The notes beneath the pieces were generated by a model, which worked only from the letters and a program-made list of their open reading frames with translations, was not told where the DNA came from and made no database searches. Positions 1 to 57,989 of a stretch of 57,989 nt of DNA are shown here, in pieces. The position numbers and the translations under genes are program-made. The stretch covers positions 1 to 57,989 of IMG/VR virus record IMGVR_UViG_3300044635_001982; one strand, given 5' to 3'. This DNA comes from a virus (taxonomy: Duplodnaviria; Caudoviricetes). Within the stretch, counting starts at the first letter, position 1. Every line of letters starts with the position of its first letter.

Positions 1-127
1 ACCTCGGGCGGAGGCGGATGCGCTGGCGGCGAAGCTGGAAAGGCCCGAACCGCAGCCTCCAGGGCTGGCGAAGCAGGATATGACGGCGATGCCGCGACAC
101 AGTGCGCTGCTGCCGACGGCGCGGGTG
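1..127. repeat. Terminal direct repeat identical to 57863-57989 (circular assembly overlap)
   Basis: The first 127 nt match the last 127 nt exactly, and an ORF reads in frame across the join. Confidence 0.9.
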
Positions 128-217
128 CGGCCTCGGGCGGAGGCGGATGCGCTGGCGGCGAAGCTGAATCCGGCGAGCGGCTTTCCGAAGAAGAAGAAAC
201 GCATCGCGGCGCTGTAA
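2..217 (+). CDS. 3' part of an origin-spanning ORF starting at 57114 (about 321 aa in total), probable virion/ejection protein
   Basis: The frame continues from 57114 across the overlap and ends ...KLNPASGFPKKKKRIAAL with TAA at 215-217, 9 nt before the giant gene. It is absent from the ORF track. Confidence 0.75.
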   Translation, partial: PRAEADALAAKLERPEPQPPGLAKQDMTAMPRHSALLPTARVRPRAEADALAAKLNPASGFPKKKKRIAAL

Positions 218-226
218 TCACCCTTC

Positions 227-3200
227 ATGGGACAAGGCAACTTCGACAGCGGGGACGAGGACTATGAGGACATCGTGCAGCGGCGGGTGAGCCCGCAGGA
301 TGTGCTGGCCGCGCAGCGCGGGGCGAATGCTGCGGCGGCGCAAAAGGCGGCGGGGGCGAGCGACGTGCCCGAGGCCGTGCAGCCGAAGAGCGCGGTGGAG
401 GAACTGCGGGTGGAGGGTCCGAAGAGAGGGGACACGCCGGAGGATTTTTGGGCGCGGCAAAACGAGGCGGTGGCGCGGGGCGTCCTGCCGACGGCGCGGC
501 CGGCGGATGCGAACGAGGCGGGGCGGCAGCAGCGGGAGGCGGAGACTGGGCTGCGGCAGAAGCAGGCGGAACTCGATGCGGAAACGCGGGCGCGGCAGCA
601 ACAGGCGCGGGCACGCGAGGCGGAGGCGGCGGCAGCGGCGCGGGGCGGGGCGGCGCAGGCTCGGGCGGACGCGGCGGCGAAAGCGAAAGCGGCGCGCGGG
701 GCGCTGCAGAATTTTAAGCGGGCGGGCGGGCTGACGGAATACGACGAGGCGGGAAACGAGGTGCCGAAAATGCAGCCGCATCCGTATCCGCAGCAGGGCC
801 CAACGCCGACGGGCGAGCCGCTGCAGACGCCGGACGTGCCGGCATTCACGCCGGGGCCGACGGGAGAACCGCCGGTGCAGGACAAGGCGGGCAACTGGGT
901 GGTGCCGCACCGCAACGAGTATGGCGGGGTGGACGCGATGCCGGTCGAGAGGTCGCCGCATTTCCACGAGGACCAGACGACGGGAGAGCGCTACTACACG
1001 CACAAGGGCCAGAAAATCCCGCTGGGGGCGAATGCCAATCTGGTGGAGCGCAACAAGCTCAAGGCGACGCAGGTGGAGCTGGAGCGGGACAACATGCAGG
1101 AGCGGATCGACCTCGGGGACGCGCGGCTGCGGGCGGCGGAGGCGAAGGAGGGGATGAAGCCGTTTGCCGCCCAGGTGAAGACGGCGGAGACGCAGATCGC
1201 AAATCTGGAAAAGACGCTGGCGGTGGCGAAGGGGAAGGGGCGCGAGCTGGTGGAGAAACGGCTGGCGGAGGCGCGCGCGGTGCTGGCGGACCCGAACTAT
1301 CTGGCGGCAAAGGCGAAGCTCGATGCGGCGGAGGCGGAGATCGGCACGCGACAGAAGAGCATCCTCGACCGGCGCGAGCAGGCGCTGGAGGTGGTGCGAA
1401 ATCTGGACAAGCTGAAGGCGGCGCGGAATCTGCCGCCCGGAACTGTGCTTCGCCCGGCGAAAGCGGAGGAGCTTTTCCCGCCGGAAGCACTGACGACGGA
1501 TGCGGGCGGGCGCAGGAGCGTGAGCCGGGATGCGGTGGAGGCGCAGGTGGCGGCGCTGGTGGCGCAAGGGCGCGGACCGGAGATGCAGGGACCGCCCGCA
1601 CCGGGGGCACGGGTGCCGGAGAAAGTGCCGACCTCGCACATCGCGGGATATGGGGCGTATCTGGAGCAACTGCGGGCGAGCGGGATCGAGGCCGTGGGGG
1701 GCAAGCCCATCGCGCAGGAGATCGAGCAAGCCAACGAGCAGCAAAAGAAGCTCCGGGCGATGGGGATCATCGCGGAGAAAGTGAGCGAGAGTGGGGCCGT
1801 CAGCATGGCCAAGTTCAGCGCGCTGCCCGATGCGGAGAGGGCGGCTTTTTTGCAAGGCCTTCCAGCAGCGCAGCGGGCACCGTTTGCGAAAACGCTGGCG
1901 ACGTTTCGGGCGATGGCCGTGATGGAAGCCGTGGGGCTGCAAAACGCGGACCAAGCCTTTGCCATGTTGAGCCCGGAGCAAAAGGCGCTGGTGAAGGAAC
2001 AAATCGGCAGGGAGGGGATGCAACAGTTGGGGCAACTGGCTCAGATGCGGGCTCAAAGGGAGAGCGATCAAGCGCGGGTCGAGGGCAAGGCCGCGGCGTA
2101 TGAGGCGAGCGGAATCGGTGGCAAGGTGTGGGCGAACGCGGTGGCGCTTTACGGAGGAGCGACGAAAGGGCTGGGGGCATTGGTGACGGCTCCTCCGCGG
2201 ATTTACGGGATGCTTTTCCAGAACGGCGCGATCAAGGACCGGGCCGGCATCCAGTGGGCGGACAATGTGGATGCGATTTTGGACGAGACGTATTCCGGCG
2301 GGAAGAGCACGGAGATCGCGGACATGGCGGGCAACCTGATCGGCAGCACGCTGTCCTTTTTGATTCCGACGGGGCTGGTCGGGCAGGGGCTGCGCGCGGG
2401 CGGCGTGGGGGCGAAAGCCGCCCAGGGCGCGGCGCTGGCGACGACGGCGCTGGCGGGCTCGGTAATCAACGGCGCTGGATCGGTGGCGGAATCGACGGCG
2501 CTGGGTCTGACGGATGAGGAAACGTGGAAGCGGTTTTTGCTGGCGGCACCGCTGGGTGCCAGCGAGGCGCTGGGTCTGCCGCGCGGCATGCAGCGCATGG
2601 TGAACGGGATGATCCAACTGGACCGGGCGACGCAGGGGAGCTTTAAGCGGCTGCTGGTAAGCATGGGCCGCGAGGGATTGCAGCAAGTGCCGGAAGAGGT
2701 GCTGCAGGAAGCGGGCAACGCGCTGGTGATCGGGCTGGGGGACATGGCGATGGGCATCCGCAGCCGGGTGGATGAACGGACCGGCGAGCGGCGGGTGCCG
2801 ACGGTTGCCGACGTGCTGACGCAGACGGTGGAAAGCGGACTGCAGGGCGCGGCGGGAGCACTGATGTTTGGGGCGGTCTTTGCGGCGAACGCGCACGAGA
2901 AGGACCGGGCGCGGCTGCGGGATTACGCGAGGGCTTTGGAAACCGACGGCGGCTATGCGGTGATGCACGATCTGCTCGGGGAACTGCGGGGGCAGATGAA
3001 CACGGCACGGGCGGAGGGTCGGGAGGACGAGGTGCATGCGCTGAAGGACCGCATCGAGCAGGCGCAATTCGCGCTCGGCGAGGCGGCGAAAAAGGTGACG
3101 AAGATCGAGCCGACGGCGCGCGAGGCGATGGCTCGGACGATTGCGCCGGAGTTTGACCTGGCCGGGGCGGACCGGCAGCTCGACGGGAATGAGACGCTGC

Positions 3201-6200
3201 GGTTTGCGGCGGTGGAGATCGGGCGGGCGATGCGCGGGGCTTATCCGGGGGCCGCGGCTTCGGGGCAGGGAGGCGCGCAGGCGGCGCTCGACCAGATGCT
3301 CGGGGTGCATGTGGTGGCGACGGATCTGACGGGGGTGCTGAATGGGGGGATGATCGAGGCGGGCAAGGCGGCGGCGCTGGAGCGGCTGGGGCTGCTGGAG
3401 ACGGAGCAACAGGCGGATGGCTCGACGGTGATGCGGGTGACGGATGACGCGCTGGCGCTGTTTCCGCCGGCGCTGCGGGACGCGGTGGCGAATGACACGA
3501 CGGGCAAATACAATTTCAAGGTGACGGCCGGCACGCCGGGGCAACTGGTGAACAACCTCGTGAAGAGCGGGGAGGATCGGCTGGCGGCGGAGGCGCGGGC
3601 GAAGAGCGCGCAAGCTGGGCCAGCATCCAGTCCAGGAAGTGCAGCAGCGCCGGCGACGGGCGGGACGATTCCGGCAGCGGAAGGAGCGGGGCAGGGGCAG
3701 ACATCGGGTGGAAGTGCGCCGCAATTCCGCGTGAGGCTCAAGGTGGAACTGCCGGGCGGGGTGGCGCGGACGCAACCGGTGACGGTGTCCGCGGCAAACG
3801 CGGCGGAGGCGGTGCAGATCGCGGTGGCGCAGGCGCGGGGCTCGGCTCCGCAGGGGGCGAAGATCGCGGTGGCGGGGAAAGTCGAAGCTGTAACCGGAGA
3901 AGTTACAGGTGTAACCGCGAATGTTACAGGGTCACGCGGCGATGTGACGGACGATGCTGCGGAGGTCAATCGGGCGCGGCAGGTGTTTGCGCGAACCTAT
4001 GACGCTGCCCGGCCCCTGCTGCTCAAGCTGGGCGTAGGCAAGGTGGTGGAAGACCGGACGATGTCCGGAGGGATGGCTGTGGACAAGGGCGTGCTGCGTT
4101 TCAACCCGGACCAGCTCGCGATGATGATCCGCCTGAAGCGCGACGCCGGCATGAGTGAGGAGGATGCCGTGGCGCTGGTCATGGACGAGGAGAAGTGGCA
4201 CGCCGTGGGCCTCACCGTTATCAACCAGCGCGAAGCGGAGGAGATCGTGCGGACGGCTCCGAAGCGGATGATCAAGGCGGCGCGAAAGATTTACAACGGC
4301 TGGGATAATCTCAATGCCTGGCAACAGGGGCACGAGCTGGTGCGGATGGTTTTGCAGGGCCGCTACGCCGGCACGCTGACAGAGCAGATTCACAAGGCCA
4401 TCGAAAAGATCGCGGCGTGGTTCAAAAAGCGGGCTGAGGAATTGCCGGATGACGCGCCGCTGATCCGGGCCGCGGCGCGCATCGAGGCCAGGCTTGCGGA
4501 GATCAGCGCGGATGAGCGGATGGACATCGACTCGACGAACGATTCGCCGACGGATGAGGACTTCAGTCAGGATTCCGGGGCGGAATTTCAAATCTCCACG
4601 CCGCAGGGCGGGGTGAAGGTGCGCGGGCGGTGGCGGGTGGTGGAGGCGAGCGAGCTGACGACGAGCGACCGCCCGCAATACAACGCGGAACTGCAGCGGC
4701 GGGACCGTGGGCGGAGTGCGAGCCAGGCGCAGGTGGCGGAAATCGCCTTTGCGCTGGATCCCACGCGGCTGGGGGAAAGCGCGACGAGCGACACGGGCGC
4801 GCCGATCATCAATGCGCGGGGCGAGGTGCTGAGCGGGAACGGGCGGACGATGGCGCTGCGGCAGGTGTATGAGCGCGGGGCGACGAAGGCGGCGGAATAC
4901 CGGGCTTTCGTCGAACAAATGGCGGACAAGCTCGGCATCGCGGACCAGCTCGCCGGCATGCGCAATCCGGTGCTGGTGCGGGAGGTGACGGATTTCGGGA
5001 AGTCGAACGAGACGGAATTCGCGGACCTTTCCAACCGCTCGCAACTGCTCGGGCGGAGCGCGGTGGAGACGGCGATGGATGACGGGCGGATGCTGGTGGA
5101 CGAGGGACTGCTTGACCAATTTCAGCCGGGCGAGGACGGGGACGTTTTCACGGCGGGCAACCGGCAGTTCAACCGGCTCTTTGTGCAGCACACTGCCGAC
5201 CGGGCGCAACTGCTCAAGGGCGACGGTTCCTTTGCGCCGGAACTGGAAGGGCGCATCCGGCGGGCGGTGCTGGCGGCGATCATGGCGAACGCGCCGGAGA
5301 GTGCGGAGGCGGTGACGAGCGCGCTGGAACGGGCGGACAAGCTGGGGCTGACGCGGCAGGTGACGGGGATCATGGCCGCGGCGGGCCGGCTGCTGAAATT
5401 GCGGACGACGAACCCGGAGATGGACATCGCGGCACCGCTGGCGGAGGCGCTGGCGGGAGCGATCGAGGCGAAGGGGCTGATCGAAAGCGGCAAGGCCAAG
5501 GGCATAGAGGACGCGCTGGGGCAGGGCGTGCTCTTTGGCGAGCCGTCGGAAGCGGCGAAGATTCTGACGCGGGAGCTGCTGGAGCGGACGAGCGCGAAAG
5601 CGGTGCGCGAGATGCTGGGGGAATATGCGCGGGTGGCGGAAAGCGTGGCGAGCGGCCCGACGATGTTTGGCGACGAGACGCCGGGGATGACGCCGGCGGA
5701 GGTGCTGGAGAACATCGTGAATGCCGGAGCGCGGGAGAAGGCGCGGGCGAATGCGGCGCGGGGACTCAGGGAGGCTCTGGGGGCGGCGGCGGTGGTGGAC
5801 ACCTATGCGCCCCGGTATGAGCAGATCGACGCGAAAAAACCGTGGCTGAAACCGGTGACTGCGGCCATGCGGGCGCTGCCGGTGCCGGTGCAAACGGCGA
5901 TTCTGCAAGCCAACGATGCCGGGAAACTACCGGCGGTGCCGGCAGAACTGGCTCCGCTGATCTCCAATGCCAACGCGGCCTATGAGGCGAATTTGAAGCG
6001 GGAAATGGCGGGACTCAAACCGGCGTGGGAAGCCTACCGCAAGGAATTCACCAAGGAGGTGACGGATTGGTATGACCGGGAAGTTTCCGCGGTGGCGGAG
6101 GACACAGGGACGCTGCCGATGGTGGGCGTGGCGCTGAAGGGCGACCGCGGCATGGAAAAAGCGCTGGCCGATGCGCGGCTAAACGGGACGGAGCCGGACG

Positions 6201-9200
6201 TGACGACGATCAACGATGTTGTGCGGGGCAGCATTGTGGCGCTGAATGATGCGGGCGTGCAGGCCGCGGTGGCGGCGATTCAGGCGCGCTTTGAGATCGT
6301 GAAACACAAGGATCGGTTTGCGACACCACTGGACGGTTACAGCGACCATGCTTTCACCATCCGCCTGCCCAACGGGCGCAAAGCGGAAATCCAAGTGCAT
6401 CGGGTGGATTTGCTTTTTGCCAAGGAGGTCGGTGTGGGGCATGGCATCTACGAGGGGCTTCGCAGCGCATGGGCGGCGTATGGGGTGACGAAGAATGCCG
6501 CGCTCGAACCGTGGATTGCGGCGCAACAGCAAGCCAATGCCGACTTTTACGGAAGCGTAGTGGCGGCGTTTCTGAACTCCTCCTCGGTGCCGACCTCGGC
6601 ATCACCCATCAGCGCCCTCGCGACACCCGCCGCGGCCATGCCTTCGACCGCTGAACCGTCGGGCCTGAGGAATCCCGGAGATCCCGGAATCCGGGCCAGC
6701 ATCCGACCGGAATCGAGTTTCAGGAACTCGGTGCCGCGCGGGAATCTTTCAGGTAGTTTCAGTTCACTCATCTCCACTCAGATCATACAAGGCGAGGAGG
6801 GGAGCGTCAACGCGGGGCCGCTTTTTGCTGCGAAAGTGGAGCCAAAAAAGCTGCGGGAACTCTTCGACGCGGCGGCGGATGAGCCGGGGCCGATGGACAT
6901 TGCCGGCGGGCTGGATGTGGCGGGGTATCCGGGGCTGTTTGGCGGAGGGCTGGGCGTGAGCCGGGCGGACATGCCGCAACTGCCGAAGGAATTTCGGGCG
7001 CGCTTTCTCGCGTGGCTGGAGAAGCGGGGAATCGGGCACAGCGACAAGACGGTGAGTGCGCTGCGGCTCAAGGCGACGCAGCGGGAGCTGGATGCGGTGC
7101 GAATCGGGCGGGTGCTGCGGAGCGAGCGCGAGCTGAGCCGCGGGTTTGTCTCGGCGGATGGGTACGTGATCGACGGGCACCACCGCTGGGCGGCGCAGAT
7201 CGCGGAAGGGTTCACGACGGGGAGGATGGGGATGGACGTGACGGAGATCGGGCTGCCGATCCGCGGGGCGCTGGCGGCGATGCGGGCTTTCAACGCGGAA
7301 CATGGGATCGTTCCGAAACCCATCGAGGGCGAGATGTCGCCGGTGCTCGGCGCGAGCCGGGTGAAGGACACGGGGACGATGGACCTTTTCGCGACGCCGG
7401 CGGTGCAGACGGCGGCGACGGCGTATGTGAAAGCGGCGGCGAAGTCCAACGTGGTGTCCAAGAAGGACTTTGTATTTAAGGCGAAAGCGGACGGGCTGGG
7501 GGAAGTGGCGGAGGATTTGTTCAGCTTCGCGGTGAAGAACCCGCCGGCGTTGACGGTTTCCAGTGACGCCGGTAAGTCTCAGCAACCCTATGAAAACCCT
7601 CCCACCGCTCACGGACGACCTTCGTCCGAATCTGCGCCGTCAGGCGCTTTGGACGACCTGTTTGGAATCATGGCTGGGAAGCGTGAAGCCGAGCGAGGCG
7701 CGGGCGCTGCTGGCGGGGCCGAAGGAGGCGCTGCTGCGGGAAGTGGACAATCTGACGTGGGCAGTGATGGCGTTTCTGCTGACGGCCTACCCGAACCCGG
7801 AGGAGCAACTGCTGCCGGCGAACGTGGCGGAGGCGTTGAAGCAGGAAGCGCCGAACTGGGAGGACGCGGCGGACGCGGAGGAACTGGACCGGGAACAGGA
7901 CAATCCGCTGACGCCGGAAGAGACGGCACGGATCGAGGCACTGGCCCCGCAGTAGCGGACCGCCTGCCGCCGCTGGTCGAGCGGACCACGGACCCGGACG
8001 CGCGCAACCATGTCATCGAGCGCGGCGCGGAGATCGCCCCGCGGGGGCTGATCACGAAGCTCAAGGCGAACATCAAGGCCGTGAAGCTGCTCAAGGCCAT
8101 CCAGAGCGCGCGGCGCAACGCCACGGCGGAGGAAAAGGCGGCGCTGGTGCAATTCACGGGCTGGGGCGCGCTCTCGCAGGCTTTTGACCAGACGAAGGCG
8201 GATTACATTGCGGGCGGGCACCTCGACCGGGACCGGAAAGACCTGGCGCGCTATCAGCAGATGCAGAAAGCGGACATGGATGCGGGCCGGACGGGCGACT
8301 ATTACAAGGAACTGGTGGAGCGCAGCGAGGGGACGATCCGCGGGTATGAGGGCTGGGAGAAAAAGTGGAGCGGCTACTATGCGCAGATCAAGGAAGCGCT
8401 GACGGAGCCGGAATGGCGGCGGGCGCGGGCGAGCACGATCAACGCGCACTACACGAGCGGCGGCATGGTCTCGCTGATGTGGGACGCGGCGACGCGGCTG
8501 GGCTTCCGCGGCGGGAATGTGGGCGAGATGGCGACGGGCATCGGGCATTTCTTCGGGCTGATGCCGCAGTCTCTTCAGGACCGCTCGAAACTTTTCGGCG
8601 TGGAGATGGACCCGGTGAGCGCGGGGATCGCGCAACTGCTCTATCCGGAGGCGGACATCCAGAACGCGGCTTTCCAGCAGGCGGACGTGGCGGACAACTC
8701 GCTGGACCTGAACATCGGCAACGTGCCGTTTGCGAACATCGCGATCACGGATGCGGCGATCAAGGCGCTGGATGGGCCGCTCGACAATCTGCACGACTAC
8801 TACTTTGCCAAGATGCTGCAGAAGACGCGGCCGGGCGGGCTGATCGTGGCGATCACGAGTGCGTTCACGATGGACAAGATGACGGCGACGAACCGGAAAT
8901 GGCTGGCAACGCGCGCGGACCTGGTGGGGGCGTTTCGCCTGCCGAACACGGCGTTCAAGGAGAACGCGGGGACGGATGTGGTCACGGACATCATCATCCT
9001 GCGGAAAAAGGACGGGAACGCTTTCGAGCACGGGAAGGACTGGACGATGCTCGCGGAAAGCCGGACGGCCAAGGGCGTGCCCATCCGGGTGAATGAATAC
9101 TTTGCGGCGCATCCGCAGAACGTGCTCGGGTTGCTGGCCGATGACGGCGAGATGTTTGCCGGGCGCGATGGCGAGACGAAGGAAATGACGGTGCATCCCG

Positions 9201-12200
9201 ACCCCACGCGGCCCGCGGACGTGGCGCTGGCGCAGGCCATCGACGCGCTGCCGGCGGACATCGTGGGCGCGGCGGCTGGGACGAGCGTGCGAGGCGGTGC
9301 GGCCTCGGGCGTGAAGATGGGGAACATCGTGCGGGGCAAGGATGGGAACTTCTACTTCAACACCGGCGGCGAGCCTACGGCGATGATGACGGAGAGCGAC
9401 GCCGAGCTGAACAAGCCGGCGAATCGCCCGCGGGTGCTGGGCTTCATGGGGGTGCGCGATGCGCTGAACCGGCAGTATGAGCTGGAGCTTTCGCCGACGG
9501 CGAGCGCGGAGGCCATCGAGGAAAACCGCGAGGAACTGAACCGGCTGTATGACAACTACACGCGGCGCTTTGAGAATTTCCATCACCGCTCGAACAAAGC
9601 GCTGCTGATCGACGACCCGGATTATTTCCGGCTGGCCGGCGCGGAGGTGGAGCAGCGGGCGAAGGGCGGCATCAAGGCGCTGGTGGCGATGGTGCGGGGC
9701 AAGGCGGCGAAGGTGTATGTCAAAGCCGACGTGTTCTCGAAGCGCGTGCTCTCGCCGCGGGTGGAGCCGACGAGCGCGGACAGCATCGAGGACGCGATGG
9801 GCATGTCCCTGGGCTGGCGCGGGCGGGTGGATACGGGCTACATCGCGCAACTTACCGGACAGACGCGGGAGCAGGTGGAGGCGGCGCTGCTGGAGCGCGA
9901 GATCGTGCTGCGCGACCCGGACACGGGCCAGATTCAAAGCCGGGAGCAATACCTGAGCGGCAACGTGCGCAAAAAGCTGGAGATCGCGCGGGCGGCGGGC
10001 GGGGCGTTTGCGCGCAACGTGAAGCTGCTCGAAGCGGCGCAACCGGCGGACGTGGGCATCGCGGACATCAAGTTCAGCGTCGGGGCGACGTGGATTCCCG
10101 CGGCGATTTACCGGCAGTTCATGCAGAGCCTCGGGCTCGACGTGACGGTCAACTACACGACCGTGGGCGGGGGTGCGGATCATTGGACGGTGGAGAATCC
10201 GACGCGGGTCAGCGCGGACTCGGTGCGCTACAAGGATTTCGATGCCGGACGGTTCACGGCGGACGCGATGCTCGACGCGCTGCTGAACATGCGGCGCATT
10301 GAGATTCGCGACTCCGCGCGCGATGGCGGCAAGGTGAACCCCGAGGCGACGGCGCTGGCGGTGAACAAGGCGAATGAATTCAAGGCGGAGTTTGAACGCT
10401 GGGCGCGGGACACGCCGGGCGTGGCCGACGAGCTGGCGGCGACCTACAACCGCGAGGTGAACGGCTTCGCGCTGCGGACCTACGACGGCCAGCATCTGAC
10501 GTTTCCGTGGGCCTCGAATGACTTCAACATTTTCCCGGACAAGAAGAACACCGTCTGGCGGGCGATTCAGGAAGGCTTCGGGCTGATCGCGCACGGCGTG
10601 GGCGGCGGCAAGACCATCGTGGGCAGTGCCATCGCGCTGGAACTGCGGCGGCTGGGGCTGGCGCGCAAGCCGATGATCGTCGTCCACAACGCCACGCTCG
10701 AACAATTCGCGGACACCATCGCGCAGATCGCGCCGGCGTCGCGCGTGCTGGTGGGGCGGAAGGACGAACTGAAGGGCGCGAAGCGGAAGGAATTCCTGAT
10801 GCGGATCGCTGCGGGCGATTGGGATGCGGTGGTCGTGGCGCACTCGACCTTCAACCTGATCGCGGATGATCCGGCCTTCATGCAGAAGCAGATGGAAGGG
10901 CTGGTCGATGAACTGACCGAGGCGCTGATGGGTGCGGGTTACAACGACCTTGGCGCGGCGAAAGACGACCGGAAGAAAAACGCCAGCGTGAAGCAGATGG
11001 TGAGGATGCTGGAGCAACTGGAGGCGAAGATCGCGGAAGCCTCGAAACGCACGGCGGACACGGAGCTGCTCTCTTTCCAGCAACTCGGGGTGGATGCGCT
11101 GATCGTGGATGAGGTCCACAAGTTCAAGAAGCTGCCCTTTGCCACGAAGCTGGATGTGAAGGGGATCGACGGCGGGATGTCGAAGAGCGGTTACGGGCTG
11201 CTCATGCGGGCGCGCGGGATTCAGGAAAAGGCCGGGGGCAAGAACGTCTTCACGATGACAGGCACGCCGGTGACGAACACGCTCGGGGAGGTGTGGAATC
11301 AGGTGCGGCTGGTCGCCCCGCATCTGCTGAAGGAATACGGGATCGAGAAGTTCGATCAATTCGTCTCGAAGTTTGCGACCGTGGAAAGCAAGAGCGAGGC
11401 GGACCCCTCGGGCGCGCGCAAGATGGTGGAGCGGCTGGCGAAGATCATAAACCTGCCGGAGTGGGCGACGTTCTTCCGCATGGCGGCGGATGTGAAATTT
11501 GGCGATGACATGGTGACGGCTGGACGGCCCGACGTGAAGGGAGGCAAGGCGGAGCTGGTGGCGGTGGAGCGCACGCAGGGCGCGACGGCATGGGTGAACT
11601 ATATCCGCGCTGTGCTCGCTGCGGTTCCCGCGGCGCGCTCGGAGGCCATGCGCGACAAGGATTGGGAGCGGGTGAACCGGATCGGAGCCATTCCAGTCAC
11701 GGCCTACCAAGCCTCGCGGGCGGCGGCGATCGACATCCGGCTGGTGGAGCCGCGGGCGAAGGATGAGCCCGGCAGCAAGGTGAATCTGATGATCGAGCGG
11801 GCGATGGGCATCTACAAGGCGACGGACTCCTACCAGGGGACACAGGTGATTTTCGCGGATGCGATGAACCCCACGCGGATCAGCCTCTTTGACCAGGTCA
11901 TGCCGCTGAACAACCTGGCCATCGAACTCGACCCGCTGAAAGAGCCGGGGACGACATTCCACCTTTACGACGACATCCGCATGAAGCTGATCGCGCGCGG
12001 GGTGCCGGAGGCGCAAATCGCCGTGCTCACGGACAAGAAATTCCAAGGCGACTCCGGCGAGGTCGCGAAGAAAAAGCTGTGGGAAAAGGTGAATGCCGGC
12101 GAGGTGCGCTTTGTGATGGGCAGCACGGAGAAGCTGGGGACGGGCGTGAACATGCAACGGCTGATGGCGGCGGCGCATCATCTGGACGTGCCGTGGACGC

Positions 12201-15200
12201 CGGCGGGACTGGAGCAGCGCGACGGGCGGGTGCTGCGGCAGGGCAATCTGCACATGGACATGAAGATTCCCATCGAGCTGATCCGCTATGGGATGAAGGA
12301 CACGCTCGACGAGGCGCTGTGGGGCATCCTGGAGCGCAAGCAGCGGTTCATCGTCTCGGCGCTTTCGGGCAAGCTGAACGGGCGGGAGATCGAGGAGGAT
12401 GAGATGACGCTCAACCTCGGCCAGCAGATGGCGATTTTGAGCGGTCCCTACGGGCAGGAGATGTTTGAGACGGACAACCGCATCCGCGAACTCGAATACA
12501 GCCGGCAGGCGCACGCCAGCTCGGTGCGGCGGCGGGATGAGGAGATCGCCGACGCGAAGAAGCAAGTGCGCTCGCTGGAAATGGAGCGCACGGGGAATGA
12601 GCCCAAGTGGGCCAAGCTGGACCGGCTGGCCGCGGCGGTGCAAAAGGACGGCGCGCTGCTGACGGTGGACGGGGAGGCATTCGAGACGAAGAAAGCGATG
12701 CTCGAAGCGGTGAACGCGGAGATACAGACGGCGCGGCAGGAATTTGAGAAGCGGGCGGAACTCGACAAGAAAGCAGTGCCGCCGACGCTGACGAGCATCG
12801 TGGCAAACGGCGTGCCGCTGCGGCTGGAGGGACGGCCCTACACGCAAACGATCTACGGGGAGGAGCAGCAAGCCGTGGGCGAAAAGGTGACGATGGATTT
12901 CCTGCTGGAAGGCCAGCGGTGGAACGGGCGGTTCACGGATGAGAACCATTTCGGCGAGGTGAAGAGCGCGGCCACGCTGGTCTCCCGGCTCGAAGAGCTG
13001 GGCGAGCGGGTGCAGGGGCGGCGGGACAGCCTGCGGCGCAATCTCGACCGCTATACGGCGCTGGCGAATATGGAGCGGCTGGGGGCGTGGGCGCATCAGG
13101 AGGAGTTTGACCGGAAGACGGCGCGGGCGGCGGAGCTGCTGGGGCTGATGCGGGGGGCGGCGGCGGCGGCGGCCCCGACCGCGACGACGGATGAGGCGGA
13201 GCCGCAGGCACCGCGAGAAGGAGAGTCCGATGAGGATTGGGCTCAGCGAAATGCCGCATGGCAGGCCGCGCAGGCTTCGACGGCGGAGAGTGATGCGGAC
13301 ATGGTGCTGGGGGCGGCGCGGGTGGGGGAGGAGGAGCGGATTGCGTCGGTGGCCGTGAAGCGCGCGGATGGGAAAGTGTTCACGGGCAACGGAACCCATT
13401 GGGATGTGTACGATGACGCCTTTGCTGGTGATCCCGCGTATGAGTCGAACAACTGGGAATTGCCGCCGGGAACCGTCGATGGGTTCACGACGACTAACGG
13501 CCGGTTTCTTGACCGGGAGGACGCTTACTCCCTGGCGCAGAAGTATCTCGATCTTCCGAGCGATGGGGCTTACGCGAAGATTGGAGGATTGGAGAGCGAA
13601 GAGTTTTACCACTCGGAAACCGAGGCGGGGTTAATGCGCGGGCAGTCGCTCGGGGCTTCGCAGGTGACGGATTCCGGGCGGGCGGAAATGCGGGTGAAGG
13701 ACGAACGGCGAATGGCGAATGACGCGCTGCAGCCGGCGAAGTCGGTGGCGGAGCTGGTGAAGGAGAACATGGGGCTGGCGGTGACGATCGCGAATGCCTA
13801 CCGGAACATTCCGGGGCACGATTGGGACAACGTGCTGGGCGAGGCGCGGAAGGCGCTGGTGAAGGCGGCGCGGGGTTTCGATGCTGACCGGGGCGGGGCT
13901 CCGTTTGGGGCGTATGCGGGGACGGCGATTCGGAACACGCTGAACAATCTTTTCAACAAGAACGCGCGGACGGCGGCGCGGGAGGTGGCGAGCGCGGATG
14001 AGGAGGGAGAGAATGAGGGAGAGGGAGAGAGTCTGAAAAACAGGCTGGTGGATGAGGGCGCGCGGGCGCGCGTGAGCGGGGGCATCGAGGGCCGCGAGAC
14101 GAGCGCGGAACTGGCGGAGGCGATGGCGGGGCTGCCGGATCGGGTGCGGACGGTGCTGACGATGCACGGCGAGGGTGCGGGGCTGCGGGAGATCGGGACG
14201 GCCATCGGGCTGAGCCACGAGATGGCGCGGCGGATTTTGGCGAATGGGACGAAGGCGGTGGAGGCGCGGCTGCGGGAGCGGGGGTTCAAGGGGGTGGATG
14301 AGGATGGGGTGCTGTATGCGGCGAAGGTGGACAAGTTGGAAGGAGTGGAGTTTTACCGGAGCGGAGCGACCACGGACGCGCTCCTCGACGCCTATCAGAA
14401 CACGGGCTCAAACATCGGCGTGGATGTGCAAACCCTTGGGAAGTCGCACGAGGAAAAGCTCACGCGCTACGCGAAGCGTGGCGGCAAGGTCTTTGTCGAT
14501 TCGGGCGCGTTCGGGGTGCGCCAGCGGGGCGGCGCGGTGGATTTCGAATTTGTCTTCGCGCGTTACGAGAAAATGCTCGGTGCCGCGGGCGACGGGGCCG
14601 CAAACTTCAGCCTGGTCATGCCGGACGTGATCGGGGATCAAGCGGGGACGCTGTCTTTGGTGCGGCGGTATGCGGACCGGATTCGCATGATTGCGAGGCG
14701 CGGGGCGCGGCTGATCGTTCCGGCGCAAACCGCGGGCGGCAGTCTCGACCTGGCTGAACTGGCGCAGAAATACGCGGACATCCTCAAGATTCCTTTCGCG
14801 CTCGGCATCCCCTCGAAGATGGACGCGACACCGCGCGCGGATGTGGTGGCATTCTTCGCAGAGGCCAAGCCTAACGATGTGCATTTGCTGGGGATCGGGG
14901 TAAATGCCGCGACGCAGCCGTATCTCGAAGCGCTGCGCGCCAATTCGCCGGGGACGAACCTGACGATGGATGCAACGTGGCATCGCGCCAAAGTCGGGCA
15001 GGGGCGTCCTATCACGGAAGTGCGCAACCAGCTTTTTAAGGACGCCGCCGATGACACGGAAATGGCGGCAAGCATTTACGTGGACGGGTGGGTGCCGACC
15101 GATGAAGAGGCGGATGTCATTCTCTCGGTCTATGGCGGAACGGCGCTCGGCGTGCGGCAGGCTGCGCTCAAGGGCGAACTTGGCGAGTATCTCGCCGGTC

Positions 15201-18200
15201 TCGATTACGGCGATCCCTACGGCAGCAAGTTAAAGGAACTGACGAACCGGATCACTCAACGCGAGAGCGGGCCGGATCTGACGCGGAGGGCCATTGAGCA
15301 AGTCGTCACGATGCTCGGAGCGGCGGCGGTGCATGACGCTGAGATCGGGGAGGAGGCGGATCGGATTGAGAACCCGCCGGCGGAGGCGGAGACGAGGCCG
15401 CAGGAATTTTTGAAGGAACTGGTGGTGCGGACGACGGCGGGGCGGCTGGATGCTTTGGATTACGTGGTGCCGGGGACGAAGAATCTGCTGACGGATGCGC
15501 ACATCAAGAACGCGAGGATCTCGGCGGCGCTGCGGATTTTCCGGGAGCGCATCGAGGAGAATGTGCGGCAGAGCTTTGGGTATCCGAGCTGGTGGCGGAA
15601 CGCGGGGAACGCGGCGCGGCTGAAGCGGTTCACGGCGGAGCTGCTGCCGACGGCGGCGCGGCTGAATGCGGTGGGGCAAAAGGCGGACGGGGCTTTTGAG
15701 TTTGCGTCGTTCTGGATGCGGGCCGGGGAGATCGGGGTGAAGCTGGGCGGGAATGGAAAGCCGGAGACGGATGCGAAGCGCATGGGGATGAACGGCGTGC
15801 CGGTGACTTTGCGCGAGGGCGTATTTATTCCAGGGCGGCATGGGGAGAAGCTGCGGGTGGGGAAGATGGTGGACACGATGACGGCGGGGCGGAGGCGGGT
15901 GTTCTGGCAGCTCGAACGCTTTGTGCCGGCGGCGGAGCAGGCGACGCTGCATGAGGCGTTTCATCAGCGCTACCCGGAGGCGGCGCACTGGCTGGATTCG
16001 TGGATCAATCCGCACCTCAAGGAGGCGCGGGTGGAGATCGGGGGGATCGAGCTGCCGGACTTCAACCGGTTTTCGCTGCGGGAATTCTGGGGCGAGATTT
16101 CGCCATTCGGCGAAGTGGGCGAGGTGAAGGGTTACACGCCGGACATTTTCCAGACGAAGAGCCTGGTGGGGATGCTCGCTGGCCGCGTGCGCGATCTGCT
16201 GAACCGGACGTGGACGGGGCCGGGGCGGGAATACAAAAGCGGCGAGGCGCGGGAGCGCGGGCAGGTGCGGAATCTTTTCGAGGGGTTCAATGCGCGGGCG
16301 GCGGAGGCGCACATGGAAACGGAGCGGCGGAAGCTGGCGGAGGCGCTGCTGAAAAAGGCGCTGGTGCCGATCCCCGAGGGCGGGGTGCCGAGCAACTTTG
16401 TGCGGTGGGATGAGGAGACGGTGGATCAACTGCTGCGCTCGTATCACGCGGTGCAGGGTCTGGACCCGGCGCAGTATGTGGCGCTGAAACGCAAGGTGCT
16501 GGAGGAGGCGCGCGGCGGAGGGACGGTGCCGGCGGATGCGGAACTCGGGCTCGCTTTCGACGCGGCGGACAGGGCGCGGATCGAGAAGCTGGCGGGGCGG
16601 ATCGCGGTGGAGGCGGCGGAGCACCGGGACAAGATGATTCACCGCACGGCGCTGGCGGAACTGCGGCGGCCGCTGGCGAGCCAATACATCAACAACGGGC
16701 TGCTGCGGATGATCGACGCGGGACTGCGGGGGGCGACGGGCGGCTATCTGGCGAACCCTTTCACGCTGGCGATGAACCAGGTCTCGAATGAGGTCTTCGT
16801 GACGATGCACACGTTGCGGCGGGCGCTGTATGGGGTGATGTCGCTGCCCTTTGACCGGAAGCAGGGGAAGCTGGGGCTGTATGAGGCGGGGAATCTTTTG
16901 AAGGGGGTCATCACCGACCGCTGGTATAACAAGCGGGTGCGCGAGCTGGTGCCGGATGAACTCTTTGACGGAAACAACCGGTTCAACTCGATCTCGACGG
17001 AAGACTTTGAAAAGTCGCCGATGGAACTGCTGCGGGAATTGAACGTGGCGGGCGCGGTGCTGAAAGGGATGCGCTACGGCAACGTGGACGCGCGGGCGAA
17101 ACAGCGGATCGCTTTTGCGAGCTACATGGCGCACGCGCGGCTGGCGTGGGATGAGGCGAAAGCGGCGGGCAAGGTGGGCGAGGGCGTGAGCAAGGGGGAG
17201 TGGATGAAGGACTGGGTGCAGAACCTCGCGCCGGACGCGGTGCATCGGAGCGCGTATTACGCGGCGATGCTGGTGGCCCTGGACTACGTGAACGTGGCCC
17301 CGGCGCTGGATGAGACGAACCAGGTGATGATGGGCGGGCGCGATGTGACGGCGGAGGTGAACATGCTGCGGCGGGGGATCACGCCGTTTGCGAAGTTTCC
17401 CTACAACCTGGCGCGGCAGGGCAAGCGGTTCACTTTCGACTCGCTGCGGGATTTGCTGCCGGGGAATGCGCAGGTGAGCGGGATCGAGCTGACGCGCGGC
17501 GGGGAGACGACATGGGCGCAGAAACGGCAGGCGGTGGCAAACCTGACGATGATGGGAATGATGTATCTGCTGGCGCGGGCGATGATGGATGACGACGACG
17601 ACGGGACGCCGAAGCTGGGGCGCGAACTGGACGACCTCGGGCGGCGGCTGGAAGGCGCGTACCAGACGAGCGGGAGAATCAACATCACGGACACGCCGAT
17701 CGGGCGGACGATCTCCGCGGCGTTGGACATGATGGGGCTGCACGATCTGGCGGATGCCGATGCGTGGATGCGGATTCGCGCGCTGCCGTATGCGTCGAGC
17801 GCGGTGGCGCTGGCGACGATGGAGCAGGCGGTGAAGGGGAATCCGGCCGGGCAGGAAATGGAGGCGAACGCGACAGCGGTGCTGAGCGACATGGTGAGCG
17901 AGGGGCTTTTGCTGAAAATGGTGAACGCGCTGCGCGACGCGAAGGGGCCGTATGACAAGGGGAAGAATACGAGCTTCATGGCGGGGGAGACGGGCTTTGA
18001 TCTGGTGACGGGGCGCTTCATCCCGCCGCCGCTGCTGCGCACGGTTGGGGCGCTGGTGGACCCGATCTCGCGGCGGTCGAGGCCGGTGGCGAGCCTGGAC
18101 TACGATCCGGGGCTGCTGACGGCGATCAAGATGAAGCTGCCGGGCGCGGCGAAAGACCTGCCGCCGAGCGGGCGGGTGGTGATCGGCGCGGACGGGAGTG

Positions 18201-18421
18201 AGAAGAGCGAGGCGGCGGTGGCGGAGCTGCTGGCGCGCGAGCTGCCGGAGGGTTCCTTCCGGCACTACGTGGACGCGAAGGGGAAGGCCAAGGTGGCTTA
18301 CGTGATGCCGGACAAGGTGAACGTGCGCCCGCGGGTGCTGGAGCTTTTCCGGGCGTTCGGAATGAACGTGAAGTTTCTCGATCGGGACGAGTATGCGCGC
18401 GAGGTCGCGGCGCTCGAATGA
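227..18421 (+). CDS. Giant polyvalent (DarB-like) virion/ejection protein, 6064 aa
   Basis: Domains in order: zincin-like EEKWH...HE (about 4187); ddrB-like ParB (LSGNGRTMAL, about 4600-5500); RelA/SpoT-type nucleotidyltransferase (DVVRG, GYSD, EIQV, about 6100-6540); ParB/Srx-like (IDGHHRW); N6-adenine MTase (ATGIGHFFG, NVPF); SNF2 helicase (HGVGGGKT, DEVH, TGTP, QRDGR); sigma70 r2/r4; TGT/DpdA-like (DSGAF, PDVIGD, HLLG); and a helical C-terminal region. Confidence 0.92.
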   Translation: MGQGNFDSGDEDYEDIVQRRVSPQDVLAAQRGANAAAAQKAAGASDVPEAVQPKSAVEELRVEGPKRGDTPEDFWARQNEAVARGVLPTARPADANEAGRQQREAETGLRQKQAELDAETRARQQQARAREAEAAAAARGGAAQARADAAAKAKAARGALQNFKRAGGLTEYDEAGNEVPKMQPHPYPQQGPTPTGEPLQTPDVPAFTPGPTGEPPVQDKAGNWVVPHRNEYGGVDAMPVERSPHFHEDQTTGERYYTHKGQKIPLGANANLVERNKLKATQVELERDNMQERIDLGDARLRAAEAKEGMKPFAAQVKTAETQIANLEKTLAVAKGKGRELVEKRLAEARAVLADPNYLAAKAKLDAAEAEIGTRQKSILDRREQALEVVRNLDKLKAARNLPPGTVLRPAKAEELFPPEALTTDAGGRRSVSRDAVEAQVAALVAQGRGPEMQGPPAPGARVPEKVPTSHIAGYGAYLEQLRASGIEAVGGKPIAQEIEQANEQQKKLRAMGIIAEKVSESGAVSMAKFSALPDAERAAFLQGLPAAQRAPFAKTLATFRAMAVMEAVGLQNADQAFAMLSPEQKALVKEQIGREGMQQLGQLAQMRAQRESDQARVEGKAAAYEASGIGGKVWANAVALYGGATKGLGALVTAPPRIYGMLFQNGAIKDRAGIQWADNVDAILDETYSGGKSTEIADMAGNLIGSTLSFLIPTGLVGQGLRAGGVGAKAAQGAALATTALAGSVINGAGSVAESTALGLTDEETWKRFLLAAPLGASEALGLPRGMQRMVNGMIQLDRATQGSFKRLLVSMGREGLQQVPEEVLQEAGNALVIGLGDMAMGIRSRVDERTGERRVPTVADVLTQTVESGLQGAAGALMFGAVFAANAHEKDRARLRDYARALETDGGYAVMHDLLGELRGQMNTARAEGREDEVHALKDRIEQAQFALGEAAKKVTKIEPTAREAMARTIAPEFDLAGADRQLDGNETLRFAAVEIGRAMRGAYPGAAASGQGGAQAALDQMLGVHVVATDLTGVLNGGMIEAGKAAALERLGLLETEQQADGSTVMRVTDDALALFPPALRDAVANDTTGKYNFKVTAGTPGQLVNNLVKSGEDRLAAEARAKSAQAGPASSPGSAAAPATGGTIPAAEGAGQGQTSGGSAPQFRVRLKVELPGGVARTQPVTVSAANAAEAVQIAVAQARGSAPQGAKIAVAGKVEAVTGEVTGVTANVTGSRGDVTDDAAEVNRARQVFARTYDAARPLLLKLGVGKVVEDRTMSGGMAVDKGVLRFNPDQLAMMIRLKRDAGMSEEDAVALVMDEEKWHAVGLTVINQREAEEIVRTAPKRMIKAARKIYNGWDNLNAWQQGHELVRMVLQGRYAGTLTEQIHKAIEKIAAWFKKRAEELPDDAPLIRAAARIEARLAEISADERMDIDSTNDSPTDEDFSQDSGAEFQISTPQGGVKVRGRWRVVEASELTTSDRPQYNAELQRRDRGRSASQAQVAEIAFALDPTRLGESATSDTGAPIINARGEVLSGNGRTMALRQVYERGATKAAEYRAFVEQMADKLGIADQLAGMRNPVLVREVTDFGKSNETEFADLSNRSQLLGRSAVETAMDDGRMLVDEGLLDQFQPGEDGDVFTAGNRQFNRLFVQHTADRAQLLKGDGSFAPELEGRIRRAVLAAIMANAPESAEAVTSALERADKLGLTRQVTGIMAAAGRLLKLRTTNPEMDIAAPLAEALAGAIEAKGLIESGKAKGIEDALGQGVLFGEPSEAAKILTRELLERTSAKAVREMLGEYARVAESVASGPTMFGDETPGMTPAEVLENIVNAGAREKARANAARGLREALGAAAVVDTYAPRYEQIDAKKPWLKPVTAAMRALPVPVQTAILQANDAGKLPAVPAELAPLISNANAAYEANLKREMAGLKPAWEAYRKEFTKEVTDWYDREVSAVAEDTGTLPMVGVALKGDRGMEKALADARLNGTEPDVTTINDVVRGSIVALNDAGVQAAVAAIQARFEIVKHKDRFATPLDGYSDHAFTIRLPNGRKAEIQVHRVDLLFAKEVGVGHGIYEGLRSAWAAYGVTKNAALEPWIAAQQQANADFYGSVVAAFLNSSSVPTSASPISALATPAAAMPSTAEPSGLRNPGDPGIRASIRPESSFRNSVPRGNLSGSFSSLISTQIIQGEEGSVNAGPLFAAKVEPKKLRELFDAAADEPGPMDIAGGLDVAGYPGLFGGGLGVSRADMPQLPKEFRARFLAWLEKRGIGHSDKTVSALRLKATQRELDAVRIGRVLRSERELSRGFVSADGYVIDGHHRWAAQIAEGFTTGRMGMDVTEIGLPIRGALAAMRAFNAEHGIVPKPIEGEMSPVLGASRVKDTGTMDLFATPAVQTAATAYVKAAAKSNVVSKKDFVFKAKADGLGEVAEDLFSFAVKNPPALTVSSDAGKSQQPYENPPTAHGRPSSESAPSGALDDLFGIMAGKREAERGAGAAGGAEGGAAAGSGQSDVGSDGVSADGLPEPGGATAAGERGGGVEAGSAELGGRGGRGGTGPGTGQSADAGRDGTDRGTGPAVADRLPPLVERTTDPDARNHVIERGAEIAPRGLITKLKANIKAVKLLKAIQSARRNATAEEKAALVQFTGWGALSQAFDQTKADYIAGGHLDRDRKDLARYQQMQKADMDAGRTGDYYKELVERSEGTIRGYEGWEKKWSGYYAQIKEALTEPEWRRARASTINAHYTSGGMVSLMWDAATRLGFRGGNVGEMATGIGHFFGLMPQSLQDRSKLFGVEMDPVSAGIAQLLYPEADIQNAAFQQADVADNSLDLNIGNVPFANIAITDAAIKALDGPLDNLHDYYFAKMLQKTRPGGLIVAITSAFTMDKMTATNRKWLATRADLVGAFRLPNTAFKENAGTDVVTDIIILRKKDGNAFEHGKDWTMLAESRTAKGVPIRVNEYFAAHPQNVLGLLADDGEMFAGRDGETKEMTVHPDPTRPADVALAQAIDALPADIVGAAAGTSVRGGAASGVKMGNIVRGKDGNFYFNTGGEPTAMMTESDAELNKPANRPRVLGFMGVRDALNRQYELELSPTASAEAIEENREELNRLYDNYTRRFENFHHRSNKALLIDDPDYFRLAGAEVEQRAKGGIKALVAMVRGKAAKVYVKADVFSKRVLSPRVEPTSADSIEDAMGMSLGWRGRVDTGYIAQLTGQTREQVEAALLEREIVLRDPDTGQIQSREQYLSGNVRKKLEIARAAGGAFARNVKLLEAAQPADVGIADIKFSVGATWIPAAIYRQFMQSLGLDVTVNYTTVGGGADHWTVENPTRVSADSVRYKDFDAGRFTADAMLDALLNMRRIEIRDSARDGGKVNPEATALAVNKANEFKAEFERWARDTPGVADELAATYNREVNGFALRTYDGQHLTFPWASNDFNIFPDKKNTVWRAIQEGFGLIAHGVGGGKTIVGSAIALELRRLGLARKPMIVVHNATLEQFADTIAQIAPASRVLVGRKDELKGAKRKEFLMRIAAGDWDAVVVAHSTFNLIADDPAFMQKQMEGLVDELTEALMGAGYNDLGAAKDDRKKNASVKQMVRMLEQLEAKIAEASKRTADTELLSFQQLGVDALIVDEVHKFKKLPFATKLDVKGIDGGMSKSGYGLLMRARGIQEKAGGKNVFTMTGTPVTNTLGEVWNQVRLVAPHLLKEYGIEKFDQFVSKFATVESKSEADPSGARKMVERLAKIINLPEWATFFRMAADVKFGDDMVTAGRPDVKGGKAELVAVERTQGATAWVNYIRAVLAAVPAARSEAMRDKDWERVNRIGAIPVTAYQASRAAAIDIRLVEPRAKDEPGSKVNLMIERAMGIYKATDSYQGTQVIFADAMNPTRISLFDQVMPLNNLAIELDPLKEPGTTFHLYDDIRMKLIARGVPEAQIAVLTDKKFQGDSGEVAKKKLWEKVNAGEVRFVMGSTEKLGTGVNMQRLMAAAHHLDVPWTPAGLEQRDGRVLRQGNLHMDMKIPIELIRYGMKDTLDEALWGILERKQRFIVSALSGKLNGREIEEDEMTLNLGQQMAILSGPYGQEMFETDNRIRELEYSRQAHASSVRRRDEEIADAKKQVRSLEMERTGNEPKWAKLDRLAAAVQKDGALLTVDGEAFETKKAMLEAVNAEIQTARQEFEKRAELDKKAVPPTLTSIVANGVPLRLEGRPYTQTIYGEEQQAVGEKVTMDFLLEGQRWNGRFTDENHFGEVKSAATLVSRLEELGERVQGRRDSLRRNLDRYTALANMERLGAWAHQEEFDRKTARAAELLGLMRGAAAAAAPTATTDEAEPQAPREGESDEDWAQRNAAWQAAQASTAESDADMVLGAARVGEEERIASVAVKRADGKVFTGNGTHWDVYDDAFAGDPAYESNNWELPPGTVDGFTTTNGRFLDREDAYSLAQKYLDLPSDGAYAKIGGLESEEFYHSETEAGLMRGQSLGASQVTDSGRAEMRVKDERRMANDALQPAKSVAELVKENMGLAVTIANAYRNIPGHDWDNVLGEARKALVKAARGFDADRGGAPFGAYAGTAIRNTLNNLFNKNARTAAREVASADEEGENEGEGESLKNRLVDEGARARVSGGIEGRETSAELAEAMAGLPDRVRTVLTMHGEGAGLREIGTAIGLSHEMARRILANGTKAVEARLRERGFKGVDEDGVLYAAKVDKLEGVEFYRSGATTDALLDAYQNTGSNIGVDVQTLGKSHEEKLTRYAKRGGKVFVDSGAFGVRQRGGAVDFEFVFARYEKMLGAAGDGAANFSLVMPDVIGDQAGTLSLVRRYADRIRMIARRGARLIVPAQTAGGSLDLAELAQKYADILKIPFALGIPSKMDATPRADVVAFFAEAKPNDVHLLGIGVNAATQPYLEALRANSPGTNLTMDATWHRAKVGQGRPITEVRNQLFKDAADDTEMAASIYVDGWVPTDEEADVILSVYGGTALGVRQAALKGELGEYLAGLDYGDPYGSKLKELTNRITQRESGPDLTRRAIEQVVTMLGAAAVHDAEIGEEADRIENPPAEAETRPQEFLKELVVRTTAGRLDALDYVVPGTKNLLTDAHIKNARISAALRIFRERIEENVRQSFGYPSWWRNAGNAARLKRFTAELLPTAARLNAVGQKADGAFEFASFWMRAGEIGVKLGGNGKPETDAKRMGMNGVPVTLREGVFIPGRHGEKLRVGKMVDTMTAGRRRVFWQLERFVPAAEQATLHEAFHQRYPEAAHWLDSWINPHLKEARVEIGGIELPDFNRFSLREFWGEISPFGEVGEVKGYTPDIFQTKSLVGMLAGRVRDLLNRTWTGPGREYKSGEARERGQVRNLFEGFNARAAEAHMETERRKLAEALLKKALVPIPEGGVPSNFVRWDEETVDQLLRSYHAVQGLDPAQYVALKRKVLEEARGGGTVPADAELGLAFDAADRARIEKLAGRIAVEAAEHRDKMIHRTALAELRRPLASQYINNGLLRMIDAGLRGATGGYLANPFTLAMNQVSNEVFVTMHTLRRALYGVMSLPFDRKQGKLGLYEAGNLLKGVITDRWYNKRVRELVPDELFDGNNRFNSISTEDFEKSPMELLRELNVAGAVLKGMRYGNVDARAKQRIAFASYMAHARLAWDEAKAAGKVGEGVSKGEWMKDWVQNLAPDAVHRSAYYAAMLVALDYVNVAPALDETNQVMMGGRDVTAEVNMLRRGITPFAKFPYNLARQGKRFTFDSLRDLLPGNAQVSGIELTRGGETTWAQKRQAVANLTMMGMMYLLARAMMDDDDDGTPKLGRELDDLGRRLEGAYQTSGRINITDTPIGRTISAALDMMGLHDLADADAWMRIRALPYASSAVALATMEQAVKGNPAGQEMEANATAVLSDMVSEGLLLKMVNALRDAKGPYDKGKNTSFMAGETGFDLVTGRFIPPPLLRTVGALVDPISRRSRPVASLDYDPGLLTAIKMKLPGAAKDLPPSGRVVIGADGSEKSEAAVAELLARELPEGSFRHYVDAKGKAKVAYVMPDKVNVRPRVLELFRAFGMNVKFLDRDEYAREVAALE
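6547..6771 (-). CDS. Nested antisense small protein (74-76 aa), candidate antitoxin of the RelA/SpoT module
   Basis: MSELKLPERFPRGTEFLKLDSGRMLARIPG... reads like a globular protein, while the host frame here is an S/P/A-rich linker. It has its own promoter immediately upstream. An alternative GTG start is at 6777. Confidence 0.75.
   Translation of the reverse strand: MSELKLPERFPRGTEFLKLDSGRMLARIPGSPGFLRPDGSAVEGMAAAGVARALMGDAEVGTEEEFRNAATTLP
6782..6810 (-). promoter_or_regulatory. sigma70 promoter inside the giant CDS driving the antisense gene
   Basis: The minus strand reads TTGACG-N17-TATGAT and ends 4-10 nt before the GTG/ATG. Confidence 0.75.
7590..7955 (+). CDS. Nested out-of-frame protein (121 aa), helical/acidic, loosely TnpV-like
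   Basis: MKTLPPLTDDLRPNLRRQALWTTCLESWLGSVKPSEARALL... overlaps a G/A/R-rich low-complexity linker of the host frame. TTGACG-N17-TAAGTC lies at 7550-7578. Confidence 0.65.
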   Translation: MKTLPPLTDDLRPNLRRQALWTTCLESWLGSVKPSEARALLAGPKEALLREVDNLTWAVMAFLLTAYPNPEEQLLPANVAEALKQEAPNWEDAADAEELDREQDNPLTPEETARIEALAPQ

Positions 18422-18493
18422 GGGGGAGGGAATTTAGCATTTAGGAAGTGGGGGCTTGCGCAAACGGAAGCCGGAGGATTTAAGTGGGCGCTT

Positions 18494-18625
18494 ATGGCAA
18501 CCAAAACCAAATCCGCTCCGACCAAAGCCCCCAAGACGACTCCCGTGATGGAGAAGCCCGCAATGGGCAAGCCTGCTCCCAAGGGGAAGCCGGCGACGAA
18601 GGGCGGCAAGGGCAAGGGCTACTAA
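18494..18625 (+). CDS. Small Lys/Pro-rich basic protein (43 aa), possible DNA-condensing peptide
   Basis: MATKTKSAPTKAPKTTPVMEKPAMGKPAPKGKPATKGGKGKGY; below the ORF-track size cutoff. Confidence 0.55.
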   Translation: MATKTKSAPTKAPKTTPVMEKPAMGKPAPKGKPATKGGKGKGY

Positions 18626-18863
18626 AAGCCCGGCGGAAAGCCTTCGCGGAGGCGGAACAACTCGCGCTGAGTCTCAGCGTGGAGCCGGGCCGGCTTGTGC
18701 AATCGAGCTTCCCTTGGCGGCTGCTGGAGGAGCGTCGCGAAAGGCAACGCGGGTGTCGCAAAAAGCGACGCGAGTGAACGGGCGGCTTACTTTTTGCGCG
18801 GCGGAATGAGGCGGGAGCAGGCGCGGCAGGGGCAGTGCCGGGCGGGGATGCCGAAGAGCGCGT

Positions 18864-19253
18864 TCAGGCAGTCTTCCGCGGGACGGGCAGGGAATCGGGC
18901 AGGCGGGCGGAGCGGAGGAGGAACCAGACGAGGGACCAGGCTTTGGCTCGCGCGGCTTTTTCCCCGGTGCGGCGGACGAGGATGGCGCGGCGGAGCGCCC
19001 AGAGGCGGGGCAGGCCGGCGAGCCGACGCCAGCGGGGCAGGGTGAGGAGGGCTTCGGTGGAGGCGCGGCATTGGCGGGTGGCGAGGAGTTCGGCTTTGAA
19101 AGCCCGGACGCAGGCGGGCAGGACGAGATAGCTGCGGGCGTGGCGGTAGAGCCCGCGCTGTCCGCGCCGCGGCGGGCCGTCGGTGATGCGGACGGGGTGC
19201 ATTTTGTGGCGCTGTCCGGAGTGGCCGCAGCCGCATTCGCAGGGGATCGTCAT
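18864..19253 (-). CDS. Hypothetical basic protein with N-terminal CECGCG
   Basis: ATGA overlap with the glycosyltransferase stop; 129 aa. Confidence 0.55.
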   Translation of the reverse strand: MTIPCECGCGHSGQRHKMHPVRITDGPPRRGQRGLYRHARSYLVLPACVRAFKAELLATRQCRASTEALLTLPRWRRLAGLPRLWALRRAILVRRTGEKAARAKAWSLVWFLLRSARLPDSLPVPRKTA

Positions 19254-19987
19254 AGCTGAACGGGTGGGAAAGGACGGGCACGGGCATCGAGTTTCAAGCG
19301 CCAGAACCGCAGGTGGCAATTCATATTGCCGCGCGGAGTGTCGTGACGAAAGGCGGCGTCCTCGTGGGCGGAAAGGTGGTCTGACCCGATGCGGTTCCAG
19401 TGGTAGGAAGGAGTGCCGGGGAAAAGGCGTTTGTCGAAGTAGGAATTGGAGGAAATCCACGAGTCGTCGCCGAGCACAAGATCGGGCGGGAAATTTTGGA
19501 AACAGAGATCGACCTCCGCGGGTTCCAGCCGCTCGAACAGAGAGACGGCCCAACCGGAGCATTTGATGAGCTTGGCAACGCCTGCGTCGTAGTGGGCGGT
19601 GTAGTTTTCTCCGCAGACCTGCAGGGGGGATTCGTTGCGTTCGGTCACCCGATTCCACGCCGCGACCATTTGGCTGATGTGGTGAGCGTCGATCCAATCG
19701 TCGTCGTCGAGAATGGTCCATGCATCGGAGCGAACCATTTTGAGGTTGGCCATGTGCTGAAGGACGGGGCGGGTGTAGATGTCCTCGTCGTTGACGACCT
19801 CGATGCGGAGGCGGTGCGAGTGAGGCACGCCGAGCAACCGGAGGGGCTGAGGGTGCCGGTTGATGATGAGCAGGCGAGCCCACGGGTAGCTCTGGGCAAT
19901 GAACGAGCGGATCGCGCGGGTCAGAGTGGAGCGCCCGATAGTCTCCATGATGACGGTGACTGTGGGATCAGTGATGTGTTCGCGCAT
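19250..19987 (-). CDS. Glycosyltransferase family 2 (GT-A fold)
   Basis: [27 protein letters not shown]-terminus and an ILDDDDW (DxD) motif; start re-assigned to ATG 19987. Confidence 0.8.
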
Positions 19988-19988
19988 G

Positions 19989-20876
19989 TTACAAACCAGA
20001 TGGTCCGGTGGGACCGGTGGGCCCGGTGGGTCCAGTGGGGCCAGTGGGGCCGGTGGGACCGGTGGGGCCAGTGGGTCCGGTGGGGCCAGTGGGGCCAGTG
20101 GGACCGGTAGGACCGGTGGGGCCGGTGGGGCCAGTGGGTCCGGTGGGGCCAGTGGGGCCAGTGGGACCGGTAGGACCGGTGGGGCCGGTGGGGCCAGTGG
20201 GTCCGGTGGGGCCGGTGCCGGCGGTCCATGCCCATGCGGGGACGAGTCCCCAGAAAAGGTTGCCTGCGGAGTCGGCCTTGCGGGCACGCTGCAGGTGGGT
20301 GGTGGTGAGCTGGTCCACGACGAGGCTGGGGTTCAGTTCGGGAAATTCCCCCGGATCGGGATAGAGATTGGCGTCGCCCGAGGGATTGCTGCCGGGGCTT
20401 TTGCCGGTCTGGCAAGAGCGGACGTAGGCGATGGGTTGCCGCCAGACGTTGCTGACGCCGGGAGTGTCGGTGAACATCGTGGTTCCCATGCCCGCGCCGG
20501 ACATGAGGGTGGGGCCTGCGGTGATGTTGCCGGCAAAGTCGAATGTCATCTCCAGCCACACCCAGTCTCCGCTGGTAAGAGTAAGGCGGCTGTGGATGCC
20601 GGTGATGGCGGCGGTGAGAGTGAGATCGGCTTCGTCGAGAAATATCCAGGAGCGTTTGACGTAGGCGTAAGCGCTGGTCTGTGAGGCATCCGTAAAGCCG
20701 GCGAGATAGACCTCGAAGGGGTGAAGGCTGAGCGCGGATGGCACGGAGCGGGAGCCGTGCGGAAGGGGTCCGGCGTCCTCGGTGGCGGTTCCGAAGGCGC
20801 GGGGTTCCGGGATAGCGTGAGGACGGACCTCCCGAATGAGGCTCAGCACTTCCTCCGGTGGCGAGATCTGCACCAT
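19989..20876 (-). CDS. Virion fibre-like protein with C-terminal collagen (GPT)23
   Basis: 23 consecutive Gly-Pro-Thr triplets encoded at 20007-20213. Confidence 0.8.
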
Positions 20877-20877
20877 G

Positions 20878-21978
20878 TCAGAACGTGGTGAGCCCCACGG
20901 TGGTCATGCGGGAGAGGTCGTATTTCCAAAGCTCTATCGGGGCGTCGATATGCACTTGGCGACCCGGATAGGCTGTGGCGCTTAAGGCAGTGGCAGCCCA
21001 TCCGATGGTTTCGACCATGTAGGGCCATTTGGGGTTTTCGGTGCCGGTGGTAAAAGAGATGGAGTTTTGGGTATCGCACAGCACGCCGAGCTGCCGGACA
21101 GGCGGGAAGAACTGGTTGTCCAGGATGATGTCCGCCGTGGGCGGATTTTCGAGGGTCGGGCGCGAGCTGAGCAGGGCGGATGCGGAGTTGTAGGTCTTGG
21201 TGCGGGTGAAGGCCACGTCCTGCGTGAGCGCGGGGCGGCGGGAGTAAACCAGCGCGATGTTCACGGAGCCGTCCCATGCGGATTGGTCGTTGGCAGTGAC
21301 GCCGTAGAGCAGCGGGGGAGCGGTGTACTGGCCGGTGGGATAATCGACGACGGAGAGGCTGGCGAAATTGAGCAGGGTGGCGAAGGTGATGTTGCCGTAG
21401 AGGTCATTGATCGGCGCGTAACTGACGGAAGTGCCGATGGAAAAGGCGATGCTTTTCGCCCCGGAATAAGACTGGGCGGAACCGCCGGGCGTGGCGGCGG
21501 CGCCGAAGGTGCCGGCGGAAATGTTTGACGACACCACCCATGCACCGACGCCCGCGACGAGGACATACATGCCATCGACGAGGCGGTGTCCGGCCAACGT
21601 GAGGGTGGTGCCGCTGCCGGTGGCGGTGCCGAGGGCTTTGCTGAGAGGGAACGCCGGCTTGGCGACCTGCTGGGAGCTGATGATGACGGGGGACTGGGTT
21701 TCGGCGTCCTGCTCCTGGGTGGTGAGCATCGGCCCCGGCAAAGTCGCGTAAACCAGATAGACCTCCACGTCGTTGTGGTCGCGAGCCAGCTCGACGACTT
21801 CGACGAGCAGGGAGCCGGGGAAGTCTGTGAGGGTGGTGGGGATGTCGTCCACGCGGCCCTTGGGGACGGAATAGACGCGCTCGAGACGAGGGTAGGAGGT
21901 GCCGCCGTAGGGGTAAGTGACCTTGGGCGCGCCGCGGAGGGCGCGGAGGGAGTCGAGGTAGTGTTTGGCGGGGACCAA
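20878..21978 (-). CDS. Putative tail/virion structural protein
   Basis: 366 aa, T/S/G-rich beta-type composition, within the structural operon. Confidence 0.6.
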
Positions 21979-22017
21979 TTTAGGGGAAGGGCTGAGGGAT
22001 GAAGGCTGGAGGATGAA

Positions 22018-22248
22018 TCATGGCTCGGGCTTGGGCGGGACAGGGGGTCTCTGCCGGGCGGCGCGGCGACGTTCGGCGGGGGTCAGCTTGCGATCATTCC
22101 AGCGGCGAAAGATGCCGCGCTTCTCGTCCTGCTGGCGAGCGCGGCGGGCGATGGCGTCGGCCTCGCGGGAGGTCAGATAGTGGGGCGGCGGAGGAGCGGT
22201 CCGGCGGGGCCGGTTGCGCACGCCGCCGGCGCTGCGAGGCTCGCCCAT
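22018..22248 (-). CDS. Small basic hypothetical protein
   Basis: Starts 1 nt after the upstream stop. Confidence 0.4.
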   Translation of the reverse strand: MGEPRSAGGVRNRPRRTAPPPPHYLTSREADAIARRARQQDEKRGIFRRWNDRKLTPAERRRAARQRPPVPPKPEP

Positions 22249-22249
22249 T

Positions 22250-23209
22250 TCAGCGCCAGCCTCCGGTGACGATGACTCCTCCGGTCTGGGGCTGGGGTTT
22301 CCAAGCCTCGATCTCGGCGAGCAGCGCGGGGCGATCCTCGCGAAAACGGGCGCGGGCGTCGGCGTTTTTGAAAAACGTGGACCGGCTCCAGTGGTAGAGA
22401 AAGAGGGGCAGGAGAAAGCGTTCGTCCAGGCCGGCGGGCAAAGCGAAGTTGCGCGCGGGGTCGGTGCCTTCGCTGCCGAAATTGGCGACGGTCACGGCAA
22501 GCGGGCGCACGCCGGCATCGAAGCGCAGGGAATAGGCGATGTCCGGGAGGGGAGTCAGGAAAAGCCTGATGGAGGATGCGCCGGATTCGAGCAGGTGGAC
22601 ATCGGCGAAATAAGCCTCGGGCTGCGCGATGGTGCGCGGCTGAACGGAGCGGCGGTAGCCGGCGGGAACGCGGCCCCAGTCGGTGTGCTCAAGATTCTGG
22701 CCGGGATCGTAGCCGAGCAGGGCGGCTTTGCCGGCGAGCGGGGTGAGGATGCGGATGTCCGAAAGCCAGACCGGGCCGAGCGGGCGGGAGAACGCGGAGT
22801 CGAGCAGCACGGCATCGCCGTAGAGGGTGGCGGTCTGCGTGCCGGTGGGGCCGGTGTAGGGGAAGAGGAGCTTGGTGGATGCGCCCTCGGTGCGGATGGC
22901 GTTGTATTCGGACTGGCCGGCGATGAGCAGGGTATTGCCGTGGAGCGGGCTGGTGAAGCTGGTGGCACTGACGGCGGTGCTGCCATTGGTCACGGCGACG
23001 GTGCCGGTCTGCGGGGCGAGGACCGTGGCGCCGACCTCGCGCTTGAAGAGGGCGGGGTTGGTCTCGAAAAGCTCCTGCTGCGCGGAGTTGGCGGCGTTCA
23101 TCAGCGCGCGGAAGACGCCGGTGGAGGCGGTGCCGGTGTATTCCGTGAGGGTGATGGAATACTCCCCGATGTAGCTCAGACCTTCATAAGCGAGCTGCTG
23201 GGCGGTCAT
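22250..23209 (-). CDS. Putative head-tail adaptor / tail tubular protein
   Basis: MTAQQLAYEGLSYIGE N-terminus and a YFAD...IRLFLTPLPD...YSLRFD pattern typical of podophage adaptors; position downstream of the capsid. Confidence 0.55.
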   Translation of the reverse strand: MTAQQLAYEGLSYIGEYSITLTEYTGTASTGVFRALMNAANSAQQELFETNPALFKREVGATVLAPQTGTVAVTNGSTAVSATSFTSPLHGNTLLIAGQSEYNAIRTEGASTKLLFPYTGPTGTQTATLYGDAVLLDSAFSRPLGPVWLSDIRILTPLAGKAALLGYDPGQNLEHTDWGRVPAGYRRSVQPRTIAQPEAYFADVHLLESGASSIRLFLTPLPDIAYSLRFDAGVRPLAVTVANFGSEGTDPARNFALPAGLDERFLLPLFLYHWSRSTFFKNADARARFREDRPALLAEIEAWKPQPQTGGVIVTGGWR

Positions 23210-23254
23210 CGGAGGGTTGAGTGTTGAAAGTTGAGTGTTGAGTGACGCGCGGGG

Positions 23255-23875
23255 TTACTTCGCGGGCTTTTTCGCGGGTTTCTTCGCGGGTTTCTTCGCG
23301 GGAACGGTCAGGGCTCGAACGATATTTCCAAACAGGGAGTCCTTGGCCTTCTGCTCCGCGGGCAGTTCCGCGTAGGCCACGAGGCAGGGGTGCTCCTTTT
23401 TCTCCGCATCCTTGACCGGACCATACACCCAACCGGCTGCGAGTTTGTCGGCGGTCCATGCGTCGTGTTGCGCGCTGGCGGGGGCGTCGGGATGGGCCAG
23501 GCTGAACTCCACTCCTTTGATCGCGCTTTCGCGTTGCCAGGCTTCAGCTTCGCTCCAGGACTTTTGGCTGTGATCGCCGATCGTTGCGCAATAGGCCCGG
23601 TTGGTTTCGTGGCAGACCACCGCAATTTTTTCGATGGCGGAAAGGGCGCTGAAATCCGCCGTGGGTATGGCTCGCGCGGCCTCGATGCCGGGGAAGATTT
23701 TCCACTGGGTCTCGGCGTTGATGATGTCGCGGGCGCGGGCCTGGAAGTCCTCGATGGAGGTGAAGCGGTGGACGTGGCGGGCGAGCTGCGGATCCCAGAC
23801 GAAAGGGGTACCGAGTCCGCCGGAGAGGAGGACTTCGGTGGGGCCGTGGTCTTCGATGTAGAGGTAGGGAAGCAT
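23255..23875 (-). CDS. RyR-domain protein
   Basis: HDAWTADKLAAGWVYGPVKDAEKKEHPCLVAYAELPAEQKAKD is the RyR repeat signature; C-terminal PAKK repeats. Confidence 0.85.
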   Translation of the reverse strand: MLPYLYIEDHGPTEVLLSGGLGTPFVWDPQLARHVHRFTSIEDFQARARDIINAETQWKIFPGIEAARAIPTADFSALSAIEKIAVVCHETNRAYCATIGDHSQKSWSEAEAWQRESAIKGVEFSLAHPDAPASAQHDAWTADKLAAGWVYGPVKDAEKKEHPCLVAYAELPAEQKAKDSLFGNIVRALTVPAKKPAKKPAKKPAK

Positions 23876-23920
23876 GGCGGAAGTTGAGTGTTGAGAGTTG
23901 AGTGTTGAGTGACCGGATGG

Positions 23921-23954
23921 AAAAGAGCGGGCCGGCGGCTGTCCGCCGGCCCGC
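23921..23954 (-). terminator. Rho-independent terminator after the major capsid gene
   Basis: 12-bp stem GCGGGCCGGCGG/CCGCCGGCCCGC with a 4-nt loop, followed by TCTTTT on the minus strand. Confidence 0.75.
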
Positions 23955-23973
23955 GATTTTTCAACCCAGCGGT

Positions 23974-25596
23974 TTAGCTGGTGACGGTGGGCAGGTTGGC
24001 GAGACCCTGCGGGCGGTAAGCCGCCTCGATGAGCGCGTAGTTGCGCACGCCGAGCTGGGTGTCTTTGGCAAGGCCCTGGCCGTAGGTGGCGAGGAAGCCC
24101 ATGCCTTTCTTCATGCCCCAATCGCCCATTTCGGTGATTGGTTTGATGGCGGGTCCGCCGTAGGCGCGCAGGCCGGCCATCGCGCCCATGCCGATGCCCC
24201 AGCAGTAGGGGACGGCCTTGGCGTTGACCAGGACGATGCGGGAACCGGCGGGATGCCAGTTCGTGTGCTTCGTGGAGTCCCAGGTGATGCCAGCGAGTGA
24301 GGCGAAGCGCGTGCCGGAGGCGGCGCTGCCGTTGCCCGCAGAATCGACACCGCCGAGCAGGCCGGAAAGGATGATCCGGTTGCCGTTGTTGTCGCTGCCG
24401 GTGTAGCGGTAGATGCCGTATTTGCCGGCTTCGCCGCCCGCGCCTGCGCTCGTCACGTTGTAGATGATGAGGTAATACACGCCGCTGTCCGCGCTTGGGG
24501 CGTCGTGGCCGAGCAGGGAGTAGGGATTGCCCGGAAACCACTCAAACGGGAAGTGCGTGGTGGAGACATCGGAGCGGCCCCCGCCATAGACGGTGATGGT
24601 GGTGGCGTCGGTGACGGTGCGGTTGTTCAGCGTGGCCCCACCGAGCAGAGCCTCGGGCTGGATGGGTGCGCCGAGCGGGCCGCGGGTGTCCTCGTGGACG
24701 ACATCCATGTGGAAGATCGCCTGGTTGTCATACTTGGCGTAGCCGCCGCTCCAGATGACGTTCTCATTGCCGCGCACCGCCGCGTCGCGGAGCGACTGGA
24801 GGTAGGTGCTGTTGCTTTTGAGCGGAGTCAGGAAGCGGTCGCTGCCGAGGATGATGTAGCCGAGGACATCGGCGCTGAACTTGTCGATCTTGCGCTTGGT
24901 CAGGTTGGCCGGCGGGCAGGCCCGCGTTTTGAGCAGGCTGGCCGTGTCGCTGATGAGCGTGGTGTTCATGACGTCGGCGGTGAGCAGGGTATCCGTGGTG
25001 GCGCGGTCGTTGGGCCGGATGGTATTGGCCGCGGTGGCGTAGCGCCTCCAGAGCATGAACATGTCGTTCTGGCGCTGGAGCCCGAAGAATTCGGAGAGCA
25101 CTTCGGCATAGGATTCCTCCACGCTGGCACCCGCCGCGAGGAAGCGCTGCATTTTCTCCGTCCAGCCGAGACCGTGCCGGGCGATGTCGATCTTCAGGTT
25201 GAAGCTGTTGAAGTCGAGCGCTTCGGCCTCCAGGGCGGTTTCGCCGATGGTGATGCGGCCGCCGGGGCGGGACATCGTGGTGAAGTTCACGAGATCCTGC
25301 GCGCCTTTGGTCAGGTCAGTTTTGATGCAGATCGGTCGCCCCGAACCCTCCGGGCCTTCCATCTGGCCGAGGATGTCGTTGTTCGCGGTCTGCAGCAGCA
25401 TGAGCTTGCTGAAGGCTTCGCCGACGACCTTGCTATTCTGCGCGCGGGCGGCGGTGTAGGTATTGACGGTGGAAAGCCGTCCGTCCGCGAAGAGCGGAGG
25501 CGGCACCAGTAGCTCGCCGGAATGGGCGAGTGCGGAGACGAACGTGACGGCGAAGAGCACTAAGGCCCTGCAACCGCGGGTGATGAGATGTTTCAT
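23974..25596 (-). CDS. Major capsid protein, N4-gp56/DUF4043-like
   Basis: DLTKGAQDLVNFT...GETALEAEALDFNSFNLKIDIARHG pattern; follows the scaffold and precedes a terminator. Confidence 0.8.
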   Translation of the reverse strand: MKHLITRGCRALVLFAVTFVSALAHSGELLVPPPLFADGRLSTVNTYTAARAQNSKVVGEAFSKLMLLQTANNDILGQMEGPEGSGRPICIKTDLTKGAQDLVNFTTMSRPGGRITIGETALEAEALDFNSFNLKIDIARHGLGWTEKMQRFLAAGASVEESYAEVLSEFFGLQRQNDMFMLWRRYATAANTIRPNDRATTDTLLTADVMNTTLISDTASLLKTRACPPANLTKRKIDKFSADVLGYIILGSDRFLTPLKSNSTYLQSLRDAAVRGNENVIWSGGYAKYDNQAIFHMDVVHEDTRGPLGAPIQPEALLGGATLNNRTVTDATTITVYGGGRSDVSTTHFPFEWFPGNPYSLLGHDAPSADSGVYYLIIYNVTSAGAGGEAGKYGIYRYTGSDNNGNRIILSGLLGGVDSAGNGSAASGTRFASLAGITWDSTKHTNWHPAGSRIVLVNAKAVPYCWGIGMGAMAGLRAYGGPAIKPITEMGDWGMKKGMGFLATYGQGLAKDTQLGVRNYALIEAAYRPQGLANLPTVTS

Positions 25597-25623
25597 TGGA
25601 TGATGAGTAACTGCGGTGATGAT

Positions 25624-26757
25624 TTAGCTGCCGAAGGGTGTCCCGACTCTGCGGAGGACGGCCTTGATTTTGTCAGGGTCATCGCCCGCGGCCTCGAGCA
25701 TTTCGGCGGCGGTGGGTTGTTTGGTGCTCGTCGCGCCGGGCGTTGCGCCGCTGGCGGGACTGGGCGGGACCGGACGGGCCGGTTTCTTGGGCACGACCGC
25801 GGGGGTCGGCTTGGGAGCGGCTGCGGCGGACGCCGGCGGCCGGTAATTGATCTGCCGCGCGGCTTTGGCGGCGAAAGTGACGGGCCAGTCGGGATCCACG
25901 AACGCGGACGGCGGGGCGGCGGCGATGAGGTCGTCGGTGACTTGGGAAAGCTCGGAGTTTTCATCGTCCAAGTCGGGATACAACTCGGTGGCGTATTTTG
26001 CGGCGGCGTTGACTTCGGTTTGCAGCTTCGTCAGCTCCTGCGCCTGCGACTCGGCGGCGGCGCTTTCGGCTTTCGCCTCAAGCTTGCCGATCTCGTGCAG
26101 CGCCTTGTTGTGGGCGATCTGGAGCTTGGCGAGCTTGGGCGTGTCGAAAGCCGTGGCGGCGTCCTCGATCTGCTTTTCGATTTCGGCGATCTCGGTCTGC
26201 TTGGCGGCGAGGTCGTCGGATGGGACGGATGGGGCCGATGCGGCGGCGGGTTTGGAGGACAGAACGCCCTCGGCGATCAATTCGGCTCGGGCCTGGTCGA
26301 TGGTCAGACCGTCCTTTTCCGCCATGCGGGCGATGACCTTGCGGTCGTCTTCGGCAAAGCGGGTGATGCGGACGCGGGCGGGGTCTTTGCGCTTGGCGGC
26401 GTCGGCTTCGGCTTTGGCCTGGGCATCGGCGGCGGCGGCATCGGCTTCGGCCTTGGCCGTTTGATCGGCCTCGGCTTGGGCTGCGTCTGCAGCAGCGGCA
26501 TCGGCTTCGGCCTGCTCCTGCTCCTCGGGTGTGGGCTGGGCGTCGTCTAGGACATTCCAGTTGTCGGTGGCGACGCGCGGCGTGGCGAGAGCGCCGGAAT
26601 TGGCGCGGAGCTGGGCGCGGATTTCTTCGAGGGACTCCCCGGCCTCAACGGGCTGGGGAACGGCGTCCGGCGCAGGGGCCGTCTGGGTTTCCGCGGGAGG
26701 CGTGACGCCATCCGGGGCGGGGTTCTCGGCAGTCGCCGGAGAAGAGGTGGATTCCAT
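25624..26757 (-). CDS. Capsid scaffolding protein
   Basis: Acidic A/E/P-rich coiled-coil protein directly upstream of the MCP. Confidence 0.7.
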   Translation of the reverse strand: MESTSSPATAENPAPDGVTPPAETQTAPAPDAVPQPVEAGESLEEIRAQLRANSGALATPRVATDNWNVLDDAQPTPEEQEQAEADAAAADAAQAEADQTAKAEADAAAADAQAKAEADAAKRKDPARVRITRFAEDDRKVIARMAEKDGLTIDQARAELIAEGVLSSKPAAASAPSVPSDDLAAKQTEIAEIEKQIEDAATAFDTPKLAKLQIAHNKALHEIGKLEAKAESAAAESQAQELTKLQTEVNAAAKYATELYPDLDDENSELSQVTDDLIAAAPPSAFVDPDWPVTFAAKAARQINYRPPASAAAAPKPTPAVVPKKPARPVPPSPASGATPGATSTKQPTAAEMLEAAGDDPDKIKAVLRRVGTPFGS

Positions 26758-26767
26758 GTCCGCCGTG

Positions 26768-26796
26768 CGGTTAGGCGCGGGCGGGGTTTAGGCAAG
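26768..26796 (-). promoter_or_regulatory. Class-L promoter-like motif CTTGCNNAA-N14-TARC (one of about 9 copies)
   Basis: CTTGCCTAA-N14-TAACCG, 10 nt before the scaffold ATG. Other copies at 27333-27361(-), 30873-30901(-), 34181-34209(-), 43126-43154, 49818-49846, 50899-50927, 52421-52449 and 57076-57104. Confidence 0.65.
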
Positions 26797-26810
26797 CCAA
26801 AAAGGAGCCG

Positions 26811-27296
26811 TCAGGCGGACTGGCCTTTGAGGACGGCGAAATTGATGACCATCAGCGCATTCAGCGCGTTGGAACCGTGGAGATTGGTGATGACGATCTT
26901 GCACGAGCCGTCGGCCACGGCGCGGACGGACACCGCGGGCGTGCCGGCTCCGTCGTACGTGGTGGACACCGCGATGATGTCCTTCGCGGTGATCTTGCTG
27001 TTGGTGAGCGTGAAAGTTTCCTCGGCGGCGGCGGCGGTGGTGAGCGCCACGGTGGTGATCTGTCCGCACGCGGTGTTGAGCACGACGGCTGTGGAGGCGC
27101 TGGTGATCTGCGTGACCGCTCCGCCATTGCCGGGCGTGTAGCCGAAGACGCCATCGAGGGCGGCGACGACCGCCGTGGCGAGACGGCTGAACAAAGCCAG
27201 CGAGACGCGCGCGAACGGATGAATGGGGGTGGACGGCGGGAGGTTGTTGTTGATGGAGAACTGGTCGGCTTCGTCGAGGAAATTGGGCGGGATCAT
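26811..27296 (-). CDS. Putative capsid decoration / virion protein
   Basis: GGAVTQITSASTAVVLNTACGQIT... small beta-rich protein next to the head genes. Confidence 0.55.
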   Translation of the reverse strand: MIPPNFLDEADQFSINNNLPPSTPIHPFARVSLALFSRLATAVVAALDGVFGYTPGNGGAVTQITSASTAVVLNTACGQITTVALTTAAAAEETFTLTNSKITAKDIIAVSTTYDGAGTPAVSVRAVADGSCKIVITNLHGSNALNALMVINFAVLKGQSA

Positions 27297-27375
27297 AGGA
27301 TGGGTGTCGGTGGTTGCGGTGGTTGCGGGGTGCGGTTATGGGCGCGGGCGGATTGGGCAAGGATTTCTTTCGCGG

Positions 27376-27573
27376 TCACGGAAGCTGGGCTTCGGCGAAG
27401 TAGCGGAGAGATCGCCAGAAATTGGCGATGCGGATTTTCTCGCGGTCGCCGCCGGCGTGGGCCCGGGCGCGCTGGTGCTCCTCCATTTGCGCGGCGTGCT
27501 CGATGAAATGGGCGCGCACCTCCGCGAACCCGCCGGGGAGCGGAGGAGCGGGCGGCGGTGGGTCGTCGGGCAT
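27376..27573 (-). CDS. Hypothetical protein (65 aa)
   Basis: ATG 10 nt after the endolysin stop. Confidence 0.45.
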   Translation of the reverse strand: MPDDPPPPAPPLPGGFAEVRAHFIEHAAQMEEHQRARAHAGGDREKIRIANFWRSLRYFAEAQLP

Positions 27574-27583
27574 GGGGCGGGAA

Positions 27584-28126
27584 TCATCGCGGCGTGATCC
27601 AATCGCGGACGGAATGAACCTGGGCGCGGAGGCGGCGCTTGCGGTGGATGCCGCCGCCGTCGCGATCGGCGGCGCTGCCGGCCCTGGCCTCGGGCGAAGT
27701 ATTGGCCTCGATGGTGACAAACACCGACGGGCGCGACTCTTCGATGAACAGGGCGTGGGCAATGCGGCCTTTCGCGGGGAAGTAGATTCCGGCGGCGTCG
27801 CCGGCTTGCGGCTCGCGCCCGCCGTGGGCGCGCGTCCAGGTGGGGTTCCGGACCATGTCGGGGCTCCACGCCGAGCGGGGGTAAAGCCGGGGATGACCGG
27901 CCTTCATGCCGCAGTAGTAGATGAAGGAAGCGCAGTAGGGATCGCCGCGGCGGTTGCCGGTGGAGGCGAGGATGGCTTCGATGACGGGGCCGTCGTTGCG
28001 TCCGGTGCGCTCCGTGGTGCCGATGAGCGACCGCGCGACCGCCATGACGTCCGCGCGCGGATCGGCGTGGCCGGACAGCGGGAGGAAAATGAGCAGGAGC
28101 GCGAGAATCAAACCGGGACGAGCCAT
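27584..28126 (-). CDS. CHAP-type endolysin with N-terminal signal peptide
   Basis: PYCASF catalytic Cys, IAHALFI His and TIEANT; hydrophobic leader MARPGLILALLLIFLPLSGHA. Confidence 0.8.
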   Translation of the reverse strand: MARPGLILALLLIFLPLSGHADPRADVMAVARSLIGTTERTGRNDGPVIEAILASTGNRRGDPYCASFIYYCGMKAGHPRLYPRSAWSPDMVRNPTWTRAHGGREPQAGDAAGIYFPAKGRIAHALFIEESRPSVFVTIEANTSPEARAGSAADRDGGGIHRKRRLRAQVHSVRDWITPR

Positions 28127-28527
28127 AGACAGACGAGGTAGCCGGCAAAAAGGAAGGAGAGGATGAACGCGAGGGCGATGAGTCGCTGCTGGTCGGACAG
28201 CTCTTCCCAGGCCTTGCGAAAGCCGGCGGTGTCGAGCCAGCGGTCCACGGTCGCGAAGTTGATGGCGAGCGCAACCCACGCCAAGGCGATGCCGAAGAGG
28301 TAATAGACCGCGGCGACGATGGGGCGCTGGAGGTAGCCGGCATCGAAAGTGGCGGCGGTAGGGTCGATCTGGTGAAGGAGCTTTGGCGAGACCCAGAAAA
28401 GCGCGACGGCGAGGGCGAGAGCGGGGAGCCACTGGAAGGAGGGAAGGATTTTACGAAGCCAGAAAAGCGCGACGGCGAAAAGGAGGGCGGGGAGCCTCTG
28501 GAGTTTGGCGATGATTTTGCGGAGCAT
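28108..28527 (-). CDS. Holin-like membrane protein
   Basis: 3-4 hydrophobic segments; overlaps the endolysin start. Confidence 0.65.
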   Translation of the reverse strand: MLRKIIAKLQRLPALLFAVALFWLRKILPSFQWLPALALAVALFWVSPKLLHQIDPTAATFDAGYLQRPIVAAVYYLFGIALAWVALAINFATVDRWLDTAGFRKAWEELSDQQRLIALAFILSFLFAGYLVCLWLVPV

Positions 28528-28545
28528 GGTGGATGGGGTTGCGAA

Positions 28546-29133
28546 TTAGAAGAGGCGGGCGAGGACGGGGCCGATGACGGGGAGGGTGAGCAGCCAGGCT
28601 TTGAAGGTGAAGAGGGCGACGATGCCGAGCGCGAGCGCGGTGAACGCACCGAACCAGCGCCACGCCCATTTCTGCCAAGAGTCGGCGTTGGCGACAGTCA
28701 CGGCCACCTTGTCCTGCGCGGTAGCGATGGATGTCTTCATGCCCTCGATGGTGAGGACGAGCCGTTCATTCTGGCGCGTCAGCGTGCCGACGGTTTCGTT
28801 AAGGACATCGCCTTCGCGCTCCGCCACGCGGAGCTTCATGAGGAGCAGGGCGGTGTCGGCGTCCGGGCGGGTGCGATCCATTCTCTCCGCAGTTTCCCGC
28901 GCCTCCACGATGCCCGTGCGCAGGCGGGCGACGCTTTCCTTTTGGCGGCGGATCGTGACGCTCTGTTCTCCGGCGATGCGACCCGCTTTTTCCGCGGTCT
29001 TGGCGACGGGGGCCATGATGCGGCGGGCGCGCGTAGGGGCGCGAGCACAGCCGGACAAAAGCATGGAGAGCAACAGCGCGGCGATGAGCAGCCACGGCCG
29101 CAGGTTGATCTCGGAGTGGGCGGAGGCGCGCAT
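28546..29133 (-). CDS. Putative unimolecular spanin
   Basis: Lipobox LLSG-C, central coiled coil and C-terminal transmembrane helix; in the lysis cluster. Confidence 0.65.
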   Translation of the reverse strand: MRASAHSEINLRPWLLIAALLLSMLLSGCARAPTRARRIMAPVAKTAEKAGRIAGEQSVTIRRQKESVARLRTGIVEARETAERMDRTRPDADTALLLMKLRVAEREGDVLNETVGTLTRQNERLVLTIEGMKTSIATAQDKVAVTVANADSWQKWAWRWFGAFTALALGIVALFTFKAWLLTLPVIGPVLARLF

Positions 29134-29432
29134 CAGGGCTGGCGGTAAACGCGGCGCTCCAGGCCGGTCAGGCGGTCTGCGTGCGCCGTGATGGAAGCCT
29201 CGTGGCGGGCAAGGGAGGGAGTCACGGTGGCTTTCCAGCCGGCATCCCGCTCCACGGCGAGGGTGAGGGCGGCGATGGAGGTGCTTTGGTTGGCCATCTC
29301 GTTTTTCATCCCGGCGAATTCCACGCCGGAATAAAAGCCGCCGAGGGCCACGGCCACGAGGACGAGGAGAGCCCAGCGCCCGACGGTGCGCTGCACCATC
29401 TCTTCGACGGCACTGGCGTCTTCGTGGCTCAT
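29133..29432 (-). CDS. Single-TM coiled-coil protein (lysis cluster)
   Basis: WALLVLVAVALGGFY TM followed by a coiled coil. Confidence 0.6.
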   Translation of the reverse strand: MSHEDASAVEEMVQRTVGRWALLVLVAVALGGFYSGVEFAGMKNEMANQSTSIAALTLAVERDAGWKATVTPSLARHEASITAHADRLTGLERRVYRQP

Positions 29433-29438
29433 GCGGCT

Positions 29439-29900
29439 TTACACCGCTCCTACGGCGGCGTCAAAGATCGCCTGGTCGGCGGCATCGGCGATGCCGTCGC
29501 CGTTGAAATCGCCGTGAAACCAATCCGAGCCGGGCATAGTGTCGCGGACCCATTGGTCAGTGGGAGTGAGGTAGCCGTCGCCGTCGTTATCCCCGTTGAT
29601 CGAGGGCCACACCACCACGTCGCCGATTTCCAGAACCTCTCCCACGAGCGCTGGGACGGTGTCGAAGCTCGCTCCGACGGCATCCAGAACCGCCTGATCC
29701 ACGACGCAGAAGCCGGAGAAAGGCTTAGCTGCGTCGCCGCTCGTGATGGCGTTGGCGGGGTTGGCGCTCACGTCCGCCTGTCGGGCCGCGTTGGCGGCGG
29801 CGAGCTTGGTGATGAGGGTTTGTTTGTCCATCGGGGCAAAGCGGCAGATGAGAGGGGTTGTGAAGCCGCTAATGATGTTGGCGATGTTATTGGTGATCAT
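29439..29900 (-). CDS. Protein with dockerin/EF-hand-like Ca-binding repeats
   Basis: GDNDGDGYLTPTD and GDFNGDGIADAAD; the start may be the internal ATG (MDKQ...). Confidence 0.6.
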   Translation of the reverse strand: MITNNIANIISGFTTPLICRFAPMDKQTLITKLAAANAARQADVSANPANAITSGDAAKPFSGFCVVDQAVLDAVGASFDTVPALVGEVLEIGDVVVWPSINGDNDGDGYLTPTDQWVRDTMPGSDWFHGDFNGDGIADAADQAIFDAAVGAV

Positions 29901-29920
29901 GTTGGTTGGTTGGTTGGTGG

Positions 29921-30589
29921 TTAAACTTTCTGCGCGCGGATATAGGTGTTGCCGGGCGTCCCGTCGTTATCCACGGATCCCGTTGCGAAAAAGGTCACAG
30001 GATCGGCAGAGGACGCGATCTGCGCGCCCTTAAGGGTGATGGTCCCGCCGCCTGAGGCCACGCACCATCCTCGCCACTGAAAGTTGATAATCGCCCCAGA
30101 GACATTGCCGAAAAAAATCGGCGCTCCCGTGGTCAAAAAGTCTTGGCTAACCCCATTCGTCCATCCCTCGACGGTGTTTATTACTGGCGTTGCAAGCTCG
30201 TCTTTTGAAAGGGCGAACCCTCCCGCCAGAGCTTCCGCGCATTGGACTTTGATGTTGCACAGACTGCTGTCGTCCTGCACCCGAGTTCCGATCTCCGTCC
30301 AGTAGGTTGCTCCGGGCACAAGGCCCGTTAGTTGCAGCACCGTGGCCAGAGTCGTAGGCGTGCCAACTCCTTGGACAAAAACCACATCGTCGGCGGTGAG
30401 GCGGACGGCGTGAAAGCCAAGCAGGGCTAGGAACTGCGTGGAGTCGCCCTGGCGGAGCAACTCGGCGTCGAGCAGCGGGATGCCGTCCTTGCCGGCCAAC
30501 GCGCGGGCGATGACGGCGACGGGCGGCTCGCCGGCGGGCAGGGTGTGCTGGAGGCGGAGGGCGTCGGCGCGTTCGTCGATGGAGAGCAT
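29921..30589 (-). CDS. Putative tail fibre / receptor-binding protein
   Basis: Beta-rich C-terminal domain with visibly lower GC and different codon usage from about 30420 downward. Confidence 0.5.
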   Translation of the reverse strand: MLSIDERADALRLQHTLPAGEPPVAVIARALAGKDGIPLLDAELLRQGDSTQFLALLGFHAVRLTADDVVFVQGVGTPTTLATVLQLTGLVPGATYWTEIGTRVQDDSSLCNIKVQCAEALAGGFALSKDELATPVINTVEGWTNGVSQDFLTTGAPIFFGNVSGAIINFQWRGWCVASGGGTITLKGAQIASSADPVTFFATGSVDNDGTPGNTYIRAQKV

Positions 30590-30590
30590 G

Positions 30591-30863
30591 TCAGTAGGCG
30601 GGTTTGGGCTGGCGGTAGGCGAGGACGGCACCGCTGGCGAGGGTGATGCTGGTGATGCGCGGGATGCGCACGGGGACGCCTTTGGGGAGGGTTTCGCCGG
30701 CGAGCGCGTTGCCGGTCACGGCGTCGGAGACGAGGGCGGTGATCTGGCTGTCCTCCAGCGGGAGGATGAGGCCGAAGAGTCCGGTGTGGGCGGACGTATT
30801 GGTGATGACTTCAACGCCGTAGGAACCGGCGGCGATGTTGGCGAGTTCCTGTTCGGTTTGCAC
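30591..30863 (-). CDS. Small virion protein (90 aa)
   Basis: Beta-rich, ends ITLASGAVLAY; class-L motif upstream. Confidence 0.6.
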   Translation of the reverse strand: MQTEQELANIAAGSYGVEVITNTSAHTGLFGLILPLEDSQITALVSDAVTGNALAGETLPKGVPVRIPRITSITLASGAVLAYRQPKPAY

Positions 30864-30920
30864 GAACAGCGCGGGCTACGGGCGCGCGGAAGTTGGGCAA
30901 GCGTTATTTTTCCGGGAAAA

Positions 30921-31026
30921 GTTGAGTGTTGAGAGTTGAGTGTTGAGAGATGCGGACCGCGGGGCCGGAAATTGGCGCGCTCCGCGCGGGGTTCATTCAC
31001 TCAACACTCAACTTTCAACACTCAAC
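30921..31026. repeat. Inverted pair of GTTGAG[AT] heptamer arrays
   Basis: Four units at about 30921-30949 and the reverse complement at about 30998-31026. The same arrangement occurs at 31339-31440. Single arrays at about 23216, 23883, 33847, 51555, 54599, 55699, 56676 and 57018. Confidence 0.9.
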
Positions 31027-31326
31027 CTTTTCTCCGCCCCACGGGCGCTCGATGATCGCGCTGCCGTCGTCGTGGGCTTTGAGCTGGGCGCGGAGGCGGG
31101 CGTCCAATTTTTCCAGAAACTCGCGGAGCAGCTCGGCCTGCTCGTGGGCGGTGACGTGCTCGCAGCGCTCGGGCGCGGGTTTGGTGCGGTCGCGCATGCC
31201 GGTGCGGGCCTCGGAGCGCATGCGCTCGATCTCGGGGAGGATGTGGTTTTTCCAGACGCGGTTTTCGCGGAGCGCCTTGAGGTCGCGGAGATCGGCGTCG
31301 AGTTCGGCGGCTTCCTGGTGGGTCAT
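31015..31326 (-). CDS. Small helical protein downstream of the portal
   Basis: 103 aa; typical position for a podophage head-assembly accessory gene. Confidence 0.6.
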   Translation of the reverse strand: MTHQEAAELDADLRDLKALRENRVWKNHILPEIERMRSEARTGMRDRTKPAPERCEHVTAHEQAELLREFLEKLDARLRAQLKAHDDGSAIIERPWGGEKVEC

Positions 31327-31428
31327 GGGGCGGGGAAAGTTGAGTGTTGAGAGTTGAGTGTTGAGTGAAGGAACTGCGCGCGGAGCGTGGTGAAAATGGC
31401 CAGGCGGCGGACTCTCAACACTCAACTT

Positions 31429-31791
31429 TCAACACTCAACCTCCCTTCCTCCCAAGTGAGCGCGGAAGATGGCGCGGAGGACGAGGCGGCGGGCTCGGGC
31501 GTTTTCGGCATCCCAGAGGCCGCGGGCGTGGAGTCGGGTGAGGGCGCGTTCGTCGGCGTCGATTTCGAGCAGGAGGTGGGCGAGCCTTCCGGCCAGCGGG
31601 ACGCGGTGCAGGGCGAGCCAGAGACGCCAGAGCCGGGAGCGCGTGGCATGCTGGCGGGCGTGGGCGCGCTCGTGCTCGGCGACGTATTCCGGCGGATGGC
31701 CGATGAGGACGATGCACTCCGTCTCCGGGTCGTAGTGGGAGGCGCGCCAGGAGGCGAACCAGATGTCATCGGCGGTTTCCCGCGGGCTCAT
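31429..31791 (-). CDS. Small zincin metallopeptidase-like protein
   Basis: HERAH (HExxH) plus downstream EIDAD; ATGA-coupled to the portal. Confidence 0.65.
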   Translation of the reverse strand: MSPRETADDIWFASWRASHYDPETECIVLIGHPPEYVAEHERAHARQHATRSRLWRLWLALHRVPLAGRLAHLLLEIDADERALTRLHARGLWDAENARARRLVLRAIFRAHLGGREVEC

Positions 31792-33839
31792 GCGGCGGGC
31801 GGATCCTCGGCGCGGGTGGTGGCGTCGGGGATGACGTTGGTGGGAAGGGCGGGCGGCTGCGCGGCGGCGGCTTCCCCGCCGGCGGGCGAGGGTTCCGCAG
31901 GCTCGGGCGCGACCGGGAGCGGCGGCGGCAGCTCGGGCAGGCGGAAGATTTCCTCGGCGCTCTGGATGTCCGCGCCTTTGGCGACCTGGATGAAGAGGGT
32001 TTGCGCCGCGGCGGCGACGCCAGCGGTCGGCAGGCCGGAGACCTGCAGCGTCTGGATCCACGTCGGCAGGATGCTGGTGATGATGAACTGCGCCTGCTCG
32101 CGCTGCTCCTTCATCTGGAAGCGCGTGAGCAGCAGGCGCACGTTCATGTCGAGCTGCGCGAGCACCTTTGCGGAGGCGAGGGAAAGGACTTCGCTGGCCG
32201 CGCCTTCGAGGTAGCGGAACGTCTCGTCCTTGTTCTGCTTCGCGTAGAGCGTCTTGAGCCCGAAGAGCACGGCGGGTTCGTAGCCGTCCTTCAAATCCTC
32301 GGTGAGCATCCGGTGCAGAGTGCTGGCGCTTTGCAGGATCGACGAAACGCCGGTCGCGGTGCTGGCGCTGGGCAGCGCGGAGTAGTCGCCCTGGGCGGCG
32401 CTGGTCACGCCGCTGTCCGTCTGGACGAGCTGCATGAGGAGCTGCATGAGTTCCCAAGTGCGCTGATCGAGGTCGGGGAAATCGACGATCTGCAGGGCGT
32501 CCTTGGCCGTCTTGCCGGGGCGCAGCGTGTAGATGAAGCCCGGCGTGCGGATGAGGCGGGTTTCGCCGGCCCGGCCCTGCTCGGTGGCGTCGCCCTGCCA
32601 GAACTTCACCGGATCGGAATTGTTCTCGTTTTTGTAGAGGATGCAGTTGAGGAGCGAGTCGATGAGCCCCTGCGCGCCCTCGTAGAGTTTGTAGAAGCCG
32701 CGGCCATACCAGCGGCCGGGTACGCGATTGACGGGGATGGCGTGGAACGGGAGATGGCCGCGGACGGTGATGTTGGCGCGGTAGTCGAGGTAGAGCGGTT
32801 CATCAATGCCGCCGGCCATGACGAGGTAGATGTTGCGCCCCACGCCGTCTTCAAACACGTCGTAGTTTTGCAGGTAGATTTCCTGCACGCGGACGTTGGG
32901 GTTGTTTTGCAGATGCTGGCGGCCGGCGCTGACTTCGCCGTGGGTGGCGCGGGGCTCGTCCTCCTTGCTCTTTGGTCCGTCGGGCTCGGTGGCGAGCAGC
33001 TCGAAGAGGGCCGCGGTGTCCTCGTCGTCGTGCCCGTAGTCGGCGCGGAGCTGGCTGACGGTGCGGGAGAATTCGTGGCAGACGGCGGGCGCGACATCGA
33101 GCGACGGCACGTTGAGCGGGGCGATGAAGGCGTCGAAGCGGACGTTGGCGACATCGAGACCGTGATAGGTCTCGGACTCCTCCTCGATGAGCACCTCGCG
33201 AAATTCCGTGGCGTCGGACTCGATGACCTCGGGAGCCTTTTCATAGACGAGCGCGCCGTCGTCGTCGGCCACGGTGCCATCCTCGGGGCGGATGTAGTCA
33301 CCCTCCGGTGTGACCACGGGCTTGCCGGTCGCCTTGTCCACGAGGACGAGATCGAGCGTTTCGTAGCGATCGACGGCGGTGCGGTGGGTGGTTTTCAGGA
33401 TGCACTCGCCGAGATCGATGGCGAGGCCGATGCCTTCCTTGCCGTGCTTGGTGTATTCGGCCTGGCCGAGTTTCCAGGGGGCGTGGCGGTTGATCTGGCC
33501 GGAGAGGGCGGCATCCTCCATGCCGCCGACGGGGGTGACGCCGAACCACGGCTTGCTGCCGAAGATGTCCTCGCCGCAGCGCGCTTTCATAAAGCGGGTG
33601 ACGTTGCGCACGAGATTGAGCGAGTGGTTTCCGCTGAGATCGAAAATGCGCTGGCGGGTCGGGTCGCCGCTGAGGCGGGAGGCGTAGTCGGCATTGGCCT
33701 GGCGCTCGAATTCGCGGCGCTCGGGGTAGTAGCTGGCATCCATCTCGGCGCGGTATTGCTCGATCATGCTCTGGGCATCGGCGACGAGGCGGAGCTTTTG
33801 CTCCTCGGTGAGGCGGCGGGAAAGGGCGGAGGGCTTCAT
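31788..33839 (-). CDS. Portal protein
   Basis: 683 aa; NLVRNVTRFMKAR, PFH...VPGRWYGRG and SGVT...QG...TATG motifs of podophage-type portals. Confidence 0.85.
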   Translation of the reverse strand: MKPSALSRRLTEEQKLRLVADAQSMIEQYRAEMDASYYPERREFERQANADYASRLSGDPTRQRIFDLSGNHSLNLVRNVTRFMKARCGEDIFGSKPWFGVTPVGGMEDAALSGQINRHAPWKLGQAEYTKHGKEGIGLAIDLGECILKTTHRTAVDRYETLDLVLVDKATGKPVVTPEGDYIRPEDGTVADDDGALVYEKAPEVIESDATEFREVLIEEESETYHGLDVANVRFDAFIAPLNVPSLDVAPAVCHEFSRTVSQLRADYGHDDEDTAALFELLATEPDGPKSKEDEPRATHGEVSAGRQHLQNNPNVRVQEIYLQNYDVFEDGVGRNIYLVMAGGIDEPLYLDYRANITVRGHLPFHAIPVNRVPGRWYGRGFYKLYEGAQGLIDSLLNCILYKNENNSDPVKFWQGDATEQGRAGETRLIRTPGFIYTLRPGKTAKDALQIVDFPDLDQRTWELMQLLMQLVQTDSGVTSAAQGDYSALPSASTATGVSSILQSASTLHRMLTEDLKDGYEPAVLFGLKTLYAKQNKDETFRYLEGAASEVLSLASAKVLAQLDMNVRLLLTRFQMKEQREQAQFIITSILPTWIQTLQVSGLPTAGVAAAAQTLFIQVAKGADIQSAEEIFRLPELPPPLPVAPEPAEPSPAGGEAAAAQPPALPTNVIPDATTRAEDPPAA

Positions 33840-33894
33840 CGGGAAAGTTGAGAGTTGAAAGTTGAGAGTTGAGTGAAGGAGGGGGAGGGGGCGG

Positions 33895-34170
33895 TCATTC
33901 GGCTTCGTCGTCCTTGTTTTCGCCCTCGATCTCCGCGCGCATCCGGGCGGCGGTCTTGGCGCGCTCGCCGGTCATCCATTCGTCGATCGCGCCGAAGCTG
34001 GCGTACCACTGGCCGGCGGCGGCGGTGTGGACTTGGCAGGTGGTGTCCGGATTGCGGGCAGTGGCGAAGATGCGGACGCTATCGAACCCATGCTCATGAA
34101 GCTGGGCGGCGTAATGCTCCAGGAGGGCGGAGACCTGGGCCTCGTCGGACGGATCGAAGGTATCGGCCAT
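33895..34170 (-). CDS. Hypothetical protein (91 aa)
   Basis: Class-L motif upstream; first gene of the head operon. Confidence 0.65.
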   Translation of the reverse strand: MADTFDPSDEAQVSALLEHYAAQLHEHGFDSVRIFATARNPDTTCQVHTAAAGQWYASFGAIDEWMTGERAKTAARMRAEIEGENKDDEAE

Positions 34171-34370
34171 TCGCCCGCGCCAGCTACGGGCGGGGCGGGG
34201 TTAGGCAAGCGGGAAAGTTTTCCGCTCCGCTGCCAGCCGACTTTAATCTCTTCTGAAAATCCTCTGGTGGCACTTGGCTCGAATTGCCAGGTAGCGAGCG
34301 CGCTGACCGGGATCGACGATGGTCACCAGTTTGAATGTTCTCCCTTTCCTACCGCAGCATTCGCACCGAT

Positions 34371-36071
34371 TTACCGCGTCGCGGCCTCCGTCGTCTGGCG
34401 TTTTTTCTGGAGCATTTTCCAAAGCGGGTAGTCGATGGTGCGGCGCCCGAGCATGAGCCAGGCGGTGACGGATGAACTCTGGCCGATGCGATGCACGCGG
34501 TCAATCGCCTGATCGAGCAGCGCGGGCGTCCACGGCAGTTCAAGGACGAGGACGTTGCTCGCCGCGGTGAGGGTGAGGCCCACGCCGCCGGCCTGCAGAT
34601 TGGCGAAGAGCAGCGGCATCGCGCGGTCGCTTTGGAAGCGCTCGACCGCCGCCTGACGGCTGGCCGCGGGCGTGTCGCCGTCGATGATCGGCGTGCCGGG
34701 GAAGGCGGCGGCGAGCGCGGCGAGGGTTTCCCGGTGCCAGGCGAAGACCACGAGCTTTTCGCCGCTGGCGAGAAAGTTGCCGATCCATTCCTGCGCGGCG
34801 TCGAGCTTGCCGCGGGCGGCGATCTGCCGGAGCGCGTTGAGGCGGACCAGTTCCTCGGCCTGCGCGGCGCGGTCGGCGGCGTGCTGGGCGCGGTGCAGGA
34901 CGGCCATGATCTTTGCCTCCTCGTCGAGCCCGTGTAACAGGGCGCGGAATTCCGGGTCGCGTCCGGCGCGGGCGGCGATCCAATCGAGCACGTCGCGCTG
35001 GGCGAGGTCGTATTCCGCGCGCACGGCAGCCGGGAGATCGACGGGCAGCCGGGCGAGGCGTTTGGGCGGCAGCTCGGGGAGCACGTCGCGTTTGCGCCGG
35101 CGGACCATGCACGTCGCCCGCAGCCGGGCGGCGAGTTCCGCGAGATTCGAGGAGCCGGTGTAGTCGCGCACCATGATCTTTGCCACCGCTCCCCGCTGGC
35201 GGCGCTCCACGTCCTGCGGGCCGCAATAGCGTTCGCGGAAGTGCTCGAAGCCGCCGAGGTCGTCGAGCCGCCCGAGGATGCAGAGCGGGGCCAGCAACTC
35301 GGCGGCGCGGTTGAGCACGGGCGTGCCGGTGAGCAGCAGCCGCACGTCCACGCCGCGGCGCAGTTCCTTGGCGGCGAGGGTGCGCTGGCTGTCGTGGGTT
35401 TTGAGCAGATGGCCCTCGTCGAAGACCACGCCGCGGAGATCGAGCGTGCGCAAACCGGTCACATGGTCCGGCAGGAGATCGTAGCTGATGAGGATGATGT
35501 CGGGCGTCCGGTCGAGGGTGTCTGGCAGTCCGGCGATCATCACCGCACGATGCGGGAGCCACGCGGCCAGCTCCTGCTCCCAGTTCAGCAGCAGGCCGGC
35601 GGGAGCGACGATCACGGCGGGAAACGCGCCGAGGCTTTCGAGCGTGGCGATGGCCTCGACGGTTTTGCCGAGCCCCATTTCATCGGCGATCAAACAGCGG
35701 CGCGCGGCCACCGCGTAAGCCACGCCGGCGCGCTGGAAGGGCAGGAGCGTGCCGCGCAGCGTGGCCGGCGGCGTGAAAGCGGCATCCTCCGCGCGGGAGG
35801 CGCTGATGGTCTCGCGCACGGCGGAGAAAAGCCGCTCCTGCGCGGTGGCCGCGGCGGACGCGCCCGCGAAGCCGTGGGCGCTGGCGAAGGCTGTGATCGC
35901 GCGGATGTTCGCCGCGCGCACCCGCACCGTGAAGGCGCGCAGCGTGCCATTCCACGTCACGCCGGGGATCGTCTGTTTCAGATCGTCGATCAGCTCCTGC
36001 TCGAACGGAAAGCGGAATTGCGCCTGGCCTCCCGGCGTGAGGGTGAGCGTGCGCGCCGGGGCGATGTTCAT
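34371..36071 (-). CDS. SNF2/SMARCAL1-like helicase
   Basis: ADEMGLGKT, DEGH, LTGTP, GVGLTL and QAIDRVHRIGQ; HARP-like N-terminus (FPFEQELIDDLKQTIPG). Confidence 0.92.
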   Translation of the reverse strand: MNIAPARTLTLTPGGQAQFRFPFEQELIDDLKQTIPGVTWNGTLRAFTVRVRAANIRAITAFASAHGFAGASAAATAQERLFSAVRETISASRAEDAAFTPPATLRGTLLPFQRAGVAYAVAARRCLIADEMGLGKTVEAIATLESLGAFPAVIVAPAGLLLNWEQELAAWLPHRAVMIAGLPDTLDRTPDIILISYDLLPDHVTGLRTLDLRGVVFDEGHLLKTHDSQRTLAAKELRRGVDVRLLLTGTPVLNRAAELLAPLCILGRLDDLGGFEHFRERYCGPQDVERRQRGAVAKIMVRDYTGSSNLAELAARLRATCMVRRRKRDVLPELPPKRLARLPVDLPAAVRAEYDLAQRDVLDWIAARAGRDPEFRALLHGLDEEAKIMAVLHRAQHAADRAAQAEELVRLNALRQIAARGKLDAAQEWIGNFLASGEKLVVFAWHRETLAALAAAFPGTPIIDGDTPAASRQAAVERFQSDRAMPLLFANLQAGGVGLTLTAASNVLVLELPWTPALLDQAIDRVHRIGQSSSVTAWLMLGRRTIDYPLWKMLQKKRQTTEAATR

Positions 36072-36115
36072 TTTCTCCGCCTCGAATGAGGCGGGAAAAA
36101 GTGACAGGGGAGGAG

Positions 36116-36400
36116 TCACGGCAATTCCCTCCACGCCTTTTCCATTTCCTCGCGGACAGCGCACTCGGCGGCAAAGCATTCCATGCCGTTGCGCGCCCGG
36201 CGGATGCGTTCGACGTGCCCGAGTAATCTTTCAAACGTCTCCTGATCTATCGCTCCGGTTTCCACCGTGGCGCGGAGATGGTCGTCGAGCGCGTCGATCT
36301 TGGCGCGCAGTTGCTCAGACGCCTCCGACAGTTCCGCCGCGGTCTTGCGCGCGTGGAAAATCGCCGCGGCGCGCTTTTCGATGTGTTCCAGGGTGTTCAT
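36116..36400 (-). CDS. Hypothetical coiled-coil protein
   Basis: Abuts the upstream gene; 94 aa. Confidence 0.6.
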   Translation of the reverse strand: MNTLEHIEKRAAAIFHARKTAAELSEASEQLRAKIDALDDHLRATVETGAIDQETFERLLGHVERIRRARNGMECFAAECAVREEMEKAWRELP

Positions 36401-36679
36401 TCAGCGGCCCTCCTTCGCGCGGAGTTTTCCGGTGTAGGCGCGGGCGGCGGCGAGGAACCGCGTCCGGCCCGCATCGCCGGCGCGCAGGGCGTAGGCGGCG
36501 GCGGCGCGAATGATCCTCCAGTTCGTGTTTGGACCGCCCTTGGCGAGCGGAGCTTTCGGGTGCCAGGGGCTGACTCCGGCGCAGTAGTCGAGGAGTCCGG
36601 TGGTGCCGAGTTCGGTCAGGTCGATCTCGTGCGAGTGAAGGGCCGGCGCGGGGCTCGGCGTGTCATTTGGTTCTTTCAT
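36401..36679 (-). CDS. Hypothetical protein, leaderless start after a class-E motif
   Basis: MKEPNDT... starts 5 nt after TGTGGTCT. Confidence 0.6.
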   Translation of the reverse strand: MKEPNDTPSPAPALHSHEIDLTELGTTGLLDYCAGVSPWHPKAPLAKGGPNTNWRIIRAAAAYALRAGDAGRTRFLAAARAYTGKLRAKEGR

Positions 36680-36684
36680 CAACC

Positions 36685-36716
36685 AGACCACACAAACGAG
36701 CCCGGAAAGCGTCAAC
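36685..36716 (-). promoter_or_regulatory. Class-E promoter-like motif GTTGACG-N12-GTTTGTG[TG]GGTCT (4 copies)
   Basis: Copies here and at about 39712, 51594 and 55731, each 4-6 nt before ATGAAA. Confidence 0.7.
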
Positions 36717-36777
36717 TGGGGGCTGTCATGAAAGTGTCACGGATTTACCTGCTCGGCCCGCGAACCCTGATGAATAG

Positions 36778-36802
36778 TGGCGGAGGGGGTGGGATTCGAA
36801 CC
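36778..36802 (-). other. attP core: 3' end of a tRNA (Ser-like)
   Basis: The minus strand reads GGTTCGAATCCCACCCCCTCCGCCA (T-arm, acceptor strand and CCA). It lies beside the integrase, with arm-type repeats TGTCACGG at 36735, 36923 and 36933. Confidence 0.88.
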
Positions 36803-36951
36803 GACCCACGGGGATGCGCGGTTTTGTGAGCCGGTGCGCGTTGCGTAGGTGAATGGTGCGGAGTCGCGGAGGGATAGGGAATCACGCGGCGGCGATCATC
36901 CGCATATTCTGCCGCGTGAACCTGTCACGGATTGTCACGGGTTCCGTGACC

Positions 36952-38283
36952 TCAGAAGCCCATCGCGAGGTCGAGCTGTTGGACTTTTTCCGGGGTGGTC
37001 GGGATGATGGACCAATACTCGGGCACGCGGTCGGGGTGGACGACTTCGCGGTAGTCGCGCATGATCTCGGCGGCGCTGTTGCCCATTTCGAGGGCGAGCA
37101 AATCGACGCTGCCGAGGGCGGGGAGCCGGTAGGAGCCGTAGCTGTGGCGGAGTCCGTTGTCGGGCCGGTTGAGCTGCGGGAGGCGGTGCTTTTTTTGGGC
37201 GGTGTTGATCCGGGTGATGAGGGCGCTGAGGGCGCGGCTGAAACCCTTGTCGTGCGTGTAGGGGCTGGCGCGGCCGTGGAGGAAGCGGGCGCTTTCGAGC
37301 CAGGCGGCGAGCGCGGGCGAAATGGGGACGATGCGCCGGGCGGCGGTGCGGTGCTGCTTGGCGACATCGCCGCGGACCTCGATGTGGCCGTGCGGATAAA
37401 GCGGGTTGGGCAGCGGGGTGTGGCCGTCGGCATCGGGCAGGGCGGGCAGATGGAGCGAGGACCAGTCGAAGCGGTGCAGCTCGATGGTGCGGAGGCCGGC
37501 GAACGCGCCGAGGGCGATGAGGTGGCGCAGGGGCGTGGGGGCGTGGGCGAGGATCTTGGCGAGTTCCCACGGCTGGAAAATCTCGACGGGCTTGGAGCGG
37601 CGGTCGTCGGTGACGGGCTCCAATTTATCGGCCACGGTGCGGGCGTCGTCGGGGAGGTAGCGACCCTTGGCGAAATTGAAGAGGCGCACGACGGCGTTGA
37701 TCCAGTTGTTCTGCGTGCGCGGCGCGAGGCGGGGGAACATTTGCAACCAGCGCTCCAGGTCGGAGGTCTGCACGTCGCCGATGGGCATGCGCAAATGTTC
37801 GGCGAGATGCTTCAACGGGATGCGCAGGCTCTTGATCGTGCTGGCGGCGCGGCGCTTGCCTTCGAGGCTGGCGAGCAGTTCGGTGACGACTTGGAAAACC
37901 TCGGTGCGCGGAAGGCCGAGGCGGTGGCGTCGCCGCCATTCGCGCGCGGCTTCGACGATGCTCGTGCCGGGGCCGAGGATCTGCGCGGCTTCGAGGTATT
38001 CGCGGCAGATGGCATCGACGGCGCGGCCGGTTTTCGCGGCGGTTTCCTTGGCGGTGGTGTAGATGCGGCGGTCGAGCGCGGTGAGGTGGAGGGCGTCGAG
38101 GGCTTCGCCGCTGGTCACGGTTTTCGCGAGGCTTTTGCAATGCGCGCGGGCGGCGTCGAGGTCGCCTTTGATGGTGATGCGGGCGCGCTGACTGCCGACG
38201 TGGTAGCAGACGAGCGTGCGCGCGGTGCGTTTGCGCGTGAGCGGATAGAGCTGGAAACGGACGCCTCCGGCGATGTGGTCCAT
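36952..38283 (-). CDS. int: Phage tyrosine integrase
   Basis: AGLRTIEL, LRHSYGS and MGNS...Y catalytic motifs; adjacent to attP. Confidence 0.92.
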   Translation of the reverse strand: MDHIAGGVRFQLYPLTRKRTARTLVCYHVGSQRARITIKGDLDAARAHCKSLAKTVTSGEALDALHLTALDRRIYTTAKETAAKTGRAVDAICREYLEAAQILGPGTSIVEAAREWRRRHRLGLPRTEVFQVVTELLASLEGKRRAASTIKSLRIPLKHLAEHLRMPIGDVQTSDLERWLQMFPRLAPRTQNNWINAVVRLFNFAKGRYLPDDARTVADKLEPVTDDRRSKPVEIFQPWELAKILAHAPTPLRHLIALGAFAGLRTIELHRFDWSSLHLPALPDADGHTPLPNPLYPHGHIEVRGDVAKQHRTAARRIVPISPALAAWLESARFLHGRASPYTHDKGFSRALSALITRINTAQKKHRLPQLNRPDNGLRHSYGSYRLPALGSVDLLALEMGNSAAEIMRDYREVVHPDRVPEYWSIIPTTPEKVQQLDLAMGF

Positions 38284-38289
38284 GCGATG

Positions 38290-38712
38290 TCAGTTCCAGC
38301 CGAAGGGGCGTGGGGCGGGGCGGGGCGTTTTTTCGGCGGCGAGGTTTTGCGCGGCGAGGGCGAGGGAGGATTCGACGGGGGGCTGCTGGAAAATGTGGGG
38401 AGGTGCCGCGGCGGGTTTGGCTTGGGTGACTGGACGCGATGGACGCGATGGACGCGAGGCGGCGCGGATGGTCACGAACGCGGCGGCGGCGGTGAGCACG
38501 GTGGCGAGGCTGGCGATGAGGGCCGTGGAAAAATCGGCGCGCCAGCGCACGCCGGTGTCGCTGGCAGGAACCTTCCAAAGCCATTCGTGATACGCCGCGC
38601 TGCCTACCCAGCGGGTGCCGTCGTGGACTTCCATGACGATGGGCGGGTGGAGGAGGAAGAGCAGGACGAGCGCGGTGGCGGTCCAGACGATGAGGAGGCG
38701 GAGACGGTTCAT
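38290..38712 (-). CDS. Two-TM membrane protein in the lysogeny operon
   Basis: Two hydrophobic segments; ATGA-coupled to the repressor. Confidence 0.6.
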   Translation of the reverse strand: MNRLRLLIVWTATALVLLFLLHPPIVMEVHDGTRWVGSAAYHEWLWKVPASDTGVRWRADFSTALIASLATVLTAAAAFVTIRAASRPSRPSRPVTQAKPAAAPPHIFQQPPVESSLALAAQNLAAEKTPRPAPRPFGWN

Positions 38713-39089
38713 GGTTTTGGCGGGGACGATGCGACGGTTTTTTTGATGCCTCGGGTCGAGCGCGGGCGCGGTCCGGAGCGCGGGGCCGGTTCCGTTTCGT
38801 TGACGCGGGCGGCGGTTTCCCGATCCCGAGCAGCTCCTGCGGACAAACGAGTGGAGGGAGTGAAGGAGCCGTCCGCAGGCGCAATGGATGTCTCGCCGGC
38901 TGCCTTGAAAGGGTTTTTGACCGTGCGCATCTTTCGGCGCATGGCGATCACGGCGGTTAATTCCGTGACGATGAAATTGGAGCGGCTGCGGTTGGATTCC
39001 GTGGCCTCCAGATCAATGTCCTCCACCAGCTTTTTGGGAATGGAAATGCTGATCTGCGTAAAATCCGCGCTGCGTTTTCCTCTGGGCAT
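38709..39089 (-). CDS. Ribbon-helix-helix repressor (CI role inferred)
   Basis: TQISISIPKKLVEDIDLEATESNRSRSNFI is a CopG/MetJ-Arc RHH signature. Confidence 0.8.
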   Translation of the reverse strand: MPRGKRSADFTQISISIPKKLVEDIDLEATESNRSRSNFIVTELTAVIAMRRKMRTVKNPFKAAGETSIAPADGSFTPSTRLSAGAARDRETAARVNETEPAPRSGPRPRSTRGIKKTVASSPPKP

Positions 39090-39111
39090 GGCAGCACGCA
39101 ACAACATTTTC

Positions 39112-39163
39112 CATTGCCGCGCAATGTTTTTTGTTGACCGGGAGTGATACTCCCTGATAGTTT
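39112..39163. promoter_or_regulatory. Lysis-lysogeny switch: operators and rightward promoter
   Basis: Palindromes CATTGC-N3-GCAATG (39112-39126) and GGGAGT-N3-ACTCCC (39140-39154); TTGACC-N18-TAGTTT ends 6 nt before ATG 39170. Confidence 0.7.
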
Positions 39164-39169
39164 GGCGGC

Positions 39170-39364
39170 ATGAGCGAACCATCAGACACCCAACCCGAAG
39201 GCACCGACGAGGAACTCGTGCAGGTGGTAGTGAGCAGCTTTCCGAAGGCGCTGCTCGACGAGATCGACGCGGAGGCGAAACTGAACAACCGCACTCGCGC
39301 GGCGGAAATTCGGCACACCCTCGCGGAGCGCATGGCGGAACGCCGGAGCGCCCAAGCCGCCTAA
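39170..39364 (+). CDS. Arc-like RHH protein (Cro role inferred)
   Basis: VQVVVSSFPKALLDEIDAEAKLNNRTRAAEIR. Confidence 0.75.
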   Translation: MSEPSDTQPEGTDEELVQVVVSSFPKALLDEIDAEAKLNNRTRAAEIRHTLAERMAERRSAQAA

Positions 39365-39367
39365 GCC

Positions 39368-39703
39368 ATGCGGATCGAACTTCCACCGGAGGATTTTCGC
39401 GCCCTGGCGGAGCCGCTGCTGGCCCGCGTGGCCGGGGTGCTCGCGGCGCAGCTCGCCGCCTCGGCCACGGCGCTGGCGGAGGAATACGCGGCGGGCTACA
39501 TGGACAAGGAGGAGGCGGCGAAGTATCTCGGGATCGAAGTGCGGGCGCTGGAAAACTGGATGAAGCCGCTCCGCGAAGGCGGGCGGGCGCTGCCGCATTT
39601 GAAGGTGGGGGCGACGGTGCGTTTCCGGCGGTGCCGGATCGACGCCTGGGCTTTGGACTTGGAAGTGAACGCGCCGACGGTGGTGCTGGAAAGGGCGGCA
39701 TGA
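39368..39703 (+). CDS. Excisionase-like HTH protein
   Basis: YMDKEEAAKYLGIEVRALENW...LPHLKVGATVRF. Confidence 0.8.
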   Translation: MRIELPPEDFRALAEPLLARVAGVLAAQLAASATALAEEYAAGYMDKEEAAKYLGIEVRALENWMKPLREGGRALPHLKVGATVRFRRCRIDAWALDLEVNAPTVVLERAA

Positions 39704-39812
39704 GGAGGCCGGTTGACGCTTTCGCGGGTGGTTTGTGGGGTCTGGTGATGAAAGACCAAACTACGACCGATGACGGCGGGCGCGACGCGACCGGACGGAA
39801 AGGGGGAGAGGA

Positions 39813-40049
39813 ATGATCTCGCTGAACCTCCTGTTTGGATCGGCAGCCGCGATGGTTCTGCTGATGGCGCTGGTGGTGGGTTGGTGGGCGGGGTATTCGG
39901 CGGGCCGGGCGCGCCGGGAGCAGGACCGCGAGATCGACAAGCACGCCGGGTATCTGGCCGGGGTGCGCGCGGAGCGCGCGGCGCAGGCGCGAGAGCCCCT
40001 TTGGCTGGAGGATGACGGGGAGCAGTGGAAGAGGGGGGGACGGTCATGA
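39813..40049 (+). CDS. Small membrane protein
   Basis: N-terminal TM; coupled to a 22-aa leader ORF at 39748-39816. Confidence 0.5.
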   Translation: MISLNLLFGSAAAMVLLMALVVGWWAGYSAGRARREQDREIDKHAGYLAGVRAERAAQAREPLWLEDDGEQWKRGGRS

Positions 40050-40204
40050 CGCGGCGATTCCTCCCGACAACCGCCCCGCGCGAGCATCGCCGAGCAGGAG
40101 CGCAACCGCATCACCGCCGCCGCCTGAAAACCCTTTACGTGACGCAGTAAAAGAAATGCCCGCGCCGTGCAGCAAACACGACGCGGGCCACAGAACCAAG
40201 ACAC

Positions 40205-40894
40205 ATGACCAATAGCACAGAACCAACCGAAACCCAAACGCCCGCGAACCCCGTCTATCGGATTCCCGGAGAACTCTACCACCGCGGCCAATGGTGCCGC
40301 GTCATCACCGGCGCCGCCGAGACCGTGATCGTCGCCTACTGCAGCGGCCCCGACTACGCGAAGCATCGAGAGGTGCCACGCGCCGAACTGGAGGGCGGCG
40401 CGGACATCGACGATCTGATCCGCAAGCAGCACGACAATCTCGGATTTTCCTACCTCGTCGCCCAGCGCTCATCCCATAGCCAGTGCCTGCTGGTGGCGGG
40501 GTTTCTCACCCCGTCCGATGCGCAGCATTTTGCCGAATGGATCAAGGGCACGGTGATGACGCCGGGCGAGTATCTCGCGGCGAGAAGCGCCATCTGGCAG
40601 AGATGCCAGGACGAGGTCATGGCTTCGCGGGCTCTCCTCGATGCCGAGATTCGCGCCGCGCTCCAGCCGGTGCGTGCGGCGCTGCCTTCCGACGTGGCGG
40701 TGTATATCGACACGGCCTCCAGCGGCGAAGGATTCACGGCCACGGCCAGCGAACTCGACCTCTCCGACATCAACGGCTCGCGCCGGCTGTTTGAGGAGAC
40801 CTATACGACCATCGCCGCAGCGGCATCCGCGCTGGCGGGCTTTGCCGTGCGGATGAACACGCAACGCGCAGCGGAAAGCGGGGTGGCGGCATGA
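40205..40894 (+). CDS. Hypothetical early protein
   Basis: 229 aa; start of an ATGA-coupled gene chain. Confidence 0.65.
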   Translation: MTNSTEPTETQTPANPVYRIPGELYHRGQWCRVITGAAETVIVAYCSGPDYAKHREVPRAELEGGADIDDLIRKQHDNLGFSYLVAQRSSHSQCLLVAGFLTPSDAQHFAEWIKGTVMTPGEYLAARSAIWQRCQDEVMASRALLDAEIRAALQPVRAALPSDVAVYIDTASSGEGFTATASELDLSDINGSRRLFEETYTTIAAAASALAGFAVRMNTQRAAESGVAA

Positions 40895-41100
40895 GCGCGG
40901 CCATCACTAGCGCCGAGCAGGCGGCCAACGTCCTCGACAACCTGCGGCACGATCTGAGGTTGCGCCACTGGCATCCCTGGATCGACGGCGCGGGCCGGCG
41001 TCGGGCGGTGCGGAGCTACATCCGCGACGCCGTCGCACGGCTGCGCGACTGGCGGGTCAGGAAGGCGCGGTCGGAAGCGGGAAAGGCGGTGTCCGCATGA
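40891..41100 (+). CDS. Hypothetical protein
   Basis: ATGA overlaps on both sides. Confidence 0.6.
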   Translation: MSAAITSAEQAANVLDNLRHDLRLRHWHPWIDGAGRRRAVRSYIRDAVARLRDWRVRKARSEAGKAVSA

Positions 41101-41396
41101 GCAAGCCCGGACCCAGTCGCGACCGCCGCGAGGCGAAGCGCAAACTCGCCCGCAGTGCGGCGTCCGCGCTTTCCATTACCCGACTCGGCCAGCCCGTGAC
41201 CGTTCGCATGGGCGACGGCAGCTTTCACCAGACCACCGTGACCCGCCTGCCCTGGCTGCAAGGCACCGTCTGGTTTGTGGGCCTGGCCTGCATGCCCGCC
41301 GGCGCTCCCTGCAACGCTGTCACCTCGACTCTACCCTCCACCGCCGGCGCGGTGCTGGCCAAGGCCGGGCTGCGGATGGAAAGGGGGGGCGCGTGA
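41097..41396 (+). CDS. Hypothetical protein
   Basis: Coupled chain. Confidence 0.55.
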   Translation: MSKPGPSRDRREAKRKLARSAASALSITRLGQPVTVRMGDGSFHQTTVTRLPWLQGTVWFVGLACMPAGAPCNAVTSTLPSTAGAVLAKAGLRMERGGA

Positions 41397-41827
41397 ACCT
41401 CCTGAGCGTCCTCGATAACTTTGCGGCCTCGCCGGAGTGCGTGGCGCAGAACGCATTCCACGAAACGAAGACGCGGAATCGGATCGCGTCGCTGCGCGAG
41501 GAGGCGGCCGTGTTGCGGGAAGAGGCCGCCGAGATGGAGGAGAAAGCTAGACAGATCGAGTCCGCGACCAGGAAGGTTGATCCCGCTTTGCCCGCACTGG
41601 CCGCGCGCTGGATGCTCGCGCATCTGCCGGTCAGCCCTTTCGTCGCGGAGCGGCTCGAAGTCTCCGCGCAGACCGGCGACGTGCGGGTGCCGCGCGCCGT
41701 CGCGCTGCTCTACGGAATCGCGCTACCGTCGGATTTCTTCCCACCCATCCCCTCGCGGGAAAGGATCGCCCGCGGGAACATGGATGGGCTGGAGATGTTC
41801 GCTGGGCCTTTGGAGATCAGACCATGA
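41393..41827 (+). CDS. Hypothetical coiled-coil protein
   Basis: Coupled chain. Confidence 0.6.
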   Translation: MNLLSVLDNFAASPECVAQNAFHETKTRNRIASLREEAAVLREEAAEMEEKARQIESATRKVDPALPALAARWMLAHLPVSPFVAERLEVSAQTGDVRVPRAVALLYGIALPSDFFPPIPSRERIARGNMDGLEMFAGPLEIRP

Positions 41828-42051
41828 GCAAACGCCCATCCGATGTCCACGTCGTCATCGACCCGCACACGCGCGGGTCGAGCTTTGGCATGTGGTGCCA
41901 GCACTGCGGGGCCCGGAAGCAGATCGCCCTGCCCATCGGCATTACGGACTTCGCCCGCATCACCAAACGCTTCGTCCGCGACCATCGCCCATGCCCGCAA
42001 TCTGTCGGTGAGGCAGTCGGGGCGCCCATCGCGAGGGAGGTAGAGCCATGA
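41824..42051 (+). CDS. Small Zn-binding protein
   Basis: CQHC...HRPC; coupled chain. Confidence 0.6.
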   Translation: MSKRPSDVHVVIDPHTRGSSFGMWCQHCGARKQIALPIGITDFARITKRFVRDHRPCPQSVGEAVGAPIAREVEP

Positions 42052-42347
42052 TGCGAGCCTGGGATTTCGTGTTGGACGTGCTGCTGCGCACGACGGCGGG
42101 CGAGCTTTTCCTGTGGGTGCTCGGCTTTTGTCTGCTCATCGGGATCCTGCTGCTCGTCGTCTCGATCCTTTGCGACATCCGCCGCCACCGGCGAGACGAG
42201 CGCGAAGCGGGCGTGCGGCGGCTGATGGAGGGATTGAGCGCGGATTCGCACCTGACGATCTGCCGCCACGGCGTGGCCGGCCATCGCCCGTGCCCGGAGT
42301 GCTGGGAGTGGCTGAGCCAGATCGGGGGAAAGGACAGGAAGCCATGA
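42048..42347 (+). CDS. Membrane protein with C-terminal Cys/His cluster
   Basis: TM followed by CRHG...CPEC; coupled chain. Confidence 0.55.
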   Translation: MMRAWDFVLDVLLRTTAGELFLWVLGFCLLIGILLLVVSILCDIRRHRRDEREAGVRRLMEGLSADSHLTICRHGVAGHRPCPECWEWLSQIGGKDRKP

Positions 42348-42808
42348 GAGTTCCGATGGACCCATACCTATTGCTGATCTTCGCGGCGGCGGCCGGGGCG
42401 ATTGCCTGGACTGCGCTGCAGGCTCTGATAGGGAAAGTCCGCACGCGGATCAATGCCCGGCGGGTGACGATCGGCAGAAATCTCACGGACACCTGGGCGG
42501 GAAAGGTGCTGCGGGAACCGGCCACCGGGCAGGTGAGCCTGTGCGTGGCCACGGCACTGCGCACGGAAAGCCCGTGGCAACGCTGGGTGCGGGCGCAGCC
42601 GGTGCTGCTGCTGACCCACAACCGCGAGGTCGCCGCGCGCTTCCGCTGCCCGTGCATGATGTGTGTGATGTCGCGAGGCTTCGTGACGAAAGTAGGGATG
42701 GACAGCGGACGCATCCGCACCGTGCCCGCAAAGCAATGCGCGATCGCGCCGGCCACGGAAGCCGCCGCCTTTCTAGCCAGCATCCCAACAGCCGAGGAGG
42801 AAGCATGA
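42344..42808 (+). CDS. Membrane-anchored hypothetical protein
   Basis: N-terminal TM; coupled chain. Confidence 0.55.
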   Translation: MRVPMDPYLLLIFAAAAGAIAWTALQALIGKVRTRINARRVTIGRNLTDTWAGKVLREPATGQVSLCVATALRTESPWQRWVRAQPVLLLTHNREVAARFRCPCMMCVMSRGFVTKVGMDSGRIRTVPAKQCAIAPATEAAAFLASIPTAEEEA

Positions 42809-43056
42809 AGCGGGTTGAGCCGCTTTGGGTGAAGCTCATGGTCTTTCATGGGCGCTGGCGCTCGCGAGCGATCTACACCGAAAACGCGGTGGGGCGGTGG
42901 TTCTATCGGATTACCTACGCCGTCACATTTAGACTTATCGAATGGATTACGCTGCGCCTCCAAGCCAGAGCGTGGCGGGCCGAGAAGGAGACTAGCCGCG
43001 CGCGTCCGATGCCTTCCAACCCTTCACCTAGAAACGAACCCGCACCCATCGACTGA
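42805..43056 (+). CDS. Hypothetical protein
   Basis: GAGGAGG RBS and ATGA overlap. Confidence 0.5.
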   Translation: MKRVEPLWVKLMVFHGRWRSRAIYTENAVGRWFYRITYAVTFRLIEWITLRLQARAWRAEKETSRARPMPSNPSPRNEPAPID

Positions 43057-43171
43057 CTTGCCCGCGGGCAGTGCCCGACTTGTTCTTTCCATAGTGAACA
43101 TAGACCGGAGCCGGGCGGGCGCGAACTTGCCCGGCTCCCCCAATGACTTAACCCGCCGTCAATCCCGCCCC

Positions 43172-43513
43172 ATGCCCGACCAACCCATCCGACCCATCCC
43201 TCTTCCGCAGTCCGACCCGGAATCTCTCTCCCATCCTTTTCCCGCGAACCTGCCGGCGGATAAGTGCCTGGCGCTGCTGCGCGCGGGCCGGGCGGTGCGT
43301 TATGAGACGCGCGAACTGGCGGGGGCATTCATGGAGATCACCCTCCACGGCAAAACGAGCCGACTGCCCGTCCCGGGCCGCTATGCGGTGATTGCGCACG
43401 CCGACGGCGCGGAAACGCTCGCGGCGCTCAATCTCACCGGGGAGCAGGCGCGCGACCGCGTGAAGCGGCTGAACGCGCCGGGCCGCCCCTCGGGAACTTA
43501 CTCGCTCTCGTGA
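43172..43513 (+). CDS. Hypothetical protein
   Basis: Class-L-like motif upstream; overlaps the polX start. Confidence 0.5.
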   Translation: MPDQPIRPIPLPQSDPESLSHPFPANLPADKCLALLRAGRAVRYETRELAGAFMEITLHGKTSRLPVPGRYAVIAHADGAETLAALNLTGEQARDRVKRLNAPGRPSGTYSLS

Positions 43514-44151
43514 TGGCCGAGTGTGCCCCAACGCATGAGACGGCGGAGCATCACGCGCTGCTGGCGGAGTCGGCGGCGCCGGTGAAGTTTGCGCGGGCGG
43601 CGGCGATCGAGGTCGCACGGGAGCTGCTGGCACATGTGTCGCCGTGCGCCGAGCGGGTGCTGATCGCGGGCTCGCTGCGGAGGAGGAAGGCGATGGTCGG
43701 CGATGTGGAGCTGCTCTTTATCCCGCGGATGAAGGAAGGCTTTCGCGGCGATCTGCTGGCTCCGCCGCCGATGGTCTCGATGGTGGACGAGGCTTTGGAG
43801 CAGTTGATCGCTGAGGGCATCATCGCGCGCCGGCTGAGTGTGAAAGGGACGGCGTCCTGGGGAGCGAAGAACAAGCTCGCGGTGCATGTGGAGAGCGGGA
43901 TCCCGGTGGACCTTTTTGCCGCGACGGCCGCGAACTGGTGGAACTACGTGGTCTGCCGGACGGGTGGATCGCGGAGTAACATCGCGATCTGCAACGCGGC
44001 GCGGGAGCGCGGGTGGAAGTGGCGTCCGTATGGCGAGGGCTTTACCCGCGTGGGCGGACCGGACCACGGCCGCGTGCATGCGGTGGCGAGCGAGCGGGAG
44101 GTCTTTGAGTTTGTGGGTCTGCCATGCCTTTCGCCGGAGGAAAGATGCTGA
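43510..44151 (+). CDS. Minimal family X DNA polymerase (palm+thumb)
   Basis: AGSLRR...GDVELL, VDLF, RTG and SEREVFEFVGLPCLSPEER. Confidence 0.88.
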   Translation: MMAECAPTHETAEHHALLAESAAPVKFARAAAIEVARELLAHVSPCAERVLIAGSLRRRKAMVGDVELLFIPRMKEGFRGDLLAPPPMVSMVDEALEQLIAEGIIARRLSVKGTASWGAKNKLAVHVESGIPVDLFAATAANWWNYVVCRTGGSRSNIAICNAARERGWKWRPYGEGFTRVGGPDHGRVHAVASEREVFEFVGLPCLSPEERC

Positions 44152-44408
44152 TGAAACTCGCGCGCAAAAAGGCCAGGGCGAACGCCGTGGAGCCGGGATG
44201 CGGTGCGCCGCCGGCGGGGCCGGGTCTTTGCTGGGTGCGCTGCGCGCACGCCGGGCGGCTGATCGCGCACTGCGATGGCCAGGCTCCTTTCCTCCGGATC
44301 TCGCTGCTGGACCCGTGGCAGGGCAAGTGCATCCCAAACATCACCGCGAAATCCATCGAGGCGCTGACGTGGCTCGGGAAGATTCCTGAGCCGGAGGAGG
44401 CACGATGA
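44151..44408 (+). CDS. Hypothetical protein
   Basis: Coupled between polX and ASCH. Confidence 0.5.
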   Translation: MKLARKKARANAVEPGCGAPPAGPGLCWVRCAHAGRLIAHCDGQAPFLRISLLDPWQGKCIPNITAKSIEALTWLGKIPEPEEAR

Positions 44409-44848
44409 AGGCGATCACGATCATGCAGCCTTGGGCGTCGCTCGTGGCGATCGGGATCAAGCGCTTCGAGACGCGGAGCGGGCGGACGCATTATCGCGGC
44501 CCGCTGGCGATCCATGCCTCGGCGGCTTATCCGCGCGCGAACCGCGCGCTGGCGGAAACGCCGGCGTTTCGCTACGCGCTGCGCAATGTGCGCGGGCCGC
44601 TGCCGCGCGGAATGGTGCTGGCGACGTGCGAGCTGGTTTGCTGCACGGCGACCGAGTCGCTGACGGATCAGCTCGATCTGCTGCAGCTCGGCGCAACGGA
44701 CATGCTCCTTGCCCAATTCCAGTTCGGGGATTTCACGCCCGGCCGTTTCGCGTTGGGGCTGAGCGAGGCCCGGCAGTTGCCGACGCCGATCCCGGCGAAA
44801 GGCTCACTCGGGCTGTGGGAATGGAATGGAGGCCCGAGCCAGCTATGA
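44405..44848 (+). CDS. ASCH domain protein
   Basis: MKAITIMQPWASLVAIGIKRFETR...YRGPLAIHA...KGSLGLWEW. Confidence 0.92.
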   Translation: MKAITIMQPWASLVAIGIKRFETRSGRTHYRGPLAIHASAAYPRANRALAETPAFRYALRNVRGPLPRGMVLATCELVCCTATESLTDQLDLLQLGATDMLLAQFQFGDFTPGRFALGLSEARQLPTPIPAKGSLGLWEWNGGPSQL

Positions 44849-45621
44849 GTGAGCGGCCTTTTTACACATGCCCCGGAGCCGTGTGGCTGCGTGACCCCGT
44901 GCTGAACGGCTGCAGCGAGGACGCCATCGCCATTTTCAAAATCATCTGTGAAGCCTCGAACCGCGACTGGCGGATCGAGGTGAGTCCCGTGAACCACGCT
45001 TTCAGCGTGCGGCAGTGCATCAAAGATCCGAACCGCTTTCGACGCTGGTCCGAGGAGAGAATAAACCGAAGCCTCGGCGAGTTGCGAGCCCGCGGGTGCC
45101 TTTTCCTTGCTACCTCATCCGACCGGGAATGGATCGAGGTGCCCGACCGGCTCGCTTATTGCAAAGGTCACAAGGCCGAGGCTGCGCTTGGTCCGCCCGT
45201 GCAGATGCCCCTGGCGATTCCGAAAGCGGAGCCGGACTTGTTTGTCGTGCCCGACATTCCAGTGAGAGCAGAGAAGAAGGAGAGCAAAGCTCCCGAATCC
45301 GCGCGCGAGCCGGGTGCGCCGCCGAATGGGAATCGGGCTCTGGCGAGCGGTAGGGAAACGAGCTTCGCTCGTTCCCCGGAAGAGTTCGCGCAGACCGCTT
45401 TGGGGCGCAGGCTGGCAAAGTTCATCGGCCCGGCACAGATGGTCGAGGAGGCCAAGCAAAGCGGAGCGGAGTGGATGCGCATCCTGCGCGAGGAAGGAAC
45501 GGCTCTTGGTGAGCTGCTCGACCAGGGTGAACGCACGAGGGCCGAAATGCCGAACGGCGCAACGCGGGCGAAGTTCCTTACGCTTCGACTAGGTCAAAGA
45601 AGGGGGAGGAAGTCCGCATGA
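44845..45621 (+). CDS. Putative replication initiator
   Basis: FY..GAVWLRDPVLNGCSEDA resembles the N-terminus of phage replisome-organiser proteins. Confidence 0.5.
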   Translation: MSERPFYTCPGAVWLRDPVLNGCSEDAIAIFKIICEASNRDWRIEVSPVNHAFSVRQCIKDPNRFRRWSEERINRSLGELRARGCLFLATSSDREWIEVPDRLAYCKGHKAEAALGPPVQMPLAIPKAEPDLFVVPDIPVRAEKKESKAPESAREPGAPPNGNRALASGRETSFARSPEEFAQTALGRRLAKFIGPAQMVEEAKQSGAEWMRILREEGTALGELLDQGERTRAEMPNGATRAKFLTLRLGQRRGRKSA

Positions 45622-45736
45622 GTGAGCGCACTAGCAGCGCGCGGGTCTGCGAACCCCGAGTAAGAGCCGCGCGTGAGTCGCAGAGAAAGCCCGGTGGGGA
45701 GCGGGCGGAGTTTTCACGCCCAACCAACTAACATTC

Positions 45737-46396
45737 ATGAACGCCATCGAACTCTACCACTCCAACGGAAAGCCGTGCGGCATCTACCACTGCGAGAAGT
45801 GCAGCGTCGTGCATCGAACGAAACAACTGGCGGATGAGTGCTGCCTGCCGCGCGTCTGCGATTGCGGCGCTGAATGCCCGCAACCCTACACGGTCTGCGA
45901 TGAGTGCCGCCGCAAGAAAGACATCGCCCGCGAGCGATCCCGATTCGATGCTGCGGAAAAGGTGAAGGAATGGAGCGGGCCAGTCTGCGCGCCACACAGC
46001 GACCGCTACGGAAGAAACCTCGACGAGCTGCTGGAACTGCTCGACTACGACGAATCCGACCCGCCGGAATACGTCTGGACCTGCTCGGAGCGCCCTGTCT
46101 GCCATCTCGATTACGGCTCCATCATCGAGGGTGCGACGAGTGACGCTTACGAGGACTTCGATCCCGACTCACTTCACGGAGAAAAGGAACTGACTGAAGC
46201 TCTCGAAAAGTTCAACGCGCTGAACAAGGAAAACGTCGTTTGGGAGCCGAATTACAAGGTGGCGCTCGTGCTCGAAGCGGCAGGGCGGGCGGCTGCGGAT
46301 GGGAGTGCTGACGAGACGGGTGAAGCGAAGAGCGGCGCGGGTTCAGCTAGCGATGGAACTGAGGAGCGCCGGGAGCCGCGCCCCACCGAAACCTGA
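45737..46396 (+). CDS. Cys-rich hypothetical protein ending inside the distal attC
   Basis: 219 aa with several CxxC motifs; possibly a degenerate fifth cassette. Confidence 0.75.
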   Translation: MNAIELYHSNGKPCGIYHCEKCSVVHRTKQLADECCLPRVCDCGAECPQPYTVCDECRRKKDIARERSRFDAAEKVKEWSGPVCAPHSDRYGRNLDELLELLDYDESDPPEYVWTCSERPVCHLDYGSIIEGATSDAYEDFDPDSLHGEKELTEALEKFNALNKENVVWEPNYKVALVLEAAGRAAADGSADETGEAKSGAGSASDGTEERREPRPTET

Positions 46397-46508
46397 GACA
46401 AGTAACCAATATGAGAACTGAACCAATGAATCCAAAACCAACCGCCGACAGCAACGCCGAGACTACCAACCCCAGCGGAGAAGCGTCTCCTCCAGTGACT
46501 GGTTCGGC
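46345..46508 (-). other. attC site 4 (distal; R' core GCT)
   Basis: + strand: AGCTAGC-N6-ACTGAGG...CCTCCAGT-N5-GTTCGGC, with an extra C in the L box and an extra T three bases inward. Confidence 0.8.
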
Positions 46509-46740
46509 GTTTGGTGAACTCACGATATGGGAGGAGGAAGGGGGCTACTGCTCCCCTGCAATCAGCGTGAAAACAGAAGGTGGGGAAATCTCCATCGAAG
46601 ACCTGATCGAGCAAGTAATCCCCGGCTGCCCGATGAGTGGCGGCGGCACGGGACACCGCGTCGAAATCACTGTGCGTCTCATTGCGCCGAACCGCCTAGC
46701 TCTGGCACAGCCGGAGCGTAACCAGACACCGACACCATGA
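46411..46740 (+). CDS. Cassette 4 hypothetical protein
   Basis: Starts in the attC4 loop and stops in the attC3 loop. Confidence 0.7.
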   Translation: MRTEPMNPKPTADSNAETTNPSGEASPPVTGSAFGELTIWEEEGGYCSPAISVKTEGGEISIEDLIEQVIPGCPMSGGGTGHRVEITVRLIAPNRLALAQPERNQTPTP

Positions 46741-46785
46741 AAAACTCCACCACTCCGGCTGTTGTCCAGCAGCGCCTTGTTCGGC
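46686..46785 (-). other. attC site 3
   Basis: + strand: GCCGAAC-N6-GCTCTGG-CACAGCCGGAG...CTCCGGCTGTTGT-CCAGCAGC-N5-GTTCGGC. Confidence 0.92.
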
Positions 46786-47054
46786 CTCATTGGATCATCG
46801 CTCCAAGAGGATATGCTGAACCCGATCCACCATACCGATCCCGCTTCAACTTTGTGTGGTGGTTCTGGCTGCCACGCCTCCACACGCAAACGCCCGACGC
46901 CATGAATCCGCGAGTGATCCGTCTCATCTGGCTCTGCTTCGCGGTGGGGCTAGACATCTGGGGCAAGGAGTCGCGGATGTATTGGCCGAACGACGGAGCT
47001 AAACGGCGCAGTGAGCCGAGCGTTGACGAAGCTGGAGACAAATCGCCGTTATGA
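46737..47054 (+). CDS. Cassette 3 Trp-rich hypothetical protein
   Basis: ATGA overlaps lie inside attC3 and attC2. Confidence 0.7.
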   Translation: MKNSTTPAVVQQRLVRPHWIIAPRGYAEPDPPYRSRFNFVWWFWLPRLHTQTPDAMNPRVIRLIWLCFAVGLDIWGKESRMYWPNDGAKRRSEPSVDEAGDKSPL

Positions 47055-47148
47055 GCATGGAGCGCGTTCACTTACCGGAAGCGGAGGCCAGCGGCGGGAG
47101 CGCAAACAACCGCAGCGGAGAGGCGTCCGTTTCAGCGATTGGTTATCC
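46985..47148 (-). other. attC site 2
   Basis: + strand: GCCGAAC-N6-GCTAAAC-GGCGC...GCGTCC-GTTTCAGC-N5-GTTATCC. Confidence 0.88.
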
Positions 47149-47989
47149 CCTGGCGGTTGAACTTAGCGGGCGCGCAAAATGCAATGGAAGCAGCGGTCTG
47201 GTGGGAGTGGGGGGACTTCGTAAATTCGAGGCCGAAGGCGTGACTTTGATTCTCGCGGACTGCCGCGAGATCAAACTGCCGAGCTTCGATTGCGTCGTGA
47301 GTGACCCGCCCTACGGCTGCAAATACGTCGGCTCGCCGGGCACAACGCACCGAACCGGAATCCACTCCAAAGGCAGCGGCCGGGGCGAGCGCACGCGGGA
47401 AACCGTGATGCACGACGATGAGCCGTTCGACGTGGCGCGGTGGGTTCAGTGGCCGTGTGCGTTCAGCGGGGCGCAACACTACTACGACCGGCTTCCGGCT
47501 GGCGGATCGCTGCACTCGTGGGACAAGCGCGGGGACTACAAACGCACGAGCTTCGCCGACGCGGACATCATCTGGTGCTCTCGGAAGATGAACGCGCAAA
47601 CTTTCCGGCTGGTGTGGCGCGGCCTCTGCCGCCACGCGGAAAACAGCGACCCGATCCTGCACCCGACGCAAAAGCCGGTGTCGCTGATGCAATGGATGCT
47701 CTCGCTCGTCGAAGGAGCAACGGTGCTCGACCCCTACATGGGCAGCGGCACGACGGGCATCGCGTGCATCCGAGACGGGCGGCGATTCGTGGGCGTCGAA
47801 AAAGACCCAGCCCACTTTGCAATCGCCGTGCAGCGCATCCGCACGGAGCTTGCCCAGGGCGTTCTGTTCCGAGCGGGCGGCGGGGGTGCGGAGCCGGTGA
47901 GAGAAACCGCCGCTTCGGAACCGCCAAGGGATAACGATGAAGCTGACCGATCCGGGGCAGCCAAGCGGCGCAACAACGAAGGAGCATAG
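47051..47989 (+). CDS. Cassette 2: beta-class N4C/N6A DNA methyltransferase
   Basis: SDPPY precedes HPTQKP and DPYMGSGTTG. Confidence 0.92.
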   Translation: MSMERVHLPEAEASGGSANNRSGEASVSAIGYPLAVELSGRAKCNGSSGLVGVGGLRKFEAEGVTLILADCREIKLPSFDCVVSDPPYGCKYVGSPGTTHRTGIHSKGSGRGERTRETVMHDDEPFDVARWVQWPCAFSGAQHYYDRLPAGGSLHSWDKRGDYKRTSFADADIIWCSRKMNAQTFRLVWRGLCRHAENSDPILHPTQKPVSLMQWMLSLVEGATVLDPYMGSGTTGIACIRDGRRFVGVEKDPAHFAIAVQRIRTELAQGVLFRAGGGGAEPVRETAASEPPRDNDEADRSGAAKRRNNEGA

Positions 47990-48115
47990 AATGCCATCGC
48001 CGCACGAATACTACTGCTGTTGTCGTGAGTGCCGGGCCGCACGCAGCGTGCTAACTGCGATCACGGAGCCGCGCGTCGGGGCTGCCACGGATTCGCGTCC
48101 AGCGCTTGGTTCAGT
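47929..48115 (-). other. attC site 1
   Basis: + strand: GGATAAC-N6-GCTGACC-GATCCGGGGCAGCC...GGCTGCCACGGATTCG-CGTCCAGC-N5-GTTCAGT. Confidence 0.85.
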
Positions 48116-48212
48116 GCCGTTCGGATTACAGCCCCGCGCCGCTCGCACGAAAGACCCGGCGGGGAGTGGGCGGAGTTCCAAAAAGAATCTTCAAACTTTC
48201 TTCACTTTCCGC

Positions 48213-48241
48213 TTGCCAGCTATACCGGAGTCACGTATAGA
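48213..48241 (+). promoter_or_regulatory. sigma70 promoter with operator inside cassette 1
   Basis: TTGCCA-N17-TATAGA, 6 nt before ATG 48248; palindrome CTATAC-N9-GTATAG at 48220-48240. Confidence 0.7.
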
Positions 48242-48247
48242 AGAGAC

Positions 48248-48541
48248 ATGACAACGAACCAAATCCAAATCGGAACCAAAATCGAACGCATCGCCAGCGA
48301 CTACACCGGAGGCCGCAAGGGCACGGTGATCGAAATCAAAGACGGTCGAGCCCGCATCGTGTGGGATGCCGGCCACCCTCGGACGTGGATCAAGTTTGCC
48401 GCTTTGCTCGTGCTCGCGCAGCCGTCGCAGACGGTGCGCGGCGAGTGGGTCGCAACTCCCGGCAGCAAGCGACACAGCGCAATCCGGGTTTGCACAAACG
48501 AAGCGCGCGGCGAAACCTGGCACGAATACCAAAAGCTATGA
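48248..48541 (+). CDS. Cassette 1 small SH3-like beta protein
   Basis: IQIGTKIER...GRKGTVIEIKDGRARIVWD; 97 aa. Confidence 0.7.
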   Translation: MTTNQIQIGTKIERIASDYTGGRKGTVIEIKDGRARIVWDAGHPRTWIKFAALLVLAQPSQTVRGEWVATPGSKRHSAIRVCTNEARGETWHEYQKL

Positions 48542-48843
48542 CGAACTTTGGTCGCGAACTGAAAGCGCAACGCGCCGCCTGCGGACTCAGCCAGTCGCAG
48601 GCGGCAGCGTGCTTCCGGGATCTGAGCGTGCGGACGCTGCAAGCGTGGGAGACTAGCGAACAGTCTCCGCCGCTGTGGATTCAGCATGTGATTCTTGACA
48701 GGCTCTCGAAGCGGAAATCCCCGGCAGGGCGGGCGGCGGGGGCTGGGGTGGGTAAGAAAGCGCGACGGACGAAGAAGGGAAAGGCACTGAACTGTGATTC
48801 TCCAACAGATCGTTCGATAACCAACAGAGAAAAGACCCCATGA
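48538..48843 (+). CDS. Cassette 1 Xre-family HTH regulator
   Basis: FGRELKAQRAACGLSQSQAA...SVRTLQAWE; reads through attI and overlaps the intI start. Confidence 0.85.
   Translation: MTNFGRELKAQRAACGLSQSQAAACFRDLSVRTLQAWETSEQSPPLWIQHVILDRLSKRKSPAGRAAGAGVGKKARRTKKGKALNCDSPTDRSITNREKTP
48786..48839 (-). other. attI site
   Basis: Core GTTCAGT (minus strand, 48786-48792) with no partner arm; direct repeats CCAACAGA at 48802 and 48821; abuts the intI 5' end. Confidence 0.75.
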
Positions 48844-49826
48844 ATACGAAACTCAATCAGGCACTGCAAAAGATGGAGGATTGGATGGTGTTGAAACATC
48901 GCGACCGGAAGACGCGGGCGACCTATCGGCGGCAGGCCGAGCGTTACTCCGCATGGCTCCAGGCGCGGCGCGATCTGCATGCCGTTTCCAGCGAGCGCAA
49001 GATCGAGGCTTATCTCACCATGCGGGCGCGCGAGGACTGCGCGCCCAGTACGCAGAATGTCGCCTTTCATGCGCTGCGGTGCTTTTACGAGCACGGGCTC
49101 GGGATCGGTCTCGGGGATATTTCGGCGCTGCGGGCGCGCCGGGAGCCGACCATCCGGCGGGCACCCTCGGTGGAGGAAACGCGGGCTATCCTCGCGGCGG
49201 CGCGACCGCTCTATGGCTACCCGTGCGACATGATCATCGAGTGGATTTACGCGAGTGGGTTGCGGGTAAGCGAGCCTCTGAACGCGCGACTGAAGGACAT
49301 CGACACTGCGCATTCCCGGTTCACGGTGCGCGATGGAAAGCACGGGGTTTCGCGGGTGGTGCCGATCCCGTGCGCGCTACTGCCGCGGCTGCTGGAGCAA
49401 ATGAAGTGGGCGGCGATGATCTGGAGCCGGGATGCGGCGGTGCCGGTCCCGGTGCCGCTGCCGGGAAAGCTGGCGCGGAAATATCCTCGGGCGCAGTTTG
49501 CCAAAGCGTGGGCGTGGCTGTTTCCGGCGAAGGAGCCGATCCGGTTTGATGGCTTTCCGGGGCTGGTGCGCTGGCGCATCCACGAATCGGCGGTGCAGCG
49601 GGCATTCAAGGCGGCGGTGCGGGCGTGCGGAGCGAGCGAGGATCTGACGCCGCATCATTTGCGGCACGCTTACGCCACGCATCTGCTGACGGAGACGCGG
49701 GCGAATGTGCGCGATGTGCAGGTGGCGATGGGACACCGGCAGATGCAGACGACGGCGGGATACATCACGCCGGAGATCGGGCGGCTGCCGGTGCCTCCGG
49801 CGCTGGCGGAGAATCGGCTTGCCTAA
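48840..49826 (+). CDS. intI: Integron integrase
   Basis: YASGLRVSE, DGK, HHLRHAYATHLL and MGH...TTAGY, plus the IntI-specific insertion LPGKLARKYPRA...WAWLFPA...IHESAVQRAFK. Confidence 0.92.
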   Translation: MNTKLNQALQKMEDWMVLKHRDRKTRATYRRQAERYSAWLQARRDLHAVSSERKIEAYLTMRAREDCAPSTQNVAFHALRCFYEHGLGIGLGDISALRARREPTIRRAPSVEETRAILAAARPLYGYPCDMIIEWIYASGLRVSEPLNARLKDIDTAHSRFTVRDGKHGVSRVVPIPCALLPRLLEQMKWAAMIWSRDAAVPVPVPLPGKLARKYPRAQFAKAWAWLFPAKEPIRFDGFPGLVRWRIHESAVQRAFKAAVRACGASEDLTPHHLRHAYATHLLTETRANVRDVQVAMGHRQMQTTAGYITPEIGRLPVPPALAENRLA

Positions 49827-49854
49827 CGGCGGGGCGCGGGTAGCTGCGCGGGCC

Positions 49855-50193
49855 ATGCCGAAGAAAAAAGCCGCGGTCGCGGCCAAGCGAGCGAAGGCGA
49901 AAGCCTCGAACCTCCCAAAAACCGAGCCTCCGAAGAATCCGGCCAAACCGGCGAAGGCCGCGGAGAAAAAGCCGTGCCAGGCGCTGGATATGCGCAAGGC
50001 TTACCAGGCGGAGATCAAGGCGCTGCGGGCGCAGGTGAAGAAGCGGACGGCGGGGCAGGTGAAGGAGCTGGCGGTTTTGCAAAAGGAGATCGCGGCGCGT
50101 GAACTCCAGAAAAAGCGGATCGAGAGCGCGACGGGCAAGGAAGTGGCGGCGCTGGAAAAACGGATCGCGGTGCTGGAGGGACGCAACTCGTGA
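49855..50193 (+). CDS. Lys/Ala-rich basic coiled-coil protein
   Basis: MPKKKAAVAAKRAKAK...; class-L motif upstream. Confidence 0.65.
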   Translation: MPKKKAAVAAKRAKAKASNLPKTEPPKNPAKPAKAAEKKPCQALDMRKAYQAEIKALRAQVKKRTAGQVKELAVLQKEIAARELQKKRIESATGKEVAALEKRIAVLEGRNS

Positions 50194-50666
50194 CGGTGGC
50201 GGAGATCCGGGCGGACGTGGACCGGGGAATCGAGATCGCGGAAAAGATGGCGGCGCTGAAAAAGGAGAAGGAGGAGATCGAGGAGCGGCTGGTCAAGGCG
50301 GGGCTGGCCGGAGAGCAGGTCGCGCTGGAAGACGAGGAGCGGGAGGGCCGGCAGTATCTGGCGCGCGGCTCGAAGCTGGTGGTGCCGGTGGTCTTCACGG
50401 CGGACATGGTGGTGAAAACTTTTGCGGCGGAGAGTTCGGTGCATCGGCAGATCGCGAAGGCGGCCGGCGACAAGCTGGCGTCTTTTTACGCGGAGAAGAA
50501 GACGCTGACGGCGATTTTCGACACGGGAAAACTGCTGCGGCGGCAGGCGGCGGAGGTGTTTGGTGCGGATGCGCCGGCGTTTGTTTCGGCGTGCCTGGCG
50601 CGAGATAAATTCGGGGTGGTAAAGAGCCAGGAGCGGGTGGAGTGGGGCCGGGCGAGCGAGGGGTAG
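50190..50666 (+). CDS. Hypothetical protein
   Basis: 158 aa, GTGA-coupled. Confidence 0.7.
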   Translation: MTVAEIRADVDRGIEIAEKMAALKKEKEEIEERLVKAGLAGEQVALEDEEREGRQYLARGSKLVVPVVFTADMVVKTFAAESSVHRQIAKAAGDKLASFYAEKKTLTAIFDTGKLLRRQAAEVFGADAPAFVSACLARDKFGVVKSQERVEWGRASEG

Positions 50667-50936
50667 GAATTTAGGATTTGGGATTCAGGAGTTTGGAAGG
50701 GGGAAAACCGGAGGCGCGGAAATGCGGGTTTTTCTCTTTTGGCGGGTGTTCATAAAGTCCCCCGGATTTGGGGAGGAAAGGGGCTGTTCACAAGAGGGTC
50801 GATACTTGAACGCCTTCCGCGACGGTTTGTAAATGGCTGGCGTGGAACACGTTGCGGAACGGCGAAAAACGGGGGCTTACAGAGGGGCGCGGGGAGGGCT
50901 TGCGCAACGCGCAAATGGGGGTAGCGCGCCGGGGGG

Positions 50937-51566
50937 ATGAATGAACAGACGCCGGAAGAAAACCCGAGGGTGGCGCTGTATCTGCGGGTCTCGACGGCGG
51001 AGCAGGATCACGAGCCGCAGCGCATGGAGCTGCTGGATTTCTGCCGGCGGCGGAAGTGGACGGCGTGGACGGAATACGCGGACCAAATCTCCGGGGCGAA
51101 GTGGACGCGGGCGGGACTCGACGGACTGATGCGCGCGGTGCGGAAGCGGAAGGTGGATGTGGTGCTGTGTGTGAAGCTCGACCGGCTGGGGCGCTCGCTC
51201 TCGCACCTCGCGCAACTGATCGCGGAGTTTGACAAGCATGAGGTGGCGGTGATCTGCACGACCCAGGGGATCGACACCTCGCACAGCAATCCGGCGGGGC
51301 GGCTGCAGATGCATGTGCTGATGGCGGTCGCGGAATTCGAGCGGTCGCTGATCCGGGAGCGGACGAAGGCGGGACTGGTGGCGGCGGTGGCTCGGGGATC
51401 GAAGCTGGGGAGGCCGCGGGCGGATGCGGACAGCGGGGCGCGGGTGGCGGCGTGTCTGGCGCGAGTGCCGAGGCCGGGACTGCGCGCGGTCGCGAAGGAA
51501 TTGAAGCTGAGCTTGGGGCTGGTGGCGCGGCTGGCGAAGGCGGGGCGGGGGAAAGTTGAGAGTTGA
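50937..51566 (+). CDS. Small serine recombinase (resolvase/invertase)
   Basis: ALYLRVST.EQ, KLDRLGRS, AEFERSLIRERT and GRP; C-terminal HTH. Confidence 0.95.
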   Translation: MNEQTPEENPRVALYLRVSTAEQDHEPQRMELLDFCRRRKWTAWTEYADQISGAKWTRAGLDGLMRAVRKRKVDVVLCVKLDRLGRSLSHLAQLIAEFDKHEVAVICTTQGIDTSHSNPAGRLQMHVLMAVAEFERSLIRERTKAGLVAAVARGSKLGRPRADADSGARVAACLARVPRPGLRAVAKELKLSLGLVARLAKAGRGKVES

Positions 51567-51631
51567 GAGTTGAGTGTTGAGTGACGCGGGTGTGTTGACG
51601 ATTGCGTGGCTCGTTTGTGTGGTCTTAGTGC

Positions 51632-51967
51632 ATGAAAAAAGAACCAACAAAAACCGAAGCGCCGGCGGTCACGAGTCCGGCGCACACTCCGGGGCCGTGG
51701 AAAATGAGCGGCAGCACCACGGCGGTCTATCGCGCTGTGCAAGACGGGAATTGGGCGGGGCACAGCGACCTGAACGAACCAATCGCTTGGCTCACCGACA
51801 CGGGCCGGAACGCCGAGGAAACGGAGGCGAACGCGCGGCTGATTGCGGCCGCGCCGGAACTGCTCGCCGCGCTGAAAAAGATCGACGCCAACGCGGCTGA
51901 ATCCCCGGAGTGGATTCGGCGGGTTGCACGGAAAGCGCGGCGGAAAGCGGAAGGGAGGGCGGAATGA
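51632..51967 (+). CDS. Phage protein of the HTPGPW...ANARLIAAAPELL family
   Basis: Both signature motifs are present. Confidence 0.8.
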   Translation: MKKEPTKTEAPAVTSPAHTPGPWKMSGSTTAVYRAVQDGNWAGHSDLNEPIAWLTDTGRNAEETEANARLIAAAPELLAALKKIDANAAESPEWIRRVARKARRKAEGRAE

Positions 51968-52170
51968 GCGCGGCGGAGATGATGGGAAGGGTGGGGAAGG
52001 ATGGGGTCTGGAATGTGGAAGGGGTGCGGGTGCTGGTGCGAATCATGGATGCCCGGATGGTGTTCAACCGCCTCGACTTCAAAATCGTGCCTCTCATGGG
52101 CGCGGGTGAAGTGTGGGTGTCCGCGGCGCGCGTGGGCGAACCGGCGAAAGCGGAAGGGGGTGCGAAGTGA
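51964..52170 (+). CDS. Hypothetical protein
   Basis: ATGA-coupled. Confidence 0.6.
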   Translation: MSAAEMMGRVGKDGVWNVEGVRVLVRIMDARMVFNRLDFKIVPLMGAGEVWVSAARVGEPAKAEGGAK

Positions 52171-52415
52171 ACGCGCTTTATCTCGGCTGCACTGCGGCGC
52201 GGCACGCGCGCTTGGGAATCCACGCGGTGGTCAACGCGCGCGGCGGACACGCGGCGCTGAACGCGCCGACAATCGAGGACACGGAAATGATGAGGGACGC
52301 GCGGAAGGTGCGCGACCGGATCGAGCGGCGCGTGAGGTTCTATCAGTTCAACAGCCGGTTCTTTCGGCGGAACCACAAGCGCCTCGCGCATCTGGTGAGC
52401 AGTCCCGAGGACTGA
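52167..52415 (+). CDS. Hypothetical protein
   Basis: GTGA-coupled. Confidence 0.5.
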   Translation: MNALYLGCTAARHARLGIHAVVNARGGHAALNAPTIEDTEMMRDARKVRDRIERRVRFYQFNSRFFRRNHKRLAHLVSSPED

Positions 52416-52458
52416 GAGGGCTTGCGTTTTGCGGCGGTGCGCGTAGCGGGCGCGGGGC

Positions 52459-53112
52459 ATGAAGAAGAAAAAGGGGCCGGCGAAAGCCGCTCCGAAGAAA
52501 AGCGGAAAACGCCGAGACGCAGAGACGCGGAGGAAAACGCCCGCGGGCCAAAAGACACGACTGCCGGGAAGTCGTGCATCGGCGAAGGCCAAAGGTGGGC
52601 GGGGGAAGAAAAGTCCGCCGGTGCAGGATGCGCCGGCCAGCGCTCAGGATGAGCGCGCTACCCTGTCCGCTCGGCAGGAAAATTTCTGTCAGGAATATGT
52701 GAAGGGGGGGACGGCGACGGAGGCTTATGAAAAGGCTTATGGGAAGGTGAAGGGTGCGGAGGTGAGCGCGAGTCGGCTGCTAAGTAATGCTAAGGTGGCG
52801 GCGAGGGTGAAGGCGCTGCAGGAGGAGGCGGCGAAAGGGGCGGTGCTGAGCCTGCAGGAGACGCTGGAGTATTTTCGCAAGGTGGTGCTGACGCCGATCG
52901 GGGAGGTGGATGAGCGGAGCGTGCTCTGCCAGTCGGCGGAGCACAGCGACACGGGGACGAAATTCAAGATGCCGTGCAAGCTGAAGGCGCTGGAACTGAA
53001 TGCGAAGCTGCAGGGCTGGCTGCGCGAGAAGGTGGAGCACACGATCGAGCAGGATGGGCTGGCGGCGCTGATGACGAAGATTCGCGATGGACTGCGCCCA
53101 ACTGCTGAGTGA
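52459..53112 (+). CDS. terS: Terminase small subunit
   Basis: LSARQENFCQEYV..TATEAYEKAYG...ASRLLSNAKV. Confidence 0.88.
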   Translation: MKKKKGPAKAAPKKSGKRRDAETRRKTPAGQKTRLPGSRASAKAKGGRGKKSPPVQDAPASAQDERATLSARQENFCQEYVKGGTATEAYEKAYGKVKGAEVSASRLLSNAKVAARVKALQEEAAKGAVLSLQETLEYFRKVVLTPIGEVDERSVLCQSAEHSDTGTKFKMPCKLKALELNAKLQGWLREKVEHTIEQDGLAALMTKIRDGLRPTAE

Positions 53113-54610
53113 CCCGCTGTGGAGGATCGGGAACCTCTACGGGATCAAGACCGAGGACGAGGGCCGGCGGCTGCGCTTCGCTCCAAGGCCGGAGCAGTGG
53201 GAGGTGATTCGCGCGCTGACGGAACACCCCGACCAGCCGCTCTACATCATCAAAAGCCGGCGGCTGGGGATGAGCACGGCGCTGGGGATCACGCTGGCGG
53301 ATTGCGCGGCGTGGAGCAGCGGGTTTCAGGGCTCGCTGGTGGACCAGACGCAGGCGGACGCGGAGCGGAAGATGAGCGAGATCATCCGCTACGCGGTGAA
53401 GAGCATGCCCGGGGAGCTGGCGGAGCGGCTGGAGTTTCCAAAGGCGAATGACGGGGAGCTGCAGATCGTGGTGCGGGGGCAGGATGCGCGGGCGAGTTCG
53501 CGCATTTTCGCGGGGAAGAACGCGCGCGGCGGGACGAACAATTTTTTGTGGATTTCGGAGTGGGGGCCGATCGCGGCGAACGACCCGCGGCGCTCGACGG
53601 AAATCCGCACCGGGGCGCTGCCCTCGGCCCGGCGCGGGCGGCGGGTGGTGGAGACGACGTGGTATGGCGGGAAGAGCGGAGATCTGTGGGAGCTGGTGAA
53701 ACCGATCCTGGAGCGCGATCCGAACGCGGAGGGGCGGGTGCTCTTTTTCCCGTGGCACGGGGATCCGGCGTGCGTGCGGACGACGGGCGTGGTGACGAAG
53801 GAACTGGAGGAGTATTTCCGGGAGGCGGCGGAGAAGGTGGGGCGGAAATTCAGCCGGGAGCAAAAGCTGTGGTATGGGGCGAAGCAACTGGAGCAGGGGA
53901 TGTTTGTGAAACGGGAATACCCGACGACGATGGAGGAGGCGATGACGGCTCCGGTGGAGGGCTCGATCTACGGGGAGGCGCTGGCGCGGCGGCGGGCGGC
54001 GGGGGCGATCGGGCCGGTGGAGCCGGACGCGGAGGCGCTGGTGAACACGAGCTGGGACCTGGGGAGTCCGATCAATACGGTGTGCTGGTATTTCCAGATG
54101 ATCGGGCGGGAGCTGCGGTTCATCGACGTGGACCTGGACGTGGACCTGACGGCGGCGGAACGGGTGGCGGGAATGCTGCGCAAAGGCTACCGCTTTGGCT
54201 GGCACTACGTGCCGCATGACGCGGCGGCGAAGCAATACAACGGGCGGACGTTTGCGGCGGACCTGGAGGATGCGGGGCTGAAGAATCTGCGGATCGTGCC
54301 GCGGACGGCGGATGAGTGGGTGGGGATCAATCATGTGCGGCAGAACGTGCTGCCGCGGGCGGCGTTCCGGCTGCCGCAGTGCGAGGTGGCGGTGGGGCGG
54401 CTGGAGGCGTTTCGCACAGCGCGGGAGACGAGCGGCGGGCTGGCGAAGGATGCGCCGGTGCATGACATCAACAGCCACGCGGCGGCGGCGCTGCGGACGG
54501 CGGGCGAGGCGGACCTGGCGGGGATGCTGGAGGCGGGGTGGGTGAGGAGCGCGTTTGACGGGGAGGGGTTGAAGGCGCTGCGGATGGGGGCGGGGAAAGT
54601 TGAGAGTTGA
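53087..54610 (+). CDS. terL: Terminase large subunit
   Basis: IKSRRLGMST Walker A, LWISE Walker B, SWDLG nuclease motif and PVHDINSH. Confidence 0.9.
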   Translation: MDCAQLLSDPLWRIGNLYGIKTEDEGRRLRFAPRPEQWEVIRALTEHPDQPLYIIKSRRLGMSTALGITLADCAAWSSGFQGSLVDQTQADAERKMSEIIRYAVKSMPGELAERLEFPKANDGELQIVVRGQDARASSRIFAGKNARGGTNNFLWISEWGPIAANDPRRSTEIRTGALPSARRGRRVVETTWYGGKSGDLWELVKPILERDPNAEGRVLFFPWHGDPACVRTTGVVTKELEEYFREAAEKVGRKFSREQKLWYGAKQLEQGMFVKREYPTTMEEAMTAPVEGSIYGEALARRRAAGAIGPVEPDAEALVNTSWDLGSPINTVCWYFQMIGRELRFIDVDLDVDLTAAERVAGMLRKGYRFGWHYVPHDAAAKQYNGRTFAADLEDAGLKNLRIVPRTADEWVGINHVRQNVLPRAAFRLPQCEVAVGRLEAFRTARETSGGLAKDAPVHDINSHAAAALRTAGEADLAGMLEAGWVRSAFDGEGLKALRMGAGKVES

Positions 54611-54642
54611 GAGTTGAGAGTTGAGTGACAGAATCTGCCGAC

Positions 54643-54909
54643 ATGAGAACGAAGATCGGCCAAAGAATCATCGAGGCGGCGATACGGGCGCGGGTGGCGG
54701 GTGTCATTGAGAAACAACACACGATCGACGTTTATTTGGGACGCCTGGAGCATGGGGAGTTTCGGGAACAGGAGATGAGGGGGGCGGAAATGATAAGGCG
54801 GGAGACAGCGTTGTATGAGCTGAAGGATTATATTGAGTGGAGCGGCTTTCGTGTTTTCAGGGTGGAGGCAAAGACGCATTTTGGCGTCGGGCTGGTCGGC
54901 ATTCCGTGA
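54643..54909 (+). CDS. Hypothetical protein
   Basis: 88 aa, lower GC. Confidence 0.55.
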   Translation: MRTKIGQRIIEAAIRARVAGVIEKQHTIDVYLGRLEHGEFREQEMRGAEMIRRETALYELKDYIEWSGFRVFRVEAKTHFGVGLVGIP

Positions 54910-55703
54910 TGGACCGCATCCACCTTTCACGACAGACCACGGGGGAGCTGACGGTGCTGCCGGCGGCGGGGGGGGTGTGGCAGGTGTGGGAGCGGCCACG
55001 GGTGCATTGCCGGTATGTGCTGAGCGTGCGGGGCGGGGGAAAGCCGAAGCTGATCGGGGGGCGGAAGGAACGGGAGCGGAGTGTGGTGCTGGTGTTGCGG
55101 AAATGGTTCGCGACGGAGGGGACGGAGGAGGTCACGCCGACGCGGCTGGTCTGCCGGCTGACGCCGCCGACGGTGCTGGATCTCACGCCGCTGGCGGAGT
55201 TGGTGGCACTGGTGGCGGACTGGTACGGCGGGGCGCTGACTTTCGTGGAGGTGAAGGACGGGGCGCTGCTGGCGAAGGAATGCCAGCGGGTGGGCGTGGC
55301 GGTGCAGGTGCAGGAGCGGCTGGATTTGGCGACGAGCCGCTTTACGCCGGACCTCGGGTGGCTGACGGACGGGGAGACGGGACCGGCGGCGCTGAATGCG
55401 CTGGTTAATGCCATCCGGGCGACGGGCCAGTGGACGGCGAAGGGCAAGGATGAAGGCGGAAGGATGAAGGATGAGGTCAACGAGCACGCGAAGATGGCGC
55501 TCGTTTTGGAATGCCCGCACGCGCTGGCGGAGATCGAGACGTTTGCCGGGGACAGCGAAGCGCCGGCGGTGAGCCATGACGACGATGTGCGGGCGCTGGC
55601 GACGGGGCTTTACAACATCGACGCGGCGACGCGGCTGAACGCGGAGGCGAGGCGCAAGGTGGGGCCGCGGGATGGGTGGAAGGCGGGAGTGCTGCGGAGT
55701 TGA
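54909..55703 (+). CDS. Stand-alone TerL C-terminal nuclease-like domain (degenerate)
   Basis: VWERP...YVL, WYGGALTFVE, LGWLT and HDDDVRALA pattern. Confidence 0.6.
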   Translation: MDRIHLSRQTTGELTVLPAAGGVWQVWERPRVHCRYVLSVRGGGKPKLIGGRKERERSVVLVLRKWFATEGTEEVTPTRLVCRLTPPTVLDLTPLAELVALVADWYGGALTFVEVKDGALLAKECQRVGVAVQVQERLDLATSRFTPDLGWLTDGETGPAALNALVNAIRATGQWTAKGKDEGGRMKDEVNEHAKMALVLECPHALAEIETFAGDSEAPAVSHDDDVRALATGLYNIDAATRLNAEARRKVGPRDGWKAGVLRS

Positions 55704-55768
55704 GTGTTGAGTGAAAAAGCGGGTGGGGCGGTTGACGCTTTTGCGCGGCGTTTGTGTGGTCTTAGTGC

Positions 55769-55948
55769 ATGAAAAAAGAACCAACAAAAACCGAAGCGCC
55801 GGCGGTCATAAGTCCGGCGCGAATTCTCTCTCCGCGGGCGCGGGCGGAATACTACGAGGTGATGCTGCCGGCCTGGGCGCGCCCTCGCCCGATGGCGGAA
55901 TGGGCGGCACGCTTGCCGCGGCGGAAAGCGGAAGGGAGGGCGGAATGA
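55769..55948 (+). CDS. 59-aa protein sharing both termini with 51632-51967
   Basis: MKKEPTKTEAPAV...RRKAEGRAE. Confidence 0.55.
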   Translation: MKKEPTKTEAPAVISPARILSPRARAEYYEVMLPAWARPRPMAEWAARLPRRKAEGRAE

Positions 55949-56175
55949 GCGGACTAATCCTGAACTGCTTGAAGGCGCACGAGGTGGTAAAGCTCGGAGC
56001 CTTTAGGATCTGCCGATACGACCAAAACAACGAAGTCGGGATTCATGTGAGGGAAGACGGGTCGGGGCTGACCTTTTTCGACAAGCTCACTACGGCGGGA
56101 ATGAAACGCACTGAAAAATGGATCATCCGAACGAAGGCTGAACGTGCTGAGCGGGAAATGAAGGAGGCGGCATGA
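55945..56175 (+). CDS. Hypothetical protein
   Basis: ATGA-coupled. Confidence 0.55.
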   Translation: MSGLILNCLKAHEVVKLGAFRICRYDQNNEVGIHVREDGSGLTFFDKLTTAGMKRTEKWIIRTKAERAEREMKEAA

Positions 56176-56468
56176 GTGCGATTGAAAACTTCCCGATGCT
56201 TGGTCCCTCGCGCTTTGCGGAGTTTGCCGCTGATGTGGAAGCCCATCGCCCCGGCGGGCGCGTGCTCTACGTGTCCGCCGCTGATCTGGCCAGCGTGCTG
56301 GCTCGCGGGAAAACCCAAGTGCCGCGGCGCGACAAGGGTGGGAGGCGGTTGTCAGCGCGGTGGGATGAAATCAAGACCACGCGGGCGCGCGAAGCCTTTG
56401 CCGAGCGCCACGGGTGGCCTTTCACGGTGCATGTGGCGAACCTGGCGGAAGCAAAGGAGGCCGCGTGA
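56172..56468 (+). CDS. Hypothetical protein
   Basis: AGGAGG RBS; coupled. Confidence 0.6.
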   Translation: MSAIENFPMLGPSRFAEFAADVEAHRPGGRVLYVSAADLASVLARGKTQVPRRDKGGRRLSARWDEIKTTRAREAFAERHGWPFTVHVANLAEAKEAA

Positions 56469-56671
56469 AAGCAACATCGAGAAACTCCCGCGCTCTGACG
56501 GCCGCACAGAAAGGGGCGCTCAAAGCCTACAACTTCGCGCTTGCCCAAGAAGACCGCTACCTCGGGAGCGTGTTTGTCACTCCCGCCGGGCAGCGCGAAA
56601 AGGAAGCGCAAACGCAGGCGGCTTACGCCGCGTGCAAAGCGCTGGGAATGACGCATGAGCACGGGCTGTAA
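56465..56671 (+). CDS. Hypothetical protein
   Basis: AGGAGG RBS; GTGA overlap. Confidence 0.6.
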   Translation: MKATSRNSRALTAAQKGALKAYNFALAQEDRYLGSVFVTPAGQREKEAQTQAAYAACKALGMTHEHGL

Positions 56672-56713
56672 AAGAGTTGAGAGTTGAGGGGTGAGAGTAA
56701 AGAATCCGCGGCG

Positions 56714-57022
56714 ATGAATAACCCGACCGATGAGAGTGAGGTGGAGAGCATCGCGCCGGAGGAGATGACGACGGCGGCGGGGCTGGTGGCGAAGGTGGTG
56801 GCGGAACGGGAGCGGTGGCTGCGGGCGTGGCACGAAACGGTGATGCAACCGGATCTGCTGCGGTGGCATGACGCGGAGGTGAATTCGCGGTTTGTGGCGC
56901 CGGGAAGCGGCTGGCTGCAAAGCGGGGAGCGGGTGCTGGGGTGGTTCAAGGTGAGGTATCACGAGGGGCTGGGGGATGTGAGGATCGAGGCGGACTGGCC
57001 GGAAGTGGATGTTGCAAGTTGA
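56714..57022 (+). CDS. Hypothetical protein
   Basis: 102 aa between two heptamer arrays. Confidence 0.6.
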   Translation: MNNPTDESEVESIAPEEMTTAAGLVAKVVAERERWLRAWHETVMQPDLLRWHDAEVNSRFVAPGSGWLQSGERVLGWFKVRYHEGLGDVRIEADWPEVDVAS

Positions 57023-57113
57023 GGGTTGAGTGTTGAGGCGGCGGCGAAGAAGCGGAAGGGCCGGGCCAAAAGATTCTTGCCGAACTGAGGCGTGACCGTA
57101 GCGGGACAAGGGC

Positions 57114-57989
57114 ATGGCTTATCCACGCTCCGCCCGCCGCCGTGAAGAAATGCCGCAACGCCCGCGCATCGATGCGCGAGCGGCGCGGCGCGACCTGAAC
57201 GGGAATGTCATCTCGGAACCGGGGGAGATGGCGTTCACGAAAATGCACCGCGGCATGGATGGGAAGCCGGACAGCGGCGAGAGCATCGGGCGCGGAACGA
57301 CGATGCAGTTCCCCGCGCGGAAATCGGGCCTCGACGGACTGCGACCGCTGGCGGATGCGCCGGCTCAGCGGCAGGGACCGCTGCCGGACGGCGGAACGAT
57401 GGACACGACCACGACGCCTTCGGGGTTTCCGCGCAGCCGGATGACGACGGGCAACGCCGGGGTGGAGATGCGCGGGGCGGAGGAGCGCGGGGCGCAGATG
57501 GCTCCGGCGGCATCGCGGACGGCATTTCCCCGACCGGGAACGGGGGCGAACATCATGCGCCAGCCGGACGGGAGTCCGGGGGGGCTGATCACGGCGGCAC
57601 CGGGGGGAGGGCGCGATCTTTCGAGCGTGTATGGCACGGGGAGTCTGCGGTTTCCGCAGCCTCCAGGGTTGGCGAAGCAGGATATGACGGCGATGCCGCG
57701 ACACAGTGCGCTGCTGCCGACGGCGCGGGTGAGACCTCGGGCGGAGGCGGATGCGCTGGCGGCGAAGCTGGAAAGGCCCGAACCGCAGCCTCCAGGGCTG
57801 GCGAAGCAGGATATGACGGCGATGCCGCGACACAGTGCGCTGCTGCCGACGGCGCGGGTGAGACCTCGGGCGGAGGCGGATGCGCTGGCGGCGAAGCTGG
57901 AAAGGCCCGAACCGCAGCCTCCAGGGCTGGCGAAGCAGGATATGACGGCGATGCCGCGACACAGTGCGCTGCTGCCGACGGCGCGGGTG
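57114..57989 (+). CDS. 5' part of the origin-spanning ORF with 43-aa repeats
   Basis: MAYPRSARRREEMPQ... is open to the window end; class-L motif 9 nt upstream. Confidence 0.75.
   Translation, partial: MAYPRSARRREEMPQRPRIDARAARRDLNGNVISEPGEMAFTKMHRGMDGKPDSGESIGRGTTMQFPARKSGLDGLRPLADAPAQRQGPLPDGGTMDTTTTPSGFPRSRMTTGNAGVEMRGAEERGAQMAPAASRTAFPRPGTGANIMRQPDGSPGGLITAAPGGGRDLSSVYGTGSLRFPQPPGLAKQDMTAMPRHSALLPTARVRPRAEADALAAKLERPEPQPPGLAKQDMTAMPRHSALLPTARVRPRAEADALAAKLERPEPQPPGLAKQDMTAMPRHSALLPTARV
57654..57989 (+). repeat. 129-bp tandem repeat (about 3 copies across the origin)
   Basis: Units start at 57654, 57783 and 57912 and encode PQPPGLAKQDMTAMPRHSALLPTARVRPRAEADALAAKLERPE. Confidence 0.92.

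Follow-up and report, generated by a model that had tools for sequence, protein, structure and literature searches.

The 6,064-aa protein encoded by the giant gene of this phage carries a six-residue motif, L-x-A-[AS]-x-V, seven times, and the motif is a real, non-random feature of the chain. Homology to other giant proteins supports the seven sites as borders of modules that are shuffled among relatives. Regarding function, the most likely explanation, which we hold with even confidence, is that the motifs are processing sites cut by a protease embedded in the same protein.

The giant protein and its modules

The window is the whole stretch of DNA analysed, a phage genome of 57,989 bp, and the giant polyvalent-protein gene (227..18421) takes up 31% of it; all features of this gene given below are on the plus strand. 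The same 58-kb genome holds the genes for a major head protein (23974..25596) and an SU10-type portal (31788..33839), both on the minus strand, as well as a small terminase gene. Several of its ORFs have no Pfam or PHROGs match. The N-terminal region of the giant protein (227..3940, aa 1-1238) is conserved and common to P0002, P0003 and other relatives; its sequence reads as charged and coiled parts followed by Gly/Ala-rich hydrophobic stretches, and a family search with it gave no match. An [HE]ExxH zincin-like domain (3941..4537, aa 1239-1437) comes next, then the effector modules and finally a conserved C-terminal module (15332..18418), for which LPD38-like is an Atlas lead and which has 104 cluster representatives in a library of 1.84 billion proteins.

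The initial annotation had described each effector module as bracketed by the motif. This is the case for modules 2 to 7, but not for the ddrB-ParB module (4538..5776; PF18763 match at aa 1463-1587, E 7e-33), which adjoins the zincin-like domain directly, with no motif in between. The functional labels also fared unevenly. Those of module 4 (7364..13306), a DarB-like methyltransferase with a SNF2/ResIII helicase (phrog_10089, E 0), and of module 6 (13667..14311), a sigma-70/ECF-type sigma factor according to Pfam and NCBIfam, were recovered. Behind the RelA/SpoT-like label of module 2 (5795..6820) there is a single weak PDB match, to Tas1 (E 0.011), and the TGT-like label of module 7 (14330..15313) is likewise weak, phrog_887 (E 5e-5) being its sole match. 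Module 3 (6839..7345, aa 2199-2373), previously called ParB-like, corresponds to phrog_2859, of unknown function, and the small module 5 (13325..13648) is of unknown function too.

With this architecture the protein belongs to the phage polyvalent proteins (Iyer et al. 2017). It joins several unrelated effector-type domains in one chain (ddrB-ParB, the DarB-like methyltransferase-helicase and the sigma factor, with the RelA-like and TGT-like modules as weaker cases), it is encoded alongside virion and packaging genes, and it carries hallmark domains of the group by PF18763 and phrog_10089, LPD23 and LPD38 being Atlas leads only.

A shift in codon style had been pointed out at 13.3-13.65 kb and 14.3-15.3 kb, and the GC3 values agree with it: 0.73 for module 5 (aa 4361-4474) and 0.76 for module 7 (aa 4696-5029), versus 0.83-0.87 in the remaining six segments of the gene. 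The shift extends to module 2 (aa 1851-2198, GC3 0.74). Such low values suggest a recent import of these three modules.

Occurrence of the motif and coincidence with module borders

A search of the protein with the regular expression L.A[AS].V returned exactly seven matches, which are the same sites, by sequence and position, as those originally reported; none had been hand-picked. They are LGAAAV at 5777..5794 (aa 1851), LFAAKV at 6821..6838 (aa 2199), LGASRV at 7346..7363 (aa 2374), LGAARV at 13307..13324 (aa 4361), LGASQV at 13649..13666 (aa 4475), LYAAKV at 14312..14329 (aa 4696) and LGAAAV at 15314..15331 (aa 5030). The number expected from composition is 0.93, and shuffled sequences contained 0.9 on average and 5 at most, so that none of 2000 shuffles reached seven. 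When the last position was widened to [VIP], two extra sites, at aa 482 and 3268, appeared within modules (9 observed vs 2.0 expected). No in-frame match was found in any of the 50 candidate genes beyond the giant gene, capsid and portal included; a six-frame translation of the genome gave 13 further matches, none of them in frame in a candidate gene.

The positions of the seven sites were compared with the homology blocks shared with relatives, leaving out three blocks of the collinear relative P0003. None of the 84 BLAST blocks extends 50 aa or more to both sides of a site, whereas random sites are crossed by 14.6 blocks, and no placement out of 5000 random ones had as few crossings as zero. 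With a 30-aa margin, the crossing blocks are 3 of 84 vs 16.9 for random sites. Thus, the proposal that the motifs fall between modules stood, and the comparison with module boundaries in homologues, which had been suggested as a check, was run and showed that the boundaries coincide with the motif. The recurrent site does lie in the segments between effectors. In relatives, motif sites also separate unrelated modules (at 1662, 1849, 2502 and 2970 in P0002 and at 4019 in P0003), and the Leu and the Ala are kept at 12 or more junctions joining unrelated modules. Moreover, the Pfam domains of relatives fall between motifs and none is split. In P0047, for instance, the ART domain (2593-2732) has its flanking sites at 2557 and 2758, and P0036 has its LPD1, LPD3 and RadC domains between motifs as well. 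Single modules can also be followed from one protein to another: the block at aa 1864-2192 in module 2 is common to P0040, and module 7 is the sole block in common with P0004.

Conservation of the motif as protein

Modules do exchange at the motif joints, and the DNA there is without a signal that would cause the exchange. The codons vary among the seven copies, with CTG, CTC and CTT for the Leu, GCG and GCT for the third residue, and GCG, AGC and TCG for the fourth. No DNA repeat common to all the sites was found; a 23-nt repeat family (87% identity) takes in two of the seven, and the region has at least 60 such families. The motif is thus conserved as protein and not as DNA. These data go against the second half of the original proposal, that the motif might be a recombination joint in the DNA. 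Reading the motif as the protein trace of a recombination hotspot, or as a series of internal translation starts at GTG, would agree with the exchange of modules at these points, with the lower GC3 of three modules and with a Val encoded by GTG in all seven copies. The last of these is unremarkable because GTG makes up 82% of the Val codons of the gene. In addition, the GTG is preceded by codons such as TTT and TAT rather than by a ribosome-binding site, and the last motif residue in P0004 is Pro, which is impossible as a start. Both variants are largely refuted, and we give them hardly any weight.

Lineage-specific versions of the motif

Relatives present their own versions of the motif at their own borders, such as L-x-A-A-R-V, [LM]-x-A-S-[KR]-P, [FY]-A-L-D-P and L-[FG]-A-K. 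P0004 carries [LM].[AM][AS][KRS]P nine times (7 vs 0.1 expected in an unbiased enumeration), and [FY]ALDP occurs five times in P0042 and six in P0047, with 0.05 expected; P0036 has L[FG]AK.. and P0021 has ASAxKP. The version is uniform inside one protein and different from lineage to lineage. The TGT-like module illustrates this: it is flanked by LYAAKV and LGAAAV in the 6,064-aa protein and by MFASRP and LAASRP in P0004, and its BLAST block spans motif to motif in both. A module common to two lineages thus carries the version of its recipient. A clearly recurrent motif was detected with the present screens in only 8 of the 46 giant relatives, leaving about 38 without a statistically recurrent one. 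Fixed patterns were enriched in only 2 and 3 of the 46, and unbiased screens gave clear versions in five more. No recurrent motif was found in the giant proteins of Erwinia phage PEp14 (4,914 aa) and phi24B (2,807 aa).

Two explanations without any cutting bear on these observations. The motif could be a conserved linker, acting as cap or hinge so that each module folds independently, and be kept because motif-preserving swaps yield working proteins; the protein would then act as one uncut chain. The coincidence of the sites with module borders and exchange would suit it, as would the apparent joining of three relatives from two genes by a split intein, which suggests that an intact chain matters at some stage; some polyvalent proteins (N4 virion RNA polymerase, ArdC and TraC1, for example) are transferred without processing, according to the part of the source at hand (PMC5512222). 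We nevertheless regard an uncut linker as rather unlikely, as a passive linker requires no fixed sequence, and here the Leu and Ala are kept and the version is uniform per protein, lineage-specific and re-fitted on module transfer, all of which points to a shared reader.

Such a reader might also be a scaffold, portal, chaperone or unfoldase, for which the motif would be a repeated docking peptide that orders the chain in the capsid or feeds it to the tail. This would account for the protein-level conservation and the lineage versions as well as a protease does, and the protein is probably packaged, like its LPD38-bearing relative phi24B gp47. The genome gives no pointer to a partner, strict placement at every module border suits release rather than docking, and we know of no docking-peptide system of this kind. 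Docking is thus quite improbable.

Predicted processing and the candidate protease

Cleavage at the motifs, our preferred reading, is favoured indirectly by selection at the protein level, the lineage-specific versions and the adaptation of modules to the version of the recipient. The protein would be a virion-delivered polyprotein with an N-terminal anchor, the [HE]ExxH zincin-like domain, seven effector modules and the C-terminal LPD38-like module as a second anchor. The sequence hydrophobic-x-Ala-[Ala/Ser]-x-[Val/Pro] between modules would be the site of both recognition and cleavage, and cutting there would free the modules. Several versions have Pro at position 5 or 6 (ASKP, AAPV, AKPV, ALDP), which argues against cuts at those bonds; the bond available to all versions would then be that directly behind the invariant Ala, which is the most likely to be cut. 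Cutting would be a late event, taking place in the capsid or once the protein has been ejected into the host. Packaging and threading would then involve a single chain, and the enzymes, once separate, would be active only in the cell. Virion packaging of the 6,064-aa protein is probable by analogy with phi24B gp47, a polyvalent protein with LPD38 that was detected in virions by proteomics, according to the accessible part of a preprint.

The embedded zincin-like domain is the most likely protease. It had been placed near position 4187, where its EEKWH motif indeed lies (4187-4201, aa 1321-1325), and LPD23 is its Atlas lead. The domain was found in 20 giant relatives, with EExxH in 17 and HExxH in three, so the EEKWH of the present protein departs from the canonical HExxH. 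Four residues are invariant across the 20 sequences (E84, H87, Y118 and E132, in domain numbering) and E148 is nearly so; E132 and E148 are candidate metal ligands, which would supply the downstream Glu expected as third ligand. AF2 models reached pLDDT values of 92.9 and 94.6, and the latter shows three strands and then a helix (73-93) carrying the EEKWH motif. The best fold match was 2ejq_B (Z 7.1, rmsd 3.2, 94 aligned), followed by jannalysin (Z 5.2), SPRTN 6mdx (Z 5.1), the N-domain of anthrax LF (Z 5.0) and the zincin-like 3e11 (Z 4.9), with selecase, abylysin, Wss1 and ArdC also among the matches. Most of the top matches are zincins, and all Z scores are below 8 (7.1 down to 3.8), a range that, per the tool, possibly reflects only a common arrangement. 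Foldseek gave no match to the domain model at E <= 0.001, a profile search of PDB sequences gave nothing meaningful, and in Pfam at E <= 5 no peptidase model matched, DUF7112 (E 0.011) being the sole match. The zincin-like identity proposed at the outset is thus supported by the motif, the conservation and the weak fold matches. Like the minimal zincins (the minigluzincins selecase, jannalysin and abylysin; SPRTN/Wss1; the ArdC C-domain), it is a small alpha/beta domain with three strands, an xExxH helix and downstream conserved Glu residues, and it differs from them in the replacement of the first His by Glu in most members and in the lack of a PDB or Pfam match at the sequence level.

Another enzyme could instead cut the motif: a protease of the host once the chain has been ejected, a head-maturation protease of the phage that escaped recognition or, for relatives, the canonical HEWFH metallopeptidase of an LPD5-LPD1 module. 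The residue at P1' would be small, which is uncommon among zincins. Serine proteases of the assemblin and signal-peptidase types have similar sites, with a hydrophobic-x-Ala and then Ser or Ala. The EExxH variant may lack activity, and in P0002, P0036, P0042, P0047 and P0009 the LPD5-HEWFH-LPD1 module terminates in ...T[DE]xGxxL[FY]A, the lineage's own motif, which fits self-release. The head proteases of giant phages, as described in the available part of PMC10052503, recognise brief motifs, AXE for instance, in the internal and ejected proteins that they cut. On the other side, no LPD5-HEWFH-LPD1 module was found in the 6,064-aa protein, no protease was found by Pfam and PHROGs among the other ORFs scanned, a head protease included, and capsid and portal, which are among the usual substrates of head proteases, are free of the motif. 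A host protease is hard to square with versions that differ between phage lineages. Cutting by another enzyme ranks well below cutting by the embedded domain.

Comparison with known systems

Iyer, Burroughs, Anand, de Souza and Aravind (2017) already proposed that zincin-like peptidases process polyvalent proteins; in the sections at hand of that paper (PMC5512222) no cleavage site or linker motif is named and the word "linker" occurs 0 times. Like P1 DarB/DdrB, the giant DarB-like proteins of PEp14 and relatives, and gp47 of the Stx phage phi24B, the present protein combines many unrelated effector domains in a single polypeptide, among its parts are a ddrB-ParB domain and a DarB-like methylase-helicase as well as LPD-type regions, it is encoded beside head genes and it contains a zincin-like domain of the kind proposed as processor. 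It differs from them in the defined peptide, with lineage versions, at every effector border and in a candidate protease that mostly reads EExxH. The motif-bordered protein is a new variant among the phage polyvalent proteins.

The arrangement recalls the MARTX toxins, which are giant carriers whose N- and C-terminal regions are conserved and whose middle holds a series of exchangeable effectors. Their embedded protease frees the effectors at Leu-containing sites in unstructured inter-effector segments, as stated in the available part of PMC2900308. In our case a phage takes the place of a secreted toxin, the motif differs in sequence and has more residues, and the cleavage is predicted. No segment of the 6,064-aa protein has a Pfam match to the C80 cysteine protease domain, and membership in the MARTX family was rejected, the likeness being an analogy of mechanism.

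Head-maturation sites of phages are short motifs too, exemplified by the L/I-x-E of the T4 protease. In SPN3US the AXE site (gp245) marks cuts in internal or ejected proteins, again according to the available part of PMC10052503. Those cuts strip N-terminal propeptides from many separate proteins, including capsid and portal, whereas the motif described here is found only within one protein and between its modules.

It is conceivable, and we put it forward tentatively, at less than even confidence, that a genuine polyprotein strategy exists among some tailed phages. They would inject one chain, up to about 7,000 aa long, with plug-and-play enzymes against the host, each bounded by a "cleavage code" particular to the lineage; an atypical EExxH zincin embedded in the chain would read this code and co-evolve with it. 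If so, any module placed between two code words would become a deliverable effector, and in some relatives a split intein would first join the products of two genes into the chain that is delivered.

Genome and architecture of the giant protein

The window, a complete virus record of 57,989 bp, has direct terminal repeats, and 31% of it is occupied by a single plus-strand ORF (227..18421) encoding the 6,064-aa protein, which belongs to the phage polyvalent proteins. Its segments include a ddrB-ParB domain (aa 1463-1587; PF18763, E 7e-33), followed by a RelA/SpoT-like segment (aa 1851-2198) with a weak match to Tas1 (PDB 6ox6, E 0.011) and to nothing else, and a segment of unknown function matching phrog_2859 in PHROGs (aa 2199-2373). 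The next one is a DarB-like methylase-helicase (aa 2374-4360; phrog_10089, E 0; ResIII/SNF2/Helicase_C), with relatives of about 33% identity in 131 phage records, including Pseudomonas phage Itty13, Agrobacterium phage Atu_ph08, Erwinia phage PEp14 and Sinorhizobium phage PBC5. Family searches returned no match for a 114-aa module (aa 4361-4474). It precedes a sigma-70/ECF sigma factor (aa 4475-4695; family matches including NCBIfam), a TGT-like module (aa 4696-5029; phrog_887, queuine tRNA-ribosyltransferase, E 5e-5) and a C-terminal module without family match (aa 5030-6064), for which the Atlas gave a lead to LPD38 clusters at 0.97. NCBIfam recognized the sigma factor and the helicase in the giant protein, and nothing more.

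A podovirus-like head module lies on the strand opposite the giant gene, with an SU10-type portal (31788-33839, -), a major head protein (23974-25596, -) and a probable scaffold gene (-) upstream of the latter; the small terminase is at 52459-53112. A second SNF2-family helicase gene (602 aa, 34371-36179, -), separate from the helicase of the giant protein, adjoins the portal. Two tyrosine-integrase-like genes and one serine invertase/recombinase gene are found at 36952-38283 (-), 48840-49826 (+) and 50937-51566 (+), and a DNA polymerase beta-like nucleotidyltransferase at 43510-44151 (+). Antisense ORFs of up to 1,941 aa inside the giant gene (218-3775, 7787-13612 and 15230-18265, all -) were rejected as genes, since they arise from high GC3. 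The GC skew on the plus strand is positive throughout positions 1-40000, over the giant gene and the minus-strand head genes (19-38 kb) alike, so it does not simply track the coding strand.

The motif marks the module borders

The pattern L.A[AS].V matches the protein exactly seven times, as the initial annotation had it: LGAAAV (nt 5777), LFAAKV (6821), LGASRV (7346), LGAARV (13307), LGASQV (13649), LYAAKV (14312) and LGAAAV (15314). Composition predicts 0.93 matches, and 2000 shuffles gave a mean of 0.9 and a maximum of 5, which places the count well outside chance. Six-frame translation of the window gave 13 more matches, and not one of them is in frame with any of the 50 other candidate genes.

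Three giant relatives (P0002 to P0004) came from a word-based search, and 104 cluster representatives from an exhaustive HMMER search that used the C-terminal module as the query. Proteins of at least 2,000 aa, including the window's protein and P0002-P0004, make up a set of 46 giants, the longest with 7,063 aa. The C-terminal module had no tblastn match in 50,697 phage records, and a single-protein scan of viral contigs gave no confirmed relatives; an 11-sequence alignment used as the query led to seven viral loci. In the genome collections, single-protein search gave a single relative of this module: a C-terminal fragment with 79% identity, truncated by the end of its contig (L011), in a MAG labelled Spartobacteria. 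This is a weak hint of a verrucomicrobial host; phage contigs are not reliably binned.

When the window's protein was compared with all relatives by BLAST, 87 blocks from 54 subjects overlapped aa 1433-5100. When P0003, a close collinear relative contributing three blocks, was left out, none of the 84 blocks crossed a motif with a margin of at least 50 aa on each side, against a mean of 14.6 for random placement, and 0 of 5000 placements were as low. With P0003 included, one of 87 crossed (random mean 15.7; again 0/5000), and with a margin of at least 30 aa and P0003 left out, 3/84 did (random mean 16.9; fraction as low 0.0004). Single blocks illustrate the pattern: the P0040 block fills the RelA/SpoT-like segment (q1864-2192), and P0004 shares one block only, the TGT-like module (q4707-5033 / s3491-3814), which in each protein extends from one motif to the next. 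Several sigma blocks stop at the LYAA.V motif or a few residues from it (P0002 and P0006 at q4701), and others end earlier or extend up to 50 aa beyond it. The coincidence of homologue boundaries with the motif, which the initial annotation had proposed as a test, is therefore borne out, and the motif sites are confirmed as module borders.

Lineage-specific versions of the motif

Other giants carry their own versions. L.AAR[VI] stands at six borders each in P0002 and P0003, several of them separating modules absent from the window's protein. P0004 has [LM].[AM][AS][KRS]P nine times, and an unbiased enumeration of grouped patterns places this version first (7 vs 0.1 expected). [FY]ALDP occurs five times in P0042 and six in P0047 (0.05 expected), and the versions of P0036 and P0021 are L[FG]AK.. 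and ASAxKP. The Pfam domains of these relatives fall between their own motifs. For example, in P0047 an ART domain (2593-2732) lies between sites 2557 and 2758, and LPD5 with LPD1 (1970-2309) between 1688 and 2320, while in P0036 the sites 1259, 1840, 2029, 2723, 2955 and 3625 separate six domains. Moreover, the shared TGT-like module carries the recipient's version, LYAAKV...LGAAAV in the window's protein and MFASRP...LAASRP in P0004. For the shared sigma module, the strict motif was found within 30 aa downstream in five of 16 proteins; in most of the rest, inspection by eye (not a count) shows a looser hydrophobic-x-Ala string at that place.

Fixed patterns were significantly enriched in 2 of the 46 giants (core pattern) and 3 of the 46 (general pattern), and a clear recurrent motif was present in 8 once the versions found by enumeration were added. 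The remaining giants showed no recurrent motif in these pattern screens, and the giant proteins of PEp14 (4,914 aa) and phi24B (2,807 aa) are without one.

Conservation as protein and not as DNA

The codons vary across the seven copies (CTG, CTC or CTT for Leu, GCG or GCT for the third residue, and GCG, AGC or TCG for the fourth). A 23-nt repeat family is common to two sites only (5777 and 13307), and at least 60 similar families exist in the same GC-rich stretch. The motif is thus conserved as protein and not as DNA. A DNA hotspot was rejected because the motif codons differ and just two of the seven sites belong to a common repeat family, and the same data do not support the earlier proposal of a DNA recombination joint. 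Internal translation starts could be suspected, as the Val codon is GTG in all seven motifs; this is uninformative because the gene has 408 Val codons and 334 of them are GTG, and the idea was rejected on this usage, the codon data, the repeat families and the Pro-ending version of P0004.

The shift in codon style noticed earlier at some borders was recovered. GC3 is 0.73 for aa 4361-4474 and 0.76 for aa 4696-5029, and also 0.74 for aa 1851-2198, compared with 0.83-0.87 in the remaining six segments of the giant gene. This suggests that these modules (window positions 13307-13648, 14312-15313 and 5777-6820, respectively) were recently imported from lower-GC sources.

A candidate zincin-like protease

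The domain around EEKWH (aa 1239-1437, motif at aa 1321-1325) recurs in 20 giant relatives and precedes the effector array in each. The motif reads [HE]ExxH, the first residue being His in 3 and Glu in 17 of the 20; E84, H87, Y118 and E132 (domain numbering) are invariant and R135 and E148 nearly so. AlphaFold2 with the domain alignment gave a pLDDT of 92.9 for the 199 aa and 94.6 for a 145-aa core, modelled alone because a C-terminal helical hairpin dominated the fold search with the 199-aa model. The predicted order is a helix, three strands and the motif-bearing helix.

Foldseek with the domain model returned no matches at E <= 0.001 (top row selecase, 0.078). An independent structure search listed the conserved hypothetical protein TTHA0227 (2ejq_B; Z 7.1, rmsd 3.2, 94 aligned), jannalysin (4jix_B; 5.2), SPRTN (6mdx_A; 5.1), the lethal factor N-domain (3kwv_C; 5.0), a predicted zincin-like metalloprotease (3e11_B; 4.9), selecase (4qhf_A; 4.6), abylysin (4jiu_A; 4.5), Wss1 (5xbn_A; 4.5) and ArdC (6sna_A; 3.8), all with Z under 8, which according to the tool's warning may reflect a common arrangement only. 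For this reason the predicted zincin fold of the domain is regarded as weakly supported. Pfam peptidase models did not match the domain, and even at loose cut-offs Pfam gave no peptidase for the N-terminal region, the C-terminal region or the neighbouring ORFs. The Atlas lead for the domain was LPD23 (0.96), which 18-20% of members carry in the two best clusters. A complex prediction of the domain with a 40-aa stretch around the sixth motif (LYAAKV) scored 0.00, which counts neither for nor against. HEAFH at aa 5242 was rejected as a second zincin, as relatives have HAGFH and HGAFH at that place.

P0042 and P0047 have HEFMH about 150 aa ahead of their first motif. Furthermore, several relatives contain a canonical HEWFH peptidase within an LPD5-LPD1 module whose C-terminus is the lineage's own motif. 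Such units are widespread and occur in P0002 (aa 2196-2507), P0036 (1695-1845), P0042, P0047 (2170-2324) and P0009 (2244-2427), and their C-terminus (...T[DE]xGxxL[FY][AS]) is the same kind of peptide as the module separators. It could be the unit's own release site. In the large protein of phi24B, ...KLYSL stands at aa 1074.

Proposed processing of the giant protein

A reader of this peptide is called for by its pattern of occurrence: it is fixed at all effector borders and conserved at the protein level, its version is the same throughout a chain but differs between lineages, and it is re-fitted when modules move. A protease would be the simplest reader, and a conserved zincin-like domain lies in the same chain. 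Cleavage at the motif by some enzyme is considered probable; that the embedded protease performs it is the best explanation, with roughly an even chance of being right.

Four versions have Pro at position 5 or 6 (ASKP, AAPV, AKPV and ALDP). Bonds preceding Pro are poor protease substrates. The one bond that all versions have left is then that following the invariant Ala, and the cut may fall there. Alternatively, it may lie ahead of the invariant Leu, if the zincin prefers a hydrophobic P1'.

Three relatives (P0028, P0029 and P0048), all with the same C-terminal module, start with about 45 aa that look like a split-intein C-half (...THN, then Thr). If so, their giant chain would be spliced from two genes; no partner ORF was found directly upstream of P0029 (L006:8876-13387). 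Such starts suggest that the chain has to be intact at some point, which would favour late cutting. One phage genome (loci L005 and L006, one IMG/VR contig of 54,249 bp) encodes two proteins with this module, P0029 (1,503 aa) and P0033 (4,450 aa).

Relation to known systems and significance

Processing of polyvalent proteins by embedded zincin-like peptidases has been proposed (Iyer et al. 2017, PMC5512222); the available portion of that text names no cleavage site and does not contain the word 'linker'. A literature search, with subscription journals mostly outside its coverage, returned no report of an inter-module motif in these proteins. In MARTX toxins, the effectors are separated by unstructured segments with Leu sites at which an embedded protease cuts (PMC2900308). 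The logic is alike, but the MARTX C80 domain is absent from the window's protein and the likeness is therefore an analogy only. Giant-phage head proteases are described as cutting at AXE (PMC10052503); they remove propeptides from many proteins. Pfam and PHROGs gave no head protease among the scanned ORFs of the window. According to a preprint (bioRxiv 10.64898/2026.04.10.717836), gp47 of phi24B contains LPD5, LPD1 and LPD38 and was among the virion proteins detected by proteomics.

With a defined border peptide, the processing idea can be tested directly: exact fragments are predicted, and the residues to mutate are supplied (Leu and Ala in the motif; E1322 and H1325 in the domain). The peptide also provides a rule for dividing giant phage proteins that lack annotation into effector units, the 114-aa module among them. 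Should the code prove real, it would amount to a natural orthogonal set of protease/site pairs.
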